Below are positions 1 through 57,252 of a stretch of DNA of 57,252 nt, one piece after another (the first letter of the stretch is position 1; every line of letters begins with the position of its first letter). The notes under the pieces are model-generated. The model was given only the letters and a program-made list of their open reading frames with translations. It made no database searches and was not told where the DNA came from. Made by a program: the position numbers and the translations under genes. Origin of the DNA: Patescibacteria group bacterium (GTDB lineage Bacteria > Patescibacteriota > Gracilibacteria > UBA1369 > JAHKBB01); contig JBDRDX010000011.1 of the NCBI GenBank assembly GCA_043820285.1, forward strand, positions 1 through 57,252, read 5' to 3'.

Positions 1-429
1 CCGGTTTCCTTCAACGAAACCCTCAAGGCGCTGTTGATGAGAACCGGCAACAGCGGGGCGGAGAAGGCGGAAAAGACAGAGAAAGCAGAGAGCAAACCGA
101 GAGACAACTGGAGGACAACGTACAACAACACTCACGAAATCATCAGAAGAGCAATTCCCGCTTTCAGGAAACACGCGTTGCCAAAAAAGTGTCAGTTTCC
201 GGGTTGCAGCAAACCGTCAGAAGTACACCACCATCCCGACAGGTTTGCGTTGACGAAAAATCACAAAAACATTACTTCTCTCTGCAAAATACATCACAAA
301 ATCGCGCACGCGGGGCTGATCGAGAACGAACATGAACCGGCGGCCGAGTGGCGGATTTGCGAGAAACCGGATCGCGCGACGAAAAAGTTTGAGATTGATC
401 AGAAGATGATGCGGTATCAGTTTTTCTAA
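1..429 (+). CDS. HNH (His-Me finger) endonuclease, C-terminal part; probably 5'-truncated by the window edge
   Basis: Frame 1 is open from base 1 with no stop before the TTG/ATG at 34-39. Carries a Cys/His nuclease motif: CQFPGCSKPSEVHHHP...NITSLCKIHHKIAH. Visibly GC-richer than neighbouring genes. Confidence 0.75.
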   Translation, partial: PVSFNETLKALLMRTGNSGAEKAEKTEKAESKPRDNWRTTYNNTHEIIRRAIPAFRKHALPKKCQFPGCSKPSEVHHHPDRFALTKNHKNITSLCKIHHKIAHAGLIENEHEPAAEWRICEKPDRATKKFEIDQKMMRYQFF

Positions 430-2195
430 AATTTCAGTAAACGAATGTTTGCTTCCGCAATCTGCTCGTCGGGTAGCTCAGAAGGAGCGTGAACCATAAG
501 ATCGCGTCCTTTTTGATCCTTGGGGAAGGGGATAACTTCGCGAATATTCGGCTCATCCTGCATAAGCATGATAAACCTGTCCAGCCCCCAAGCAATACCG
601 CCATGAGGTGGGGCACCAAACGTAAACGCTTTCAAGAGATGCCCAAATCGAAGACCCGCATCTTCCTTGGAAATCCCAAGAATATCAAAAATCTTACTCT
701 GTAATTTTGGATCATGGATTCTAATACTTCCTCCGGCAATTTCCACACCATTCAGCACGAGATCATACGCTTTAGCCCTGACTTTTTCAGGTTCCTCATC
801 AAGTAAGTCAATATCTTCTTCCATCGGATGCGTAAACGGATGATGCGAGGATACAAGTTTTCCATCTTCCTTATTAAATTCAAACAGCGGGAAGTGAGTA
901 ATCCACACAAAAACGAGATTGTCTTTGTCCATTAGGTTGAATCTCTTTCCACACTCAACCCTGATGTGGCTGAGAGTTTCACAAACAACCTTAAATTCAT
1001 CAGCAACAATAAAGATCATATCTCCTTTCTTCGCTCCGCATTTATCAATAATTGTTTTCAATTCTTTCTCTTTTACAAACTTTGAAATAGGGGATTTGAT
1101 CTCATCTCCAATAGAAATGTGTACAAGCCCCTTAGCTCCGAATTCTTTAGCGATTTCAGTGAACCCATCGATGTCTTTTCTACTAAATTCAGCACCACCG
1201 TCAACTTTCAAAGCACGAACCAAATTCCCGGCCTTCACGGCGTCCGCAAAAACCTGGAACCCGCTATCTTTAACGAGGTCGGTAATATCCGTAATTTCCA
1301 TTTTGAATCTGAGATCAGGCTTGTCTGAACCATATTTGTCCATGGCTTCCTGCCACGACATTTTGATAAATGGAACATCACGAACCTTTTTCGCAGGCTT
1401 CAACTTCTTAATAAGTTCGACAGCAAGCTCTTCATTGACCTTCAAAACATCTTCTTCCTCAACAAAAGACATCTCTATATCAAGCTGGGTAAATTCAGGC
1501 TGTCGATCTCCGCGCTGATCTTCAACACGGAAACATCTCGCAATCTGAAAATATTTATCCATACCGGCGACCATAAGCATCTGCTTCAACTGTTGCGGCG
1601 CCTGCGGAAGAACGTAAAACTTTCCCGGATGGAGACGAGAAGGAACAAGGTACTCGCGGCTTCCCTCCGGAGTTCCTTTAATAAGGATGGGAGTCTCAAT
1701 CTCGAGAAATTCCCGCTTATCCATATGATCTCGAATATACTTAATAATTTTATGACGCATGATCACGTTGTTTTTCATGCGGTCGCGGCGAAGATCCAAA
1801 TATCTATGTTCAAGGCGAATCTCCTCGGATAAATCTTTGTCCTGATCAACTTCGAAAGGAAGAACGTCGGCTTCATTCAAAATTTCAAGTTCTTTAACAA
1901 CAACCTCAACTTCACCGGTATCAATGCTCTTATTTACCATTCCGTCAGGTCGCTTTCGAACAGTGCCGGTGATCTTTATCACATATTCGGACTTGATCTG
2001 CTCCATCGCCTTATGAGTCTCTTTTAAATTGTCCGGATCCGAAACCAACTGTGTATAGCCGTATCGATCACGAATATCAATGAATATCAAACCCCCGTGA
2101 TCACGAACACGATGCGCCCACCCCGAAAGAGTCACACAAGACTTCTCGTCGTCCGCCTTCAGCTGATTGCAGTTATGAGTTCTATACATCAACAT
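426..2195 (-). CDS. aspS: Aspartyl-tRNA synthetase, bacterial type
   Basis: 589 aa. Class IIb aaRS with an N-terminal OB fold. Motif-2-like FRVEDQRGDRQPEFTQLD and motif-3 region GGIAWGLDR. The bacterial insertion domain is present. Confidence 0.95.
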   Translation of the reverse strand: MLMYRTHNCNQLKADDEKSCVTLSGWAHRVRDHGGLIFIDIRDRYGYTQLVSDPDNLKETHKAMEQIKSEYVIKITGTVRKRPDGMVNKSIDTGEVEVVVKELEILNEADVLPFEVDQDKDLSEEIRLEHRYLDLRRDRMKNNVIMRHKIIKYIRDHMDKREFLEIETPILIKGTPEGSREYLVPSRLHPGKFYVLPQAPQQLKQMLMVAGMDKYFQIARCFRVEDQRGDRQPEFTQLDIEMSFVEEEDVLKVNEELAVELIKKLKPAKKVRDVPFIKMSWQEAMDKYGSDKPDLRFKMEITDITDLVKDSGFQVFADAVKAGNLVRALKVDGGAEFSRKDIDGFTEIAKEFGAKGLVHISIGDEIKSPISKFVKEKELKTIIDKCGAKKGDMIFIVADEFKVVCETLSHIRVECGKRFNLMDKDNLVFVWITHFPLFEFNKEDGKLVSSHHPFTHPMEEDIDLLDEEPEKVRAKAYDLVLNGVEIAGGSIRIHDPKLQSKIFDILGISKEDAGLRFGHLLKAFTFGAPPHGGIAWGLDRFIMLMQDEPNIREVIPFPKDQKGRDLMVHAPSELPDEQIAEANIRLLKF

Positions 2196-2203
2196 AAAAT
2201 TTA

Positions 2204-5200
2204 CTAGACTTTAAGAATCTTCTCAATCTCATCTTTCAACATTTCATCGACATTTACCAAAAATGGCACTTTAATTCGCTGTAATCTATCCTTGTTTTGA
2301 ATGTGAATTTCAACTTCTCTATCACCCCTATTTTCCGTAAGCAGGCTTTTAAGCTCACTTAAAATTGTTTTGTCTGTATCTAAGTCAACGGAAATAATAA
2401 ACGGTTCTATCCTCTGAGTTTCCTCCATGTTATCAATATCAAAATCTTCAATTTCTTGCACATTCTCACCTTCCTTTGGCTTCAGACCCTCTATTGTGGC
2501 AAACTGACGAGCAATTTTCTCATTCGGATCAAAAGTGCCGGTATTTTTTGCACGATCGATCATACTTTCAATAGAAACAGCTTGTGCGGAATTTGGAGTG
2601 AACTGGAGAGCGCCTCGCCTAAAATCCAACTTCCCCTCCATAATAACGACATTATCCTCCTGGAATAAATCCCCATACTGTCGATATGTCCTAGGGAAAA
2701 TAATAATCTCAAACCTTCCGGTAGGATCTTCACATGTCCCATACATCATATATTCTCCACTACGAGTCAAAACTTTCTTCAGACCCGTTATTAAGCCGCC
2801 CATCTTGATGTTTTTGCCAATGTCTTTCCGGGTTAATTTTTCTGCAAGAATAACCTTTTTGCTAAAATGTTTTTTCAAACCCCGAAGTGGATGGTTAGAT
2901 ACATACATACCAAGATATTCTTTTTCCCACTTCAACCTCTCCATAAAACTGGCGGGTTCCACACTCTTTAACTGAAAATGAGCATCATCATCCGGGGAGT
3001 CATCCGTTATAATCCCAAAAATATCAGTCTGTCCCTTTGCGGAAACATCTTGATGAATCTTTGAGTACTGCGTAATTTCTTCTAAACTTTCCGAGATATG
3101 CTTGCGCTCTCCGAGTTTATCCAACGCCCCCGATCGAGAAAGAGCCTCCATAAGTTTCTTGTTTAGAAGATGGCTCGGGACTCGTTCCGCAAAATCCTTC
3201 AAACTTCCAAATGCCCCCTTGTCATCCCTAATCGCCAAAATCTCCTTCACCGGTCCCTCGCCAATTCCCTTTATCGCGGATAGCCCAAAGCGAATAGTTT
3301 TGTCATCAACCACTGTGAACTTCGAGAAAGACTCGTTAATTGACGGAGGAAGTACAGAAATTCCCATCTCTTCACATTCATTTATTTCATGCACAACCTT
3401 ATCCGTGTTTCCAAAATCAGCACAGAGTAGGGAAGTCATAAACTCAATCGGATAGTGAGCCTTGAGATACGCTGTGTGATAAGCGATCAGCGCATAACAG
3501 GTTGCGTGGGCCTTATTAAATCCATATCCGGCGAAAGGCTCGATCACTTTATCAAACATTTCTTCAGCAAATTTCAATGAATGACCCTGCGACTTCGCCC
3601 CTTCCGCAAATTTTTGACGCTGCAGTGCAAGTAGCTCCGGGATCTTCTTTCCCACAGCTTTTCTAAGAATGTCAGCTTCACCAAGGGAAAATCCTGCAAA
3701 TTCTCGCGCTATTTGTAAAATTTGCTCTTGGTAAATAGCAACACCATTAGTCTCTTTCAAGATAGTTTCAAGGGACTTGTGAATATACTTTATGGATTTT
3801 GGATTATGCTTTCCTTTTATATAACTCGGGATCCATTCCATCGGCCCGGGTCTATACAGCGAAACCATCGCAATAATATCCTCAAACTGAGTTGGTTTAA
3901 GATCCTTTAGATACCTTCTCATTCCGGCGGATTCCAGCTGGAACACTCCCGTTGTATCTCCTTTTTGAAGCAGCTCAAAAGTCTTCTTGTCATCCATTTT
4001 GATATTCTCCAAGTCAACATCTTCGCCTTGCGTTCTCTTGACAATCTTTATTGTTTTTTCAATGATTGTAAGGTTTCGAAGTCCAAGAAAGTCCATTTTT
4101 AAAAGTCCAATATCTTCAATCGGCTTCATAGAATACTGAGTGACCACGTCATTTTCACTGCCTGGAGCCCTCTGAAGCGGAGCATAGTTTACAAGCGGCT
4201 CCTCCGAAATCACTACGGCACATGCGTGAGTCCCCGCATGACGTACGGTCCCTTCCAACTTTATAGCATTGTCTAAAAGAACCTTTGTCTTTGGCTCATT
4301 CTCATATGCCTGTCTTAATTCAGGATTGTTTTTTACAGATTCAAAAAGAGGCGCATGCTTCCCCAAAACAGGTTGAGGAACAAGCTTCGCAATTCTATCA
4401 ACATCACCATATGAGTGTCCAAGAGCACGACCAACATCTCTCACGACAGCCTTCGCCGCCATCGTTCCAAAAGTGATAATCTGCGCGACATTTTCGCGGC
4501 CGTACTTTTCGATCACATAATTTAAAACCTCATCACGCCTGTCATCCGCAAAATCGATATCAATATCCGGCATCGATACACGTGAAGGATTCAAAAATCT
4601 CTCAAAAATCAGCCCATATTCAAGCGGATCAACCTCCGTTATTCGGAGCGAATACGCAATAATCGAACCGGCCGCACTTCCACGCCCGGGACCGACTGTA
4701 ATCTTGCTGTCTTTCGCAAACTTCACAAAGTCATGAACAATAAGAAAATAGGTGTCGAAACCCATTTTGTGAACCATCTCAAGCTCAAAGTCCAGCCTTT
4801 CTTTCGCCTCTTTAAGTTTCTCGTTTTTGTACCTGTTTTCCAGACCTTCTTCACAAAGTTCTCGAAGATAATCTCCAGGATCGATGCTGTTTGGAGTATG
4901 GTAAGCCGGTAAAAGATTCTGACCGAACTCAAGCTCAACATTGCACCTGTCAGCAACCTTTACCGCATTCTCCAAAACTTCCGGATGACCCTTGAAAGAC
5001 TCCTGTATCTCAGATGCAGACTTCAGAGAAAAATCACCAAGATATCTCATCCTTCCCTCATCGGTAACATTTGTCCCGGTTTGAATACAAAGAAGGATGT
5101 CATGAGCTTCCGCGTCTTCGGGATTTATGTAATGAGTATCATTCGTAGCAACGACGGGTATATTGTGCTTTTTCCCAATCTCAAAAATCGCATTGTTTAC

Positions 5201-5758
5201 AGTTCTTTGCTCCTCAATTAAATCTCCATGATCTTGAACCTCAAGGAAGAAATTATCCTTCCCGAAAATTTCCTGCAATTCAAGAGCCCTTTCCGCGGCC
5301 TTATCTGTCCCCTCCGTCAAAACGGCCCTGGGAACAATTCCCATAAGACAACCGGAAAGGGCGATAAGCCCTTTGTGATGCGCCTTCAAAAGCCCCTCGT
5401 CGACCCTGGGTTTGTAATAAAAACCTTCAAGATTTGCCTGAGTAACAAGCTTCAACAGATTTTGATAGCCCTCATTTGTCTCCGCCAAAAGTGTCATATG
5501 ATAGGGCTTGATGTCGACTCCGGGAGTCTTATCAAACCTGGTACGCGGAGCAATATAAATCTCGCATCCAATAATAGGCTTAATCCCTTCTTTTTTCGCG
5601 GCCTTATAAAACTCAATGGCTCCATATAGATTTCCGTGATCCGTAAGTGCAATGGCAGGGGACCCCTGTCCTTTCGCTTTTCTCACAATATCAACAGGCT
5701 TGCCAAGTCCATCTAGGGGACTGTAGTGAGAGTGGACATGTAGATGGACAAAAGACAT
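2204..5758 (-). CDS. dnaE: DNA polymerase III alpha subunit
   Basis: PHP domain start MSFVHLHVHSHYSPLDG and a full-length polymerase core of about 1184 aa. Start set at ATG 5758 because the track's longer ORF (to 5821) runs into the tRNA-Leu gene. Confidence 0.95.
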   Translation of the reverse strand: MSFVHLHVHSHYSPLDGLGKPVDIVRKAKGQGSPAIALTDHGNLYGAIEFYKAAKKEGIKPIIGCEIYIAPRTRFDKTPGVDIKPYHMTLLAETNEGYQNLLKLVTQANLEGFYYKPRVDEGLLKAHHKGLIALSGCLMGIVPRAVLTEGTDKAAERALELQEIFGKDNFFLEVQDHGDLIEEQRTVNNAIFEIGKKHNIPVVATNDTHYINPEDAEAHDILLCIQTGTNVTDEGRMRYLGDFSLKSASEIQESFKGHPEVLENAVKVADRCNVELEFGQNLLPAYHTPNSIDPGDYLRELCEEGLENRYKNEKLKEAKERLDFELEMVHKMGFDTYFLIVHDFVKFAKDSKITVGPGRGSAAGSIIAYSLRITEVDPLEYGLIFERFLNPSRVSMPDIDIDFADDRRDEVLNYVIEKYGRENVAQIITFGTMAAKAVVRDVGRALGHSYGDVDRIAKLVPQPVLGKHAPLFESVKNNPELRQAYENEPKTKVLLDNAIKLEGTVRHAGTHACAVVISEEPLVNYAPLQRAPGSENDVVTQYSMKPIEDIGLLKMDFLGLRNLTIIEKTIKIVKRTQGEDVDLENIKMDDKKTFELLQKGDTTGVFQLESAGMRRYLKDLKPTQFEDIIAMVSLYRPGPMEWIPSYIKGKHNPKSIKYIHKSLETILKETNGVAIYQEQILQIAREFAGFSLGEADILRKAVGKKIPELLALQRQKFAEGAKSQGHSLKFAEEMFDKVIEPFAGYGFNKAHATCYALIAYHTAYLKAHYPIEFMTSLLCADFGNTDKVVHEINECEEMGISVLPPSINESFSKFTVVDDKTIRFGLSAIKGIGEGPVKEILAIRDDKGAFGSLKDFAERVPSHLLNKKLMEALSRSGALDKLGERKHISESLEEITQYSKIHQDVSAKGQTDIFGIITDDSPDDDAHFQLKSVEPASFMERLKWEKEYLGMYVSNHPLRGLKKHFSKKVILAEKLTRKDIGKNIKMGGLITGLKKVLTRSGEYMMYGTCEDPTGRFEIIIFPRTYRQYGDLFQEDNVVIMEGKLDFRRGALQFTPNSAQAVSIESMIDRAKNTGTFDPNEKIARQFATIEGLKPKEGENVQEIEDFDIDNMEETQRIEPFIISVDLDTDKTILSELKSLLTENRGDREVEIHIQNKDRLQRIKVPFLVNVDEMLKDEIEKILKV

Positions 5759-5779
5759 ATTTTGAACAAGTTTTAATAA

Positions 5780-5865
5780 TGGTGGGCGAAGAGAGACTTG
5801 AACTCTCACGGGTTTCCCCACTAGTTCCTAAGACTAGCGCGTCTACCAAATTCCGCCATTCGCCC
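5780..5865 (-). tRNA. tRNA-Leu, anticodon UAG, type II with long variable arm, CCA encoded
   Basis: Reverse complement folds by hand. Acceptor GGGCGAA/TTCGCCC; anticodon stem CTAGT/ACTAG with loop CTTAGGA; variable arm TGGGGAAACCCGT; T arm GAGAG-TTCAAGT-CTCTC; A73 then CCA. 86 nt. Confidence 0.9.
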
Positions 5866-5936
5866 TAATTTTCAAAGCAGGGAGACGATAACAAAAACAC
5901 TTCAAAAAATCAAAGTAAAAAAAGTCAATTAAAACC

Positions 5937-5965
5937 TTGACAAATAGGTAACTGTTGTATATATT
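5937..5965 (+). promoter_or_regulatory. Sigma70-like promoter candidate (TTGACA-17-TATATT)
   Basis: Perfect -35 at 5937-5942, 17-nt spacer, TATATT at 5960-5965. Lies upstream of the 6073 gene. Confidence 0.35.
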
Positions 5966-6012
5966 ACATCACCTACGGTGAAGAAACGAGATTGTGCAAT
6001 ATATTTTCGAGC

Positions 6013-6041
6013 TTGACAATGGATATGCAAATCACTATCTT
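6013..6041 (+). promoter_or_regulatory. Second sigma70-like promoter candidate (TTGACA-17-TATCTT)
   Basis: Perfect -35 at 6013-6018, 17-nt spacer, TATCTT at 6036-6041. About 30 nt upstream of the ATG at 6073. Confidence 0.35.
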
Positions 6042-6072
6042 GAAGTCACTTCGAAATTAACAACTTAACCTT

Positions 6073-7149
6073 ATGAGTAGTACAGGCGCTAAAAAAACGG
6101 CACAGTCGCTGGGAAATGTAAACCTTCCGGATATCGTGGAGGACATCTTCATGGTTCTTACAAATAAGGAAAAAGAAGTCATTGTTAAGAGATTTAGCTT
6201 GGACAATGGCCCAAGACAGACTCTGGAAAGAATCGGCCAGAAGTTTTCTGTCACTCGTGAGAGAATTAGACAAATTGAGAAGATTGCTTTAGCCAAACTT
6301 CGCAGGACTGTTGAGAATACAAAGCTCAACCTGGTTAATGATATTGCGAATCAAATCATTGAAGAGAATGGCGGAGTGATGCTTGATACGAAGCTGATTA
6401 GCGCGATCCTGAATTGGATTGAATCAGACAGTGAAATAGACGCGCACATCATTCGGCTCGCTTTGAATATCAACAAAGATCTGGAGCGGATAGAAAAGAC
6501 AAACGTACTTCATCCATTCTGGAAATATAAAGATGTCAAAATAAGTGACATCAATTTGATCCTGAACACGGGAGTTTCGATATTGAAGAAGAAAGGCGAT
6601 GTTGTCGATGCCGATAAGCTTGGAGGACAAATTCAACAGACGTTAAAAGAAAGTGACAACTCGTTCTCTATCCACATACTTACTTCAGCAATGGAAGCAG
6701 ACAAGAGAGTAAAGAGAACCAAAGAAGGATTCGGCCTAATGACATGGAGACACATCAATCCAAAGAGTATCCGCGATAAAGCTTATATTGTTCTTAAAAA
6801 AGCCAATTCTCCTCTGCACTTCGTAGAGATTGCAAATAGAATTACAGAATCCGGATTCGATAAGAAAGTTGTTACAACTCAAGCGGTTCACAACGAACTT
6901 ATCCGATACGACCAATTCGTACTTGTGGGTCGCGGACTATATGCACTAAAAGAATGGGGATACGAAAAAGGAACAGTTGCAGACGTTATCGAAACTCTTC
7001 TTGCAAAGAAAAGTCCAATGACAAAGCAAGAAATCATCGAGGGTGTACTGGAACAAAGAAGAGTAAAAAAAGGTACAATCTCTCTAAATCTTCAAAAGAA
7101 CCCTAAATTCGAAAGAGTGGGACGTGCGGTTTACAAGCTTTCGAAATAA
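6073..7149 (+). CDS. Sigma-70 region-4-like HTH protein with C-terminal HARE-HTH/winged-helix modules (not a complete sigma factor)
   Basis: N-terminal LTNKEKEVIVKRFSL...QTLERIGQKFSVTRERIRQIEKIALAKLRR is a typical sigma region 4.2. No region 2 is present. C-terminal KAYIVLKKANSPLHFVEIANRI...VLVGRGLYALKEWGY resembles the HARE-HTH of RNAP delta subunit. Confidence 0.7.
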   Translation: MSSTGAKKTAQSLGNVNLPDIVEDIFMVLTNKEKEVIVKRFSLDNGPRQTLERIGQKFSVTRERIRQIEKIALAKLRRTVENTKLNLVNDIANQIIEENGGVMLDTKLISAILNWIESDSEIDAHIIRLALNINKDLERIEKTNVLHPFWKYKDVKISDINLILNTGVSILKKKGDVVDADKLGGQIQQTLKESDNSFSIHILTSAMEADKRVKRTKEGFGLMTWRHINPKSIRDKAYIVLKKANSPLHFVEIANRITESGFDKKVVTTQAVHNELIRYDQFVLVGRGLYALKEWGYEKGTVADVIETLLAKKSPMTKQEIIEGVLEQRRVKKGTISLNLQKNPKFERVGRAVYKLSK

Positions 7150-7164
7150 AAGTATATTTCAACC

Positions 7165-7479
7165 ATGGAAGACTGTGTTTTTTGCAAAATACGTGATGGC
7201 GAAATCCCATCTCCAAAACTTCATGAAGATGAACACTGCTACGCTGTAAACGACATAAATCCAAAAGCCAAAACTCACATCCTTATTATCCCCAACAAGC
7301 ACATCCATTCTATTGCAAAAATGGAGAAAGGAGACGAAACTCTGATAGGTCATATGGTAAAAATCGCACGTGATCTCGCGGCGGAGAGAGAACTCCGGGG
7401 CTACAAACTAGTGTTCAATGTCGAAAAACATGGAGGACAGGAAATCTTCCATATCCACATGCATTTATTGAGCGATTAG
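7165..7479 (+). CDS. HIT-family nucleotide hydrolase (HinT-like)
   Basis: 104 aa. CVFCKI near the N-terminus and histidine triad HIHMHLL near the C-terminus. Confidence 0.85.
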   Translation: MEDCVFCKIRDGEIPSPKLHEDEHCYAVNDINPKAKTHILIIPNKHIHSIAKMEKGDETLIGHMVKIARDLAAERELRGYKLVFNVEKHGGQEIFHIHMHLLSD

Positions 7480-8337
7480 CGAAAAGTTCAAAGACCTTGC
7501 GTCCATAGTAATAGCGGAAGTAGAAATGACATCTACGCAAGTTTCCGCATAATCCTTTACATTATCCAGAGTGATGCCGCCGGAAGCTTCAAACAAAACA
7601 TCACCCCTGTGATCTTTCACAAATTCAGCAATCTCCTTAGGCCTCATGTTGTCGAACATAATAACCTTTGGAACACCTTGGATTTTCTCAAAAGCTTTAA
7701 ACGCAGCCTCCGCTTCATCTGTGTTCTCAACTTCAATTTCAATAAATCTCGGATCCCCAAAACCTTTATTCAAAGCTTTATCAATGTCACGCCCCGAAAG
7801 GTCTAAATGATTATCCTTTATTAAAACAGCATCGCTGAGATTAAGCCTATGAGTTCCACCACCGCCCACACTGCACGCGCGCTTATCCAAAAGTCCCCAC
7901 AAAGTCTTGCGGGTAGGAACAACCAACGTGTCACCCGCGGCATCCACAAACTTCTTCGCAGCAGTAGCAACTCCGCTCATCCGCATGATAAGGTTCAAAA
8001 GCACCCTTTCATACGCAAGCACATCGCGCGCTTTCCCCTCAAACTCAAGTACAGAATCCTCAACCCCAACAAGCTCTCCATCACTACGCATATCGGTGAT
8101 AATAAATTTATCAGACAAAAAATACCTGGCCTCCATAGCTCCACAAAAAATCCCGGAGGATTTGGAAACAACTCGAGCAGTGGCAAGACGGTCCGGGTCA
8201 ACGAGGGTTTCGGAAGTTATATCTCCGTTTTCCGCCAAATCTTTCTTCAATTCTTCAAACGTATACCGGTCAACCCACTCCTTGTATAAAGGGTTCTTCA
8301 AAGTAAGTTCACTACTTGCGTCAAAAGCTTTAATCAT
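7465..8337 (-). CDS. nadC: Nicotinate-nucleotide pyrophosphorylase (quinolinate phosphoribosyltransferase)
   Basis: 290 aa. Motifs IEIEVEN, LIKDNHL and MFDNM are typical of type II PRTase NadC. Overlaps nadA by 8 nt. Confidence 0.9.
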   Translation of the reverse strand: MIKAFDASSELTLKNPLYKEWVDRYTFEELKKDLAENGDITSETLVDPDRLATARVVSKSSGIFCGAMEARYFLSDKFIITDMRSDGELVGVEDSVLEFEGKARDVLAYERVLLNLIMRMSGVATAAKKFVDAAGDTLVVPTRKTLWGLLDKRACSVGGGGTHRLNLSDAVLIKDNHLDLSGRDIDKALNKGFGDPRFIEIEVENTDEAEAAFKAFEKIQGVPKVIMFDNMRPKEIAEFVKDHRGDVLFEASGGITLDNVKDYAETCVDVISTSAITMDARSLNFSLIAQ

Positions 8338-9241
8338 TGCGGCCGTATTCTAGCATTTTCTCCAAAGGAGCCAAAGCCTTAGCCATAACGTCGTCCGGAA
8401 GCACAATCTCATTTATATCTTTTTCGAGACATTCAAGAAGATTTTCCAGGGTAATTTTCTTCTGTTGAATGCACTCGCCGCCAATACTAAAGAATTTTTT
8501 ATTCGGAGCATGACGCCGAAGAAGCTCAAGCATACCGATCTCGGTAGCTACAATAATGGTATCTACGTCAGACTCTTTTACGTACTTAATCATGCCGGTA
8601 GTGCTAAGTACCGCATCTGCGCGCTTCAAAACTTCCGGCTTGCACTCCGGATGCACAATAGCTTTTGCGTCAGGATAATTTTTCTTAGCCTCCAAAATCT
8701 TTTCCTCGGTGATTTTCGCATGAACATAACACCATCCCTCAGGTGCAATTATCTTCTTTTTCGTATTGCTTTGGACGTATGCGGCCAGATTCTGATCAGG
8801 TACAAAGATAATCTCGTCTGCAGGCAGTTTATTCGCTATATCAACCGCATTCGCGGAAGTACAGCAAATATCGCACAAGGTCTTCGTATCGGCTGTCGTG
8901 TTCACATAACACATCACAGCGGCCCCCGGATGCTTCTCCTTTAGATCCAAAAGCTTCTCTCTGGTAATCATCGCCGCCATGGGACACACAGCCTGCATGG
9001 ATGGTATAAAAACGCGGCTTTCAGGACTCAAAATCTTCACCATTTCAGCCATAAAAGTCACTCCGCAAAAGATGATGCGCTCGGGCTGGAGCTCGCGCGC
9101 TCTTTGCGCCAAATCAAAAGAATCTCCAAGTTCATCGGCGACATCATAGATTTCAGGCCTTTGATAATTATGAGCAAAAATGGTCACATTCTTGGCCTTT
9201 TTCAGGTCCAAAATACGCTGAATTATCTCCTTATCATTCAT
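8330..9241 (-). CDS. nadA: Quinolinate synthase
   Basis: 303 aa. Motifs FAHNYQRPEI, FCGVTFMAE and VHPEC, with conserved Cys positions of the [4Fe-4S] NadA fold. Confidence 0.9.
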   Translation of the reverse strand: MNDKEIIQRILDLKKAKNVTIFAHNYQRPEIYDVADELGDSFDLAQRARELQPERIIFCGVTFMAEMVKILSPESRVFIPSMQAVCPMAAMITREKLLDLKEKHPGAAVMCYVNTTADTKTLCDICCTSANAVDIANKLPADEIIFVPDQNLAAYVQSNTKKKIIAPEGWCYVHAKITEEKILEAKKNYPDAKAIVHPECKPEVLKRADAVLSTTGMIKYVKESDVDTIIVATEIGMLELLRRHAPNKKFFSIGGECIQQKKITLENLLECLEKDINEIVLPDDVMAKALAPLEKMLEYGRND

Positions 9242-9271
9242 AGCAGGGAGATAGTAGCAGGGGAGAGACTA

Positions 9272-9745
9272 TTAGTAAATGCCGTGAACAAATCTTAGCC
9301 ACAAATTCTTTAGCATCTCGTATGTAGCTTGAGCCAGATTCGCGAGTATGTGCTTTAGCTCCCGGAGTTTCTGAACGATGATGTTCAATTGATAAAAGTT
9401 TCTATTTGCAGGGTTGTGAAGAATTCGATTTCTCTGCTTTTCAAGCTGCCCAACCTCTTTTGAAATAGCCCTGTCAACTTCCTTTCTCATTTTCTCCTCT
9501 GTTGGGGGATTTTTTAGCAACTCCGCCTTAAGCTGCTTCGCCTTGTAAGCCTTTGCCTTTGCGGTGGAAGCGGCCTTGCGCTCTTGCGCTTTCTCTTTTT
9601 TCTCAGTGACTTCCTTTGGAATTTCTACAGCTTCAATTTGCTCAGCAATCTCTGAAGCCCCAGGCATAGCAGAATCAACCTTTCCATAAGATTGTTCTTG
9701 AACTTTCTTCAGTTCCTCCGGTTTTTCACTATGGTAATTTGTCAT
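9272..9745 (-). CDS. Hypothetical K/E-rich coiled-coil protein
   Basis: 157-aa ORF in a gap with no competing gene. No recognisable motif. Confidence 0.45.
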   Translation of the reverse strand: MTNYHSEKPEELKKVQEQSYGKVDSAMPGASEIAEQIEAVEIPKEVTEKKEKAQERKAASTAKAKAYKAKQLKAELLKNPPTEEKMRKEVDRAISKEVGQLEKQRNRILHNPANRNFYQLNIIVQKLRELKHILANLAQATYEMLKNLWLRFVHGIY

Positions 9746-9838
9746 TACAGCTTAATTATATGCACAAACCGTAATTTTGTCAACTCTTTCTATCCATCAA
9801 ATTATGTAGTAGTATCTACAAGAAAATTAACATACTTA

Positions 9839-12448
9839 GTGGAAGGAAATATAGCAAAAATATTCGACCCAAGCAAATACGAAAATCGCATATATCAGAA
9901 ATGGGAGAAAGCGGGAGCTTTTAAGCCTAATAATAAAAAGGGCGCAAAACCTTTCACGATCTCTATGCCGCCTCCAAATGCTACGGGTCAGCTCCACCTC
10001 GGCCACGCGATGATGCTGGCTATTCAAGACATAATGGCCAGGTACCACAGAATGAAAGGGGACTGCACCCTCTGGCTTCCGGGTACAGATCATGCCGCTA
10101 TTGCTACACAAAACAAAGTTGAAAAGGAACTGGCAAAAAAAGGAATTTCTCGGCATGACCTCGGAAGAGCTAAATTTCTCCAAGAAGTTCGTAAATATGT
10201 TAAGAATTCTCAATCCACCATCCGAAACCAAATACGCAAAGTCGGTTCAAGCTGTGACTGGTCCAGAGAAAGATACACAATGGACGACACCCTTACAAAT
10301 GCGGTTTTGGAAGTATTCATACGAATGTACAAAGACGGGCTCATATACCGCGGAGACAGGATCGTAAACTGGTGCCCAAGATGCTATTCCACACTCGCGG
10401 ATGATGAAGTTGAGTACAGGGAAGAAAAAGGCAAACTATATTGGATAAAATACGGGCCATTCAAGCTCGCAACAACACGTCCGGAAACAAAACTTGGCGA
10501 TACCGCAGTTGCGGTAAATCCAAAGGACAAGAGATACAAACATATGGTTGGAAAGAAATATATGATCCCGGGGGTTTTGGGCGAATTTGAAGTAACTGTA
10601 ATTGCGGATGACGCCGTAGATATTGAATTTGGGTCGGGCGCGGTAAAAGTAACTCCGGCACACAGTTTCGCGGATTTTGAGATGGCTCAAAAACACGGAA
10701 TCCCCGCAAAGAAAGTCATCGATGAAGATGGGAAGATGATGGAAAATTGCGGAAAATATGCCGGCATGCCGGTTGCGAAATGCAGAGAAGCAATATTGAA
10801 AGATATGAAGAAAATGGGACTTTTGCTCAAGGAAGAAGAATATGATCACAAACTGTCTGTTTGCTATAGATGCGACACGGCGGTTGAGCCATTAACCTCA
10901 GAACAATGGTTCGTAGATGTAGATAAAAAAGGTAAGTCATTGAAGAAAAAATCCATAGAAGTTGTACGAAACGGGAAGATCAAAATTATCCCGGAAAGAT
11001 TCGAAAAAACATACTTCCACTGGATGGAAAATCTGCACGATTGGTGCATCTCAAGACAAATCTGGTGGGGACACAGAATCCCTGTTTGGTACTGCAGGGA
11101 TTGCGATGAAATAATTGTCCGAAAGGCTACTCCGAAGAAATGCCCAAAATGTAAGTCAGACAAATTAAAGCAAGATAACGACACGCTGGACACGTGGTTT
11201 TCATCCGGACTTTGGACATTCTCCACACTTGGATGGCCAAAAAAAGACGGAGAGTTTAAAAAATTCCACCCGACAAATGTAATGGAAACGGGATACGACA
11301 TTCTGTTCTTCTGGATCGCGAGAATGATCCTCATGACAACATACGCAACGGGAGAAATCCCATTCCACTACGTGTATCTACATGGACTAATCCGCGACAA
11401 AAACGGCGAGAAAATGAGTAAATCAAAGCCGGAAACCTGCATTGACCCATTGGACATGATCGAAAAATACGGAGCGGACGCACTTCGCCTAAGCTTCATC
11501 ATCGGAGCTACAGCCGGAAATGACATCAAGCTATATGAAGAAAAGATCGCGGGATTCAGAAACTTTATTAATAAAATCTGGAACGCATCAAGATTTGCGA
11601 TGATGAACATCCTGGACAAGGACAAAAAGGTCAAATTCAGCAAACGCCACATAAAGTCCAGAGCGGACAAATGGATCATCACACGCCTCGAAAAATTGAT
11701 CCAAGAAACGACCGAAAACCTGGAAAAATTCCATTTCTCAGAAGCCGGACTAAAGATATATGACTTCCTATGGGGAGACCTTTGCGACTGGTATCTGGAA
11801 ATCACAAAAGGGGAGCACAAAAACCCGGTCGTCCTGTACCACGTCCTCAAAAACACATTAAAACTCTTGCACCCATTCGTACCATTCATAACAGAGGCAA
11901 TTTGGGAAAATCTCGGCGAAAAAGAAACGCTAATAACCTCCACGTGGCCAAAATACGACAAATCCCTGGTATATCCAAAAGAAGCCAAAGAAATGGAGTT
12001 AATCCACGAAGTAATTTCCTCAATCCGAAGAATGCGCGAAAAATATTCAGTTCCAATAAAAAAACAGATACACGCAGTCATATATGCGGGCAGTACAGCA
12101 AAAGCGTTAAAAGCAAAATCCGAACCAATAATGAGGCTCAGCTCAGTAGCCAAACTCGACATCAAAGCAAAAGGCCCAAAAATAAAGAAATCAGTATCAG
12201 CCTTCCTGAAAGGCATCGAAATCTACCTCCCGCTCGAAGACCTGGTCGACGCGGACAAAGAGAAAAAACGCATCCAAAACGAAATCGACTACAAACAAGG
12301 CTTCGTAAAACAGGTCCAAATAAAACTCCACAACAAAAACTTCGTAGACCGCGCTCCAAAACAAGTGGTCGAAAAAGAAAAGCGAAAACTTAGCGAGGCG
12401 GAGGATATGATCAAGAAACTCCAGAAACAGTTAAGGGAGCTAAATTGA
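9839..12448 (+). CDS. valS: Valyl-tRNA synthetase (start uncertain, probably GTG 9839)
   Basis: HIGH-type motif PPPNATGQLHLGHA, KMSKS, and a C-terminal coiled coil. There is no in-frame ATG near the conserved N-terminus (IFDPSKYENRIYQKWE). The track start at 9692 overlaps the divergent upstream gene. Confidence 0.93.
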   Translation: MEGNIAKIFDPSKYENRIYQKWEKAGAFKPNNKKGAKPFTISMPPPNATGQLHLGHAMMLAIQDIMARYHRMKGDCTLWLPGTDHAAIATQNKVEKELAKKGISRHDLGRAKFLQEVRKYVKNSQSTIRNQIRKVGSSCDWSRERYTMDDTLTNAVLEVFIRMYKDGLIYRGDRIVNWCPRCYSTLADDEVEYREEKGKLYWIKYGPFKLATTRPETKLGDTAVAVNPKDKRYKHMVGKKYMIPGVLGEFEVTVIADDAVDIEFGSGAVKVTPAHSFADFEMAQKHGIPAKKVIDEDGKMMENCGKYAGMPVAKCREAILKDMKKMGLLLKEEEYDHKLSVCYRCDTAVEPLTSEQWFVDVDKKGKSLKKKSIEVVRNGKIKIIPERFEKTYFHWMENLHDWCISRQIWWGHRIPVWYCRDCDEIIVRKATPKKCPKCKSDKLKQDNDTLDTWFSSGLWTFSTLGWPKKDGEFKKFHPTNVMETGYDILFFWIARMILMTTYATGEIPFHYVYLHGLIRDKNGEKMSKSKPETCIDPLDMIEKYGADALRLSFIIGATAGNDIKLYEEKIAGFRNFINKIWNASRFAMMNILDKDKKVKFSKRHIKSRADKWIITRLEKLIQETTENLEKFHFSEAGLKIYDFLWGDLCDWYLEITKGEHKNPVVLYHVLKNTLKLLHPFVPFITEAIWENLGEKETLITSTWPKYDKSLVYPKEAKEMELIHEVISSIRRMREKYSVPIKKQIHAVIYAGSTAKALKAKSEPIMRLSSVAKLDIKAKGPKIKKSVSAFLKGIEIYLPLEDLVDADKEKKRIQNEIDYKQGFVKQVQIKLHNKNFVDRAPKQVVEKEKRKLSEAEDMIKKLQKQLRELN

Positions 12449-12490
12449 CCCCTCCTCTTAAAGATGCTATAATAATAAAAACAAAACCAT

Positions 12491-13411
12491 ATGGCGAAGA
12501 ACTCCGATCAAATACTTGGGAGGATTCAGATGCTCATTGAAACAGGTGAGCATTTAAAAGCATACCACCTTTGTGTGGAGCTTTTGAAAGTCAATCCGGA
12601 AAATGGAAAGGCGGCAAGGATAATGAATGAACTTGAGGGAAAGATCCAAAAACAGCATATCATGGAGATAAAGGAACAGATCAGAGCCCTGGATCCACTT
12701 TGGGAACAAGGGAAATATCCGGAACTTGTACAAAGAATCCACGATTTATATGAACTGGCTCCAAACTATGGACCGATTGAGGAGCTGATGATAAAAGCTG
12801 AAACAAAATATAAAGAACAGATTGAAAAGCAGAAAAGAAAATTTTTAGAAGACTACGAAGCGGAATTAGAAAAGCTATTTGACGAAGATAAATACGAAGA
12901 TCTCGTATTCAAAACAGCAAAAACTTTAGCCGCATATCCTTCAAACGAAAGACTAAAAGAGCTGGGAATAAAAATGCGCACAAAAATGGTCAAAGCGGAA
13001 TTAGAGAAAAACAAACCACTGTTGGGATCAAGCGACTATGTTGGCATTGTTAAATTTCTTAACAAACTAAAGACGATCGAGCCAAGCTATGAAAAACTCG
13101 ACAAACTTCTCATCAAATACAAAAAGAAAGGACTAACAAATCTCTCAGATAAACAACAGGAATTCGTGTATAGGGGACTATCTCACGCAGAAACACTATT
13201 GCAACTAAAAAAATATGAAGCGGCAGCAATCATTTCCGCAGAGGTTTTGGAAATCGACCCGTTAAACAAAAAAGCGAAAGCGGTGTATGAGGAAGCTTCT
13301 CGCAAAGCCGACAAGCAAATCCAAAAGGAAACAGTCCAAAAAATCAAGGACGAGTACGCACAACTAAAGCGGGAATACAAAGCGGATTCGGAATTATTTA
13401 TCAGGGTCTAA
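12491..13411 (+). CDS. Hypothetical TPR-like/coiled-coil protein
   Basis: 306 aa, helical and K/E-rich. TPR-like segments include AYHLCVELLKVNPENGKA and AEVLEIDPLNKKAKAVYEEA. Confidence 0.45.
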   Translation: MAKNSDQILGRIQMLIETGEHLKAYHLCVELLKVNPENGKAARIMNELEGKIQKQHIMEIKEQIRALDPLWEQGKYPELVQRIHDLYELAPNYGPIEELMIKAETKYKEQIEKQKRKFLEDYEAELEKLFDEDKYEDLVFKTAKTLAAYPSNERLKELGIKMRTKMVKAELEKNKPLLGSSDYVGIVKFLNKLKTIEPSYEKLDKLLIKYKKKGLTNLSDKQQEFVYRGLSHAETLLQLKKYEAAAIISAEVLEIDPLNKKAKAVYEEASRKADKQIQKETVQKIKDEYAQLKREYKADSELFIRV

Positions 13412-14463
13412 GCAAGTTTGTACTGCCTTCGACCAACCCTCTCAAATTTTTTGCCGTTCTTTAGAGCCAAGACAATAGTAATCTTCTTCACCTGTCTGCA
13501 CCGCAAAACTTCCTCTACAATCTCATCTTGAGACATGGTTTTCTTCGCTTTTAGAAGCTTTACAATTACATCCGCGACCGTACCTCTTTCATAACCCCAT
13601 TCTTTCAGCGCGTAGATACCGCGGCCGATAAGAACAAATTCCGGATGACGGATAAGTTCATTGTGAACCGCCTGAGTGTTAACGATTTTACTGTCGAAAT
13701 GAAGTTCAGTAATTTTGTTTGAAATATCCACAAAGTGCATCGGCTTTTTGCTCTCGCGAAGAATAAAGAAAATCTTGTCACGAAGCGTACGCGGGTTGAT
13801 ATGTCTCCAGTCCATGAGCCCTACAGCGCTGTCCAAAACCTTGATTCTCTTATCAATTTCCATAATGGACATAATAAGCTCAGACGGGATAGACCTGGAC
13901 TTAAACAACTTGGAAATTTCAGCGGCAAACTTATCGCTTTTTGCAACATCACCTTTCTTTTGCAAAAGCTTGATCGCTTTGTCCGAAACATCTTTTACAA
14001 ATCCATCATCAACAGTCTTCGCCTTAAAATACGGAGTAAAATAAATGGTATTCCCAACATGAACAAATTCACTGTGAAGACTCAAAGACAGACGAATCGC
14101 ATCCACATCAACGTCCTTAGTTTTACTCACGAGGTTAATGAGCTCCGCGAGCATCTTCCTCTCGGAAATCAGATTCCCATTGTCTTTTAAAATGTTTTCG
14201 GCATACTCAAGCACACCGGTCAGACCGGTATTAAACACATTTCGTCGCAGTTTGGTAAGCGCGCTTTTCTCAATTTGACGAATCCTTTCACGTGTAACAC
14301 TGAAGTGTCGACCAATCTCTTCCAGAGTATGCCTGCGTTTGTGATCGAGATTGAAACGTTTTTGAATAACCACCTTTTCTTTATCGGAAAGAAGAACAAG
14401 AAGATTTTTAACCAGATCCGAGACATTAACTAAAGTTTTTTGAAGATCATCTTGGGTTGTCAT
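13408..14463 (-). CDS. Paralog of the 6073 gene: sigma region-4-like HTH plus HARE-HTH/winged-helix protein
   Basis: Collinear with the 6073 product over its full length. Shared segments: LSDKEKVVIQKRFNL...HTLEEIGRHFSVTRERIRQIEKSALTKLRR and MHFVDISNKI...VLIGRGIYALKEWGYERGTVADVI. Confidence 0.7.
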   Translation of the reverse strand: MTTQDDLQKTLVNVSDLVKNLLVLLSDKEKVVIQKRFNLDHKRRHTLEEIGRHFSVTRERIRQIEKSALTKLRRNVFNTGLTGVLEYAENILKDNGNLISERKMLAELINLVSKTKDVDVDAIRLSLSLHSEFVHVGNTIYFTPYFKAKTVDDGFVKDVSDKAIKLLQKKGDVAKSDKFAAEISKLFKSRSIPSELIMSIMEIDKRIKVLDSAVGLMDWRHINPRTLRDKIFFILRESKKPMHFVDISNKITELHFDSKIVNTQAVHNELIRHPEFVLIGRGIYALKEWGYERGTVADVIVKLLKAKKTMSQDEIVEEVLRCRQVKKITIVLALKNGKKFERVGRRQYKLA

Positions 14464-14569
14464 ATTTTTGTATTTAAGTTTATCTCAATTTGAAATTATA
14501 AATCACAAATTAAATATGGGAAGTAAAAAGACTTGGCAACATGTCAAATTGATTTTTAATTCAACATTT

Positions 14570-15238
14570 TCAAGATGGATCGAAGAGATACCCAACGCAG
14601 TTGATTGTTTGTATGTACGTCTTATTTGAGCCGGTGCCAATTTTTTTGCGCAGCTTACTAATATGAACATCAATGGTATTGGTCATAATTTCCGTATTCC
14701 TGTCCCAAACATTCTCAACAATTTCAGTGCGTGGAAGTACTCTTTTAGGATTCATCATCAGATATTCCATCAAAGCAAATTCCTTGTTCCTAAGCGGGAC
14801 AATCCTATTGCTCTTCCTTAAAATCCTTTTTGACATGTCCAAGGTAAAGGATCTGGCCTTTATCACATTGTCACCTTTCTTGCTTTTTGAAAGATAAACA
14901 AGATATTTGATCTGCATAGCAATAAGTGAAAATGAAAACGGGCGCGAAAAAATAAGATCGCAGGAGGCGTCACGAAGTTCCAGTTCAAATTCATCACTAA
15001 TACTCTCGGCCATGAAGATGATTGGCGTGACACTTCTTTTTTCGCGCAAATTCTTCACAAGCAGTAAATCCTTCTCCGGATTTTTAGACAATATTAAAAA
15101 AGCATCCTTTGACAGATGCTGTGGCTCAATTGAACTGTTTTCGATAAAACAAAATTCGGATCCAATATTTTCGTAAGCCAAACCCTTTTGTACAAAATTT
15201 GCATAGTCGTGGTTGTAGCACATGACAGCAATTTGCAT
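14570..15238 (-). CDS. OmpR/PhoB-type winged-helix regulator with a degenerate (pseudo-)receiver domain
   Basis: C-terminal trans_reg_C pattern: LTLDMSKR...VPLRNKEFALMEYLMMNPKRVLPRTEIVENVWD...TNTIDVHISKLRKKIG...YIQTINCVGYLF. The N-terminal roughly 120 aa is receiver-like but lacks the acidic pocket. Start set at the internal ATG 15238. Confidence 0.7.
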   Translation of the reverse strand: MQIAVMCYNHDYANFVQKGLAYENIGSEFCFIENSSIEPQHLSKDAFLILSKNPEKDLLLVKNLREKRSVTPIIFMAESISDEFELELRDASCDLIFSRPFSFSLIAMQIKYLVYLSKSKKGDNVIKARSFTLDMSKRILRKSNRIVPLRNKEFALMEYLMMNPKRVLPRTEIVENVWDRNTEIMTNTIDVHISKLRKKIGTGSNKTYIQTINCVGYLFDPS

Positions 15239-15450
15239 GAGATTACACGGGTCAACTTGTTGAGGAGGGCATAATGTACCAAAGCCGATACATTGCAAAA
15301 TTGTTGACTCGCGACAACAGCCCGAAAGGGCTTAAGAAAGCCGCAAAACACAATCTACGGTTTCTGTTGAGCAGTGCCAACAACAGACCCTTTATATTGC
15401 AATAAGAATAGATCTGTGAAAAAATATTAAAGAAATTAACCAATAAAAAT

Positions 15451-15699
15451 ATGGTGGATGAAAAGAAAATTTCAGTAAAAATCACCGAAGACAAAGAAGG
15501 AGGAATTTACATAAATGCGATTTCTGTACACGTCAACTCAAATGAAGTGACCATCGATCTCGGTTATATTCTCCCAAATGTAAAACCGACAACAATAAAG
15601 CTTCTTCAAAGAGCAAACATGAGTCACAAAACAGCGGAATCGTTCATGAACGTACTCTCAAACGCAATGTTAGACTTCCGTAACAAGCAAAAGAAATGA
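15451..15699 (+). CDS. DUF3467-family small protein
   Basis: 82 aa. [26 protein letters not shown]...[17 protein letters not shown] matches my memory of the DUF3467 pattern. ATGA overlap with dtd. Confidence 0.55.
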
Positions 15700-16133
15700 A
15701 AGCCCTGATTCAGCGCGTAAAGAAGTCCAGCGTCACCGCGGGTGATGAAGTGGTGGGGAAAATCGGCAAAGGCCTGCTTATTCTACTTGGCGTAACTCAC
15801 GAAGACACAGAAAAGAACATCGCCCCATTAGTCGAAAAAATAGTAAACCTGCGAATCTTTGAGGACGGCGAAAAACATTTTGAAAAATCACTCATGGAAA
15901 TCCAAGGAGAGACATTGGTAGTTTCGCAATTCACGCTGTACGGAAGTACGAAAAAGGGCAGACGTCCGGAATTTACGAAAGCGGCAAAGCCGGAACACGC
16001 GGAAGAACTATACGAAAAATTCGTAGAAGAGTTCCGCAAAACCGGCCTGAAAGTCGAAACCGGAAAATTCAGGGAAATGATGGACGTTTCACTGGTAAAC
16101 GACGGCCCGGTAACATTAATGATTGAAAGCTAG
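15696..16133 (+). CDS. dtd: D-aminoacyl-tRNA deacylase
   Basis: 145 aa. MKALIQRV start, SQFTLYG, and C-terminal NDGPVTL. Confidence 0.9.
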
Positions 16134-16159
16134 AAGCTAATCAGATAATATACTCACCG

Positions 16160-17518
16160 ATGGAAAAAATTGTTTCGCTTTGCAAAAGACGAGGATTTAT
16201 ATACCCGGGATCAGAGATCTATGGCGGTCTCGCAAATACCTGGGACTACGGCCCATACGGTGTTGAACTGAAAAATAACATCAAGCAATATTGGTGGCAG
16301 ACTTTTGTGAAGGGGAGAGAGGATATGGTTGGACTTGATGCATCAATCCTCATGAATCCAAAAGTTTGGGAAGCTTCCGGACATGTAGGAAACTTTGCTG
16401 ATCCATTAATGGACTGTAAAGAATGCAAGGAAAGACTCAGGGGAGACAAGCTAATCGAAGAAAAACTGGGAGTAGAAGCCGCAGCGGGTAAGTCATTAAA
16501 AGAAATTGTGGAAATAATTAAAAAAGAAGGAATAGAATGTCCAAACTGCGGAAGTAAAGATTTTACGAAAGCCAGAGAGTTCAATCTTATGTTCAAAACT
16601 CACCATGGAGTTATCGAAGAGGAGGCGGCTTTGGTGTACTTAAGACCGGAAACAGCCCAAGGAATTTTTGTAAATTTCAAGAACATTATCCAAACTTGCA
16701 GGCAGCATGTTCCATTCGGAATCGGGCAGATCGGAAAGGCTTTCAGAAATGAAATTACACCAGGGAACTTCACATACAGAACACGAGAATTTGAGCAAAT
16801 GGAAATAGAATATTTCATCAAGCCCGGCGATAAAAAAGAAGCAAAACGCGTTTTTGAAGACTGGAAAAAGAGGTGCTGGGATTGGTATATTTCACTCGGT
16901 ATCAAAAAAGACAACCTAAGATTCCGTGAACACAATAAAGACGAACTTTCACATTACTCATCAATGACCGTAGATATCGAATACCGCTTCCCATTCGGGT
17001 GGGGAGAATTAATGGGACTTGCGGATCGCGGACAATATGACTTGAGCCAGCACGAAAAATTTTCAGGAGCAGACCTCAAATACCAGGATCCACAAACCAA
17101 CGAAAAATACCTCCCGGCTGTTATCGAGCCGTCATTTGGCGTTGAAAGAACATTCTTGACGGTCTTACTGGACGCATATAAGGAAGACGAAGTAGATGGT
17201 GAAAGCAGAGTCGTGATGAAATTTGATCCGAAACTTGCCCCCGTAAAAGTAGCCGTTCTTCCACTAATGAAGAAAGATCCACTCGGACCAAAAGCACGTG
17301 AAATATTCGATATGCTCAAGGATAAATACAGATGTGAATACGACGACGGCGGATCAATCGGCAAAAGATACAGAAGACAAGATGAAATAGGAACCCCATA
17401 CGCGGTAACAGTCGATTTCGATACCATCGAGGACGAAACTGTTACACTTCGAGACAGAGATACCACTGCGCAAAAGAGAGTTAAGATCTCTGACCTGGAG
17501 AAAGTTATTGAGCTTTAA
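16160..17518 (+). CDS. glyQS: Glycyl-tRNA synthetase, dimeric class II type
   Basis: 452 aa. N-terminus CKRRGFIYPGSEIYGGLANTWDYGPYG, motif-2 region GKAFRNEITPGNF..RTREFEQME, and a C-terminal anticodon-binding domain. Confidence 0.95.
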   Translation: MEKIVSLCKRRGFIYPGSEIYGGLANTWDYGPYGVELKNNIKQYWWQTFVKGREDMVGLDASILMNPKVWEASGHVGNFADPLMDCKECKERLRGDKLIEEKLGVEAAAGKSLKEIVEIIKKEGIECPNCGSKDFTKAREFNLMFKTHHGVIEEEAALVYLRPETAQGIFVNFKNIIQTCRQHVPFGIGQIGKAFRNEITPGNFTYRTREFEQMEIEYFIKPGDKKEAKRVFEDWKKRCWDWYISLGIKKDNLRFREHNKDELSHYSSMTVDIEYRFPFGWGELMGLADRGQYDLSQHEKFSGADLKYQDPQTNEKYLPAVIEPSFGVERTFLTVLLDAYKEDEVDGESRVVMKFDPKLAPVKVAVLPLMKKDPLGPKAREIFDMLKDKYRCEYDDGGSIGKRYRRQDEIGTPYAVTVDFDTIEDETVTLRDRDTTAQKRVKISDLEKVIEL

Positions 17519-17541
17519 ATCGGCTTCAGGATTGCATAGGG

Positions 17542-17570
17542 TTGAAAAAAAGCCGTTTTTCTGGTAAAAT
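17542..17570 (+). promoter_or_regulatory. Promoter candidate (TTGAAA-17-TAAAAT with TGG immediately upstream of the -10)
   Basis: TTGAAA at 17542-17547, 17-nt spacer, tggTAAAAT at 17562-17570. About 34 nt upstream of ATG 17604. Confidence 0.35.
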
Positions 17571-17603
17571 ATATAGAAAAATCAAAACAAAATAACTTGA
17601 ATT

Positions 17604-20132
17604 ATGAGTGAACTCTTAAATCAGTTATGGCAATGGGTCATAGAAGAGCCATTTATGGCTGTGGGTTTAGTCGTAGGAATCGTAGTCTCACTCAAACTAG
17701 CCCTGTGGTTACTTCGATTTGTCTACAAAGTGTACACTCATCGCACACTTGTCCGCATGAGAATTACAATGCCTCGTCAAGATAGCCCAAAAGACAAGGA
17801 CAAAGACGTTGAAAAAGATTTCAGAGAAAAGATTGCGATAATGGAACAGTTTTTCAGAAACATTCACGAAATCCACGAAATCAACTTAAGGAATTTGATA
17901 AAAACAAAGTTATTCAAGAGTGACATCGTCTCGTTTGAAATAATTGCAAACGAAAAAATCGTAGATTTTTACATAGTCACGACCGCTTACTACCAGCAAC
18001 TTTTGGAGAAGCAAATAACGAGTTATTACTCAGACGCAGAAATTGAAATAGTAGAACCGTACAATATTGCTCCAAAAGGCAGCTTTACAAAATGCTACTT
18101 CGCATATTTGAAAAAGAAATATTGGTTCCCGATTAAAACATACAAAACCGTTGAGAACGATCCCCTAAACAACCTTACAAACATATTTTCGAAATTTAAA
18201 AATGAAGACAAAGGTGCAATACAGATAGTCATAAGACCACATAGTGGCAACTGGCAGAAGAAAGCTACAAAATTTGCATCCGAATTCTTCAAGGGAAAAG
18301 CGGCAAAAACAGGACTTTCCGGCATACCGGTCCTCGGATGGATCATATCCGGGTTGGGAACACTGGTCCACGGATATTCACCGGAAAAAGCAGACAGTGG
18401 CGGATATGTGCGAATGCTTCAGCCGAAAGAAGAAGTAGCAAAGCAAATGGGTGAAAAGGCCCAGCAAGTCGGATTTGACGCCGTGATAAGAATCATCGGT
18501 ACCTCAGACACAAAAGAAAAAGCACAGGCAATTACAGACAGCTTGATTCTTTCATTCAACCTGTTCCACGAAGAAGCGATGAACTCTTTCCAGACGAGAA
18601 GAATCGTTCCAATCGATGCGATCAACAACAAGATCATGCTCTTTCACTTCAACAAAAGAGTTTTGGATCTATTTCCAGTGTTGAATGAATTCAGATCGCT
18701 AATGGTACCGAGAGAGCTTGCGTCTCTTTTCCACTTGCCGCACAGTAAATACAACTTCACGCCAATAATCAGATGGTTGAAATACAAGGTTTTGCCACCT
18801 CCATACGATCTTCCGGCAGAAGGTATATTGCTCGGTAAAAACGTATACCGCGGAGCAGAAAAAGAAATACGATTCCTTAAAAATGACAGGACAAGACATC
18901 AGTACATCATCGGAAAATCCGGTTCCGGTAAATCCGCCTTCATAAGTTTTATGGCACGCCAAGATATACAGAACGGAGAAGGTGTGTGCGTGATAGACCC
19001 ACATGGAGATCTGGTAGAGGACATACTTACATACATTCCAAAGGAAAGGGCAAAAGACGTAATTATATTCAATCCGGCAGACCAAGAACGCCCGATGGGA
19101 CTCAACATGCTGGAAGCTTCAAGCCCGGAACAACAAGATTTGGCATCGAGTCAGGCCACAGAAATTTTCATTAAGCTGTTTGGAGATGAAATTTTTGGTC
19201 CACGTATTCAGCACTATTTCCGAAATGCGTGTTTGACACTGATGGAAGATCCGGACGAGGGGGCAACTCTTATCGACGTACCAAGGATGTTTGTAGATGA
19301 CGACTTTATGAAATACAAGGTCAGCAAGGTGAAAAACCCGGTGGTTAAGTCGTTCTGGGAACATGAATACGCAAATACGGGTGACCGTGAAAGACAGGAG
19401 ATGATCCCATACTTTAGTTCGAAGTTTGGACCATTCATCACAAACACGATCATGAGAAATACAATCGGCCAGCAAAAGAGCGGGTTTGATTTTCGAAAGG
19501 TGATGGACGAACAAAAAGTTCTCCTTGTAAACCTTTCAAAAGGTAAAATTGGAGACCTAAACACCCAGCTGCTTGGACTTGTAATGGTTGCGCGAATACA
19601 GCAGGCGGCCATGAGTCGTGCAGACATTCATGAGAGCGAACGCAAGGATTTTTACCTATACGTGGACGAGTTTCAGAATTTCGCCACAGACAGTTTCTGC
19701 TCGATCCTTTCGGAGGCAAGAAAATATCACCTCTGCCTGATCATGGCGCACCAATACATAAACCAGCTGGTTGTAAGCAAATACGGAACAACAAGCAGTC
19801 AGATAAGAGACGCTGTGTTTGGTAACGTCGGAACACTTATGTCATTCAAGGTTGGTGCGGACGACGCCGAATATCTCGCAAAAGAATACGCACCGACATT
19901 GACAGAACAAGACGTAATCGGAATTTCAAACTACAAAGCGTACATTCGCTTAAATATTAACAATACGACATCTCGTCCATTTTCAATGAGCACGATCTGG
20001 GATACCACAGGATCAAACAAAAATAGGGCAGACATCATAAAAAAATATTCGCGAATGAAATACGGACGAAAGAGAGAATTCGTAGATCAAGAAATCCAAG
20101 CGCGAATAGGAATTGATCTAACGGCAGATTAA
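17604..20132 (+). CDS. Membrane-anchored P-loop ATPase, TraD/VirD4 (T4SS coupling protein)-like, HerA/FtsK superfamily
   Basis: N-terminal TM helix (FMAVGLVVGIVVSLKLALWLL). Walker A IIGKSGSGKSAF. Walker B FYLYVDEFQNFAT. MAHQYINQL sensor region. Confidence 0.65.
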   Translation: MSELLNQLWQWVIEEPFMAVGLVVGIVVSLKLALWLLRFVYKVYTHRTLVRMRITMPRQDSPKDKDKDVEKDFREKIAIMEQFFRNIHEIHEINLRNLIKTKLFKSDIVSFEIIANEKIVDFYIVTTAYYQQLLEKQITSYYSDAEIEIVEPYNIAPKGSFTKCYFAYLKKKYWFPIKTYKTVENDPLNNLTNIFSKFKNEDKGAIQIVIRPHSGNWQKKATKFASEFFKGKAAKTGLSGIPVLGWIISGLGTLVHGYSPEKADSGGYVRMLQPKEEVAKQMGEKAQQVGFDAVIRIIGTSDTKEKAQAITDSLILSFNLFHEEAMNSFQTRRIVPIDAINNKIMLFHFNKRVLDLFPVLNEFRSLMVPRELASLFHLPHSKYNFTPIIRWLKYKVLPPPYDLPAEGILLGKNVYRGAEKEIRFLKNDRTRHQYIIGKSGSGKSAFISFMARQDIQNGEGVCVIDPHGDLVEDILTYIPKERAKDVIIFNPADQERPMGLNMLEASSPEQQDLASSQATEIFIKLFGDEIFGPRIQHYFRNACLTLMEDPDEGATLIDVPRMFVDDDFMKYKVSKVKNPVVKSFWEHEYANTGDRERQEMIPYFSSKFGPFITNTIMRNTIGQQKSGFDFRKVMDEQKVLLVNLSKGKIGDLNTQLLGLVMVARIQQAAMSRADIHESERKDFYLYVDEFQNFATDSFCSILSEARKYHLCLIMAHQYINQLVVSKYGTTSSQIRDAVFGNVGTLMSFKVGADDAEYLAKEYAPTLTEQDVIGISNYKAYIRLNINNTTSRPFSMSTIWDTTGSNKNRADIIKKYSRMKYGRKREFVDQEIQARIGIDLTAD

Positions 20133-21298
20133 TGGAAGAACTACACTACAACGAGCCAGTTACTCCAACGGAGTCGACGCCCGTTGCGCCGGTGGGACCG
20201 GAATGTCATGCGAAGAGATCTCTAAAATACGTCAAATTCAGCATAATTCTCGGATTTCTTTTACTGCTTATTGCGGTACTTTCTTTTGGAATCTTTAGCA
20301 AAAACCTCATTAAAAACGTACAGGAATCAAAAAAGCACATAAACACACTGATAGATGAAGTCGGTGAAGTGAAAGAGAAGAACATGGTGATAACGCAAAA
20401 GGTCAGCGAAGGCTACAAAGAAATCGAAAAAAGCCTCGCAAATCTAAAAACAGCGGATTCGATAGAGCTTGAAGAGAATCTGAAGAAAGCGGCAGAAGCT
20501 GAAAAAGAAATTACTAAAGCTGTACAGACCGTAAATGTAAGAGCAGTGACAGACAGTAATGAACTGGATTTCCTGTTGGTGGGGCATAATTACGGCCTTA
20601 CAGACACAATTATCCTGGCTAGCGTAAACCCGAAAAAAGAAACAATCACAATGGTAAGCATCCCAAGAGATCTGTATATCGGCGGACGCAAAATCAATGA
20701 ATACTTTGAGTTCTATGGAATCGAAAAACTTGTTGAAGAAGTCGCAAAAGTAACAGGTATCAAAGCGGAAAAATATGCCGTAACAGACATGAAAACCTTT
20801 TCAAAAATGATTGATCTTATCGGAGGAGTGGACATTACCGTTGCAGAAGATATATACGATCCGTACTTTCCAAACGGAGTCGGCTATTACCAAACATATT
20901 ACGTAGAGAAAGGGGATCATCACATGGATGGAACGGAAGCTTTGAAATACGCGCGCAGCAGAAAGACCACATCCGATTTTGATCGCAATGAAAGACAGCA
21001 ACAACTTTTGACGGCGGTTAAAACAAAATTTATCGATTCCAATTACATGGAAAATGCGAAAGGTCTTGTGGATATCTATGCCTCAATTATCACAGACCTG
21101 GAAACAAACATAGACGTGCTGGAAAGTGTCACATATCTAAAGAAATTCCAAAATTATAACTTCGAGATAGGAAACGGTCTAAATACGAGCAATTATCTGT
21201 ATCCAACTTTCACAGAGGGTGGGGCATACATACTTTTGCCAAAAGCAGGAGACTTTGGAGAGGTGAAAGGGTATATAGAGGGCCTAGTGCAAGAGTAG
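20132..21298 (+). CDS. LytR-CpsA-Psr (LCP) family cell-envelope phosphotransferase
   Basis: N-terminal TM followed by the LCP core: LTDTIILASVNPKKETITMVSIPRDLYI and DGTEALKYARSRKTTSDFDRNERQQQLL. Its start overlaps the upstream stop (TAATG). Confidence 0.85.
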   Translation: MEELHYNEPVTPTESTPVAPVGPECHAKRSLKYVKFSIILGFLLLLIAVLSFGIFSKNLIKNVQESKKHINTLIDEVGEVKEKNMVITQKVSEGYKEIEKSLANLKTADSIELEENLKKAAEAEKEITKAVQTVNVRAVTDSNELDFLLVGHNYGLTDTIILASVNPKKETITMVSIPRDLYIGGRKINEYFEFYGIEKLVEEVAKVTGIKAEKYAVTDMKTFSKMIDLIGGVDITVAEDIYDPYFPNGVGYYQTYYVEKGDHHMDGTEALKYARSRKTTSDFDRNERQQQLLTAVKTKFIDSNYMENAKGLVDIYASIITDLETNIDVLESVTYLKKFQNYNFEIGNGLNTSNYLYPTFTEGGAYILLPKAGDFGEVKGYIEGLVQE

Positions 21299-21525
21299 GC
21301 TCGCTTTTAAATGGTCAGACGGTGGGTGGTTGTTACTTTCAATTCCTTTTCGCCGTAGAACTAAAGAAAAGGCGATATTTGAAGGAAATGAATAATAAAA
21401 AGCGTACGGTTGAGGAGGTTTACCTGGTTGAACGGGGAAATGTGGGGAATAAGGCGGGAAACAAGGAATATTCCTGTGTTTAAGATTAATAGAGACGATG
21501 GGGAGGATAGAACCTTATGGAATCA

Positions 21526-21639
21526 TCACCCATAAATCCATACAACAGTTATCACTATAAGAAGTAGAGGGGGGAGGATTGTTCCAATGGCAAAACCAAA
21601 AAGAAAAAATTTGGCGGGTAATTTTATAACGGTTCTCAT
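21526..21639 (-). CDS. Candidate 37-aa single-TM peptide (below the ORF-track cutoff)
   Basis: Hand translation: MRTVIKLPAKFFLFGFAIGTILPPLLLIVITVVWIYG. Its ATG overlaps the upstream small ORF's stop as ATGA. Confidence 0.3.
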   Translation of the reverse strand: MRTVIKLPAKFFLFGFAIGTILPPLLLIVITVVWIYG

Positions 21640-21764
21640 GATAGGAAATTATATAAATCGACTTCGGTAAAAATATACCACCATAAAATCAGAGCCAAAG
21701 ACAAACCAAGGGCAAAAGCAAAGATATCAAGTGCATGTTTTTGTATTTTTTTATCATTCATCAT
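21636..21764 (-). CDS. Candidate 42-aa single-TM peptide (below the ORF-track cutoff)
   Basis: Hand translation: MMNDKKIQKHALDIFAFALGLSLALILWWYIFTEVDLYNFLS. Its ATG overlaps the stop of the large upstream ORF as ATGA. Confidence 0.3.
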   Translation of the reverse strand: MMNDKKIQKHALDIFAFALGLSLALILWWYIFTEVDLYNFLS

Positions 21765-23110
21765 TCATTTAGATTAATGGTTGTTTCCATTTTTATTCGA
21801 ATATTGAAATTATTGACTACACCCAAATTTTCACCTCTATCAGCAAGGTTATTAAGAAAAGTGGTCAAATAACCATACCCGAAATCAATATCGCTGTAAC
21901 TTTTGTAATCAAAATCATAAACGTCATGTAAGATGAATTTTACTCTAAAAACGCCTTCTTGTTTTTTGGTTGCTTCATATTCAATGTTTTTAATTCCATG
22001 TAATGATTTACTAAGATCTCTGTCGCTAAAAATCACTTCATCTCCTTTTGCTGGGGAGCTATCGAGAATAATTTTGCTTTTCAAATTACCCGACTTTAGC
22101 TCTTTTTTAATAATTTCAAGTATTCTGCTATATGCAGTTTTGTCCTTTTTTATTTTTTGAATTAGCGGATCATTTTTCTTAAAAAGTAAGTCTTTGGAAG
22201 TATCCTTGAGAGCGTGCACAAGGAACATGCTTGTATATTTCATGTGTACTCGTTTTGCTAAAGATGCAACGACCGCAAGGGTATTTTTATAAAATTTTCT
22301 TTTATCACCAAGGTCATCCAAATAGCCATCCAGATTTTTGTGCAACTTAATTTCTACTCTTTTGAGAATTGGTTTTTGGTCATACCATAGCTCTACGCTA
22401 TCTTCGAAAAACACAAAATTTTCAATTGCAAGTTTTAGATTTTTCTTGCCTTTATTCAAATCCCCAGAAAAATAAAAGTTCTTGTACTTACGTGAAGTGG
22501 TGGCTTTTTTGTTTTGCAAAATTTTTCCATTGACCACCACTTTTACATTATCCCCATCGGGTTTTTCTTTAGTGGCAGATTCACAAACAGTTGATATTTC
22601 AAAATCTTTTGGTTTTACACCTAAAAACACAAAACTAAACCAGGGAATACCTTTCTTATCAGTGTCGATATTCTCTTTTGGTTTTACTTCGTTAAGGTTG
22701 AATGTTTTTCCTTTTTGGAATTGTACTACTTTAATCTCTTTCAATGCAGGAATTCCGTCGGCGTAAAATTGTAATTTATGTTTACCTTTATTTAGTTCAA
22801 CGAAGAAATGAATAATTTTAGTTCCACCTTTCAGGCTTGCCCCATCCCATGATGAAGCAGTACCAAACCCTTTCCATGAGATTTTTTCATCATGTACTTC
22901 GTATTTGCCGAATTCAAAACCATCCAAAGCAACTCTCAGGTCGTCATCATCCGTATCCCCATTCCGTTTTTCATTTTCAGCTGATGCTGTAATTTCAATA
23001 ATGTATCTTCCAGTTGTTGGTACAGCAAACTCCGTTTCCGCTGCTTTCCATTCATACCTGTCGCCGCCTGGCGCCTTGGGAAATTTTTTTCTTGTAAATA
23101 TAAATTTCAT
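21761..23110 (-). CDS. Unrecognised protein: two tandem beta-sandwich (CBM6/galactose-binding-like) modules plus a C-terminal domain of about 190 aa with no family I recognise
   Basis: Internal repeat: GRYIIEITASAEN...DDDDLRVALDGFEF...LKGGTKIIHFFVELNKGKHKLQFYADG..LKEIKV versus DGDNVKVVVNGKIL...GDLNKGKKNLKLAIEN..LKRVEIKL. Start set at ATG 23110; the track's 5' extension to 23317 overlaps the NYN fragment on the other strand. An alternative start is 23161. No signal peptide. Confidence 0.55.
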   Translation of the reverse strand: MKFIFTRKKFPKAPGGDRYEWKAAETEFAVPTTGRYIIEITASAENEKRNGDTDDDDLRVALDGFEFGKYEVHDEKISWKGFGTASSWDGASLKGGTKIIHFFVELNKGKHKLQFYADGIPALKEIKVVQFQKGKTFNLNEVKPKENIDTDKKGIPWFSFVFLGVKPKDFEISTVCESATKEKPDGDNVKVVVNGKILQNKKATTSRKYKNFYFSGDLNKGKKNLKLAIENFVFFEDSVELWYDQKPILKRVEIKLHKNLDGYLDDLGDKRKFYKNTLAVVASLAKRVHMKYTSMFLVHALKDTSKDLLFKKNDPLIQKIKKDKTAYSRILEIIKKELKSGNLKSKIILDSSPAKGDEVIFSDRDLSKSLHGIKNIEYEATKKQEGVFRVKFILHDVYDFDYKSYSDIDFGYGYLTTFLNNLADRGENLGVVNNFNIRIKMETTINLNE

Positions 23111-23116
23111 ATCCCA

Positions 23117-23144
23117 ATTATACTTTTTATATTGATTGCTACAA
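23117..23144 (-). promoter_or_regulatory. Promoter candidate (TTGTAG-16-TATAAT) ending 6 nt before ATG 23110, implying a near-leaderless mRNA
   Basis: Minus strand reads ttgtagcaatcaatataaaaagtataattgggatATG. Confidence 0.3.
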
Positions 23145-23153
23145 GAAATTTGA

Positions 23154-23381
23154 ATGGCCATGATTGAGTATGAACAGTATGAAAAGGCAATAATTGTCAG
23201 TGGAGACGGAGATTTTGCCTGTCTTGTCCGATATTTGAATAAACACAGTAAACTCGAACAAGTTGTCGTTCCTGATAAAGTACGATACTCGGCTCTATTG
23301 AAAAAAGCTGCGGGCAAACATCTTAATTCGATGAATGACCTTGAATATAAACTTGCCTATAAAAAGAAAAGAACCCCATGA
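23154..23381 (+). pseudogene. C-terminal fragment of an NYN/LabA-like domain gene
   Basis: 75 aa containing the NYN C-terminal motif IIVSGDGDFACLVRYL...VVVP. The N-terminal catalytic half is missing, and a TGA stop sits immediately upstream in frame (23151-23153). Confidence 0.5.
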
Positions 23382-23455
23382 AGACGAAACATCATGGAGG
23401 GCTTTTCGTGGTAATTCTACTATAATTATAGCAAAGTATAGAAAATAAAATCAAG

Positions 23456-23746
23456 GTGGAAGTGCAGAAATTAAAAGAGACTTCAAAACAAATTAAATAC
23501 AAACTTGAAAATCTTGACCGTAAACAAAAAAGAATCCTCGTGGATTTGTTTGTAGATAAGATTGAGATGACCCGAAAAAAAGAAGGTAAACGCTGGAGAA
23601 TCTGGGCTGACATCACTTTCAGGTTCAATCCCGCACTCTTTCATAAAACAGACTATACAGATAGAACCGCCAACGGGCTTAAACTAAAGGACAAGCCGAA
23701 AAAGATACCTTCTCGGAAGGTACCTGGTAGCAGGGGTGGGGATTGA
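23456..23746 (+). pseudogene. C-terminal remnant of a large serine recombinase-like gene
   Basis: 96 aa with a GTG start. The coiled-coil plus tail KRILVDLFVDKIEMTRKKEGKRWRIWADITFRFNP resembles the extreme C-terminus of large serine recombinases. No catalytic domain. The 3' end runs into the tRNA gene. Confidence 0.4.
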
Positions 23747-23801
23747 ACCCACGACCTCAGGCTTATGAGTCCTGCGCTCTAACCGACTGAGCTACCCTGC
23801 C
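23725..23801 (-). tRNA. tRNA with CAU anticodon, elongator type (Met, or Ile2 if lysidine-modified), CCA encoded
   Basis: Reverse complement: GGCAGGG-TA-GCTC-AGTCGGTTA-GAGC-G-CAGGA-CTCATAA-GCCTG-AGGTC-GTGGG-TTCAATC-CCCAC-CCCTGCT-A-CCA. G1:U72 wobble and A31:G39 mismatch noted. Confidence 0.85.
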
Positions 23802-23861
23802 TTACAAACATATAATTTTTATCAATTACCGGTCTCAGAGTCAATCTTTAATATTGGACAT

Positions 23862-25400
23862 CTACACAAATTTAAATTTGCATGAAAAGTGTCTTATTCC
23901 GACTTTAGGCTCACTCCCTTCCACAATTTTTAGACCTCGGGCTTTGCGCCGGTTTTTGTGCAGAAATTTAATGGCTTTTGCAATGACGTCCATGTGATAT
24001 CTATTGTATTTGCGCCGTGGGATAGCAAGGCGCATCAGATCGAGCGCAGGACGTCTATTTTTACCTGTTATGGGATCACGTCCGGCAAGACAGCTTCCAA
24101 TCTCTACAGCACGGATTCCACTCTCTATATACAAAAGCGCCGTTAGCACCTGAGCGGGGAATTGATCTTCCTTTACAGCACCCTTGTAAAATTCCCTGGC
24201 ATCTACAAATACCGCATGTCCTCCAATAGGCTCTACTATCGGGATTCCAAGCTCCTTCAATTGCTCTCCAAGATAATGGACAAGAGAAATCCTGTCTTTT
24301 AAATAATCATACTCGGTAGACTCCATAAGCCCCTGTGCCACGGCTTCCATCATCATTCCGGACATTCCCCCATATGTCTTGTAGCCCTCAAATAAAATAT
24401 TCGCATTAGCCAAATCCTCATACAGATCCTTGTCCCTGACAGCCAAAAATCCTCCCATCGGCACAATCCCGTCTTTTTTTGCGCTCATAGTGCATCCATC
24501 AACCTGGTCAAACATCTCACGCACAATTGCTTTAATGGTTTTGTCTTTATATCCTTTTTCACGAATTTTTATAAAAAATGCGTTCTCGGAAAACCTCGCG
24601 GCATCGAAAAATAAAGGGAGTCCATATTTCTTCACAACTTTTCCAGTATCTTTGATGTTTTTCATCGAAACGGGCTGCCCGCCGCCGGAATTGCAAGTTA
24701 TGGTCAAAAGTACAAACGGCACATGATCCTTTACCTTATTCTTGCCAAATTTCTTCGCGAGATCTGTCAAAAACTTTTCAAGCTTCTTTATATCAACATT
24801 CCCCTTAAATGGATGTATCACATTGGCTTTTTTCCCTTCATCAATAGTGAGATCTACGGGTGTAGCGTGCACAAACTCAATATTCCCGACAGTCGTATCA
24901 AACTGAGTATTTCCAGGAACATATATCTCGGGAACAAAGTCACCCTTTCCATCGATAAGATCCATAGCGTCCTTTGCATTCAGTTTTTTTCCTTTGGCAA
25001 GCCGCTGCATATCTTTTCGGACAAGTGGCGCAGTCATGACGGCATTTTGGGTTCTTTCAGCTCCACGGCCTTGATGGGTGGGAATGACATGCGGAAGACC
25101 GGTAATCTTGTTTACACTCTCCTTTAACTTGTAAAAACTTTTTGCGCCGGCATACGACTCATCACTAAGCATCATTTTGCTCAATTGAATATCGGAAAGG
25201 ATCCCAGTTCCGGAATCGGTTAGAAGATCAATGGTCACATCCTCGGAATCCAACCGAAAAACATTAAACCCATTTTTCTGAATCTTTTTTAAGCGATCTT
25301 TACGTGAAATTTTGGAAGTACTACGAACAACAGCGGGAACATATAAAGGAATCTTATACTCCTCGTCCCTGTCTTCCAGCAGAAAACCAGGCAAAGACAT
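23862..25400 (-). CDS. Beta-eliminating lyase: tryptophanase / tyrosine phenol-lyase family (PLP-dependent)
   Basis: 512 aa. FRLDSEDVTIDLLTDSGTG, THQGRGAE, and PLP-lysine context CTMSAKKDGIVPMGGFLA. Trp versus Tyr specificity cannot be told by eye. Confidence 0.85.
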   Translation of the reverse strand: MSLPGFLLEDRDEEYKIPLYVPAVVRSTSKISRKDRLKKIQKNGFNVFRLDSEDVTIDLLTDSGTGILSDIQLSKMMLSDESYAGAKSFYKLKESVNKITGLPHVIPTHQGRGAERTQNAVMTAPLVRKDMQRLAKGKKLNAKDAMDLIDGKGDFVPEIYVPGNTQFDTTVGNIEFVHATPVDLTIDEGKKANVIHPFKGNVDIKKLEKFLTDLAKKFGKNKVKDHVPFVLLTITCNSGGGQPVSMKNIKDTGKVVKKYGLPLFFDAARFSENAFFIKIREKGYKDKTIKAIVREMFDQVDGCTMSAKKDGIVPMGGFLAVRDKDLYEDLANANILFEGYKTYGGMSGMMMEAVAQGLMESTEYDYLKDRISLVHYLGEQLKELGIPIVEPIGGHAVFVDAREFYKGAVKEDQFPAQVLTALLYIESGIRAVEIGSCLAGRDPITGKNRRPALDLMRLAIPRRKYNRYHMDVIAKAIKFLHKNRRKARGLKIVEGSEPKVGIRHFSCKFKFV

Positions 25401-25424
25401 GGTTTATCATTAATTACTGAGAGA

Positions 25425-25454
25425 AATATACAGCAGAGGCGTGCCAAATATCAA
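25425..25454 (-). promoter_or_regulatory. Promoter candidate for the lyase gene (TTGATA-18-TATATT)
   Basis: Minus strand reads tttgatatttggcacgcctctgctgtatatttctc. Lies between tRNA-fMet and ATG 25400. Confidence 0.35.
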
Positions 25455-25473
25455 ATCTTTGGGGTACAGATCA

Positions 25474-25548
25474 TGGTTGCGGGGGGGGGATTCGAACCCC
25501 CGACCTCAAGGTTATGAGCCTTGCGAGCTGCCACTGCTCCACCCCGCG
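25474..25548 (-). tRNA. Initiator tRNA-fMet (CAU), CCA encoded
   Basis: Reverse complement: CGCGGGG-TG-GAGC-AGTGGCA-GCTC-G-CAAGG-CTCATAA-CCTTG-AGGTC-GGGGG-TTCGAAT-CCCCC-CCCCGCA-A-CCA. Has the C1xA72 mismatch diagnostic of bacterial initiators and is close to the E. coli tRNA-fMet sequence. Confidence 0.85.
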
Positions 25549-25612
25549 CCGTTATCCAACCTATAATGAAAGAGCAATAGGAGGTTAATAGAAAATTTAA
25601 CAGAAGTCAATT

Positions 25613-26014
25613 TTAATTCTCTGTCAAAAACTTCCACCACTTCTGTGGATTTGAAAGAGCGTATATAGAAAGTTCCCTTGCTTCCTCCATAGCTTCCGCT
25701 TCATTTTCCGCAATCAATTTATCCTCAGGAGCAATAACGATCACTTCTTCGCCGGAATTAACAAGCCCAAGATTCTGCTTCGCGATCTTGTCCACATACT
25801 GCTCTGAAGTGTAATAGGCGTAATCTTCACTACGCTGCGCATTTTCCACGGCAATTCGGAAATTCTCTTCCTCAAACTGACTAATATACCTGTCTATTTG
25901 ATAACTTTGGTAAACATTTGAAGTTAACGAATAAAGCAAATACGCTACAAGGCAAAACTCGGCAATAATAATTAGCTTTGTTAAATTGGATGAGTAATTA
26001 AAGTGAAATCGCAT
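25613..26014 (-). CDS. FtsB/DivIC-like septum formation initiator
   Basis: 133 aa. One N-terminal TM, a coiled coil, then YVDKIAKQNLGLVNSGEEVIVI, typical of the DivIC/FtsB family. Confidence 0.5.
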   Translation of the reverse strand: MRFHFNYSSNLTKLIIIAEFCLVAYLLYSLTSNVYQSYQIDRYISQFEEENFRIAVENAQRSEDYAYYTSEQYVDKIAKQNLGLVNSGEEVIVIAPEDKLIAENEAEAMEEARELSIYALSNPQKWWKFLTEN

Positions 26015-26049
26015 AAAAAGCCTTTAAAAGCAGTCAAAAATGTAGCATA

Positions 26050-27279
26050 ATGCTTGCCACTAATCAATCTGATATGAAAATACATTTGATTGGGATCGGA
26101 GGGATCGGAACAAGTGCTTTGGCACGTATATATAACGAACGCGGACATGAGATAAGCGGATCTGACATAGAAGACTCCGATTTGCTGAATGATCTACGAG
26201 GTGAAGGAATAAAAGTGGATATTGGGCACGATCCAATAAATCTTCCGGAGGACATAAACCTCGTCATATATTCAGAAGCAATTCCGAAGGAAAATGTGGA
26301 ACTTCAGGCGGCAAGGAGCAATCGGTTGACCTGCAAAACGTACTTCGAAGCGCTTGGAGATATTTCACGCGAATACAAAGTAATTGCCGTCTGCGGAACA
26401 CATGGAAAGACAACAGTAACCGCAATGGTGGCAAAAGTTTTCATCGATGCTGGATTGGACCCGTCTGTAGTCATCGGTACTAAAATGAAGGAACTTGGGA
26501 ATAAAAATTATCGAGTAGGGAAGTCACAGTGGTTGATTGTGGAAGCATGTGAATACAGAAGATCATTTTTGCACCTGTATCCGGACATAATTGTTCTCAC
26601 AAACGTAGAGTACGAACACCCGGATTATTACAAGGACTTTGAAGACTACAAAAACGCATTCGACGAATTTATCGCAAAGCTTCCGGAAGATGGGAAACTA
26701 ATAACAAGCTCTAAAGAATTCGCATTCGATCTTCAAATACCGGGTGACTTCAACAGAAAGAACGCAGGTCTGGTGATGGAACTTGCAGGCAAACTAGGTA
26801 TAGATTTTGATACAGCGACCACGTCTCTACAGGAATTCAAAGGTACATGGAGAAGATTCGAAATAACAGAGGAAATAGGGAACACAATAGTAATAGACGA
26901 CTACGCCCACCACCCAACGGAAATAAAAGCCACTCTTCGCGCGGCGCGGGAGAAATGGCCGGAAGCAAAGGTTCTATGTATATTTCAACCACACCAATAT
27001 TCCAGAACTTTAGAGCTTCTACATGAATTTGCAAGATCATTCCAGGACGTAAATGAAGTTGTAATTTCAAATATATATGAAGTCCGCGACACCGAAAAAG
27101 ACGTTGCGGCCATTTCTCCCGAAGACCTGGTCGAAGAAATAAATAAAGTCTCAAATAACGCCAGATACGGCGGTGGACTTCAAAACACAGAAAAAATACT
27201 CCAAAAAACCGCTGCCAAATACGATGTGATAATAAAAATGGGAGCAGGGGACATATGGGAGATTAAAGCTTCGGCTTAA
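26050..27279 (+). CDS. murC: UDP-N-acetylmuramate--L-alanine ligase
   Basis: IHLIGIGGIGTSALA, GTHGKTT P-loop, DDYAHHPTEI. Confidence 0.9.
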   Translation: MLATNQSDMKIHLIGIGGIGTSALARIYNERGHEISGSDIEDSDLLNDLRGEGIKVDIGHDPINLPEDINLVIYSEAIPKENVELQAARSNRLTCKTYFEALGDISREYKVIAVCGTHGKTTVTAMVAKVFIDAGLDPSVVIGTKMKELGNKNYRVGKSQWLIVEACEYRRSFLHLYPDIIVLTNVEYEHPDYYKDFEDYKNAFDEFIAKLPEDGKLITSSKEFAFDLQIPGDFNRKNAGLVMELAGKLGIDFDTATTSLQEFKGTWRRFEITEEIGNTIVIDDYAHHPTEIKATLRAAREKWPEAKVLCIFQPHQYSRTLELLHEFARSFQDVNEVVISNIYEVRDTEKDVAAISPEDLVEEINKVSNNARYGGGLQNTEKILQKTAAKYDVIIKMGAGDIWEIKASA

Positions 27280-28642
27280 GGACATACCCATCAGCGCTGT
27301 CTTCAACAGTGTATCCGGCCTCAGATATCTTGTCTCTAAGGTCATCCGATTTTTCGAAATCTTTGTTTTTCCTAGCTGCGATACGCTCATCCGCAAGCTT
27401 TTTAACATTTTCGGGGATAGATTCTTCTTTCAAAGGAAAAATAACACCAAGCACCGAATCGACTTCTTTTAAAGCTTTTAAAATGACATCCACATCAACT
27501 TTCGATCCGGAATCAAGCGCGGTATTAACCGCTTTAACAAATTCAAACACAACCCCAAATCCGCCGGAAGTGTCAAAATCATTATCCATAAATTTTTCAA
27601 AAGGAATTTTAAGCATCTCGTCGTTATACTCGAATTCATCATTACTATTTGAAGTATGATTTTTCAAGTTCCTGACAAAGTCATGTAGCCTGGAAAGTGC
27701 CGCCTTTGCCTGTTCCAAAAGTACGTCAGAGAAATTAATAGGATTTCTGTAATGAGTTTGCAAGAACATCAGACGAACAACCTGTGGGTCATACTTTCCG
27801 AAGATTTCTTTTAGCGTAAAGAAATTCCCAAGACTCTTACTCATTTTTTCATTGTCAATTTGAATAAATCCGTTGTGGATCCAGTATTTTGCGAAAGAAT
27901 CGTCTCCAAACACACCCTTGGTCTGCGCGACCTCGCACTCATGATGAGGGAATTTCAGATCCAGCCCGCCGCCATGGATGTCAAACTTCTCACCTAAAAC
28001 CTTCCAAGCCATAGCGCTGCACTCTATATGCCATCCCGGACGACCCTCCCCCCATGGACTTGGCCAAGCAGGCTCACCTTCTTTCTTAAACTTCCAAAGA
28101 GCAAAGTCATAAGGGTTTCTCTTGTTTTCATCCACTTCAACTCTAGCTCCAACCTGAAGATCTTCGAGATTCTGTCCCGAGAATTTTCCATAATTCTCAT
28201 ACCGGGAAACATCGAAATAAACCCCATCATCCAAGCTGTAGGTGTATCCTTTTTCGTTAAGTCTTTTGATAAGCTCCACAATCGCCTCCATATATTCGGT
28301 AGCTTTCGGTTGAATGTCCGGCTTGGCAATTCCAAGCGCGGCATAATCCCGTTCGTATTCCGGAATGATCTTGTTCGCAAGTTCTTCAACTGCAATACCT
28401 TCTTCCTTCGCTCGATTTATCATCTTGTCATCTATATCTGTGTAATTTGATGCAAAAATCACATCATATCCTTTGTACTGAAGGTATTTACGCACAACAT
28501 CAAAAGCCACCGCACTTCGACCGTGCCCCAAATGCCCGACATCATACACAGTTGGTCCGCACACGTACACCTTAACCTTTCCCTCCTCCAAAGGCTCAAA
28601 ATTCTCCTTGCTCTTTGTAACAGTATTGTGAATTTGAATCAT
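27263..28642 (-). CDS. cysS: Cysteinyl-tRNA synthetase
   Basis: VYVCGPTVYDVGHLGHGRS (HIGH), KMSKSLGN, Zn-binding Cys/His context WHIECS. Confidence 0.95.
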   Translation of the reverse strand: MIQIHNTVTKSKENFEPLEEGKVKVYVCGPTVYDVGHLGHGRSAVAFDVVRKYLQYKGYDVIFASNYTDIDDKMINRAKEEGIAVEELANKIIPEYERDYAALGIAKPDIQPKATEYMEAIVELIKRLNEKGYTYSLDDGVYFDVSRYENYGKFSGQNLEDLQVGARVEVDENKRNPYDFALWKFKKEGEPAWPSPWGEGRPGWHIECSAMAWKVLGEKFDIHGGGLDLKFPHHECEVAQTKGVFGDDSFAKYWIHNGFIQIDNEKMSKSLGNFFTLKEIFGKYDPQVVRLMFLQTHYRNPINFSDVLLEQAKAALSRLHDFVRNLKNHTSNSNDEFEYNDEMLKIPFEKFMDNDFDTSGGFGVVFEFVKAVNTALDSGSKVDVDVILKALKEVDSVLGVIFPLKEESIPENVKKLADERIAARKNKDFEKSDDLRDKISEAGYTVEDSADGYVLKPKL

Positions 28643-28920
28643 AATCCTCTAAGTAAAAGTATGAAGAAATATCCCGCCAGATCAAGCCCAATAAGCGCGA
28701 TTATCGGGGATAGATCAATCATCCCAATCCTATGCGGAACCTTTTTCGCGATCTTTATTACGGGCTCAGTTACATCATAAACAATTTGCGTCAATCGCCC
28801 CGGAGCCCTGCGTCCGGTCGCCATAAACCAGCTCATAAGAACACGTACTATTATGAGAACACTCATAATATCAACAAAAGTTTGAACAAACGTAATGAGA
28901 AAGTAGGGAAATGAATTCAT
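28639..28920 (-). CDS. YggT-family membrane protein
   Basis: IMSVLIIVRVLMSWF and DLSPIIALIGLDL patterns. Start moved to ATG 28920 to avoid overlapping the upstream gene. ATGA overlap with cysS. Confidence 0.65.
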   Translation of the reverse strand: MNSFPYFLITFVQTFVDIMSVLIIVRVLMSWFMATGRRAPGRLTQIVYDVTEPVIKIAKKVPHRIGMIDLSPIIALIGLDLAGYFFILLLRGL

Positions 28921-28931
28921 CGAACCGAATT

Positions 28932-31004
28932 CTACCTTCTTTTTATGCTGAAATAAAGTCCAGATACAAACAGCGCAATAACAACGATCCAAAGAATTTC
29001 CGGTCCCGTCTGAGCGGGAAAGTATGTATAGTATGAACCAGGATTGAGGGGATCTTGAACCGGATTAAGCCCTTGAAATGTTTCTGTGACAAATGGAGTG
29101 GATTCAACGATCTCGCTCATTTGCGGACTTTCATTTCCAAGGCTGTCGATAGCAGTTACCGCAAAATAATGTGGAGTCCCGTTCCGAAGATTTGGAATAT
29201 ACCAAGTTGGTGAATTTGCGAACGTATCTACCGCATACGTAAGTAAATTCGGGTCAGTTCCATAATAAATTCTGTAATTTTTGATTCCAGCCGGGCTTTC
29301 TGCCACCTTCCAAATCAAAGTTACCTTTGAATCAGATGGGATAACAGAGACACCGATCACATTAAATCCTCCTTCAAGGGCACCGCCATGCAACACGGTT
29401 ACGGTTCCTTGGCCGTCATATAAAGCTTCATTTCCAAGAGCATCGGTAAGGGAGACCGTAACATCATACGCGCCCGCCTTCGCGGGAGCATTCACAGTCC
29501 CGGTATAAGTCGAAGCCGAAGCGGTAGGCTGTAATGTAACACTTTCAGTACCAATCTTTACAATTACAGAAGTTAATCCCTCTTCAGTATGAACCGTAAC
29601 AGTCAGTGAAGACCCGGGCTCAACATCTCCTATAGGAAGAATCTCAACACTATCTACAAGAGGAACAGAAGCGTCTATAACAATAGTCACCGGATCGACC
29701 TCTGCAATAATTTCAAAATTTTCATCCAAAAGTACCGCCAAAAGGGTATGTTCTCCCTCCGCAAGCGGAGTTGTTTCAAATGTGTAATTTCCATCTGCAT
29801 CAGCTTCCGTGAATCCAAATTCCTCATCGTTATCATAAAACCCGATAGTGAATCCGGGAGGAGCACTTCCAGCCAAAGTTTGAACGGTCTGGCTATACGT
29901 AGCGGGAAGAGGGGAAGTTAAAGTAAAATTATACTCACCCGCAATTTGTGCTCCCACAGACGGTTTAACCCCGGTCCCAACAGTAACATCTATCATCCCC
30001 GTCACACTGAGATCGTCAATATCGATGGCTTCTATAGAAAACAACCCTTCCTGAAGGAATTTAAGTCCAAGACTATATGTATGAGATCCGAGGTCATCCT
30101 TTGTAAACACGTAATCTACTTCAGGCAGCTCAACCATATTTCCATTTTCGCCGGGAGCGGATATATGGACAGTACCGGTATAGTCTGTGACCACCTTGTC
30201 ACCAGCATTATATGCCGTGACAGTGAATGAGATATTTTTATTCAAAGCAACGGGACTTTTAATACCCTCAATGGCTAGATAACTAACGGTGGAAGCGTCC
30301 GCTACCAAATTGTCATAATCTCCACCGGCATACGAAAGTCTGGAATATTCGGTTTCGAAATAAACTTCCGGTCTATTCTTCAAAACTTTTCCCGAAGTCG
30401 TATCAAACACAGAGTAAACAGAAACTCCAGGCTCATTTGACTCTACATTGAACAGAACTTCTCCAGTCGAACTTGTATAAGGCTTCCCGCCAACTGTGGA
30501 AACCGTATCTTCTTCACGACTAGAGATAACTGTGACCTCATGACCTCTTACAGCATTTCCATACTGATCCTTGAGCTTAACCGTCAAAAGAATCGGATTG
30601 TCCAAAGCCGCAGTTCTTTGCGCCGCATTTGCGGTGGATTTGGCGGAAGAAACTTCGTCCGGATAAACGGTAAAAGTACTCTCATCGCCAAGAACATTGT
30701 CATACTTGGAATAAACTGTGTATAAACCGGCTTTTGTAAGATCCTCTCCAAAAATATCTAAACTGGCGCTACCCGTGCCGTCTGTTTTAACTTCATAAAC
30801 TTCCTTTGTTCCATCCGGATGTTCAAGGAAAAGAGAAAGGTTTCTATTAGGCAAAGTGTTACCTGTTTCTAATGTGGTTCCAAATCCGGCAATGGTATCT
30901 ATAGCAGTAACATCCGGAGCAAGTGAAGCCGCGTATGCGGTACCCGCAGTCATAAATAGAGTGACTGCGGACAGAAATGAAATTTTCATAAACTTCGAAA
31001 ACAT
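28932..31004 (-). CDS. Secreted, C-terminally membrane-anchored surface protein with Ig-like (Big_1-type) and fibronectin-III-like domains
   Basis: Signal peptide MKISFLSAVTLFMTAGTAYA. LTVKLKDQYGNAVRGHEVTVIS is Big-like. KVTLIWKV...YRIYYGTDP...HYFAVTAIDSLGNES is FN3-like. C-terminal TM then KRR. Confidence 0.7.
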   Translation of the reverse strand: MFSKFMKISFLSAVTLFMTAGTAYAASLAPDVTAIDTIAGFGTTLETGNTLPNRNLSLFLEHPDGTKEVYEVKTDGTGSASLDIFGEDLTKAGLYTVYSKYDNVLGDESTFTVYPDEVSSAKSTANAAQRTAALDNPILLTVKLKDQYGNAVRGHEVTVISSREEDTVSTVGGKPYTSSTGEVLFNVESNEPGVSVYSVFDTTSGKVLKNRPEVYFETEYSRLSYAGGDYDNLVADASTVSYLAIEGIKSPVALNKNISFTVTAYNAGDKVVTDYTGTVHISAPGENGNMVELPEVDYVFTKDDLGSHTYSLGLKFLQEGLFSIEAIDIDDLSVTGMIDVTVGTGVKPSVGAQIAGEYNFTLTSPLPATYSQTVQTLAGSAPPGFTIGFYDNDEEFGFTEADADGNYTFETTPLAEGEHTLLAVLLDENFEIIAEVDPVTIVIDASVPLVDSVEILPIGDVEPGSSLTVTVHTEEGLTSVIVKIGTESVTLQPTASASTYTGTVNAPAKAGAYDVTVSLTDALGNEALYDGQGTVTVLHGGALEGGFNVIGVSVIPSDSKVTLIWKVAESPAGIKNYRIYYGTDPNLLTYAVDTFANSPTWYIPNLRNGTPHYFAVTAIDSLGNESPQMSEIVESTPFVTETFQGLNPVQDPLNPGSYYTYFPAQTGPEILWIVVIALFVSGLYFSIKRR

Positions 31005-31112
31005 AATTCCTTTTTGTTTATTTTCATAGAATTATACCTCAAAACCGTTAATTTCTCAATTCACAAGAATTGACGGATTCAAGAAGTTGTTTTATGGCTG
31101 TCTCCAGGGTTG

Positions 31113-31141
31113 TTGATTAAACCTATAAAAAATGGTAGTAT
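31113..31141 (+). promoter_or_regulatory. Promoter candidate (TTGATT-17-TAGTAT preceded by TGG)
   Basis: gttgattaaacctataaaaaatggtagtat, ending 9 nt before ATG 31151. Confidence 0.3.
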
Positions 31142-31150
31142 CCCCCTCGT

Positions 31151-32044
31151 ATGAAAAAGACTAAAGCTATATTCCTGGACGGGAAATTTGTCCCCTGGGA
31201 TAAAGCCAAAATCCACATTTTGACTCACACACTGCATTACGGAAGCGGAGTGTTTGAAGGTATACGTTTCTACAATACAGAAAAAGGACCTGCGGTATTT
31301 AAGCTTAAGGAGCATATGGCAAGGCTGATAAGTTCAGCAAAAGTGTTTGAGTTAAAAATTCCATATACGGAAAAGGAGCTGGCAAAAATAACTTTAAAAC
31401 TGATAAAAAAGAGCGAATTAAAGAAAGGGTACATCAGACCAATCGTATTTCTTGGAGCGGATAAAATAGGGCTAAACCCAAAAGGCTGTTCTGTCCATGT
31501 AGCGATAATAGTCGCGCCATTTGAAAGTTATCTGGGTGACAAAAGGATCAAAGTGGGAATTTCCAAATACAGAAGATTCGACCCGAGTGAGACGAATATT
31601 AAAGCAAAAGCATGCGGGCATTACGTAAATTCTATTCTGGCAAGCATGGATGTGCGTAATAGGGGATTCGATGAAGCCGTTTTACTAGACAGAGACGGAA
31701 AGATTGCGGAAGGACCGGGAGAAAATATTTTCATAGTGAAAAACGGAAAAATCATTACCCCAAAGGCGAAAAACATTTTACCGGGCATTACAAGAAAATG
31801 CGTTAAACGCATAGCAAAAGACAATAATATTAAATTCTTGGAAAAGATTATAAGCGTAAACGGATCGAAAAACGCTGATGAAATATTTCTTGCGGGGACA
31901 GCGGCAGAAATAACGGAGGTGGAAAAGATAGATAACAAAAAACTTCCCGCAAAAAACCCAGTAACAAAATTAATCAAATCCACATACCTTGATGCCGTAC
32001 ACGGCAGAATCAAAAAATACAATAAATGGCTCTCATATGTATAA
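31151..32044 (+). CDS. ilvE: Branched-chain amino acid aminotransferase (class IV PLP fold)
   Basis: 297 aa. HTLHYGSGVFEGIRFY, a lysine-containing KAKACGHY region, GITR. Confidence 0.85.
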   Translation: MKKTKAIFLDGKFVPWDKAKIHILTHTLHYGSGVFEGIRFYNTEKGPAVFKLKEHMARLISSAKVFELKIPYTEKELAKITLKLIKKSELKKGYIRPIVFLGADKIGLNPKGCSVHVAIIVAPFESYLGDKRIKVGISKYRRFDPSETNIKAKACGHYVNSILASMDVRNRGFDEAVLLDRDGKIAEGPGENIFIVKNGKIITPKAKNILPGITRKCVKRIAKDNNIKFLEKIISVNGSKNADEIFLAGTAAEITEVEKIDNKKLPAKNPVTKLIKSTYLDAVHGRIKKYNKWLSYV

Positions 32045-33587
32045 AAAAATATTCACAACATTACTCACAACAATTATAACCGCATTATTTCTCGTCCCGG
32101 CCGCATACGCAGAAGGTGTGATAGAAGAAGAAACAGAGGAACCAATAATAAAAGCTGTGATTCAGGCGGATACGAGCGTGGAAACCGGAAGAAACATCAT
32201 ATTTGATGCTTCAAACTCATATTTGAAAGACGTAGACAAAGAAACTGTGCGGTACGAATGGAGTTTCGGAGACGGTAATGCAGACGAAGGGATAGAGGTC
32301 GTACACACATATAGAGATCCACAACTGTATAATGTGGCTCTTTCAATTCGCCAAAACGGAGAATTAATTGCTGAAGCCGCTCATCGAGTGCATGTATATA
32401 GAAAATTGACCATACTTTTAACCGACAAGACCGAAGAACAAAATAGAATACAAGGCATAAAAAATTACGCATCGGATGAACAGGTGTTCATCGAAGAAAT
32501 CGAAAGTTTTGGGAGCGCATCGGAGTTTATCTCGGAGGAAATTTTGGCCAAAAGACTGAAAGAAAATACAAAAATTGTAGATAAAGCAAAACAGATAATA
32601 GTCTGGACAAACGGAAATGCAGGACTCAATGCTCTTTCCAGATTTCTTAAAGAAAGCAACCAGAAATTAACGGAAAAGGTGGTAATTGTCATAGCAAGCG
32701 ACATAGGAATAACTTCTTCCAGAATAGAAAGGCAATTCCCACTTCTGCAGCCGAAAAAAATTCTCATAATCACGGAATCGGCCATATACCCTCTTATCGA
32801 AAGCACATCAGAGGAAAAATTCATGGAAAAACTGGAAAAAGAAGGGTACCCACACAAGGTAATCGACAGTAAATCCGGAAGACTCAATCCATGGAATTTC
32901 ATGTCATATTTCGTGAATTTCCTAATTGAAAGTGGAATCCCGGACAACACAGTCATTCTCATACTACTACTCCCAATAATTGCAACCGTAGTGGCATTTA
33001 TGCGGCAGTTGGTTGGAATAACAACATTCGGTATTTACTCTCCATCAATTATCACTCTTGCATTACTCATACTGGGACTAAAATTCGGACTTATTACATT
33101 TATGATAGTACTGGCAATGGGAGGTGCGGCGAGACACGCGCTTCGCAAAACGAGACTGCTCTTCATACCTAAAATGGCGATAGTTCTGACATTTGTGTCG
33201 CTGACAATTTTCGCACTACTTATTATAACTATCTACTTTAACTGGTTTGATGCAGAGTTTATCGCACTTGCAATATTCCCAATCCTCATAATGAGTACGC
33301 TCTCGGAAAAATTCATCAACGCACAGAGCGAAAGAGGATTCTTATCCGCAATGGTACTGATGGGAGAAACGATTTTGGTGTCAATAATTGCATACTTCGT
33401 CGTAGGAGGGGCAATAGACCTTGGCTTGTTCACACTACAATGGGAATTTGTTAAAAACCTAATGCTGGCATATCCGGAACTGATCTTCTTGATACTCATA
33501 ATAAATATCCTTCTCGGGCGCTGGACGGGACTCAGGATCCTGGAATACGTCAGATTCAGAGAAATATTAAGACATATTGAAGAATAA
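32037..33587 (+). CDS. Signal-peptide PKD-domain protein fused to a C-terminal 7TM module of the 7TM_transglut type
   Basis: Start at ATG 32037 (MYKKIFTTLLTTIITALFLVPAAYA). PKD motif IIFDASNS...YEWSFGDGN...HTYRDPQLYNVALSI. The 7TM block carries the hallmark VGITTFGIYSPSIITLAL and terminal GRWTGLRILEYVRF. Confidence 0.7.
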   Translation: MYKKIFTTLLTTIITALFLVPAAYAEGVIEEETEEPIIKAVIQADTSVETGRNIIFDASNSYLKDVDKETVRYEWSFGDGNADEGIEVVHTYRDPQLYNVALSIRQNGELIAEAAHRVHVYRKLTILLTDKTEEQNRIQGIKNYASDEQVFIEEIESFGSASEFISEEILAKRLKENTKIVDKAKQIIVWTNGNAGLNALSRFLKESNQKLTEKVVIVIASDIGITSSRIERQFPLLQPKKILIITESAIYPLIESTSEEKFMEKLEKEGYPHKVIDSKSGRLNPWNFMSYFVNFLIESGIPDNTVILILLLPIIATVVAFMRQLVGITTFGIYSPSIITLALLILGLKFGLITFMIVLAMGGAARHALRKTRLLFIPKMAIVLTFVSLTIFALLIITIYFNWFDAEFIALAIFPILIMSTLSEKFINAQSERGFLSAMVLMGETILVSIIAYFVVGGAIDLGLFTLQWEFVKNLMLAYPELIFLILIINILLGRWTGLRILEYVRFREILRHIEE

Positions 33588-33589
33588 CC

Positions 33590-35962
33590 ATGCTTTTTAA
33601 AACTCACGGAATTTTAGGCATCAACGCGAGAAACCTTTTATATATTAGGCCGTATAATAAAAAAAAGGCGGTCGAGCTCGCCGACGACAAGATCAAGACA
33701 AAAAAGTTCTTGGAGGCTCGTGATATTCCAGTTCCAAAGATGTATGGAGTAATAAAGTCTAAAGAAGAACTCGAGAAGTTTGAGATGGAAAAACTTCCAA
33801 ATAGCTTCGCCCTAAAACCAAATTTTGGGTACGGAGGTGAGGGGATTATCCCAATAATTAACAAAAGAGGAAGTCACTGGATAAAGGTTAATGGAGAAAA
33901 AATAACCAAAGAAGAACTGAATGATCAAATTGTAGATATATTGGATGGACGATTCTCTATTTCAAACGTTTCTGACTCTGCATTTTTTGAGCAACTTATA
34001 ATAAGTCATGATTCCATAGGAAAATTTGCGTACGAAGGACTTCCGGATATACGTGTGGTGGTCCACAATCTCATCCCGGTAATGGCAATGCTCAGAATTC
34101 CCACAAAAGAATCCGGTGGACGTGCAAATCTGCATCAAGGAGCTATAGGCGCCGGAATAGACATAGCGAAAGGAGAAGTCACATACGTGGCGTATAAACA
34201 CAAGATTATTGATGAGATCCCGGGAGTTGGAAAGATAAAAGGAACAAAGATCCCATTCTGGGACGAAATACTGATGATTGCTTCAAAAGCACAACTTGCG
34301 ACAAACCTTGGATATCTCGCAGCAGACATAGCTCTAGACAAAACATCGGGACCACTGCTCATAGAGATAAACGCGAGAGCGGGACTGGGCGTGCAAATAG
34401 CGAATTTAGCACCACTGCGTAGAAGATTGGAGCGAATAGAAGGCGTAAAAGTCACTACACCGGAGAAGGGGATTAGGATTGCGAAGGATATGTTCGGAAA
34501 TGTGATGGAAAAAGAACTCGCTCACAAAACGGGCAAGGAAATCATAGGTGCAGAAGAGGAAATAGAAATTATCTTGGGTGAAGGCACTGTAAAAATAAAA
34601 GCCGCAATAAACACAAATTATGAAAGGACTGTAATAGACGAACAGTTCGCGGATGAAATGAAATTACTCGAAAATCACGATGCATACGATGATGAGAAAT
34701 CCACACTGAAACTAAAATTTTCGATCCGCAGCAAAAGAACTCAAACAATCGCGGATGTAGAACCATTAAAAAATACAAAATATAAAATAATCATAGGAAA
34801 CAGGGATCTCAAAGATTTTCTCATAGACCCATCCAAATCACCTGTGAAAGACATTCAAATCTCAAAAGAATCCAAAAGAATAAAGAAAGAATTGAATTAC
34901 TACGAAATAGATCAACAAATAGTGGATGTTTCAAGTAAATTGAAGTTGTTATACCATTTGCGTCCAACAAATTTGGAAGAAGAGAAAAAGAAGTTCTTTA
35001 AAGATTTCAAATACAATCCGCAATTCAAGTATCCGGAACTTAGATTTGATCCAAGCGAGGTGTACGAAGAGCTCGAGAAGATCGAAACAGACGACACCGC
35101 ACTTGGCAAAGTATTCCAAGCAAAAGTAGAGGAACTCAAAGGGCAGGTAAGCCTAATGGAAAGCATAGGAAAAGACGAATTTACGGAGAAATCCATAGAC
35201 CTGTTTGGCAAACCGGGAAGAGAAGTGCTGGAGGAAGTTGAAGCTAAAATGAAAAAAATTGACTCCATCCCAAAAGACATGGAAGGAACGATGAAAGCTG
35301 ATGAAGTAAAAAAGAGGTTTGATGAAGTGTTCAAAAAATACAAATTAAAAAATTGGAAAGCAAAACTCAAAGATGACTTGGTAGCGGACTGTACAGCCGG
35401 AAAAAGAAACAGGCTATTACTGAGAAAAGACGCAACTTTCAGCGAAGAACGAATAAAAGCGCTTATAGTCCACGAAATTGAAACTCACATTCTTACGGCG
35501 GAAAACGGAAAGAATCAACCATACGAAATATTTAACAGAGGATTGGCGAACTACATGGAGACTCAAGAAGGTCTCGCAATATACAATGTGACAAAACGCC
35601 TGCATTATGGAGACAAACAAAACTACCGCGCATTCGCGCTGGTCATCGCTATCGCAGAAGCACAAGAGAAATCATTCGTAGAAGTTTTTGAAAAGTTACT
35701 TCAAGGAAATATTCCATTAGAAAGAGCATTTAGAACAGCGATAAAAGTAAAAAGAGGACTCACAGACACAAGTAAACCGGGGTGTTTCACAAAAGACCTC
35801 ATCTACTATACCGGCATGAGGAAGATTGAAAAATACGTAGAAGAGAAAGGCGACATAAAAGATCTGTACATGGGGAAATTTTCGCTGGAGGACCTGGAAA
35901 CAGTAAAAAGAATGGAAGGGATAAAACCGCCAAAATATCTCCCCGAATGGCTATCGATGTGA
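33590..35962 (+). CDS. Three-module fusion: RimK-related ATP-grasp ligase (alpha-L-glutamate ligase-like), degenerate retropepsin-like module, DUF1704/MATCAP-like metallocarboxypeptidase (QEGLA motif protein)
   Basis: aa 1-290: GILGINARNLLYIRPYN, FALKPNFGYGGEGI, LLIEINARAGLGVQIAN. aa about 315-420: IGAEEEIEIILGEGTVKIKAAINTNYERTVIDE...YKIIIGNRDLKDFLIDP. aa about 445-790: YHLRPTNLEEEKKKFF, HEIETH (35471-35488), METQEGLAIYN. Confidence 0.8.
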   Translation: MLFKTHGILGINARNLLYIRPYNKKKAVELADDKIKTKKFLEARDIPVPKMYGVIKSKEELEKFEMEKLPNSFALKPNFGYGGEGIIPIINKRGSHWIKVNGEKITKEELNDQIVDILDGRFSISNVSDSAFFEQLIISHDSIGKFAYEGLPDIRVVVHNLIPVMAMLRIPTKESGGRANLHQGAIGAGIDIAKGEVTYVAYKHKIIDEIPGVGKIKGTKIPFWDEILMIASKAQLATNLGYLAADIALDKTSGPLLIEINARAGLGVQIANLAPLRRRLERIEGVKVTTPEKGIRIAKDMFGNVMEKELAHKTGKEIIGAEEEIEIILGEGTVKIKAAINTNYERTVIDEQFADEMKLLENHDAYDDEKSTLKLKFSIRSKRTQTIADVEPLKNTKYKIIIGNRDLKDFLIDPSKSPVKDIQISKESKRIKKELNYYEIDQQIVDVSSKLKLLYHLRPTNLEEEKKKFFKDFKYNPQFKYPELRFDPSEVYEELEKIETDDTALGKVFQAKVEELKGQVSLMESIGKDEFTEKSIDLFGKPGREVLEEVEAKMKKIDSIPKDMEGTMKADEVKKRFDEVFKKYKLKNWKAKLKDDLVADCTAGKRNRLLLRKDATFSEERIKALIVHEIETHILTAENGKNQPYEIFNRGLANYMETQEGLAIYNVTKRLHYGDKQNYRAFALVIAIAEAQEKSFVEVFEKLLQGNIPLERAFRTAIKVKRGLTDTSKPGCFTKDLIYYTGMRKIEKYVEEKGDIKDLYMGKFSLEDLETVKRMEGIKPPKYLPEWLSM

Positions 35963-35963
35963 A

Positions 35964-37121
35964 TTATATCTTCTTTCCTTCTCCTTGTCCCCACCTCATA
36001 TTATCCGCGGCCTGCTCTTTACCTTTTCCAACATTTTTTATCACAATCAAAGAGATGTCATCAGCCTGCAATGCATTGCCAACAAACCTGGAAAATTCAG
36101 TGGCTGTATGATAAGAAATTCCCTCCGGAGAATATTCCGCTGCAAAACGTTTGATATTTTCAATTAACCGGGAAAGTCCAAACATTTCTTCCTGCTCGTT
36201 CTTTGCCTCCACAATCCCATCGGTATACAAAACCACTACATCTCCTACATTCAACTTCAACTCCTGCTCTTTAACAATTTTTGAATTATCCGGAACCATC
36301 CCTAGAGCTATACCTCCGGCCTTAATGGATTCACATTCTCCACTGTCAGCTCTATATACAAGAAGGTATTCATGCCCGGCGCCAACATATGTCATCTTTT
36401 GAGCTTCGTGATCCCAACTGAGCACCACCATTGTCATAAACATGGTGGATCGAATACGAGACTTGAGCTGTTTATTTACGCTCACAACAATGTCGTAGAT
36501 ATTATTTCTAAGCTCGGAAAAAATAGAAACAAGCGTATGAACCATAGTCATCACAAGAGCGGCAGGCACTCCGTGGCCTGTTACATCACCTATATACATA
36601 AGGGTTTTCTTTCCTCCATCGAAGTCAACAAAATCAAAGTTGTCACCACCAACCTCTACAGCAGACCTGGTCTTGGCAACCACCTCAAGCCCCGGAACAA
36701 CAGGCGGTTTTTCAGGCAAAATATCAGTTTGCAGCCGAGCGGCAACACTTAGTTCTTCCGCCATGCGTTTCCCTTCCTTCACAGTTCCGGAGATTTTCGA
36801 AAGACTCTCTGTAATCTTATTGAAGAAAAAAGCTAAAATGCCAATTTCATCAGTACGTTTTGTGTACACCTTTTTGAAAGACCTGCCGGTAACCATGGCT
36901 TTCATCTGTTTCAGGATGGATCTCATTGGCTTCACAACAACAAAGTAGACCCAGAATAAATAAAGTACCAAAACCGCCCCGATGATAATTGCAGCCAACT
37001 CAACCGATATAAAAGGTTCTTTAACATATCCCAGGTAATACACAAACCCCGCGATCAGCCCAAGCAGGATCAAAAAGTGGATGATAAGCTTCCAAATCAG
37101 ACTTTGTTTTATGAACGTCAT
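35964..37121 (-). CDS. Membrane-bound HAMP-domain PP2C (SpoIIE/RsbU-type) serine phosphatase
   Basis: Two N-terminal TMs. HAMP region VKPMRSILKQMKAMV...DEIGILAFFFNKITESL. PP2C motifs GGDNFDF and YIGDVTGHGVPAALVMT, plus LYTDGIVEA and ADDISLIVIK. Confidence 0.85.
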   Translation of the reverse strand: MTFIKQSLIWKLIIHFLILLGLIAGFVYYLGYVKEPFISVELAAIIIGAVLVLYLFWVYFVVVKPMRSILKQMKAMVTGRSFKKVYTKRTDEIGILAFFFNKITESLSKISGTVKEGKRMAEELSVAARLQTDILPEKPPVVPGLEVVAKTRSAVEVGGDNFDFVDFDGGKKTLMYIGDVTGHGVPAALVMTMVHTLVSIFSELRNNIYDIVVSVNKQLKSRIRSTMFMTMVVLSWDHEAQKMTYVGAGHEYLLVYRADSGECESIKAGGIALGMVPDNSKIVKEQELKLNVGDVVVLYTDGIVEAKNEQEEMFGLSRLIENIKRFAAEYSPEGISYHTATEFSRFVGNALQADDISLIVIKNVGKGKEQAADNMRWGQGEGKKI

Positions 37122-38746
37122 TTTTTGTTTAGTGATGTTTTTATATGTCTTAGTATGTTCTTTGGTATTTTGTTTTCAATCAAGGGAAATACCTTTTTTG
37201 ATACTACCTTATCGTCACATAAAAGTAAATGAGCCAAGTATTCACATGACGAGTTGTAATCCAAATTCGCAAGAATATCTATAATCTTTGTTTTAACTTT
37301 CTCCGGCAACAAATCCGAACTGAGAGCTTTTGAAAATATTGCAAAAACGCCACTGTGACCCTTTTGCATCAATATTTCTACAGCATCTTCTTTATCGTGA
37401 ACCGAGGAATTTTCGTCAAAAAGCAAAGCTACCGCCGAACGGGTATATTGCTTTCGGGATCGAAGCACATACCCCATCATAAATACGGCGGTAATAGCCA
37501 AAGCCGCATTTGTTGTCAGTAAAAGCATTTCACCCTTAAACAAAAATTGCAGAACAACGATTATGGACATTCCGATAATCGCGGAGAACGGCCTGACAAA
37601 ACCATCTAAAAACTCCCTGCTCAATTCTCTGGACTTATCGGGCAGTATATAAAAAGCCGAATGATAGGCATTTTTAAAAATCGCATTCGTCATTTCCGTA
37701 TTGTTCTTTGCAAATACACCCGTTAAGTATGAGAAATTCAGTGTAAGTCCAAGAACACTTAAAAAAGCAACCATAGGATATAAAAGTATGCTTGAAACAA
37801 CTCCCAGACTTGCAATAATCCTGCTTCCGGCAAAAACCTGTATGAATAAAGCGGACCCACCAAACAGAATCTGCAGCGATCCCAACGCGTGTACGAGAGC
37901 GTGCTCATAAGAACTCACCGTTTGAGGCAAGTCCATATCCGACATAACAGACGCGGAAATCGATTTGGTGTATTGAAATTCCATCAGGCTGAAAAACAGC
38001 CACTGAAATAGAACTATAAACACCAACGTAGCCAAAAACGGGGTCTTTCTCGACCTTCCAATCCCTTTAACAAGAATGTCTATGAATGTGGATTTTTTCT
38101 TTTGGGCCTCAGAAATTTCTTCTGAATATCCCCCCCCCAAATACCTATTAGCCAGTGAAAGCGCCGGCACAATCATCAAAATCGAAAAAATCCACAAATA
38201 CAAAAAATTATGAGGCTCAACAATCTCAGATAACGTGGCTAAAACAATACCGGCCAGAAGAATTGCAACCGTATCAGCAGATTCTATAACAGGGAAAGTC
38301 CTCTGACTCGAAAGCGGAGTGAAGAATCTCTCGACAAACGCGGCGATGAGGATATTAAGCTGATACAAAAAGAATGATTCAGCGAATATCAAAACCGGAA
38401 AGATGAAAACATTACTATTTTTCATCAAAAGCGTCGCAAGCAGAATTACAACAGACGCTGTAAGAACCGTCCAAATGATGAGGTGGGAATTCTTAAATCT
38501 ACTAACCAATCTGGTATAAACAGTCCCGCTTGCCAGGATAAAAAGACCATTGGCCATAAAAAGAAATGGTAAATACTTGATCCCATAATTACTAACCAAA
38601 AGAGCAATTATGACAGTCCATCCCACGACAAACCCAAATCTATAAAAGAACTTCACAAAGAAGCACGCACAAACACGCGATAATTCGTTCGACTTCACAT
38701 TCAAAAATCGGGTCAGAAACGTTTCTTTGGCTCTTTTACTAACCAT
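37118..38746 (-). CDS. Polytopic membrane protein (MFS- or ATP/ADP-translocase-like transporter fold) with a cytoplasmic HEAT-like C-terminal repeat region
   Basis: About 11-12 predicted TM segments. C-terminal helical repeats (EDAVEILMQKGHSGVFAIFSKALSSDLLPEKVKTKIIDILANL). The family call is tentative. ATGA overlap with the PP2C gene. Confidence 0.35.
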   Translation of the reverse strand: MVSKRAKETFLTRFLNVKSNELSRVCACFFVKFFYRFGFVVGWTVIIALLVSNYGIKYLPFLFMANGLFILASGTVYTRLVSRFKNSHLIIWTVLTASVVILLATLLMKNSNVFIFPVLIFAESFFLYQLNILIAAFVERFFTPLSSQRTFPVIESADTVAILLAGIVLATLSEIVEPHNFLYLWIFSILMIVPALSLANRYLGGGYSEEISEAQKKKSTFIDILVKGIGRSRKTPFLATLVFIVLFQWLFFSLMEFQYTKSISASVMSDMDLPQTVSSYEHALVHALGSLQILFGGSALFIQVFAGSRIIASLGVVSSILLYPMVAFLSVLGLTLNFSYLTGVFAKNNTEMTNAIFKNAYHSAFYILPDKSRELSREFLDGFVRPFSAIIGMSIIVVLQFLFKGEMLLLTTNAALAITAVFMMGYVLRSRKQYTRSAVALLFDENSSVHDKEDAVEILMQKGHSGVFAIFSKALSSDLLPEKVKTKIIDILANLDYNSSCEYLAHLLLCDDKVVSKKVFPLIENKIPKNILRHIKTSLNKK

Positions 38747-38843
38747 ATCTATTTTTATTTATGTATATTATAACATATCCAAACCCCATTGTCACGTATT
38801 TACAGGTTGATAAATCGAAGCCTAACCAGGATAATTACAAGGC

Positions 38844-40373
38844 ATGGGAAAATTGAACAAAATAGAGAAACTAATCCCGGGAGCGGTACTGCTCGGAATT
38901 TCATCGTTGCTGAGCAGGGTACTGGGACTTGTACGAGACAGAATATTAGCGGGGAAATTCGGGGCATCTGAAGGAACCGGAATATTTGATATAGATGTAT
39001 ACTACGCGGCCTTCAGAATCCCGGATTTTCTGTTTGCCGTACTCATAATAGGAGCGGTTTCGACAGCATTCATACCAATATTCTCCAGATATATTGATAA
39101 GAAGAAAATGAAGGAGGCATGGGACTTTGCCAGCAACAGCCTCAACTTAATTGCTGTTGCCCTCTTGGTCTTAGCCGTAATCGCATTCATACTTGCGCCG
39201 CAAATAGTCAAGATTCTTACCCCGGGATTCCATCCGGAAAAACTGGAGCTCACGGCAAAGGTAACGAGAATCATGCTTTTAAGCCCCATCTTCTTCGGGT
39301 TGAGCAGTATAGCTCAGAGTATCCAAAATACATTCAAAAAATTCTTTTACTATGCGCTGGCCCCAATTCTGTACAACTTAAGTATCATAGTTTTTGCATA
39401 CTTTTGGAGCGATCAATATGGAGTATATGCGGCAACAGCGGGTGTCATAACAGGCGCACTGCTGCATTTCCTCATACAAGTCCCGGCAATCGTAAAGCTT
39501 GGATTTAAATACAGGCCGATATTCGACAGAAAAAGAGAAGACTTCAGAGAAATGGTTAGACTGTTAATACCAAGAGTTTTGAGCATTTCCTCACTACAAA
39601 TAAATCTCGTAATAGAGACATTGATCGCATCCACACTGGCAACCGGATCCGTAGCAATTTTAAATTACGCGTACAATCTAAATAGTTTGCCAATGGGAAT
39701 AATCGGCATTTCAATAGCCATAGTCTCATTTGCGACATTTTCCACACTGGCAGGCCAAAAGAAACATTCAGAACTTACAAGAACAGTAAGAAAGAACTTA
39801 ACGAACATATTATTCTTCATAATTCCATCAATCGCGGGATTAATCGTCCTAAGAGAAGAAATAGTTACACTAATATTGGGAATAGGGAAGTTTTCAGCGA
39901 GTGACATCCACATAACCGCAAACATGCTCGGAATAATGGCCTGTGGACTTATAGGACAAGCCACAATCCCATTACTAGCCCGCGTTTTCTATGCATACAA
40001 AGATACAAGAACTCCAATGAAACTCACGGCGGCAATTGTGGCAATAAACATTATCCTGGGAGTTACACTCGTATTTGGACTTGATCTTGGGATATATGGC
40101 ATCGCAATAGCCTCCGCTGTTGCAAATTTAATAGGATTCGCCATATTTGTAACAGGACTAAAAAGTAAAGACGTCAGACAAGTTTTGGACGTAAAGAGGT
40201 TAACGAAATTTATTTTGATAAGCATCGCAATGGGAATTATAACTTTCTTCCTCAAAGAGATCACAGAAAATCTCTTGCTAAACACAATGGCGGTAATAGT
40301 GATCGCTGCAGGATTTTACTTCGCCGCAGCAGAAATTACGAAAGCAATGAGCATTCGCGAATTAAAATCTTGA
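38844..40373 (+). CDS. murJ: Lipid II flippase MurJ
   Basis: 509 aa. LLSRVLGLVRDRILAGKFGA N-terminus and about 14 TM segments. Confidence 0.9.
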   Translation: MGKLNKIEKLIPGAVLLGISSLLSRVLGLVRDRILAGKFGASEGTGIFDIDVYYAAFRIPDFLFAVLIIGAVSTAFIPIFSRYIDKKKMKEAWDFASNSLNLIAVALLVLAVIAFILAPQIVKILTPGFHPEKLELTAKVTRIMLLSPIFFGLSSIAQSIQNTFKKFFYYALAPILYNLSIIVFAYFWSDQYGVYAATAGVITGALLHFLIQVPAIVKLGFKYRPIFDRKREDFREMVRLLIPRVLSISSLQINLVIETLIASTLATGSVAILNYAYNLNSLPMGIIGISIAIVSFATFSTLAGQKKHSELTRTVRKNLTNILFFIIPSIAGLIVLREEIVTLILGIGKFSASDIHITANMLGIMACGLIGQATIPLLARVFYAYKDTRTPMKLTAAIVAINIILGVTLVFGLDLGIYGIAIASAVANLIGFAIFVTGLKSKDVRQVLDVKRLTKFILISIAMGIITFFLKEITENLLLNTMAVIVIAAGFYFAAAEITKAMSIRELKS

Positions 40374-40405
40374 CACAAAAAAAGACATTAAATAAAATGC
40401 AATCA

Positions 40406-40452
40406 CTGCCGGTCCTGAGGTTCATCCTCCTTCCACCTCTACCGGCAGATTT
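40406..40452. terminator. Candidate bidirectional hairpin between convergent murJ and ribD
   Basis: CTGCCGGT (40406-40413) pairs perfectly with ACCGGCAG (40441-40448). An inner GAGG/CCTC pairing is possible. Followed by ATTTT. The loop is large, so confidence is low. Confidence 0.3.
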
Positions 40453-41415
40453 TCAATAAAGCTTAGCAAATCCCTCCAGTAATTCGTCGGTGCCGACTTC
40501 AGCGGTAGAAGCCCTCAGAAATTTCGGGGGAGGAGTGTCAAAAGCATTCAGACCATCTCCAAAGTACTTCGGAGCCACAAAAAAGCAATACTTATCCACA
40601 AGGCCGCTTTTTACAAAAGCATTATTAATCCCATTTCCGCCCTCTACAAAAACACTGCGCACACCTTTCTTCCACAAATCTTCCAGCAATTTTTTGAGAT
40701 CCGCCCTCTTTTTGATAACAAGCACATTCCCGTCTCTGAACACATTGTAATTTGAAGGGATCTTACTTTCCCCAAGAATAATACGAAGCGGCTTATTTAC
40801 GGCGGAAAGCATCGGATTATCAGCAAGCACAGTCCCGGATCCAGTCAAAATCGCGTCATAATGAGACCTCAATACGCGAGCATATTGCCGTGCCTCTTTT
40901 GAAGTTATCCACTTCGACCTCCCATTTGCATCCGCAATCTTAAAATCCAGCGTACATGCAGTCTTTAGCACAACATAGGGCAGGGAAGCCGTCATATTCT
41001 TTATATAAGGCTGATTTAACATCCTTGCCTCATCTTCCATCATCCCAACCATGACCTCTATTCCAGCCCTCCTGAGAGCCTCAATGCCTTTCCCATTTAC
41101 AAGCGGATTTGGATCTTTCATCGCAACAAAGACTTGTTTTATACCAGCCTTGGCAATCACATCCACACAAGGAGGAGTTTTTCCATGATGGCAACAAGGT
41201 TCAAGAGTTGCATACAGGGTGGAGTTTCGCGCAGTTTCCCCGGCTTTTTTAATGGCAACAACTTCAGCGTGATCCTTTCCGGCCTTTTCATGAAAACCAT
41301 CTCCGATAACCCTATTGGATTTAACCAAAACAGCTCCGACACATGGATTTGGAGATGTTTTGCCAAGCCCTTCACGTGCGAGGCTGAGCGCTCGCTTCAT
41401 AAAACGTTCTTTCAT
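40453..41415 (-). CDS. ribD: Riboflavin biosynthesis deaminase/reductase RibD
   Basis: CDA zinc motif HAEVVAI...LEPCCHHGKTPPC. C-terminal reductase domain (SVFVEGG). Confidence 0.9.
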   Translation of the reverse strand: MKERFMKRALSLAREGLGKTSPNPCVGAVLVKSNRVIGDGFHEKAGKDHAEVVAIKKAGETARNSTLYATLEPCCHHGKTPPCVDVIAKAGIKQVFVAMKDPNPLVNGKGIEALRRAGIEVMVGMMEDEARMLNQPYIKNMTASLPYVVLKTACTLDFKIADANGRSKWITSKEARQYARVLRSHYDAILTGSGTVLADNPMLSAVNKPLRIILGESKIPSNYNVFRDGNVLVIKKRADLKKLLEDLWKKGVRSVFVEGGNGINNAFVKSGLVDKYCFFVAPKYFGDGLNAFDTPPPKFLRASTAEVGTDELLEGFAKLY

Positions 41416-42603
41416 TTAAACTTTGTTCAAAATATGCCCCATTTTATTTTTCTTCGTCTTCAAATATTTACGATTACCACTGGAAGGGGATACCTCTATA
41501 GGAACTCTTTCTACAATCTCAAGCCCATGACCTTCAAGCCCAACAACCTTGGTCGGATTATTTGTCAAAAGCTTTATTTTTTTCAGCCCAAGATCAGACA
41601 AAATCTGCGCACCAATACCATAATCCCGAAGATCATTAGGAAATCCGAGCTTTTCATTGGCCTCAACGGTATCAAGTCCCTTGTCTTGCAAATTATACGC
41701 ATGCAATTTATTCACCAGCCCAATACCACGACCTTCCTGACGCATATACACAAGAACACCGCCCTTTTTACCGATCCGCTCCATTGCAAGTTCAAGTTGA
41801 ACACCGCAATCACAACGGCCGGATTTGAACAGATCTCCGGTAATGCATTCAGAATGCACACGTACGAGTGGTACGCCCTTGTAGGCCTTCTTCAAAGCGA
41901 CATGCTCATATCCATCCAAAAGATTTCGATACACAAACATATCAAACTTTCCATGAGGAGTAGGCAAAGTGGTTTCCGCAACTTTTTCAATAAACTTCTC
42001 CCTGCTTCTCCTATACTCAATGAGATCCTTAATATTGATGATTTTAAGCCCGTGCTTCTTCGCAATCTTCTTTAAATCCGGCAGTCTGGCCATCTCCCCG
42101 TCATCACGTGCAATTTCACAGATCACGCCAGCCGCAGGCAGTCCAGCCATCGCAGTAAGATCGCAAACAGCCTCTGTATGCCCGGCTCGTTTAAGGACAC
42201 CTCCATCCTGAGCAACAATAGGGAAAATATGCCCGGGACGTCTAAAATCCTTCGGATTGCTCCCTTTGCTCAAAATAGCCTTCACAGTCTTTGCTCGATC
42301 GGAAGCAGAAATTCCCGTAGTCGTGCCTTTCTTATAATCTACCGAAACCGTAAAATTGCACCCGGTGGACTCTGTATTGTCCGAAACCATAGGGAGCAAA
42401 TTAAGCCTTTCCGCGTATTTCTTCGCGATAGGCATACAAATCAGTCCACGCCCCTCTTTAGCCATGAAATTAACCTTCTCGGCGGTAATAGCGGAAGCGG
42501 CTACAACAAAATCTCCCTCATTTTCGCGATCCTCGTCATCGACAACAATAACAACCTTTCCGAGCCTGATATCGCTCACAGCTTTTTTAATATCGTCGAA
42601 CAT
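41416..42603 (-). CDS. ribBA: Bifunctional 3,4-dihydroxy-2-butanone-4-phosphate synthase / GTP cyclohydrolase II
   Basis: VVDDEDRENEGDFV (DHBPS). VRVHSECITGDLFKSGRCDCG and YMRQEGRGIGL (GCH II). Confidence 0.92.
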   Translation of the reverse strand: MFDDIKKAVSDIRLGKVVIVVDDEDRENEGDFVVAASAITAEKVNFMAKEGRGLICMPIAKKYAERLNLLPMVSDNTESTGCNFTVSVDYKKGTTTGISASDRAKTVKAILSKGSNPKDFRRPGHIFPIVAQDGGVLKRAGHTEAVCDLTAMAGLPAAGVICEIARDDGEMARLPDLKKIAKKHGLKIINIKDLIEYRRSREKFIEKVAETTLPTPHGKFDMFVYRNLLDGYEHVALKKAYKGVPLVRVHSECITGDLFKSGRCDCGVQLELAMERIGKKGGVLVYMRQEGRGIGLVNKLHAYNLQDKGLDTVEANEKLGFPNDLRDYGIGAQILSDLGLKKIKLLTNNPTKVVGLEGHGLEIVERVPIEVSPSSGNRKYLKTKKNKMGHILNKV

Positions 42604-42621
42604 AGCGGGGACAAACTACCA

Positions 42622-43398
42622 TTAAACCGCAAGCCTTACAAACTCTTTTACAGTCGCGCCACCCTCTTGTAAAAGCTGCTCAATAGTTTTTTCAGGATCC
42701 TTTACAAATTGCTGTTTAACAAGAGCATTTTCTTCGCGGAATTTCTTTTCCTTGCCCATCATAATCTTTTCAATAATTTCCGCGGGCTTTCCCTCCCGAG
42801 CAAGCTGTTCCGTCCAGATTTCTTTCTCTTTTGCCACCGTTCCATCAGAAACTTCTTCCGGAGAAATACATGAAGGATTCGTAGCTGCGGAATGCATAGC
42901 AACATCCTTTGCAAGCTCCTCATTGCCGCCTTCAAGCGAAACAACAACTCCAATTCTGCTGTTTGAATGCACATAATACCCGAGAGTAGATCCTTCCACA
43001 ATTTTCTTGCCTCCAACAACAATTTTCTCCCCAAGTTTGATAAAAGCGTCTTTCATTGCTTCGGGAACTTCCTCAGAATCTGCAGAATATTCACCACTCA
43101 ACAGTTTTTCAGTTAATTCGCCGGCAAGATTCTGAAAATCTTCACCCCTGGACACAAAATCTGTTTCACAAAGCAGAGAAAGTATAGCGGCTTTACCTCC
43201 ACCGATTTTGACAACCACAACACCATTGCCGGTATAACGATCAGCACGATCAGCCGCCTTCGCCTCACCTTTTTTACGAAGCAGATCGATGGCGGCATCT
43301 ATATCACCATCCGTTTCATCTAAAGCTTTCTTACAAGTCATTGTTGATACTCCGGTACGTTCACGGAGTTCTTTAATCTGGTCTAAAGTTACAGACAT
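42622..43398 (-). CDS. tsf: Elongation factor Ts
   Basis: UBA-like N-terminus IKELRERTGVSTMTCKKALDETDGDIDAAIDLLRKKG. LLCETDFVSRGEDF. Confidence 0.9.
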   Translation of the reverse strand: MSVTLDQIKELRERTGVSTMTCKKALDETDGDIDAAIDLLRKKGEAKAADRADRYTGNGVVVVKIGGGKAAILSLLCETDFVSRGEDFQNLAGELTEKLLSGEYSADSEEVPEAMKDAFIKLGEKIVVGGKKIVEGSTLGYYVHSNSRIGVVVSLEGGNEELAKDVAMHSAATNPSCISPEEVSDGTVAKEKEIWTEQLAREGKPAEIIEKIMMGKEKKFREENALVKQQFVKDPEKTIEQLLQEGGATVKEFVRLAV

Positions 43399-43416
43399 GA
43401 CAAAAGATAATTAGAC

Positions 43417-44040
43417 TTATACAGCTACAGCCGGAGGGGGCTCGGCGCCCTCTTCGCCCTCTTCCTTTGGCTTTTCTTCAGCAGGAGCTTCAGCAGGAGC
43501 CTCCACAGCCGGCTTCTCTTCCTCCGCAGGAGCTTCCGCAGGTGCTTCCTCAACCGGAGCCTCCACTGGCTTCGGACCTTCCTCAGGAATTCCGGCTTGT
43601 TTCTTTACGGTTCCAAAGAACTTCTGCACAGGAATGTGAACAGCAACTGCCGCAAGTCCAGGAATTTTGAACATATCGCCGGTAAAAGCCTTGAAAAGTC
43701 CAAATAAACTGGCAAATAACAGAACCAACCAGATAACGCCGCCAATCACAGGTGGTACAAAAGCGGCAACAAGTAATGAAGCAAACCATAAAACAAACAA
43801 AACTATCCCTTGGCTGGCATGAAAAGCACAATATTCACTTTTTGGCTTCTTTATTACAGCCAATGGAGAAGTGAGTAATGTCAAGAACGGAACATAGCAA
43901 AGCCCTCCAAGAATTCTCTCATCAAGCGGGATTTGAGGCTTTGGTTTTGCCGGAGTTTCAGGAGCTTGCTTCTGCTCTGTCTGCTCTGTTGGAGCATTTT
44001 CCTCTTGAGCTTCAGGTTGGTTTTGTTGTGTATTTTCCAT
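43417..44040 (-). CDS. DUF4870-like small membrane protein with low-complexity P/E/A-rich termini
   Basis: Core RILGGLCYVPFLTLL...KPKSEYCAFHASQGIVLFVLWF. C-terminal EAPVEEAPAEAPAEEEKPAVEAPAEAPAEE repeats. Confidence 0.5.
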   Translation of the reverse strand: MENTQQNQPEAQEENAPTEQTEQKQAPETPAKPKPQIPLDERILGGLCYVPFLTLLTSPLAVIKKPKSEYCAFHASQGIVLFVLWFASLLVAAFVPPVIGGVIWLVLLFASLFGLFKAFTGDMFKIPGLAAVAVHIPVQKFFGTVKKQAGIPEEGPKPVEAPVEEAPAEAPAEEEKPAVEAPAEAPAEEKPKEEGEEGAEPPPAVAV

Positions 44041-44084
44041 GATTTTAAATTAAAAATAATTTCCAAGAAGGACTATAACATACT

Positions 44085-44780
44085 TTATAATTTCTTTTTA
44101 GTTTTTTTTGCCTCCAAAATCGCATCTGCGACTTCATTTATGAAGAATTCCAATGATTTTATCGCATCGTCATTGCCGGGCAACACATAAGAAATAGGCG
44201 TTGGATCAGCATTTGTATCCGTTATAGCAATAACAGGAATCTTTAGCTTTAGAGCTTCCCTGACGGCAATATCATCTCTAATCGAATCAACCACAAAAAG
44301 AACGTCCGGCATACTTGTCATATCCTGCACACCACCGAGTGCCGCCTCTAGCTTTTCGATTTGTTTTGACATCTCGACACCTTCCTTTTTTGTATATTTC
44401 TCAAAATCTCCAGACTTCTTCTCGTCCTTCAGCTTCTTCAAGTACTTAATCCTTTTCTTAACAGTGTCAAAATTTGTGAGAAGACCACCGATCCATTTGT
44501 GAACAACGTATGGCATACCGGTGTCCAAAGCCGCCTTTGCAAGCATCTTTAGCGCTTGCGGCTTTGTGCCAACAAACAAAACAACCTTGCCCTCTGAAAC
44601 CTGTTTCTTAATAAATTCGAGAGCTTTCCGGAGAGCTTCATAAGTTTTCTCCAGATCGAAGATATGAATCCCTTTTCTCTGCCCATAGATATAAGGCTTC
44701 ATTTTTGGATTCCACTTCTGTGTGCGATGCCCAAAATGCACACCGGCATCAAGCATCTTCTTGATCAGATCTTTATCCAT
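44085..44780 (-). CDS. rpsB: 30S ribosomal protein S2
   Basis: LLDAGVHFGHRTQKWNPKMKPYIYG and the rest of the conserved uS2 core. Confidence 0.95.
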   Translation of the reverse strand: MDKDLIKKMLDAGVHFGHRTQKWNPKMKPYIYGQRKGIHIFDLEKTYEALRKALEFIKKQVSEGKVVLFVGTKPQALKMLAKAALDTGMPYVVHKWIGGLLTNFDTVKKRIKYLKKLKDEKKSGDFEKYTKKEGVEMSKQIEKLEAALGGVQDMTSMPDVLFVVDSIRDDIAVREALKLKIPVIAITDTNADPTPISYVLPGNDDAIKSLEFFINEVADAILEAKKTKKKL

Positions 44781-44909
44781 AGTCCTTTTAGGTTAACGCC
44801 CGAATTCCTTCATCTTGTACGTGGGCCCCTTGAAGACGGGAAGGACAGTACAATCCGGAAACAGACTAAAATAATAAACTGAAAGAAATCTAGTATAAGA
44901 AAGCCATTA

Positions 44910-44938
44910 TTGCAAGCTAAAATGATTTATATTACAAT
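44910..44938 (+). promoter_or_regulatory. Promoter candidate (TTGCAA-17-TACAAT)
   Basis: ttgcaagctaaaatgatttatattacaat, ending 8 nt before ATG 44947. Confidence 0.35.
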
Positions 44939-44946
44939 CATACAAA

Positions 44947-45201
44947 ATGAAAGAATTAAAAGATCTCCGAAAAGAGATAGACAAACTCGACAGAGAATTA
45001 CTCAAAATCCTCAAAAAAAGGTTAGGTTTAAGCAGGAAAATTTGGGAGAAAAAGAAAGATTTAAACCTAAAAAGAATAGACCCCCAAAGAGAACTCGAAA
45101 TTGTCAAAAAAGTAGTGGAAAAAGGAGTAAAACACGGATTAAAACAAAAATTCGTGAAAGATCTCTTCCTGGTAATACTGAATCACTCAAAAAAGCACTA
45201 A
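44947..45201 (+). CDS. Chorismate mutase, small AroQ (type II) class
   Basis: 84-aa helical protein. LRKEIDKLDRELLKILKKRLGLSRKI and IDPQRELEIV fit the AroQ pattern. Confidence 0.65.
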   Translation: MKELKDLRKEIDKLDRELLKILKKRLGLSRKIWEKKKDLNLKRIDPQRELEIVKKVVEKGVKHGLKQKFVKDLFLVILNHSKKH

Positions 45202-45268
45202 TTCCGCCTTTGGGGCTTTTGACAGGTCGGCTTATTTTTGATATAATAATACAAGCAAAAAAATATTT

Positions 45269-45802
45269 ATGGACGAACAAAAATCAATAGAAACAACAAA
45301 AATCTCGATAACGTTGCCTACTGCGGCGTATTTCATGTCAGGCATTAGAGATTTTACGATGGGACTGATCAAAAACACCACTTCATTCGGAGAACAGTGG
45401 GCTTTCAGATTCCAATCTATCGTAGATGAGTTATGTAACAACGCTATTGAATTCGGTTCGAATGAAGGAGATGATATAACAATCCTATTCACGTATGAAC
45501 CGGAGAAATACATAGAAATTTCAGTGGAAGATTCAGGAAAAAACGGTACAAAAGCGGAAGATTTGAGAAAACTCGTAGAAGAAAGAAGCAAGCCGGGATA
45601 TCAACCGGAGGGAATTAGAGGTAGGGGACTTGCCATGATCGTTAAAGCTTGGTCAGATGAGCTAAATTTTGAAGATACGGAAAAAGGAGGTATAAAAGTG
45701 ATAGTAAGGAAAAACCTTGGACAGGAAGTGGCTAAAGAAGAATCAAACGAAGATCTGGAAATAAAGCCACAGACGGAGATAAATACAATGAATATAAATT
45801 AA
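45269..45802 (+). CDS. RsbW/SpoIIAB-like anti-sigma serine kinase (GHKL ATPase fold)
   Basis: N-box ELCNNAIEFGS, G1 EDSGKNG, G2 RGRGLAMI. Confidence 0.7.
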   Translation: MDEQKSIETTKISITLPTAAYFMSGIRDFTMGLIKNTTSFGEQWAFRFQSIVDELCNNAIEFGSNEGDDITILFTYEPEKYIEISVEDSGKNGTKAEDLRKLVEERSKPGYQPEGIRGRGLAMIVKAWSDELNFEDTEKGGIKVIVRKNLGQEVAKEESNEDLEIKPQTEINTMNIN

Positions 45803-45814
45803 CAATAAACAACA

Positions 45815-46195
45815 ATGACTGAAGCAAATATTACAGTTGAGGATGTCGCATCAGAAGATCCAAGTAAGGTCATAAAGCTCGTGAGAATCAAGGGACAACT
45901 CGATGAAAGCAACGTAGATGAAAAATCAAAAGAAATCTACGCTTTGATCGAGCAGAACCCAAAAGGGCTAAATCTTATTTTCGATCTTGAAAACCTCGAG
46001 TACATGAACAGTAAGTCTATCGGATATCTTACCGATTGGTACGGAAAGGTGAATGAGGGTGGGGGAGCCATTGCACTTGCAAAACCAAAGCCAAACATCC
46101 TAGACATCCTAAACGTAGTAGGAATCACTCAGCTTGTTCAAAGCTACGCTACTTTGGACGAAGCTAAATTTGCTTTGACGAAACAAAATGGGTAG
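45815..46195 (+). CDS. STAS-domain anti-sigma-factor antagonist (RsbV/SpoIIAA-like)
   Basis: 126 aa. DLENLEYMNSKSIGYL aligns with DLSxVxFxDSSGLGxL, and the phosphorylatable Ser position is kept. Confidence 0.8.
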   Translation: MTEANITVEDVASEDPSKVIKLVRIKGQLDESNVDEKSKEIYALIEQNPKGLNLIFDLENLEYMNSKSIGYLTDWYGKVNEGGGAIALAKPKPNILDILNVVGITQLVQSYATLDEAKFALTKQNG

Positions 46196-47491
46196 ATGGA
46201 CAACCAAACACTTCAAATTGTTATCAGCATTGTAATTGCTTTAATACCGGCCACCATATGGCTTGGTTTTCTGTTTAAAAAGGGGGAACAAGGCAGAAAG
46301 TTACTGGCATTAATATTCCTGGGAGGAGCTTTTGCCGTAGTGCCGCTTTGGATACTGGACAACCTGTGGAATCCGGAAACACCTAAATCAATACTGGGAC
46401 TCGTTCAAAGATTTATAGAAAATCCTCAGATCCTGGAAACAATATCCGCTGTTTTAGACAAAATATGGTTCTTTTCTGTACAATTCGACATCTTTAGCTT
46501 CCTCGGAAATTCAATCCAAGATCAGCACGCATATTTCATTGGAATATTCATAGTAGTTGGTGTTTTGGAAGAAATAGTGAAGCAAATGATGCTCAGAAAG
46601 GTGGATAAGAAAACCCTGCTAATAAAAACAATTAACGATTCAATCAAATTCAGCTTCGTTGCGGGACTGGGATTCTCATTCGCGGAAAATATCAAATACT
46701 TCTACCAAATATGGTCGGCAGGCGGTCTGCAAGACTTGATTGTTCCATACATATTCCGATCGATATTCACAGCGGCGGCGCATATGGTGTTCTCCGGAAT
46801 ATTCGGTTACTACTATGGAATCGGAAAATTCTCGATCGACTACACGGAACAGCAAAAAGCAATGCAAAAAAGAAGTATTTCAACCGGAATACTAAAGAGA
46901 ATTTTCCGCGTCCCAGGGGCGGAAATATTCAAGGAACAAATGATCTTAAAAGGACTCATTATCGCAATCGTGATGCACGCCGCATTCAATTTTCTGCTTC
47001 AGCTCAACATCATTCTTCCGGTCATTATCTTCATCGTATTATCCTTTGCGTTCCTGTTCTGGCTATTGAAACGAAAAGCGGGGCAAGTAGATTTAGTTGC
47101 GGGACTGGCCTCGGGAGCAAAATCCACAATGGATAAGAAGGATGAAGACGTCGTAGTAGAACTGCTCGGAATGTGGTTCAATGAAAACAAATTCGTGGAC
47201 GTAATCCACGCATGCGAAAGACTTATAAAAAAAGATCCGACAAATAATGTGGTCAAACTTTTTAAAGCCAAAGCCCTCGACAAGCTTGATCGAAACAGCT
47301 CATACAGAAAAGTGTTAAACACGGTTTTTTCCAATGAAAGACTAAATAAGATGAAAGATCAGAGCGTCATTTCCACAAAAACTCCTCAAAAAAAACAAAA
47401 AGATTTTAAGGACACAGAAGAGTTTAAGAAATTCCAGGAAGAAGAGAAAGTAAAAAGAATGAAAGAAGGAACCTTCCGTCTTGATATTTAG
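46196..47491 (+). CDS. PrsW-family intramembrane metalloprotease with a C-terminal TPR-like/K-E-rich extension
   Basis: Motifs VLEEIVKQ, FAENIKY, AAAHMVFSGIFGYYYG, VMHAAFNF. Starts directly after the STAS stop codon. Confidence 0.8.
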   Translation: MDNQTLQIVISIVIALIPATIWLGFLFKKGEQGRKLLALIFLGGAFAVVPLWILDNLWNPETPKSILGLVQRFIENPQILETISAVLDKIWFFSVQFDIFSFLGNSIQDQHAYFIGIFIVVGVLEEIVKQMMLRKVDKKTLLIKTINDSIKFSFVAGLGFSFAENIKYFYQIWSAGGLQDLIVPYIFRSIFTAAAHMVFSGIFGYYYGIGKFSIDYTEQQKAMQKRSISTGILKRIFRVPGAEIFKEQMILKGLIIAIVMHAAFNFLLQLNIILPVIIFIVLSFAFLFWLLKRKAGQVDLVAGLASGAKSTMDKKDEDVVVELLGMWFNENKFVDVIHACERLIKKDPTNNVVKLFKAKALDKLDRNSSYRKVLNTVFSNERLNKMKDQSVISTKTPQKKQKDFKDTEEFKKFQEEEKVKRMKEGTFRLDI

Positions 47492-47517
47492 GTTCGATAT
47501 TCGTATGATGAACCTAC

Positions 47518-48618
47518 ATGAAAATTGCCATTGTCGCAGATTGGCTTACCGATTTTGGTGGTGCAGAAAGAGTTATCTTGAGACTGCATAATCTCTTTCC
47601 GGACGCGGGTATTTTTACGTCCGTTCTTAACGAAAAGAATATGGAGAATTTTTCTGATGCGGTTATTCACACTTCATTCATCCAAAAACTTCCAAAGGCA
47701 AAGAAAAAGCATCAACTTTACATAACACTCATGCCATATGCTTTCGAACACTTCGATTTGAGTGAATATGACATTGTGATTTCCAGTTCGCACGCCTGCG
47801 CAAAAGGGGTTATTACAAAACCTGCGACAATGCACGTGTGCTACTGTCATTCGCCGATGAGATACGTTTGGGATAATTGCCACGAATACATCAAACAATA
47901 CAGCCTCCCGGGAATAATAAAAAAACTCGCGGAATGGCCGCTTCACAAGCTCCGACTGTGGGATAAGCTGACCGCAGACAGAGTAGATTACTTTATCGCC
48001 AACTCAAAAAACACACAAAGAAGAATTAAGAAATACTACAAAAGAGATTCGGAAGTCATATACCCAATGGTCAACACAGACAGATTTGAAGTCTCAAAGA
48101 AAAAAGACAACTACTTCATAGCAATCGGCCGTCTAATTCCATACAAAAGGTTCGACTTAATCGTAAAAGCATTCAACGAGCTTGAAATTCCAATAAAAAT
48201 AATAGGGGCCGGTTCAGAACTTCCCAAATTAAAGAAAATGGCAAAAAAGAACATCGAATTTCTTGGCAGAACAACAGATGAAAGAACTGCAGAACTGCTT
48301 AAAAGAGCAAGAGCTCTAATATTCCCCCAGCTGGAGGATTTTGGAATCGTTCCATTGGAAGCGATGGCATGCGGAAAACCGGTAATAGCATTCAAAGGCG
48401 GGGGAGCGCTCGAAACGGTAGTAGACGGAAAAACAGGAATTTTTTTCAAAGAGCAAACAGTCGAATCATTAAAAGAAGCTATAGGAAAATTCATCAAAAC
48501 AGAAAAAGAATTCGACCCAACAGCGATACGCAAACACGCAGAAAAATTTAGTCCTTCCGTTTTTGATCAAAAGATTGTAAATTTCATAAGGTCTAGATGG
48601 AAAGAATTTAACAAATAA
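47518..48618 (+). CDS. Glycosyltransferase family 4 (GT-B)
   Basis: EDFGIVPLEAMACGKPVIAFKGGGALETV (E-x7-E region). Confidence 0.85.
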   Translation: MKIAIVADWLTDFGGAERVILRLHNLFPDAGIFTSVLNEKNMENFSDAVIHTSFIQKLPKAKKKHQLYITLMPYAFEHFDLSEYDIVISSSHACAKGVITKPATMHVCYCHSPMRYVWDNCHEYIKQYSLPGIIKKLAEWPLHKLRLWDKLTADRVDYFIANSKNTQRRIKKYYKRDSEVIYPMVNTDRFEVSKKKDNYFIAIGRLIPYKRFDLIVKAFNELEIPIKIIGAGSELPKLKKMAKKNIEFLGRTTDERTAELLKRARALIFPQLEDFGIVPLEAMACGKPVIAFKGGGALETVVDGKTGIFFKEQTVESLKEAIGKFIKTEKEFDPTAIRKHAEKFSPSVFDQKIVNFIRSRWKEFNK

Positions 48619-48622
48619 AACT

Positions 48623-49441
48623 ATGGATCTAAGAAACTATCTCTCACTATTGCTCCGAAGATGGAAAGAAATAATCGCTTTTGGAGTGATAATCGCACTT
48701 CTTTCAGGAGTCTACACAACCTACTACGCTACAACAAAGTACAATTCCACCCTCTTTTTCACGGTTGCATCCAGCAAATACGGGATTTCTCTCTATGACG
48801 ATATCCGTGGAGCGGATCTATTTTCCGAATCAGTGCAAGGCTGGACAAAAAACCCGGCAATGATTGATGAAATCAAAGAAAGAACAGGAGAAGATTTTGG
48901 CATCACAGGACGCGTACAAGAAACAGAAAACGTAGTTGTAGAACTAAGCGCAAGTTCAGAAGAAGCTATTACAAAAGTATCAGAAGAGACATTAAAAGTA
49001 CTGGAAGAGAAGCTGAAAGAATTCAACCTCAAAACCCGCCATTCATTCCAATTGGCGGTTCCAACAATTCAATACGAAACAAAAGTGCCCGGACTCGGCA
49101 AAAACGAACTCATTGCATTAGTACTGGGGTTTTTGATAGGAATTGCCTTCGCATTCGTTTATGAATACTTGGCAAACAAAGCGTCGACCAAAGAGCAGGT
49201 GGAAGAAGCGCTAGGTACAGAAATAGCCGGAGAGGGAGAAGAAATGCATAAAATGTTAGCCAAAAAACTCAAAAGCTCTGTCACATTAGACCTAAACCAA
49301 AAACTTCAAAGCAAAGACCACGAGAAACTTGGCAAAAAAGACCTGATACTACTCATCACACTCGGCAAAACAAACTTAAAAGACCTGAAACACGTGAAAG
49401 TGAATTCAACGTCTAAGCTGTACCCAATCATCATAAAATGA
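48623..49441 (+). CDS. Wzz/chain-length-determinant-like bitopic membrane protein
   Basis: Wzz-like N-terminus (LRNYLSLLLRRWKEIIAFGVIIALLSG). Second TM LIALVLGFLIGIAFAFVYEYL. Confidence 0.5.
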   Translation: MDLRNYLSLLLRRWKEIIAFGVIIALLSGVYTTYYATTKYNSTLFFTVASSKYGISLYDDIRGADLFSESVQGWTKNPAMIDEIKERTGEDFGITGRVQETENVVVELSASSEEAITKVSEETLKVLEEKLKEFNLKTRHSFQLAVPTIQYETKVPGLGKNELIALVLGFLIGIAFAFVYEYLANKASTKEQVEEALGTEIAGEGEEMHKMLAKKLKSSVTLDLNQKLQSKDHEKLGKKDLILLITLGKTNLKDLKHVKVNSTSKLYPIIIK

Positions 49442-50532
49442 CAATAGCATTCGATCTTCGAGCAATAATGAGAGGTAATGTTAGTGGTGTCGAAACATAC
49501 ACCAAGAGTTTGCTAGACGAACTTTTGAAGATAGACAAAGAAAATACCTACATTCTGTACACAAATTCTCACAGGGATATTTCCGCAAATATCCCTAAAT
49601 ACGAAAACGAAAACGTCATTTACGTAAATACACACATCCCAAGCAGGCTTTTCAACCTTTCCCTAAGACTTTTTAAATATCCAAAAATCGACAAAATAAT
49701 AAAAAAAGAATGCGGAAAAGATGTAGACATATTCTTTTGCCCGGATCCGAGGCCGACCCCATTAAGCAAAGCCAAAAAAATCACAGTAATACACGACCTT
49801 TGCTTCAAACATTTCCCGGAATATTTCTCGAGGAAAAGCAGAATATGGTTCAAATATGTGCTCGGCATTGAAAGAGAAATAAAAAGCAGTAACAAGTTAA
49901 TAGCGGTGTCCGCATATACAAAAGAGGACCTGGTAAGAGAATACAATGTGGATCCAAAGAAAATCGCAGTAACGCATGAAGGAGGAGGGGAGCATTTGAA
50001 AGTACAAACCAATGAAGAAGTAATTTTGCGCAAATACAAACTTCCGAAAAACTATTACCTCATGCTATCTACGATAGAGCCACGCAAAAACACGAATAAC
50101 GTCATAAAAGCATTCAAAAAAGCAAACCTCAAAGACATGACCCTCGTCGTGGCGGGAAGAAAAAATAAAAGGATCTTTAGCGACTACAAAACAATCACCG
50201 GAGAAAACATACAATACATAGGTTTCGTGGACGAGGATGACAAATCCGCACTGCTGAAAAACGCGAAAGGATTTATATATTTATCACTGTTTGAAGGATT
50301 TGGGCTTCCCGCGACAGAAGCTATGTACTTTCACACTCCAACACTCGTCTCAAACACGACTTCGCTACTGGAAATAGGAAAAGACCACGCAATGCTGGCA
50401 AACCCGGAGAACATCGATGAAATAGCAGAGAAACTCAAAACCCTCCAGTTTCACAAACAAGAAAGACCCCCGTATTCATGGGAAAAGTGCGCAAAAGAAA
50501 CCCTGGATATCATCAATCGCGTTTCGGCCTAG
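49438..50532 (+). CDS. Glycosyltransferase family 4/1 (GT-B)
   Basis: IEPRKN, SLFEGFGLPATEAMYFHTP. ATGA overlap with the upstream gene. Confidence 0.8.
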   Translation: MTIAFDLRAIMRGNVSGVETYTKSLLDELLKIDKENTYILYTNSHRDISANIPKYENENVIYVNTHIPSRLFNLSLRLFKYPKIDKIIKKECGKDVDIFFCPDPRPTPLSKAKKITVIHDLCFKHFPEYFSRKSRIWFKYVLGIEREIKSSNKLIAVSAYTKEDLVREYNVDPKKIAVTHEGGGEHLKVQTNEEVILRKYKLPKNYYLMLSTIEPRKNTNNVIKAFKKANLKDMTLVVAGRKNKRIFSDYKTITGENIQYIGFVDEDDKSALLKNAKGFIYLSLFEGFGLPATEAMYFHTPTLVSNTTSLLEIGKDHAMLANPENIDEIAEKLKTLQFHKQERPPYSWEKCAKETLDIINRVSA

Positions 50533-51733
50533 ACAGATAATCTCTGACAAAGATTGAAAGTACCGCGGCTACCGGCACGGCCAGTATCAGCCCCACAATA
50601 CCCAGATACTGCGCTCCGACAAGCATCGCAAATAGTATTACAAGCGGACTGATATCAACGGCGCTACGCATCACAAGCGGAACGACGACGTTGGATTCAA
50701 CCCAGTTTAATATGAGGAAGAATATACCCACCCACAGAAGCATCCAAAACGATTGATTTATCGCAATAGGAATCGCGACCATGAGCGCTATAAGCGGCCC
50801 AAAAACAGGTATGAGCTCCGTAAAGAAAGCGATCAGCGCAATCGTGGTAGCATACTCAAATCCAATCACAGTAAGACCCACAAACACGATAAGACCGACA
50901 ATAGTGGAAAGCATTAATTGCCCACGCACCCAGTATCCAATCTTCTCCTGAACCGCAGCAAGCTTCGTAGAAATATAAGGAGCGTGTTTTGAAGGAAACA
51001 AACTTGGTATGAACTCATTTATTGACCTCTTATTAACAGTCATAATAAAGGTGATAACAAGAACAAGCAGGGTATTAAACAGTCCATTGGAAATAACCTT
51101 TATCGCACCCCAAACATTTCCGCCAAGTGTTAGAAGTTGTTTGGCAAGAACCTGCAAAGCGGATTGCAGTTGAGCGGCTATTTCGTCAACATCAATTCCT
51201 TCATAGAATTCATTCAGATAAGGAGTAAGCTTCTGTGACAAGAACGAACTTCCATCAGCGGAAGTAAGCGCCCGTACAATATCTCCGGCCCTGGAAGCCA
51301 AGTCGGAAATCTGTGATGCGGCGAGCGGAATCAAGGTAGACACAATGATTCCCAACAAAACCAATATAATAAGATACACAATAATCACACCAAGACCTCT
51401 GGGAATCTTCTTTCTTTCAAAAAAATTAACAGCCGGCCCAAGCGCCGCGGAGAACAAAAAGGAAATAAAGAAAACCAAGAGAATACTCCTTATCTCTATA
51501 AGAAAATATCCAAGTGCGATAATTCCAAAAACAGCCAACGTTGCTTTTGCCGCACTGACAGGAGACAGATGCAAATCAACGCCATCCCGTTTTTCTACAG
51601 AAGCGGGATAGTAATGTTTTTTCTTTGCGCTCTTAGAACTTTTCTTGATTCTATCCACATGACCTTTCATGTACTGCAAAGTCTTATGTGTTTGTTGGAT
51701 AATTCCATGCAGGGGAGATTTTGATTTTGCCAT
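50513..51733 (-). CDS. AI-2E (PerM/UPF0118) family transporter
   Basis: About 8 TM segments. FFTELIPVFGPLIA signature region. Confidence 0.8.
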   Translation of the reverse strand: MAKSKSPLHGIIQQTHKTLQYMKGHVDRIKKSSKSAKKKHYYPASVEKRDGVDLHLSPVSAAKATLAVFGIIALGYFLIEIRSILLVFFISFLFSAALGPAVNFFERKKIPRGLGVIIVYLIILVLLGIIVSTLIPLAASQISDLASRAGDIVRALTSADGSSFLSQKLTPYLNEFYEGIDVDEIAAQLQSALQVLAKQLLTLGGNVWGAIKVISNGLFNTLLVLVITFIMTVNKRSINEFIPSLFPSKHAPYISTKLAAVQEKIGYWVRGQLMLSTIVGLIVFVGLTVIGFEYATTIALIAFFTELIPVFGPLIALMVAIPIAINQSFWMLLWVGIFFLILNWVESNVVVPLVMRSAVDISPLVILFAMLVGAQYLGIVGLILAVPVAAVLSIFVRDYLSRPKRD

Positions 51734-51737
51734 AATT

Positions 51738-52217
51738 CTAAGATGTTAATGCCATTTGTATCAAATTTACAATCGCCCACGAAAGCAATGCCAGAACAAA
51801 CCCTCCAATCGCGTACATAATAGTCTTCTTCGCCTTATCCCTCTCTTCCGTAAGCCCGCCAATAATATACTGATAACCTCCAATCACCACAAACACCACA
51901 GCTATAAGCCCCGCAAGCCCAAGGAGCCATTCGATGATGTACAAAACATAATAAGGTATCATCCAAAGCTCTATACGCCCCGTCTTGATTGCACATCCAA
52001 GCACATCACCTATATTGTCCTTAAAGTCTTTTTCCGGTTCTAAACTCTCGTTGACTTTTTTCATAAACCCAATGCACGTATCTTTATCCTTAGTATCTTC
52101 TACACCGCCCAAGAGCTTATCGGTGGTCGGCATCACTGTCCCTTGCCCAAAAGCCACCGGCGCAAAAGAAACGATCATTAGTGACGCCAGCAGAAAACTT
52201 ATAACAAACTTTTTCAT
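51738..52217 (-). CDS. TrbC/VirB2-like T4SS pilin-like small membrane protein (CPR type)
   Basis: Signal peptide MKKFVISFLLASLMIVSFAPVAFG. Two C-terminal TMs separated by GGLTEERDKAKKTI, as in the Patescibacteria T4SS_pilin family as I recall it. Confidence 0.5.
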   Translation of the reverse strand: MKKFVISFLLASLMIVSFAPVAFGQGTVMPTTDKLLGGVEDTKDKDTCIGFMKKVNESLEPEKDFKDNIGDVLGCAIKTGRIELWMIPYYVLYIIEWLLGLAGLIAVVFVVIGGYQYIIGGLTEERDKAKKTIMYAIGGFVLALLSWAIVNLIQMALTS

Positions 52218-52315
52218 ATTTTTTGTGTTAAACTGCCCATAAAACTAACATATAGACTTGAAAAAATCCATTCATTTACCTAAACTTCTAGATACTAAAA
52301 CATTATCCGTAACTA

Positions 52316-53635
52316 ATGCCCCCCTTACTGGCCATCGTTGGCCGCCCAAACGTAGGAAAATCCACCCTCTTTAATCGCCTCATTGGCAAACGTCTTGCAA
52401 TAATCGCGAAAGAAGCCGGCACAACACGGGACCGTATTTATCAAGACTTTGATTTAAACGGATTGGAAGCGACGCTCGTAGATACGGGCGGACTCGAATA
52501 TGGAAAACAAGAAAACATTGAAAGCGATATACAAAGTCAGGCAAAAATCGCTATAAAGGAAGCCGATTTGATAATTTTCGTAATAGATTCAATGCAGGAG
52601 CTAACGGTAGATGACTTTCAAGCGGCAGATATCTTGAGAAGGGCAAAAAAACCGGTACTGCTCGCGGCGAACAAATGCGATAGAGAAGTAGATTACGAAC
52701 ACTTCAACATATATGAACTCGGATTCGGAGAGCCGATAAAAGTATCGGCGATTCACAAGCTGGGAATCGACGAATTGAAAAATGAGGCCATGGCTTCATT
52801 GGAAAAAGCGGGATTCAAAGAATCCGAAAAAAAAAGTTCTCTCACAGAGAAGCATAATACGATAAACCTTTGCTTCCTTGGCCGCCCGAATGTAGGGAAA
52901 TCTTCTTTGGTAAACAAGCTCCTTGGAGAAGACAAAGTAATAGTTTCCGATAAAGGAGGAACAACACGTGACGCAACAGATACGAAAGTGGAAGTTGATG
53001 AAAAAACATACAATCTCATAGATACAGCAGGCATAAGGCGCAGAGGAAAGATAGGGAAAGGGGTGGAATATTTCAGCGTGCTTCGCGGATTTTCGGCAAT
53101 AGAAAGATCCGATATTGTCGCTTTAATAATAGATGGTGAAGAAGGAGTAAATAAACAAGACGCTCACATCGCTTCATACATACTGGAGGCGGACAAAGGG
53201 CTGATGCTGGTGGTCAACAAATGGGATCTCAAAGAGAAAGGGGACGAAGAGCAAAGGAAATTCCTACGCAGCCTCCAGCAAAAACTGCCATTCCTGCCAT
53301 GGGCGCCAGTGATATTTGTTTCAGCAAAAACAGGGAGAAACGCAACTCAAATCTTTAAGCTTGCGCAGGAAATATTCAAAGAAAGACAAAGACAAATTGA
53401 CAACGAAGAAATACAAACGTATATCGAGAAAATTACATTAAAACACCTCCCAACAGGTACAAACAACAAAAGACCAAAAATCATGGACATCAAGCAAACA
53501 AACATAAACCCGCCAACTTTCAAAGTGAAAGCGAGTAATGCCGGATATATTCACTTTTCATACAAAAGATACCTTGAAAACAAAATCCGGGAAAAATACG
53601 GATTTCTTGGCACCCCTATCAAACTGATATTTTAG
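52316..53635 (+). CDS. der: Ribosome-associated GTPase Der (EngA)
   Basis: Two tandem G domains (GRPNVGKSTLFNRL and GRPNVGKSSLVNKL, each with DTGG/DTAG and NKCD/NKWD) plus a KH-like C-terminus. Confidence 0.95.
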   Translation: MPPLLAIVGRPNVGKSTLFNRLIGKRLAIIAKEAGTTRDRIYQDFDLNGLEATLVDTGGLEYGKQENIESDIQSQAKIAIKEADLIIFVIDSMQELTVDDFQAADILRRAKKPVLLAANKCDREVDYEHFNIYELGFGEPIKVSAIHKLGIDELKNEAMASLEKAGFKESEKKSSLTEKHNTINLCFLGRPNVGKSSLVNKLLGEDKVIVSDKGGTTRDATDTKVEVDEKTYNLIDTAGIRRRGKIGKGVEYFSVLRGFSAIERSDIVALIIDGEEGVNKQDAHIASYILEADKGLMLVVNKWDLKEKGDEEQRKFLRSLQQKLPFLPWAPVIFVSAKTGRNATQIFKLAQEIFKERQRQIDNEEIQTYIEKITLKHLPTGTNNKRPKIMDIKQTNINPPTFKVKASNAGYIHFSYKRYLENKIREKYGFLGTPIKLIF

Positions 53636-54260
53636 ATTTCATCTTTTCACGAAGGTCCTCACGCCTGTCACGGTCATGGAATTTCAATATGTGATCATTC
53701 ACAATAACTCCGTGAGAGCGCGGAAGATTGTTCATTTTTCCAAGAGCTCTTTTGAATTGCCATCTTTTAAGCCGACCCTCAATGAAATCTCCAAAAAGCC
53801 ATTCAAAAAGCGGCTTTTTCTCACTTAAAAGATAATCACGTCGAACCCTTAAATTCGGCACCCATTTATTTTCATTTTCGAATCTGTTCAAAACACTTCG
53901 ATCAATAAACGGGATCATGGTCTGACACCAATGCATGAGATAGTAATCATCCTCGATCGCAATTCTTTCCAAATTCAAGTTCTCATCATCAATAAAAAAG
54001 CTCAAACAAAACCTCTGCTTGATCTTTTCACCATGACGACGCACACCAAGAATATGCAAAAGCGCAGTAATAAGAAAACGCGAAGTAAAAAGCCGCCCTT
54101 TCTTTATCACAAAGAAAAGATCTATGTCACTGTCCTCAGTGTGCATCCCCATCGCGACATTATTGCAAACAGCCGCCATCCGAACAAAAGGCACTCTCTG
54201 AAGCAAACGCATGTAGCGAGCGGATTTCTCTAAAAACTTTTTTCGGAGTTCATCGGTCAC
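53619..54260 (-). CDS. Putative Pol-beta-superfamily nucleotidyltransferase domain protein
   Basis: MGMHTEDSDIDLFFVI fits the G[SG]-x9-13-DxD pattern. The rest is unrecognised. Confidence 0.4.
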   Translation of the reverse strand: MTDELRKKFLEKSARYMRLLQRVPFVRMAAVCNNVAMGMHTEDSDIDLFFVIKKGRLFTSRFLITALLHILGVRRHGEKIKQRFCLSFFIDDENLNLERIAIEDDYYLMHWCQTMIPFIDRSVLNRFENENKWVPNLRVRRDYLLSEKKPLFEWLFGDFIEGRLKRWQFKRALGKMNNLPRSHGVIVNDHILKFHDRDRREDLREKMKSKISV

Positions 54261-54314
54261 GCCAAAAAAATATCACTTTTGCATGAAGCCATCAATCATT
54301 TATAATCTACATCG

Positions 54315-56360
54315 ATGAAAAAACTAAAGAACATTCCAAAGGGACCCGGAATATACAAGATGCTCAACAGCGAAGGACAGGTTATTTATGTTGGAAAAGC
54401 GAAGAATCTCGACAAACGCATAAAGTCATATTTCCAGAAAAAAGATCATGGAATACGAATGGAAAAAATGATCGCGAATATGGACGACATTAAATGGATT
54501 GAAACAGATAGTGAAATCGAAGCTTTGATCCTCGAAACAAACCTGATAAAGGAACTTCGTCCGAAATACAACATTCTAATGAAGGATGATAAAAATTTCG
54601 TATACATAAAGATCACGACTAATGAGGATTTCCCGCGCATAACAACCGTGCGAAAAGTTTTAAAAGATGGAGCAAAGTACTTCGGCCCGATCCTCGCATC
54701 ACACAAAGTAGATAAGATGTTCAAAATTTTGCGCAAAGTTCTTCCTTTCCGAAATTGCTCCTTGGATATCGAAATTCAAAAGGGGAAAGCGGTTGTTATA
54801 AAGAAAACAATCAAATATCCGTGCCTCGATCACTACATAAAGAGATGTATTACTCCATGTACGGGCCTATGTACAAAAGAGGAGTACATGAAAATTATTG
54901 AGCAAGTAATAGATTTCCTGGAAGGAAAGCCGGAAGAGATCATAAAGAAGGTAAAAAAAGAGATGATGGACGCGGCAGCGGAAAAGAAATTTGAAATTGC
55001 GGCCTCCCTACGGGACAAACTCAAAATGGTCGAGGAAATCTCGCAGAAACAAGTTGTAAGCGATCCAAATATGAAAGATATGGACATAATAAACTTCCAC
55101 AGAGAAGGTACATACTACTATTTCAACCTGTTTCAAATTCGTAATGGGAAACTCGTAAATCAAGAGAATTTCACTTCGAAAAGCGCCGAAGTAGAGGATG
55201 ATCCAAAAGAGATTTTGGAAACATTTATAAAACAGTATTACAAAGTCGCGGTCAGTATTCCAAAAGAAGTCGTTATTCCATCAGAAATCGAAAAAATATT
55301 CGATAAATGGATTGGCACACACTTTCTGGTTCCACAAAGAGGGGACAAAATTAAATTATTAAAACTCGCGCTCAAAAACGCAGAGAGCTATGCAAAACAA
55401 TGCAGAGTAAAAGTAATGCAAGAGGGAATTGACCCGGTAGAGGAGCTCCAAACAGCACTAAACTTAAAGAAAAGACCCGTGAGAATAGAGTGCTACGACA
55501 TCTCACACTTAAGCGGAACAAATCAGGTCGGATCAATGGTCGTATTTGAAAACGGATTGGCAAAGAAATCAGACTACAGACGCTTCAAACTCCGCAAAGT
55601 AGAGAAAATAGATGATTACGCATCGCTGGAAGAGGTATTAACACGCAGATTAAGCTACATCTCAAAAATACAGGATGAGTACGCCACCAAAAAAGCATTA
55701 AAAAAAGAACTGCCATTCATTAAAGAGACCGTAAAAAGAGCCAGGATAAAAGATCACAAAGAATTCTACACGATCAAGAAAAAAGATAAAATATGCGGAT
55801 TCATTCAGAAAAAAGTGGTAAATGAAAAAAACATGTTGTCAGCGCTTTGGATAGATGAAAAAGAAAGAGGTAAAAAATTGGGGCAGAGATTAATTGGACA
55901 TGCGATCAAGAAATCGGAAGCGAAAAGATTATACCTAAGCTGCCGCAAAGAACTTGCGTCTTACTACAGTGAAATTGGATTCCAACAAACAAAAACAATT
56001 CCTAAGGGACTCGAAAAAGAACACAAATACTGTAACGAAAAGTACTGTGCGCTAAACACGGAAGGGGTTTGGTTTGTGTACGACAAAAAGAAGGGGAAAG
56101 ACACTTCATTTTCCGGCAAGCCTGACTTAATCATAATTGACGGAGGAAAAGGACAGCTAGGAGTAGGGGAGAAGACATTAAAAAAATTCAAATCAAAAGT
56201 TCCGGTTATTTCAATTGCAAAGAAAAACGAAGAAATATTTTACGCGGGCAAAAAGCTCATACTTACAAGGACGAGTGACGCCCTGAAACTCGTGCAAAGA
56301 ATTCGTGACGAGGCACATCGGTTTGCGGTGGAATACCAAAAAAAGTTGAGAAAATTTTGA
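54315..56360 (+). CDS. uvrC: Excinuclease ABC subunit C with a GNAT-like insertion and no C-terminal (HhH)2 domain
   Basis: GIY-YIG (GIYKML..VIYVGKAKNLDKRIKSY), UVR motif (EKKFEIAASLRDKL), endonuclease V-like domain (ECYDISHLSG ... PDLIIIDGGKGQL ... DEAHRFA). Insert at aa about 447-601 carries GNAT motifs. Confidence 0.85.
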   Translation: MKKLKNIPKGPGIYKMLNSEGQVIYVGKAKNLDKRIKSYFQKKDHGIRMEKMIANMDDIKWIETDSEIEALILETNLIKELRPKYNILMKDDKNFVYIKITTNEDFPRITTVRKVLKDGAKYFGPILASHKVDKMFKILRKVLPFRNCSLDIEIQKGKAVVIKKTIKYPCLDHYIKRCITPCTGLCTKEEYMKIIEQVIDFLEGKPEEIIKKVKKEMMDAAAEKKFEIAASLRDKLKMVEEISQKQVVSDPNMKDMDIINFHREGTYYYFNLFQIRNGKLVNQENFTSKSAEVEDDPKEILETFIKQYYKVAVSIPKEVVIPSEIEKIFDKWIGTHFLVPQRGDKIKLLKLALKNAESYAKQCRVKVMQEGIDPVEELQTALNLKKRPVRIECYDISHLSGTNQVGSMVVFENGLAKKSDYRRFKLRKVEKIDDYASLEEVLTRRLSYISKIQDEYATKKALKKELPFIKETVKRARIKDHKEFYTIKKKDKICGFIQKKVVNEKNMLSALWIDEKERGKKLGQRLIGHAIKKSEAKRLYLSCRKELASYYSEIGFQQTKTIPKGLEKEHKYCNEKYCALNTEGVWFVYDKKKGKDTSFSGKPDLIIIDGGKGQLGVGEKTLKKFKSKVPVISIAKKNEEIFYAGKKLILTRTSDALKLVQRIRDEAHRFAVEYQKKLRKF

Positions 56361-56857
56361 GGTTCCAGCGGTTATCGCAAGTAATGTCGAGATTTCGTGT
56401 TGTTTGCGGTTTGTTTTCCGTATGAGCCGTTTTTTGCTGATGGGTTGAAATTTTGTGTTGACGAGTTTTTTGTGGGTTTTTGGAGGTTTTCGCGTGACAG
56501 TGACGAAAATCGTGTTGCCGGCTTTTGGGTGTTTTTTGTGGTTTTTTTGGAGGTTTTCAAGAGTTTCATACGGAAGATGTAAAAAATGTGTTGACAGGAA
56601 AATCGTGTTTTTGGAATTGGGGTTTGTTTTCGTTGTGAGCGGTTTTTCGCGGGTTGTTTGAGTTTTTTGTCGTTCAGTGTTGCAAAATGAGCTCAGAGGT
56701 GAGGTTTTGCTCACCATTTTGGGTGTTTAGGGCCGGGTTGGTTTTTGAGTTTCCGAAAATGTTGTATAATGGCTTTCTTGAGCCGTTTTTGGGTTGTTTT
56801 GGGTCGTGTTTTTTGGTATGTTTGAAGCGCATTTCAATATAATTAACCAATTGAAAA
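56361..56857. repeat. G+T-skewed, C-depleted noncoding spacer built from degenerate short repeats
   Basis: Recurring motifs on the + strand: GAGCNGTTTTT..GGGTTG (56424, 56636, 56780); TGTGTTGAC (56453, 56586); TTTTGGGTGTTT (56523, 56717); TTTGGAGGTTTTC (56479, 56546). ORFs here are low-complexity artefacts. Confidence 0.6.
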
Positions 56858-57252
56858 ATGACTGACAAAAAATTGTACGCATTATGCAGAGAATACGGCA
56901 GGAACGCGAGGATGTGGAGAAGAAAATTTGAAGCGCTTTTGCCGGAAGTCGAGAAGCGCGGATTGTACCGGACGCACGGGTTTCATTCGATTTATGAGTT
57001 CGCGGCGAAGCTTGGAGGAGTCGGACATAAATCGGTCGAGGAAATACTGAGAGTCAGCAGGAAAGTGGAGGACAGGCCGCTTCGGAGAGCTGAGATCGAG
57101 AAGCAAGGGTTCGCGAAGGTCAGGGCGGTGACTCCGTTGATTGAAGTGGAAAAAGAAGAAGATTTAGTTCATTTGGTGAAATCGTTGCCGATAAGCGCCA
57201 TTCAGGAAACAGTGAGAATCCGAACCTGTGGAACCCCAAACGTTTGGGGTTC
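56858..57252 (+). CDS. HNH-endonuclease-family protein, N-terminal (DUF222-like) part; 3'-truncated by the window edge
   Basis: Hand translation from ATG 56858: MTDKKLYALCREYGRNARMWRRKFEALLPEVEKRGLYRTHGFHSIYEFAAKLGGVGHKSVEEILRVSRKVEDRPLRRAEIEKQGFAKVRAVTPL... It is open to the last base. The pattern matches N-terminal domains of HNH proteins common in CPR genomes. GC-rich. Confidence 0.65.
   Translation, partial: MTDKKLYALCREYGRNARMWRRKFEALLPEVEKRGLYRTHGFHSIYEFAAKLGGVGHKSVEEILRVSRKVEDRPLRRAEIEKQGFAKVRAVTPLIEVEKEEDLVHLVKSLPISAIQETVRIRTCGTPNVWG
57231..57252. repeat. Perfect 22-nt palindrome at the window end
   Basis: GAACCCCAAACGTTTGGGGTTC equals its own reverse complement. Confidence 0.9.

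Follow-up and report, generated by a model that had tools for sequence, protein, structure and literature searches.

Gene sets that combine a ligase, a 7TM protein and a peptidase have reportedly been discussed since 2009 (Iyer et al., as cited in PMC12239564), when these authors are said, according to Pfam, to have predicted a system of the RloABC type. The RloABC operon of Pseudomonas aeruginosa was described by Lormand et al. 2025 (PMC12239564), and genetics in this organism revealed that the secreted protease RloA counteracts RloB and RloC, pointing to a product that reaches the periplasm. Little et al. 2025 (PMC11957791) treat the RimK/RimB(/RimA) system, which acts on ribosomal protein S6 (RpsF), and the RimBK hybrid from Desulfotalea. 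The ATP-grasp ligase of this system adds Glu to a carboxyl terminus that is already acidic (...GDSEE in E. coli S6), and a retropepsin-type eraser takes the added Glu off; RloA and RimB both cleave poly-Glu (PMC12239564, PMC11957791). Enzymes of the MATCAP family are deglutamylases as well as detyrosinases, acting on the -EE(Y) tails of tubulin (PMC10499314).

The locus analysed here lies in a window, the whole stretch of DNA under study, of 57,252 nucleotides. It had been predicted to be a compact, co-conserved two-gene candidate for carboxyl terminus modification that pairs a PKD-7TM_transglut membrane protein with an ATP-grasp/peptidase fusion, and this core reading is supported. Both genes are found where they had been placed (Table 1). 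Gene 1 codes for 516 amino acids from the ATG at 32037 to the stop codon at 33585-33587, and gene 2, coding for 790 amino acids, follows after a 2-nt spacer (junction TAA-CC-ATG). The ATG at 32037 is preferred to the TTG at 31989 because all homologues begin at the equivalent M-x-K-K. The three motifs quoted in the original prediction are all present in the sequence. Its view that a larger gene set is condensed here into two genes goes further than was first seen, since the linker of gene 2 appears to be a decayed RloA/RimB-like retropepsin domain; judged from their sequences, genes 1 and 2 would together contain all three rloABC parts plus an added MATCAP eraser.

Table 1. Features of the two-gene locus, with positions in the window.
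Feature	Position	Strand	Basis
Gene 1, RloB-like membrane protein (signal peptide, PKD, α/β ectodomain, 7TM_transglut, C-terminal -EE)	32037..33587	+	ORF; Pfam/NCBIfam; homologues; AlphaFold2
Putative Sec-type signal peptide, aa 1-25 (MYKKIF...PAAYA, cleavage before E26)	32037..32111	+	sequence reading; N-terminal helix in model
PKD domain, extracellular, aa 35-111	32139..32369	+	PF18911; Foldseek
Rossmann-like α/β ectodomain, aa 122-276	32400..32864	+	alternating β-α elements in model, pLDDT about 90
7TM_transglut module, aa 307-510, seven TM helices, N-terminus outside, C-terminus inside	32955..33566	+	PF14402; model; K/R pattern
Conserved cytoplasmic C-terminal segment LGRWTGLRILEYVRFREILRHIEE; Glu-Glu at 33579-33584 is the proposed acceptor site	33513..33584	+	homologue tails
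Gene 2, cytoplasmic enzyme of three domains (ATP-grasp ligase; predicted degenerate retropepsin-like; MATCAP carboxypeptidase)	33590..35962	+	ORF; Pfam/NCBIfam; AlphaFold2; Foldseek
RloC/RimK-like ATP-grasp ligase domain, aa 4-295	33599..34474	+	PF14397; TIGR02291; Foldseek
Mg/ATP motif E259-x-N261-x-R263 of gene 2	34364-34378	+	
Degenerate retropepsin-like (RloA/RimB, PF05618-type) domain, aa about 305-420	34502..34849	+	hhalign of clade profile; relatives; model
N341-T342-N343 at the D-T/S-G catalytic position of gene 2	34610-34618	+	
MATCAP/TMCP-family (PF08014, formerly DUF1704) metallocarboxypeptidase domain, aa 441-789	34910..35956	+	PF08014; phmmer; Foldseek
Zinc motif H628-E-I-E-T-H633 of gene 2	35471-35488	+	
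QEGLA (E660) of gene 2	35564-35578	+	

The domain order proposed for gene 1, with a signal peptide followed by a PKD domain, an α/β domain and the 7TM_transglut module, is confirmed and common to 120 homologues (48-100% identity). The AlphaFold2 model (pLDDT 79.8) features a signal helix, a PKD sandwich, a Rossmann-like α/β domain and seven transmembrane helices. The signal peptide was assigned by direct reading of the sequence combined with the helix of the model and with conservation among homologues, which keep KK, a hydrophobic stretch and A-x-A at their amino terminus. The PKD domain belongs to its family by profile (PF18911, PKD_4, 53.7 bits; PF00801, 38.6 bits) and resembles the PKD domains of collagenase ColG (Foldseek E 6.6e-7, TM 0.86). 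The α/β ectodomain had no match in the Pfam search and no convincing fold match when the full-length model was compared to the PDB; it sits where RloB has its inactive transglutaminase domain. The carboxyl-terminal module is a member of 7TM_transglut as predicted (PF14402, 94.1 bits against a cutoff of 25, aa 307-510) and its GLRILEYVRF fits the G-x-R-x-x-E-x-x-R-F ending of the family. Gene 1 is not a full RloB: NF052267 scores 60.2 bits whereas at least 900 are required, and only model positions 312-507 of 508 align, the PKD and α/β domains standing in place of the transglutaminase region. The K/R residues concentrate in the predicted cytoplasmic loops and in the C-terminal segment. A cytoplasmic location of the carboxyl-terminal tail is supported by the signal peptide, the seven helices, this positive-inside pattern and a Halobacterium protein whose 7TM carboxyl terminus is fused directly to an ATP-grasp domain. 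Gene 1 is a surface-exposed, receptor-like PKD/α-β protein on a 7TM_transglut membrane module.

Gene 2 opens with the RloC/RimK-like ATP-grasp ligase expected (PF14397 ATPgrasp_ST, 220.6 bits, aa 14-284), so that Pfam and NCBIfam profiles uphold both family assignments on which the original prediction was built. TIGR02291 (rimK_rel_E_lig) aligns to aa 4-290 over model positions 8-296 of 317 with 273.8 bits, short of the 314.2 bits of an equivalog, and this protein of 790 aa has two further domains versus a single domain of ~317 aa. The domain is of the RloC/TIGR02291 type and carries its catalytic residues: practically every complete homologue retains K76, D153, R155, R169, D246, E259, N261 and R263, with K in place of R263 in two. 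Full-length homologues are spread across Peribacteria, Absconditabacteria and relatives. In the AlphaFold2 model of gene 2 (pLDDT 85) the solved folds closest to the ligase domain by Foldseek are RimK (5zct), RimK-RpsF (5zk6) and ArgX/LysX-LysW, with cyanophycin synthetase also among the matches; RimK and ArgX/LysX act on the C-terminal Glu of a protein. Gene 2 is not RimK proper (TIGR00768), which matches only in part (aa 17-91) with 46.5 bits against a cutoff of 143.4, nor a tubulin ligase of the TTL/TTLL type, as TTL-family profiles are absent from its Pfam matches at E up to 0.01.

The β-rich middle segment gave no direct PF05618 match in the Pfam search. The profile of the fusion-type domain matches bona fide RloA in hhalign (probability 81.9%, E 1.1e-5, 102 columns), and the homologous domain of ligases devoid of MATCAP scores with PF05618 at 24-36 bits (up to 35.7, cutoff 27) and carries AK[IVL]DTGA. 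This clade-profile comparison identifies the middle domain as a predicted homologue of the poly-Glu-cleaving RloA/RimB peptidases. Gene 2 has NTN at the position of the catalytic D-T/S-G, and its domain is internal to a cytoplasmic protein, whereas RloA carries a signal peptide; the domain is probably catalytically dead. Presence of MATCAP accompanies loss of the DTG motif, D[TS]G being retained in only 9 of 147 MATCAP-fusion loci. It looks from these sequences as if a retropepsin eraser had been swapped for a MATCAP eraser.

The carboxyl-terminal domain of gene 2 was correctly attributed to PF08014 (215.3 bits, cutoff 27, aa 469-789); TIGR02421 (QEGLA) gives 217 bits, under its equivalog cutoff of 338.65. 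Human MATCAP (7z5g) is matched in sequence (phmmer E 3.5e-18), HEIETH pairing with HEIGTH and QEGLA with EEGLA, and in structure (Foldseek E 8e-14). All complete loci, and likewise a set of 34 diverse fusions, have H628, E629, H633 and E660 without exception. The profile, the HExxxH zinc motif and the downstream Glu ligand place the domain in the MATCAP/TMCP family, and the ATP-grasp and MATCAP domains both have intact catalytic residues.

The gene pair is co-conserved in other genomes, as the original prediction required: of the 60 Peribacteria species loci that extend 2 kb or more on each side, 56 have the 7TM gene adjoining the fusion gene and 4 have no 7TM gene nearby. Among code-25 loci, 32 had sufficient flanking sequence, and 18 of these lack a 7TM gene in the vicinity (about 6 kb). 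In SR1 the fusion and the 7TM gene are separated by a second RimK-like gene and a Mur-ligase-like gene. A class-IV aminotransferase gene is found upstream of the pair in only 9 of 74 related loci. The third partner recognised in proteobacteria is the secreted retropepsin RloA (PF05618; PMC12239564) instead of the DUF1704 protein named in the original prediction, and no MATCAP/DUF1704 gene was seen within about 6 kb of Rlo-type loci in a sample of five, too small to refute the neighbour relation stated there. The role of the proteobacterial systems, which the original prediction held to be unknown together with their substrate, is partly known since the Pseudomonas rlo genetics (PMC12239564).

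The last segment of gene 1 is conserved, arginine-rich and ends in -Glu-Glu, and gene 1 is the sole non-shadow ORF of the window that ends in two acidic residues. All 120 close homologues end in ...RH[IVTL]EE with 2-5 Glu. The 168 pooled loci include 99 7TM partners of MATCAP-bearing ligases, and 96 of these have an EE ending (-EE to -EEEEE), a count that draws largely on one clade (81 Peribacteria loci) and whose independent observations are closer to 6-8 lineages; the background among other long ORFs is 12/901 (1.3%). None of the 10 7TM partners of ligases without MATCAP has this ending and neither do the two proteobacterial RloB proteins, Rlo-type tails being non-acidic. The -EE tail co-occurs with MATCAP-bearing ligases. 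It spans Peribacteria, Absconditabacteria/SR1 and relatives, occurs in 6 of the 8 clusters formed at 40% identity, and is kept though the preceding tail has diverged (HIEE, DSEEE, LQEEE, LDEEE, ISEEE, DDQEE). It is also found under three gene orders, with the 7TM gene adjacent upstream, adjacent downstream, or downstream with intervening genes. Terminal Glu number in 96 distinct partner sequences is two in 47, three in 41, four in 3, five in 2 and zero in 3; such variation is expected if the tail is extended after translation. Three MATCAP-linked partners have no acidic tail (L070, with L079, ...IFKNN; L076, ...KTLD; L124, ...LNKKK) and the enzymes paired with them retain all catalytic residues.

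Ligation onto a protein carboxyl terminus, put forward in the original prediction, thus acquires a specific candidate target in the conserved -EE tail of gene 1 itself. There is about an even chance that gene 2 reversibly extends and trims this predicted cytoplasmic tail, most likely with glutamate, in a manner that resembles RimK and RimB on S6 and TTL and MATCAP on tubulin. Gene 2 would dock on the tail, and its decayed retropepsin-like domain is the likely site of binding, given that RimB and RloA, which are active relatives, hold on to poly-Glu tails. Next, the ATP-grasp domain would activate the terminal carboxylate with ATP and add amino acids one at a time, glutamate being the likeliest as for RimK on S6 (-DSEE), and the MATCAP-type zinc carboxypeptidase domain would take them off singly. 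Tail length at steady state would then serve as an ATP-dependent rheostat, tuning the 7TM protein's activity or its choice of partners at the envelope. Across the wider family a 7TM protein cannot be the substrate in every case, given the non-acidic Rlo-type tails and the Halobacterium protein, whose 7TM carboxyl terminus is not free.

Another reading, which we consider rather unlikely and which takes up the export role also raised in the original prediction, has gene 2 synthesising poly-α-glutamate or a different short peptide in free form, with the carboxypeptidase setting its length and the 7TM protein exporting it or using it at the envelope; the -EE tail would then do no more than hold the soluble enzyme at the membrane protein, as a docking motif or primer. 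Pseudomonas genetics favours such export for the ancestral system: deletion of rloB or rloC suppresses the loss of the secreted poly-Glu-cleaving RloA proteases (PMC12239564), which implies that a product dependent on RloB and RloC has its effect outside the cytoplasm. Free poly-α-Glu is a known product of RimK (PMC11957791), the genes intercalated in SR1 recall polymer synthesis, the 7TM-ligase pairing is retained without an EE tail in Rlo-type and MATCAP-less systems, and the Halobacterium fusion indicates that it works without a free 7TM carboxyl terminus. However, the peptidase domains of the CPR version all lie in the cytoplasm as parts of the ligase protein, the CPR loci have no gene for a secreted RloA nearby, and the structural search of gene 1 brought up no transporter-like fold or motif for the 7TM module. 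Export also leaves unexplained why the EE tail is found exactly where the exopeptidase eraser MATCAP occurs and why the number of encoded Glu varies from 2 to 5.

That the enzyme modifies a different substrate, such as S6 or another acidic-tailed cytoplasmic protein, with the 7TM protein as an anchor or sensor regulating it, appears improbable. S6 (-EE) is the known target of RimK (PMC11957791), many code-25 genomes have the fusion without a 7TM gene nearby, and three lineages pair intact enzymes with non-acidic 7TM tails. Yet no other EE-tailed gene recurs beside the fusion in the loci without a 7TM gene, the match to RimK proper is weak (46.5 bits versus 143), and the near-invariant EE tail of the 7TM partner is left unexplained. 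Carrier chemistry, in which the γ-carboxyl of the terminal Glu of the 7TM protein would hold an amino acid or metabolite that the carboxypeptidase releases, is a very improbable explanation. LysW, from the AAA lysine pathway, has an acidic Glu tail at its end as well, and ArgX/LysX-LysW complexes are among the best structural matches of the ligase domain, but no LysW-pathway-like set of kinase, reductase or aminotransferase is conserved with the pair and the upstream class-IV aminotransferase is confined to the minority of loci given above.

Reversible editing of the gene 1 tail by gene 2 would amount to a bacterial "tail code", where the encoded -EE carboxyl terminus of a membrane protein would be extended and trimmed by a fused ATP-grasp writer and MATCAP-type eraser. 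This broader proposal is tentative and has, in our estimate, somewhat less than an even chance. If true, it would be the first C-terminal (poly)glutamylation cycle of a membrane protein in prokaryotes, a living relative of the ancestral pairing behind the eukaryotic TTL(L)/MATCAP tubulin-tail cycle and, by extension, the first concrete lead to targets of the widespread Rlo-type ligase-7TM systems. The CPR version offers a specific candidate substrate, an 11-residue peptide with -HIEE at its end that could be assayed at little cost, and a natural experiment in which the apparent swap of retropepsin for MATCAP coincides with appearance of the EE tail. The MATCAP family, so far one of tubulin detyrosinases/deglutamylases, turns out to be joined in one protein with a RimK-like ligase throughout an entire bacterial class, a finding of relevance to how the tubulin tail-editing enzymes arose. 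Retention of this two-protein system of ~1,300 residues in very small episymbiont genomes implies an important envelope function.

Like RloABC, the locus is envelope-associated and has a 7TM_transglut module beside an ATP-grasp ligase of the TIGR02291 type, the third component being a PF05618-type retropepsin homologue, which is a predicted one in gene 2. The ectodomain is an inactive transglutaminase in RloABC and PKD plus a Rossmann-like α/β domain in the CPR version, whose retropepsin homologue is internal, cytoplasmic and apparently decayed (NTN for DTG) instead of secreted and active. The CPR version further adds a MATCAP carboxypeptidase domain and, unlike in Rlo-type RloB, its 7TM protein ends in -EE(E)n. 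The fusion of ligase and peptidase has a precedent in RimBK, where the peptidase precedes the ligase while gene 2 has the reverse order, and RimK is the nearest solved fold to the gene 2 ligase. Differences are that this ligase lies in the TIGR02291 branch, that its proposed target is a membrane protein and not S6, and that the proposed working eraser is a metallocarboxypeptidase, unlike RimB.

LysX/ArgX-LysW, a good structural match, also have an ATP-grasp ligase that recognises the acidic C-terminal Glu of a partner; here the rest of the biosynthetic pathway is unlinked and the partner is a large membrane protein rather than a 54-aa carrier. The cycle of TTL/TTLL and MATCAP/TMCP1-2 on tubulin (7z5g; PMC10499314) shares with the locus an ATP-grasp-fold writer, an HExxxH...E eraser and, as proposed here, an acidic -EE tail whose encoded form would correspond to the "erased" state. 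The bacterial case differs in that it has neither tubulin nor a listed TTL-family match for the ligase domain, and in that gene 2 joins the predicted writer and eraser in one polypeptide.

The original prediction of a compact two-gene system, a PKD-7TM membrane protein followed by an ATP-grasp/peptidase fusion, was borne out: both ORFs are real and match the expected domain profiles. Gene 1 codes a 516-aa RloB-like membrane protein and gene 2 a 790-aa fusion of an ATP-grasp ligase, a middle domain and MATCAP. They are separated by a 2-nt spacer (TAA-CC-ATG). The gene 1 homologues all start at the position of ATG 32037, which rules out the upstream TTG 31989 as initiation codon. The GC content of the pair region (~0.39-0.40) is close to that of the remainder of the window (0.36-0.46). 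Named matches to both proteins are found in Candidatus Peregrinibacteria/Peribacteria MAGs, a few being labelled otherwise (e.g. Gracilibacteria, Nitrospirota), and the organism is a CPR bacterium with the standard genetic code. A scan for promoters and terminators around the pair gave scores at or under shuffle expectation and was uninformative.

Coordinates of the gene pair, its neighbours and features of the compared loci
Feature	Sequence	Position	Strand	Description
Mur-ligase family gene	window	26050-27279	+	409 aa, ~5 kb upstream of pair, adjoins cysS
Ig-like protein gene	window	28932-31004	-	690 aa; signal peptide, Big_13/Big_1/Big_6 Ig-like domains, C-terminal membrane anchor; upstream, divergent
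Class-IV aminotransferase gene	window	31151-32044	+	PF01063, 176 bits; 3' end overlaps gene 1 by 8 nt
Gene 1	window	32037-33587	+	ORF
Gene 2	window	33590-35962	+	ORF, co-directional with gene 1
SpoIIE/PP2C phosphatase gene	window	35964-37121	-	membrane-anchored; convergent with gene 2, ends 1 nt past it
Polytopic membrane protein gene	window	37118-38746	-	542 aa, after the phosphatase; without Pfam match
Fusion to 7TM gene	L086 (SR1 bacterium RAAC1_SR1_1, CP006913)	7001-13232		fusion, RimK-family ATP-grasp, Mur-ligase-like, 7TM gene
Second RimK-family ATP-grasp gene	L086	9446-10324
Mur-ligase-like gene	L086	10346-11596
Short 7TM gene	L070, L079 (Peribacteria/Gracilibacteria-labelled)	~6230-7001		256-257 aa, without PKD or α/β ectodomain, ends ...KLIFKNN
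rloABC-like operon	L083 (Legionella adelaidensis plasmid 5, NZ_LR134414)	3996-9217		complete, on 54-kb plasmid
7TM-ligase fusion ORF	L085 (Halobacterium sp. DL1 plasmid CP007061)	5164-6918		584 aa, unannotated

The aminotransferase gene forms a three-gene co-directional block with the pair. It could be a source of L- or D-Glu, but it was set aside as incidental because the arrangement is common to only 9 of 74 related Peribacteria loci; in SR1 an unrelated class I/II aminotransferase lies 5' of the fusion gene. The fetched sequence of 48 among 69 related Peribacteria loci includes a homologue of the Ig-like protein, and one also adjoins the 7TM-only variants L070 and L079. The phosphatase block of the relatives also holds a STAS anti-sigma-antagonist gene and a HEAT-repeat/MFS protein. 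The window's Mur-ligase gene probably serves ordinary peptidoglycan synthesis, since the relative L002 also has one adjoining cysS.

Gene 1 features a PKD_4 domain (aa 35-111, 53.7 bits) and the predicted 7TM_transglut module (aa 307-510), whose PF14402 match of 94.1 bits is well over the cutoff of 25. The NCBIfam RloB model aligns solely to the 7TM portion, so gene 1 lacks the inactive transglutaminase domain by which RloB is defined. An AlphaFold2 model built from 44 homologues (pLDDT 79.8) has an N-terminal signal helix ending AYA before E26, the PKD sandwich, a Rossmann-like α/β domain with six strands (aa 122-276, pLDDT ~90), seven transmembrane helices and a C-terminal helix. Foldseek with the full model returned PKD matches only, with none for the α/β ectodomain or the 7TM module. 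An outside ectodomain followed by seven helices would leave the carboxyl terminus inside, and this cytoplasmic location is supported by the concentration of K/R in the predicted inside loops and in the last 24 residues (five K/R), the predicted outside loops being acidic.

In agreement with the proposed ATP-grasp assignment, the first 295 residues of gene 2 score 220.6 bits with PF14397 and 273.8 bits with TIGR02291 (RloC family). The last 350 residues score 215.3 bits with PF08014, which has been renamed MATCAP. Sequence comparison with the PDB gave human MATCAP/KIAA0895L as sole matches (E 3.5e-18), with HEIETH of gene 2 aligned to the catalytic HEIGTH and QEGLA to EEGLA. The AlphaFold2 model (pLDDT 85) shows three globular parts whose relative placement is unreliable owing to the low pTM of 0.50. 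Its C-terminal part was matched by Foldseek to MATCAP (E 8e-14) and its ligase part to RimK, the RimK-RpsF complex, ArgX/LysX-LysW and cyanophycin synthetase. MATCAP residues H628, E629, H633 and E660 are invariant among 34 diverse full-length homologues, and ATP-grasp residues K76, D153, R155, R169, D246, E259, N261 and R263 are retained in all complete homologues from 165 loci except for two conservative R263K. Because these catalytic residues are kept, both domains appear to be under purifying selection.

A one-genome-per-species scan with an alignment of 12 sequences as query found a relative in 517 species, the best 80 loci being all from Peribacteria/Peregrinibacteria. At loci from the scan and two look-ups with at least 2 kb on both flanks, the 7TM gene accompanies the fusion in 56 of 60 and is directly upstream in 54. 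The synteny of the neighbours (Ig-like surface protein, SpoIIE phosphatase, MurJ) is largely kept in these Peribacteria genomes, so that adjacency within this clade alone is weak evidence for a functional link. Remoter fusions (25-45% identity) occur in Absconditabacteria/SR1, Vampirococcus and allied lineages, in which UGA codes for Gly (code 25). Their 7TM gene immediately precedes the fusion (L088), immediately follows it (e.g. L091, L095, L104) or lies 0.6-4.6 kb downstream, in this last case often with a second RimK-like gene in between, to which SR1 RAAC1 adds a Mur-ligase-like gene. That the linkage outlasts rearrangement supports a functional tie between fusion and 7TM protein, although the 7TM gene is nearby in only 14 of the 32 loci of this code with adequate flanks. 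With the profile assignments supported and the pair co-conserved, the original interpretation was essentially right.

Some loci depart from this layout. In four Peribacteria-like genomes (L074, L080, L081, L082) the gene before the fusion is leuD-like and overlaps it, and the fetched flanks have no 7TM gene. A search for an EE-tailed substitute at loci lacking the 7TM gene found none that recurs, the matches being shadow ORFs of the fusion gene and an unrelated 376-aa ORF of a single clade. The second RimK-like ligase recurs at L063, L092, L097, L098, L127, L165 and L167. The SR1 locus L086, which has an EE-tailed 7TM protein (...HFDSEEE), pairs an ATP-grasp with a Mur-ligase-like gene, a combination that recalls cyanophycin synthetase.

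The carboxyl terminus of gene 1, ...LEYVRFREILRHIEE, makes it the window's sole non-shadow ORF ending in two acidic residues. Close homologues (120/120) end in ...RFRE[VI]LRH[IVTL]EE with two to five terminal Glu. When all loci are pooled, an EE end is found in 96 of 99 7TM partners of MATCAP-bearing ligases and in 0 of 10 partners of ligases without MATCAP, counts that are phylogenetically non-independent (81 EE cases are Peribacteria) and that, in the UGA = Gly lineages, depend on choosing for each locus the code that keeps the fusion ORF intact. Of 901 other ORFs with 250 aa or more at the same loci, 12 (1.3%) have this end. It is not a general trait of 7TM_transglut proteins, being absent from proteobacterial RloB (Legionella, Aeromonas; 0/2), from two metagenomic RloB-type proteins and from eight MATCAP-less partners. 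Among 96 distinct partners of MATCAP-bearing ligases there are 2 terminal Glu in 47, 3 in 41, 4 in 3, 5 in 2 and none in 3, and the preceding residues vary widely by lineage (HIEE, DSEEE, LQEEE, LDEEE, ISEEE, GNEEE, DDQEE). Clustering of MATCAP-linked 7TM proteins at 40% identity yields eight clusters, six with the EE tail. Three lineages combine intact enzymes with non-acidic tails: L070/L079, where the fusion enzymes adjoining the short 7TM proteins keep every catalytic residue, L076 (...KTLD) and L124 (...LNKKK).

Searching 1.84 billion representative proteins revealed three architectures: ligase, middle domain and MATCAP (~780-860 aa), ligase and middle domain (~430-480 aa), and MATCAP alone. 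The middle domain of MATCAP-less proteins carries AK[IVL]DTGA and matches PF05618 with up to 35.7 bits (cutoff 27), the retropepsin family whose members RloA (PMC12239564) and RimB (PMC11957791) cut poly-Glu tails. The window's own middle segment is too divergent for a useful match in a direct Pfam scan and its homology was reached through relatives and profile-profile comparison: ten fusion-type middle domains aligned to four bona fide RloA with 81.9% probability (E 1.1e-5, 102 columns). This moderate evidence points to a decayed retropepsin, with N-T-N in gene 2 at the catalytic D-T/S-G position. D[TS]G is retained at 9 of 147 loci (4 of 81 representatives) with MATCAP and at 11 of 14 loci (30 of 49 representatives) without it. 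Since loss of D[TS]G goes with MATCAP presence, the pattern can be read as an eraser swap in which gain of the metallocarboxypeptidase was accompanied by decay of the aspartic peptidase; the decayed domain may survive as a tail-binding module. A clade on metagenome contigs (L152-L160, L167) has 427-432-aa proteins with ligase and apparently active DTGA retropepsin, each overlapping by 14 nt a short 7TM protein (306-355 aa) with a non-acidic tail (...RHAGK, ...KHDSH), and looks like a stage preceding the swap.

The domain identities, intact catalytic motifs, co-conservation, tail statistics and reciprocal MATCAP/DTG pattern are established; the model proposed to join them has about an even chance of being correct. 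Gene 2 would bind the gene 1 tail, its ligase domain would attach residues to the terminal carboxylate, and MATCAP would then cut the tail back. Glutamate is the best guess for the added residue because the ligase is RimK/RloC-like, because the middle domain would descend from poly-Glu peptidases, because MATCAP-family enzymes deglutamylate (PMC10499314) and because the number of encoded Glu varies, as in the S6 tail extended by RimK (...GDSEE in E. coli; PMC11957791). The system now has a concrete and testable candidate substrate.

The enzymes could instead make a free peptide or poly-Glu that is handed off or exported via the 7TM protein, the tail being a dock or primer only. This somewhat doubtful alternative agrees with Pseudomonas genetics and with the non-EE systems but does not account for the association of EE tails with the exopeptidase. 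Another substrate, S6 for instance, with the 7TM protein as regulator, would suit the loci that lack a 7TM gene as well as the three non-acidic exceptions, but we consider it unlikely. Carrier chemistry of the LysW type at the tail is highly improbable, no pathway genes being linked to the pair. Gene 2 also connects ligase systems of bacteria with the MATCAP family, which to our knowledge was previously known only from tubulin-tail editing. The literature search found no paper joining MATCAP, or Peregrinibacteria, with ATP-grasp, which is no proof of novelty, and Iyer et al. 2009 may already describe some of these contexts.

The closest characterized counterpart is the Pseudomonas Rlo system (PMC12239564). 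Its RloA is a secreted retropepsin that cuts sequences rich in Glu, RloB combines an inactive transglutaminase with a 7TM module, and RloC is an ATP-grasp protein of the cytoplasm. When either rloB or rloC is deleted, the effect of losing the RloA proteases is suppressed, and a substrate search via encoded poly-Glu stretches came up empty (PMC12239564). No DUF1704/MATCAP neighbour was found in five Rlo-type loci examined. In the Legionella operon (L083) the rloA homologue is annotated as 'RimK/LysX family protein', and two C1-family cysteine peptidase genes follow on the opposite strand. In the Halobacterium ORF (L085) a 7TM_transglut-type module (aa 57-250, ending RLKEYYRFNS) runs directly into an ATP-grasp domain of RloC type (aa 283-564); it is an archaeal single-chain form of the pair, in which the ligase follows the 7TM module at its carboxyl-terminal, cytoplasmic end. 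This direct junction means that no free 7TM carboxyl terminus is needed there. A secreted RloA gene was found neither in the window nor in related CPR loci, and the peptidase domains of the CPR version are all cytoplasmic, in contrast to Pseudomonas RloA. Gene 1 and gene 2 together carry homologues of all three Rlo components plus MATCAP, and the pair is best described as a re-engineered writer-eraser module of the Rlo/RimK type.

Follow-up and report, generated by a model that had tools for sequence, protein, structure and literature searches.

An ATP-grasp ligase fused to a MATCAP-type carboxypeptidase and encoded beside a glutamate-tailed membrane protein in candidate-phyla bacteria

Why should one bacterial polypeptide contain both a domain of the kind that attaches amino acids to C-termini and a domain of the kind that removes them, and what might the two domains act on? 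The question is raised by a gene (33590..35962, + strand) on contig JBDRDX010000011.1 of a Patescibacteria group bacterium; the window that we analyzed is the whole stretch of 57,252 nucleotides at positions 1 to 57,252 of that contig. C-terminal polyglutamylation of proteins is central to eukaryotic microtubule biology. In bacteria, ribosomal protein S6 and one Legionella effector are the only known cases (PMC12239564).

The open reading frame is intact, and its 790-residue product has no signal peptide and is made up of an ATP-grasp ligase domain, a degenerate retropepsin-like domain and a MATCAP-type metallocarboxypeptidase domain. These three domains and the coordinates of their motifs had been proposed in an earlier note made from the sequence of the window alone, and they were upheld by Pfam and NCBIfam scans, PDB alignment, Foldseek and hhalign. 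The three-domain reading is not a chance resemblance. The earlier note also knew of no characterization of such a fusion; none of the papers in the library that we searched names MATCAP together with ATP-grasp, and we found no published characterization of the fusion. In Foldseek searches a full-length AlphaFold model (pLDDT 82.8) matched MATCAP (7z5g, E = 8e-14) and RimK, ArgX and LysX (E ~ 1e-8); we set aside the arrangement and docking of the domains in this model, for which pTM is 0.49. The nearest structures belong to proteins that act on C-terminal glutamates or acidic tails: RimK (5zk6) on S6, ArgX and LysX on the C-terminal glutamate of LysW, and MATCAP on tubulin.

By searching databases for the same domain order, as the earlier note had suggested, we found the fusion in at least 549 species genomes. 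All the fusions that we read closely are full-length and come from Peregrinibacteria, Gracilibacteria or Absconditabacteria. Far from being a singleton, it forms a large family, annotated automatically, within one candidate-phyla lineage. Stand-alone MATCAP or ATP-grasp fragments also occur among the representatives, and these could be either true split genes or gene-calling artefacts in code-25 genomes.

Two intact enzyme sites and a degenerate middle domain

The N-terminal domain (residues 4-290; 33599..34459, + strand) is an ATP-grasp domain of the ATPgrasp_ST/TIGR02291 (RloC-like) type. Residues 14-284 match positions 2-277 of the 278 in the Pfam model ATPgrasp_ST (PF14397; E = 3e-65, 220.6 bits against a gathering cut-off of 31.4), and residues 4-290 match NCBIfam TIGR02291, the RloC-type alpha-L-glutamate ligase-like family (E = 2e-81), with a score of 273.8 bits that lies below the equivalog cut-off of 314.2. 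By the TIGR02291 score, the protein is a relative and not an equivalog. The ATP-grasp and 7TM families found at this locus were reportedly defined by Iyer et al. in 2009 (Mol Biosyst).

The earlier note had assigned this domain to the RimK clade. The ATP-grasp fold stands, but the domain is not RimK proper: it falls below the NCBIfam cut-offs, scoring 46.5 bits against the RimK family TIGR00768 (far under the cut-off of 143.4), and its alignment to RimK starts at RimK residue 86, so that the first ~85 residues of RimK, its N-terminal domain, have no counterpart in the fusion. A PDB profile search with the domain gave a marginal sequence match to RimK (E = 0.05), and the structural search was clearer. 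The key ligase residues are K76, R155, the motif N180-L-H-x-G184, D246, E259 and N261. In RimK the counterparts of D246, E259 and N261 are the Mg ligands D248, E260 and N262, and the NLHxG motif aligns too, so the domain has both of the general features of ATP-grasp enzymes, the lysine of the KP..G loop (K76) and the D...E-x-N triad. A RimK-like amino-acid ligase site is intact in the fusion protein.

The C-terminal domain (residues 441-789; 34910..35956, + strand) belongs to the MATCAP/DUF1704/QEGLA family of metallocarboxypeptidases, as the earlier note had recognized, along with its HEIETH and QEGLA motifs. It matches Pfam MATCAP (PF08014) over residues 469-789 (E = 2e-63, 215.3 bits against a gathering cut-off of 27) and NCBIfam TIGR02421 ('QEGLA') over residues 441-789 (E = 5e-64), in the latter case with 217 bits, below the equivalog cut-off of 338.65. 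Human MATCAP in the PDB matches the domain with E = 3.5e-18, and HEIETH and QEGLA align to HEIGTH and (E)EGLA in 7z5g/7z6s. HEIETH (H628-E629-x-x-x-H633; 35471..35488, + strand) is the metal-binding and catalytic motif. QEGLA (residues 659-663; 35564..35578, + strand) corresponds to the EEG(LA) of MATCAP/TMCP1 (PMC10499314) and contains E660, which we predict to be the third metal ligand. The HExxxH motif and the downstream glutamate of (E/Q)EG are thus all present as H628, E629, H633 and E660, and the domain is a predicted carboxypeptidase with an intact MATCAP-type site.

The ATP-grasp residues and the HExxxH-plus-glutamate site, whose alignment the earlier note had called for as a check, do not vary within the family. 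All 44 close homologs share K76, R155, D246, E259, N261, H628, E629, H633 and E660, and 68 of 69 diverse representatives, with identities as low as 29%, have these residues too. On this evidence the ligase and peptidase sites are both under selection.

Between the two enzyme domains is a segment (residues ~315-416; 34532..34837, + strand) that had been likened to a retropepsin, and structure-based and profile-based comparisons agree. An AlphaFold model of residues 296-418 (pLDDT 86.6) has RloA (9g58, E = 1e-5) as its best Foldseek match, followed by DDI1, RloA2 and DUF785, and hhalign against 14 PF05618-positive domains gives a probability of 99.6% (E = 2e-24), placing the segment in the RimB/RloA (PF05618) lineage. 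A Pfam scan of the middle segment alone gave no direct PF05618 match, only a spurious one to HECT (E = 0.03), and hhalign against a single RloA sequence aligned the C-terminal IDPSK motif only (probability 2%). The fold was recovered only when we scanned the family members one by one, predicted the structure of the segment and compared profile with profile, for which the alignment of PF05618 domains was needed.

At the position of the retropepsin D-[TS]-G-A motif the fusion reads N341-T-N-Y344 (34610..34621, + strand), and the alignments agree with the earlier observation that the catalytic aspartate has been lost. The engineered D48N mutant of RloA is catalytically inactive (PMC12239564), and we predict that the middle domain of the fusion has also lost catalysis. 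The earlier note had gone on to suggest a non-catalytic binding module. This part of its proposal is weakened: if R114 and R137, which bind polyglutamate in RloA (PMC12239564), are mapped by spacing in the Legionella RloA (an inferred mapping), their equivalents in the fusion are an invariant Ser371 and a variable residue. Because both of these arginines are gone, a role in scaffolding or dimerization is at least as likely as one in binding. Of 158 two-domain relatives without MATCAP, 140 retain D[TS]GA (119/119 and 21/39), as against 3 of 297 three-domain proteins. Roughly half of the close homologs from Peregrinibacteria still read D-T-G, and in these the retropepsin domain may have kept its activity.

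The 7TM partner gene and its glutamate tail

The gene immediately upstream of the fusion (32037..33587, + strand) codes for a protein with a signal peptide, a PKD domain (PF18911) and a 7TM_transglut (RloB-like) membrane domain (PF14402; NF052267 RloB, E = 1.5e-16). Its stop codon is 2 nt 5' of the ATG of the fusion. Of 80 related loci, 76 have a homolog of this 7TM gene directly upstream and on the same strand, and the other four have no upstream DNA, so that the arrangement is found in 76/76 assessable loci; an ATP-grasp gene and a 7TM_transglut gene thus share one operon, as in RloABC-type systems. At L093, a distant three-domain locus, no 7TM gene was seen within 5 kb.

The partner ends in ...RFREILRHIEE, its last codons being GAA GAA TAA (33579..33587, + strand), and the predicted topology puts this C-terminus in the cytoplasm. 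We propose it as the acceptor or substrate tail; the candidate acceptor tail peptide is ...EYVRFREILRHIEE. Among the 122 open reading frames of at least 100 codons in the window, the partner is the only one that ends in EE. The tail is EE to EEEE in all 76 close loci and consists of 2-8 glutamates in all five distant MATCAP loci, whereas the residues preceding the glutamate run vary by lineage, for example ...RHIEE, ...KKHFDSEEE and ...DNDGAEEEEEEEE. The partners in four two-domain systems end in ...SSRKK, ...SSSKK, ...IPKKG and ...SSDKK, and two proteobacterial RloB proteins, from Legionella and Aeromonas, have no glutamate tail. In total, an oligo-Glu end was seen in every one of the 81 MATCAP-bearing loci that have the partner gene and in none of six systems without MATCAP, a correlation drawn from related genomes that are not phylogenetically independent and from the reading of five distant MATCAP-bearing loci and six non-MATCAP loci.

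Relationship to known systems

Together the fusion and the 7TM gene form a two-gene module, which is a candidate-phyla variant of the RloABC or RimK-RimB kind of system. The closest system to have been studied, which the earlier note had not mentioned, is the RloABC operon, described genetically in 2025; in Pseudomonas, RloA is a secreted retropepsin, RloB a 7TM protein with an inactive transglutaminase, and RloC an ATP-grasp protein (PMC12239564). The window locus has the same ATP-grasp family (PF14397/TIGR02291-like), 7TM family (PF14402) and retropepsin lineage, again in one operon. Unlike in RloABC, its retropepsin domain is placed behind the ligase and lacks a signal peptide, the catalytic aspartate and the polyglutamate-binding arginines, and the protein has gained a MATCAP carboxypeptidase domain. 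The 7TM proteins differ too: the one in the window has a PKD domain and an oligo-Glu end, but no match to the inactive transglutaminase family PF14400 that is found in Legionella RloB. Neither PF14400 on the 7TM protein nor a separate secreted retropepsin, the combination that marks RloABC, is present at the window locus. In the Pseudomonas relative, the defects that follow loss of the protease are suppressed when the 7TM gene or the ATP-grasp gene is lost as well (PMC12239564), which is the outcome predicted by a writer/eraser relationship.

RimK and RimB similarly pair an ATP-grasp alpha-L-glutamate ligase with a retropepsin-like protease, as writer and eraser, on a target protein that ends in -EE, and RimK is the best structural match for the fusion's ligase domain. 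The differences are that the partner here is a membrane protein, that the working eraser would be a metallocarboxypeptidase, and that the RimK N-terminal region is missing. The MATCAP domain itself shares PF08014, HExxxH and the (E/Q)EG glutamate with the eukaryotic enzymes MATCAP1/TMCP1 and TMCP2 (KIAA0895L/KIAA0895), and has about 25% identity to human MATCAP over ~190 residues. The eukaryotic enzymes act on acidic -EE(Y) tails, from which they remove C-terminal tyrosine and glutamate, and they can also make polyglutamate chains shorter (PMC10499314); the ligases that oppose them, TTL/TTLL, are also ATP-grasp enzymes. In eukaryotes, however, ligase and peptidase are two different proteins acting on tubulin, whereas in the fusion a single polypeptide would carry both activities, the ligase is of the RimK/RloC type and not the TTL type, and no tubulin is involved.

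Patescibacteria also have uncharacterized two-domain proteins of ~440 residues, more than 3,000 in number, in which an ATP-grasp domain is followed by PF05618. These correspond to the first two domains of the fusion in the same order (by phmmer, and by hhalign with E = 2e-24), and they too have a 7TM_transglut gene immediately upstream. They differ in having no MATCAP domain and in keeping the canonical DTGA and both arginines, and their 7TM partner is a bare membrane domain of ~220 residues with a basic C-terminus. The same MATCAP/DUF1704 domain also occurs in the proteobacterial flavohemoglobin expression-modulating QEGLA motif protein (TIGR02421). The QEGLA gene of Sinorhizobium pSymB is located between genes for an N-formylglutamate amidohydrolase and a glutathione-synthetase-like ATP-grasp protein, so the link to ATP-grasp is shared, but the proteobacterial proteins have ~26% identity to the domain in the window, are accompanied by no 7TM gene or retropepsin, and in Vibrio have an FGase-like N-terminal half.

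A model for tail extension and trimming, and its alternatives

We suggest, giving it an even chance of being right, that the ATP-grasp domain extends the cytoplasmic glutamate tail of the partner and that the MATCAP domain trims it. The residues that the ligase attaches to the partner's free C-terminal -EE would most likely be alpha-linked glutamate, and the peptidase would take them off one by one, with tail length being set by a writer and an eraser within one polypeptide. Human MATCAP prefers tyrosine or phenylalanine, so the residue added by the ligase need not be glutamate. Relative to an ancestral two-domain protein, MATCAP would have replaced the retropepsin as eraser, and the dead retropepsin domain would persist as a scaffold or dimerization element. 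The state of the tail would probably tune an envelope-related function of the 7TM protein. A more tentative proposal, which we lean against somewhat, is that a reversible 'tail code' controls envelope function through the 7TM glutamate tail across Peregrinibacteria, Gracilibacteria and Absconditabacteria, and that the module was perhaps the setting from which the eukaryotic tubulin-code MATCAP came.

The fusion family is a testable candidate for a third case of bacterial polyglutamylation, on a membrane protein, in which the ligase is physically joined to a MATCAP-type peptidase and the proposed substrate is encoded next door. Comparison of the retropepsin-based and MATCAP-based variants would show which component is the eraser. 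The module also puts bacterial MATCAP homologs into a defined functional context, which may help to explain the origin and specificity of the human family of tubulin detyrosinases/deglutamylases.

On a Halobacterium plasmid the 7TM domain is fused directly to the same type of ATP-grasp domain. In line with the model, the ligase there sits at the 7TM domain's cytoplasmic C-terminus, but the arrangement also leaves that C-terminus without a free tail, so the ancestral function of the ATP-grasp/7TM pair must have been something other than tail modification. It fits an alternative that we consider unlikely, in which a free peptide is polymerized by the ligase (RimK, for instance, can make poly-alpha-glutamate), exported or anchored by the 7TM protein, and degraded or sized from its C-terminus by MATCAP, with the EE tail serving as a primer or a mimic of the product and not as the regulated substrate. 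SR1 and Absconditabacteria loci have a second ATP-grasp gene and sometimes a Mur-ligase-family gene as well, as in peptide-polymer synthetases, and the Rlo authors consider free polyglutamate a possible substrate of the periplasmic RloA, implying export (PMC12239564). A free polymer would leave unexplained, however, why oligo-Glu ends on the 7TM protein coincide exactly with the presence of a cytoplasmic carboxypeptidase domain, and since all the catalytic domains are cytoplasmic, synthesis and degradation would amount to a futile cycle.

The glutamate-tail correlation is likewise left unexplained if the module works on a cell-envelope precursor, with a peptidoglycan stem peptide or some other lipid-linked intermediate receiving an amino acid from the ligase and MATCAP serving as the matching carboxypeptidase. 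We think this improbable, although several observations point toward the envelope: the Pfam name of the ligase family is 'sugar-transfer associated', a class A penicillin-binding protein gene is 3' of the two-domain relatives in four loci, a Mur-ligase-family gene is in or beside two of the five distant loci, MurJ is 3 kb downstream of the fusion in the window, and Rlo mutants have cell-shape and cell-wall-antibiotic phenotypes (PMC12239564). These neighbors vary (MurJ is nearby in 27 of 80 loci) and may reflect genome order only, and for both enzyme domains the nearest structural relatives work on the tails of proteins. We doubt just as strongly that the substrate is some other cytoplasmic protein with an acidic C-terminus, such as S6, which RimK modifies and RimB trims (PMC12239564), with the EE tail merely docking or auto-inhibiting the enzyme at the membrane. 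A pseudo-substrate tail would be conserved too, but the strict operon linkage is to the 7TM gene and not to ribosomal genes, the ligase is distant from the RimK family in score and in lacking its N-terminal domain, and a terminal glutamate number that varies from 2 to 8 suits a substrate better than a fixed docking motif.

The window also contains an upstream gene for a class IV aminotransferase, which we considered as a supplier of D-glutamate to the module. We rejected this role, as the protein scores as an IlvE equivalog (368 bits, cut-off 279) and the gene is present in only 16 of the 80 loci.

A ligase, a retropepsin-like domain and MATCAP in one protein

The fusion gene (33590-35962, + strand) is a single unbroken ORF of 790 codons. 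Its product has an ATPgrasp_ST domain at residues 14-284 (Pfam PF14397, E = 3e-65) and a MATCAP domain at residues 469-789 (PF08014, formerly DUF1704; E = 2e-63). It also matches the NCBIfam models TIGR02291 ('alpha-L-glutamate ligase-like protein'; residues 4-290, 274 bits) and TIGR02421 ('QEGLA motif protein'; residues 441-789, 217 bits), both under the equivalog cut-off; it falls outside the RimK, TIGR02291 and TIGR02421 equivalogs. By sequence, the PDB yields matches to structures of human MATCAP only (7z5g, 7z5h and 7z6s; E = 3.5e-18), in which HEIGTH pairs with HEIETH and T-E-E-G-L-A with T-Q-E-G-L-A. Translation and this alignment confirm the two motifs picked out in the earlier note, HEIETH (H628-H633) lying exactly at nt 35471-35488 (+ strand) and QEGLA at residues 659-663. 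In TMCP1/MATCAP, the second Glu of the EEG motif is predicted to be the third metal ligand (PMC10499314). The AlphaFold model of the full-length fusion has a pLDDT of 82.8 and a pTM of 0.49.

The ligase-family profile aligns to E. coli RimK (5zct, 4iwx), with DIR and NLHxG motifs in common and D246, E259 and N261 corresponding to RimK D248, E260 and N262. The alignment begins no earlier than RimK residue 86, so the RimK N-terminal domain is missing from this family. K76, R155, D246, E259 and N261 are invariant among 44 homologs, and 68 of 69 diverse full-length representatives have them. Among ATP-grasp structures, the full-length model best matches RimK, its complex with S6 (5zk6) included, and ArgX/LysX. 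RimK, ArgX and LysX all act on the C-terminal glutamate of a protein.

From its own sequence, the region between the two enzymes (residues 285-447) has no Pfam match, and 22 of 33 homologs match retropepsin families weakly in this domain. A separate AlphaFold model of residues 296-418 is confident (pLDDT 86.6). A Foldseek search of the PDB with this model ranks RloA, a periplasmic aspartic peptidase from Pseudomonas, first (9g58, E = 1e-5), followed by DDI1 retropepsin domains, RloA2, the DUF785 protein Lpg0085 and HIV protease. A profile of the domain matches a profile built from 14 PF05618-matching (RimB/RloA family) domains with a probability of 99.6% (E = 2e-24, 104 columns), and places N341-T-N-Y in register with D-T-G-A, which bears out the proposed loss of the retropepsin Asp. 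An engineered RloA D48N mutant is catalytically dead (PMC12239564). All three domain assignments of the earlier note are thus correct, and its interpretation of a three-part fusion is supported; the finding is real.

The three-domain architecture is common within one lineage. Relatives number at least 1,605 in a word-indexed search, and the top 120 all have the same architecture and are about 775-813 residues long (mostly 785-810); their sources label them as Peregrinibacteria, Gracilibacteria or Patescibacteria, and their automatic names include 'tyrosine/phenylalanine carboxypeptidase domain-containing protein'. When a single genome of each species was scanned, at least 549 genomes had a relative, and the best 80 relatives are without exception full-length fusions. 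By exhaustive search we found three-domain proteins down to 29% identity, in Absconditabacteria (SR1) and Gracilibacteria. None of the papers searched mentions both MATCAP and ATP-grasp, and DUF1704, QEGLA and TIGR02421 turn up in just two, both unrelated. Several distant database representatives from Gracilibacteria and SR1 (P0178, P0183, P0192, P0196, P0206 and others) have Trp at an otherwise invariant Gly (NLAQW, EEWLA), which suggests that UGA was read as Trp (code 4) instead of Gly (code 25).

The 7TM partner and its C-terminus

The 7TM partner gene (ATG 32037 to 33587, + strand) encodes a signal peptide, a PKD domain and 7TM_transglut (PF14402), with a weak match to the NCBIfam RloB model. 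Only 2 nt separate its stop codon from the ATG of the fusion gene, and all related loci that include upstream DNA (76 of 80) have a same-strand homolog directly before the fusion gene. The same gene set makes up the RloABC operon, which encodes a secreted polyglutamate-cleaving retropepsin (RloA), a 7TM protein with an inactive transglutaminase (RloB) and an ATP-grasp protein (RloC); a P. aeruginosa triple rloA mutant has defects that are suppressed when rloB or rloC is lost (PMC12239564). We found the classical three-gene form on a Legionella plasmid. On a Halobacterium sp. DL1 plasmid (CP007061.1; locus L083, 4164-5915), an unannotated 584-residue ORF fuses 7TM_transglut directly to ATPgrasp_ST; this archaeal 'Rosetta stone' for the pair puts the ligase where the 7TM domain ends in the cytoplasm. 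The pairing is older than any free-tail mechanism.

The 7TM protein ends in ...RFREILRHIEE (GAA GAA TAA at 33579-33587, + strand), and each of the 76 homologs encoded upstream likewise has two to four terminal glutamates (EE, EEE or EEEE). In five distant loci (SR1, Absconditabacteria, Gracilibacteria) it ends in 2-8 glutamates after differing residues: ...KKHFDSEEE, ...KKHFQEE, ...NSSGTEEEEE, ...DNDGAEEEEEEEE and ...DGDGSEEEEEE. A further distant three-domain locus (L093) has no nearby 7TM gene. In four systems with two-domain proteins (ATP-grasp plus retropepsin domain), the partners end in ...SSRKK, ...SSSKK, ...IPKKG and ...SSDKK, and RloB of Legionella and Aeromonas has no Glu tail. Hydropathy, positive-charge distribution and the Halobacterium fusion all predict a cytoplasmic C-terminus. 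In this comparison, which includes few distant loci and ignores kinship, an oligo-Glu C-terminus that is free, acidic and genetically variable is thus confined to loci with the carboxypeptidase domain. Such an association is expected of a substrate of a RimK-like ligase and a MATCAP-type peptidase. S6, the RimK substrate, also ends in -EE. Enzymes of the MATCAP family shorten both -EEY and -EE tails as well as polyglutamate chains (PMC10499314).

Retropepsin site and MATCAP presence

Two-domain proteins (ATP-grasp plus PF05618 domain, about 440 residues), encoded behind a bare 7TM gene, are very common in Patescibacteria, with more than 3,000 relatives. All 119 relatives of one of them keep D[TS]GA, as do 21 of 39 diverse two-domain representatives, whereas just 3 of 297 three-domain proteins keep it; the others have D[TS]G without Ala (62), Asp with other residues (145) or no Asp (87). 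About half of the close homologs of the fusion protein retain D-T-G. In RloA, polyglutamate cleavage suffers most from mutation of two arginines, R114 and R137 (PMC12239564). Their equivalents are invariant in two-domain proteins, whereas the three-domain family has an invariant Ser371 and a variable residue, with ligase and MATCAP sites intact throughout. This new result, from counts that ignore kinship, indicates decay of the retropepsin site in proteins that carry MATCAP. Most simply, the eraser role would have passed to MATCAP, and the retropepsin fold would have been kept for structure, perhaps for dimerisation, a property of all retropepsins.

Judging from sequence comparisons, we regard the fusion as an uncharacterised variant of the RloABC/RimK-RimB writer-eraser system, in which the predicted working eraser is a MATCAP-type carboxypeptidase in place of the retropepsin. 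The tie between tail and carboxypeptidase domain points to the C-terminal glutamates of the 7TM partner as its most likely, putative substrate. The module may instead act on a free polymer or in the cell envelope, a role for which the neighbors of its relatives leave room: a class A penicillin-binding protein (PBP), a Mur-ligase-family gene and extra ATP-grasp genes.

Neighboring genes and related loci

At four two-domain Patescibacteria loci (L089, L091, L092, L096), YebC and RuvC are followed by the 7TM and ATP-grasp/retropepsin genes, with a 504-511-residue ATP-grasp_3 protein (3 of 4 loci) and the class A PBP (all 4) downstream; this order may hint at a cell-wall link. SR1 and Absconditabacteria loci have extra genes between the fusion and 7TM genes (L086, 6446-8596; L094, 7462-8721; L095, 7502-8767; L088, 6604-7047), encoding a RimK-like or ATP-grasp_4 ligase, a Mur-ligase-family protein (L086) and a GNAT acetyltransferase (L088). 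In Gracilibacteria locus L087, a 41-codon ORF (6343-6468) is directly 3' of the fusion gene. Proteobacterial QEGLA/MATCAP proteins of 628-663 residues tie MATCAP to ATP-grasp chemistry in a second, different way: the gene on Sinorhizobium meliloti pSymB (L085, 3403-7204) is flanked by N-formylglutamate amidohydrolase and glutathione-synthetase-like ATP-grasp genes, and the protein from a Vibrio sp. HDW18 plasmid (L084, 4110-6101) has an FGase-like N-terminal half.

In the window, a branched-chain aminotransferase gene (IlvE equivalog; 31151-32044, + strand) overlaps the likely 7TM start (ATG 32037) by 8 nt, which suggests co-transcription; this pairing occurs in just 16 of 80 loci. Upstream, a gene at 28932-31004 (- strand) encodes a 690-residue protein with several bacterial Ig-like/fibronectin-type repeats, probably a surface protein. 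Converging on the 3' end of the fusion gene is a SpoIIE/PP2C-type phosphatase gene (35964-37121, - strand) with weak sensor-kinase-like N-terminal matches; it is found in 51 of 80 related loci, a retention that may reflect gene order conservation only. Co-directional with it is a 542-residue ORF (37118-38746, - strand) with no Pfam or NCBIfam match, which 43 of 80 related loci also have close to the fusion gene.
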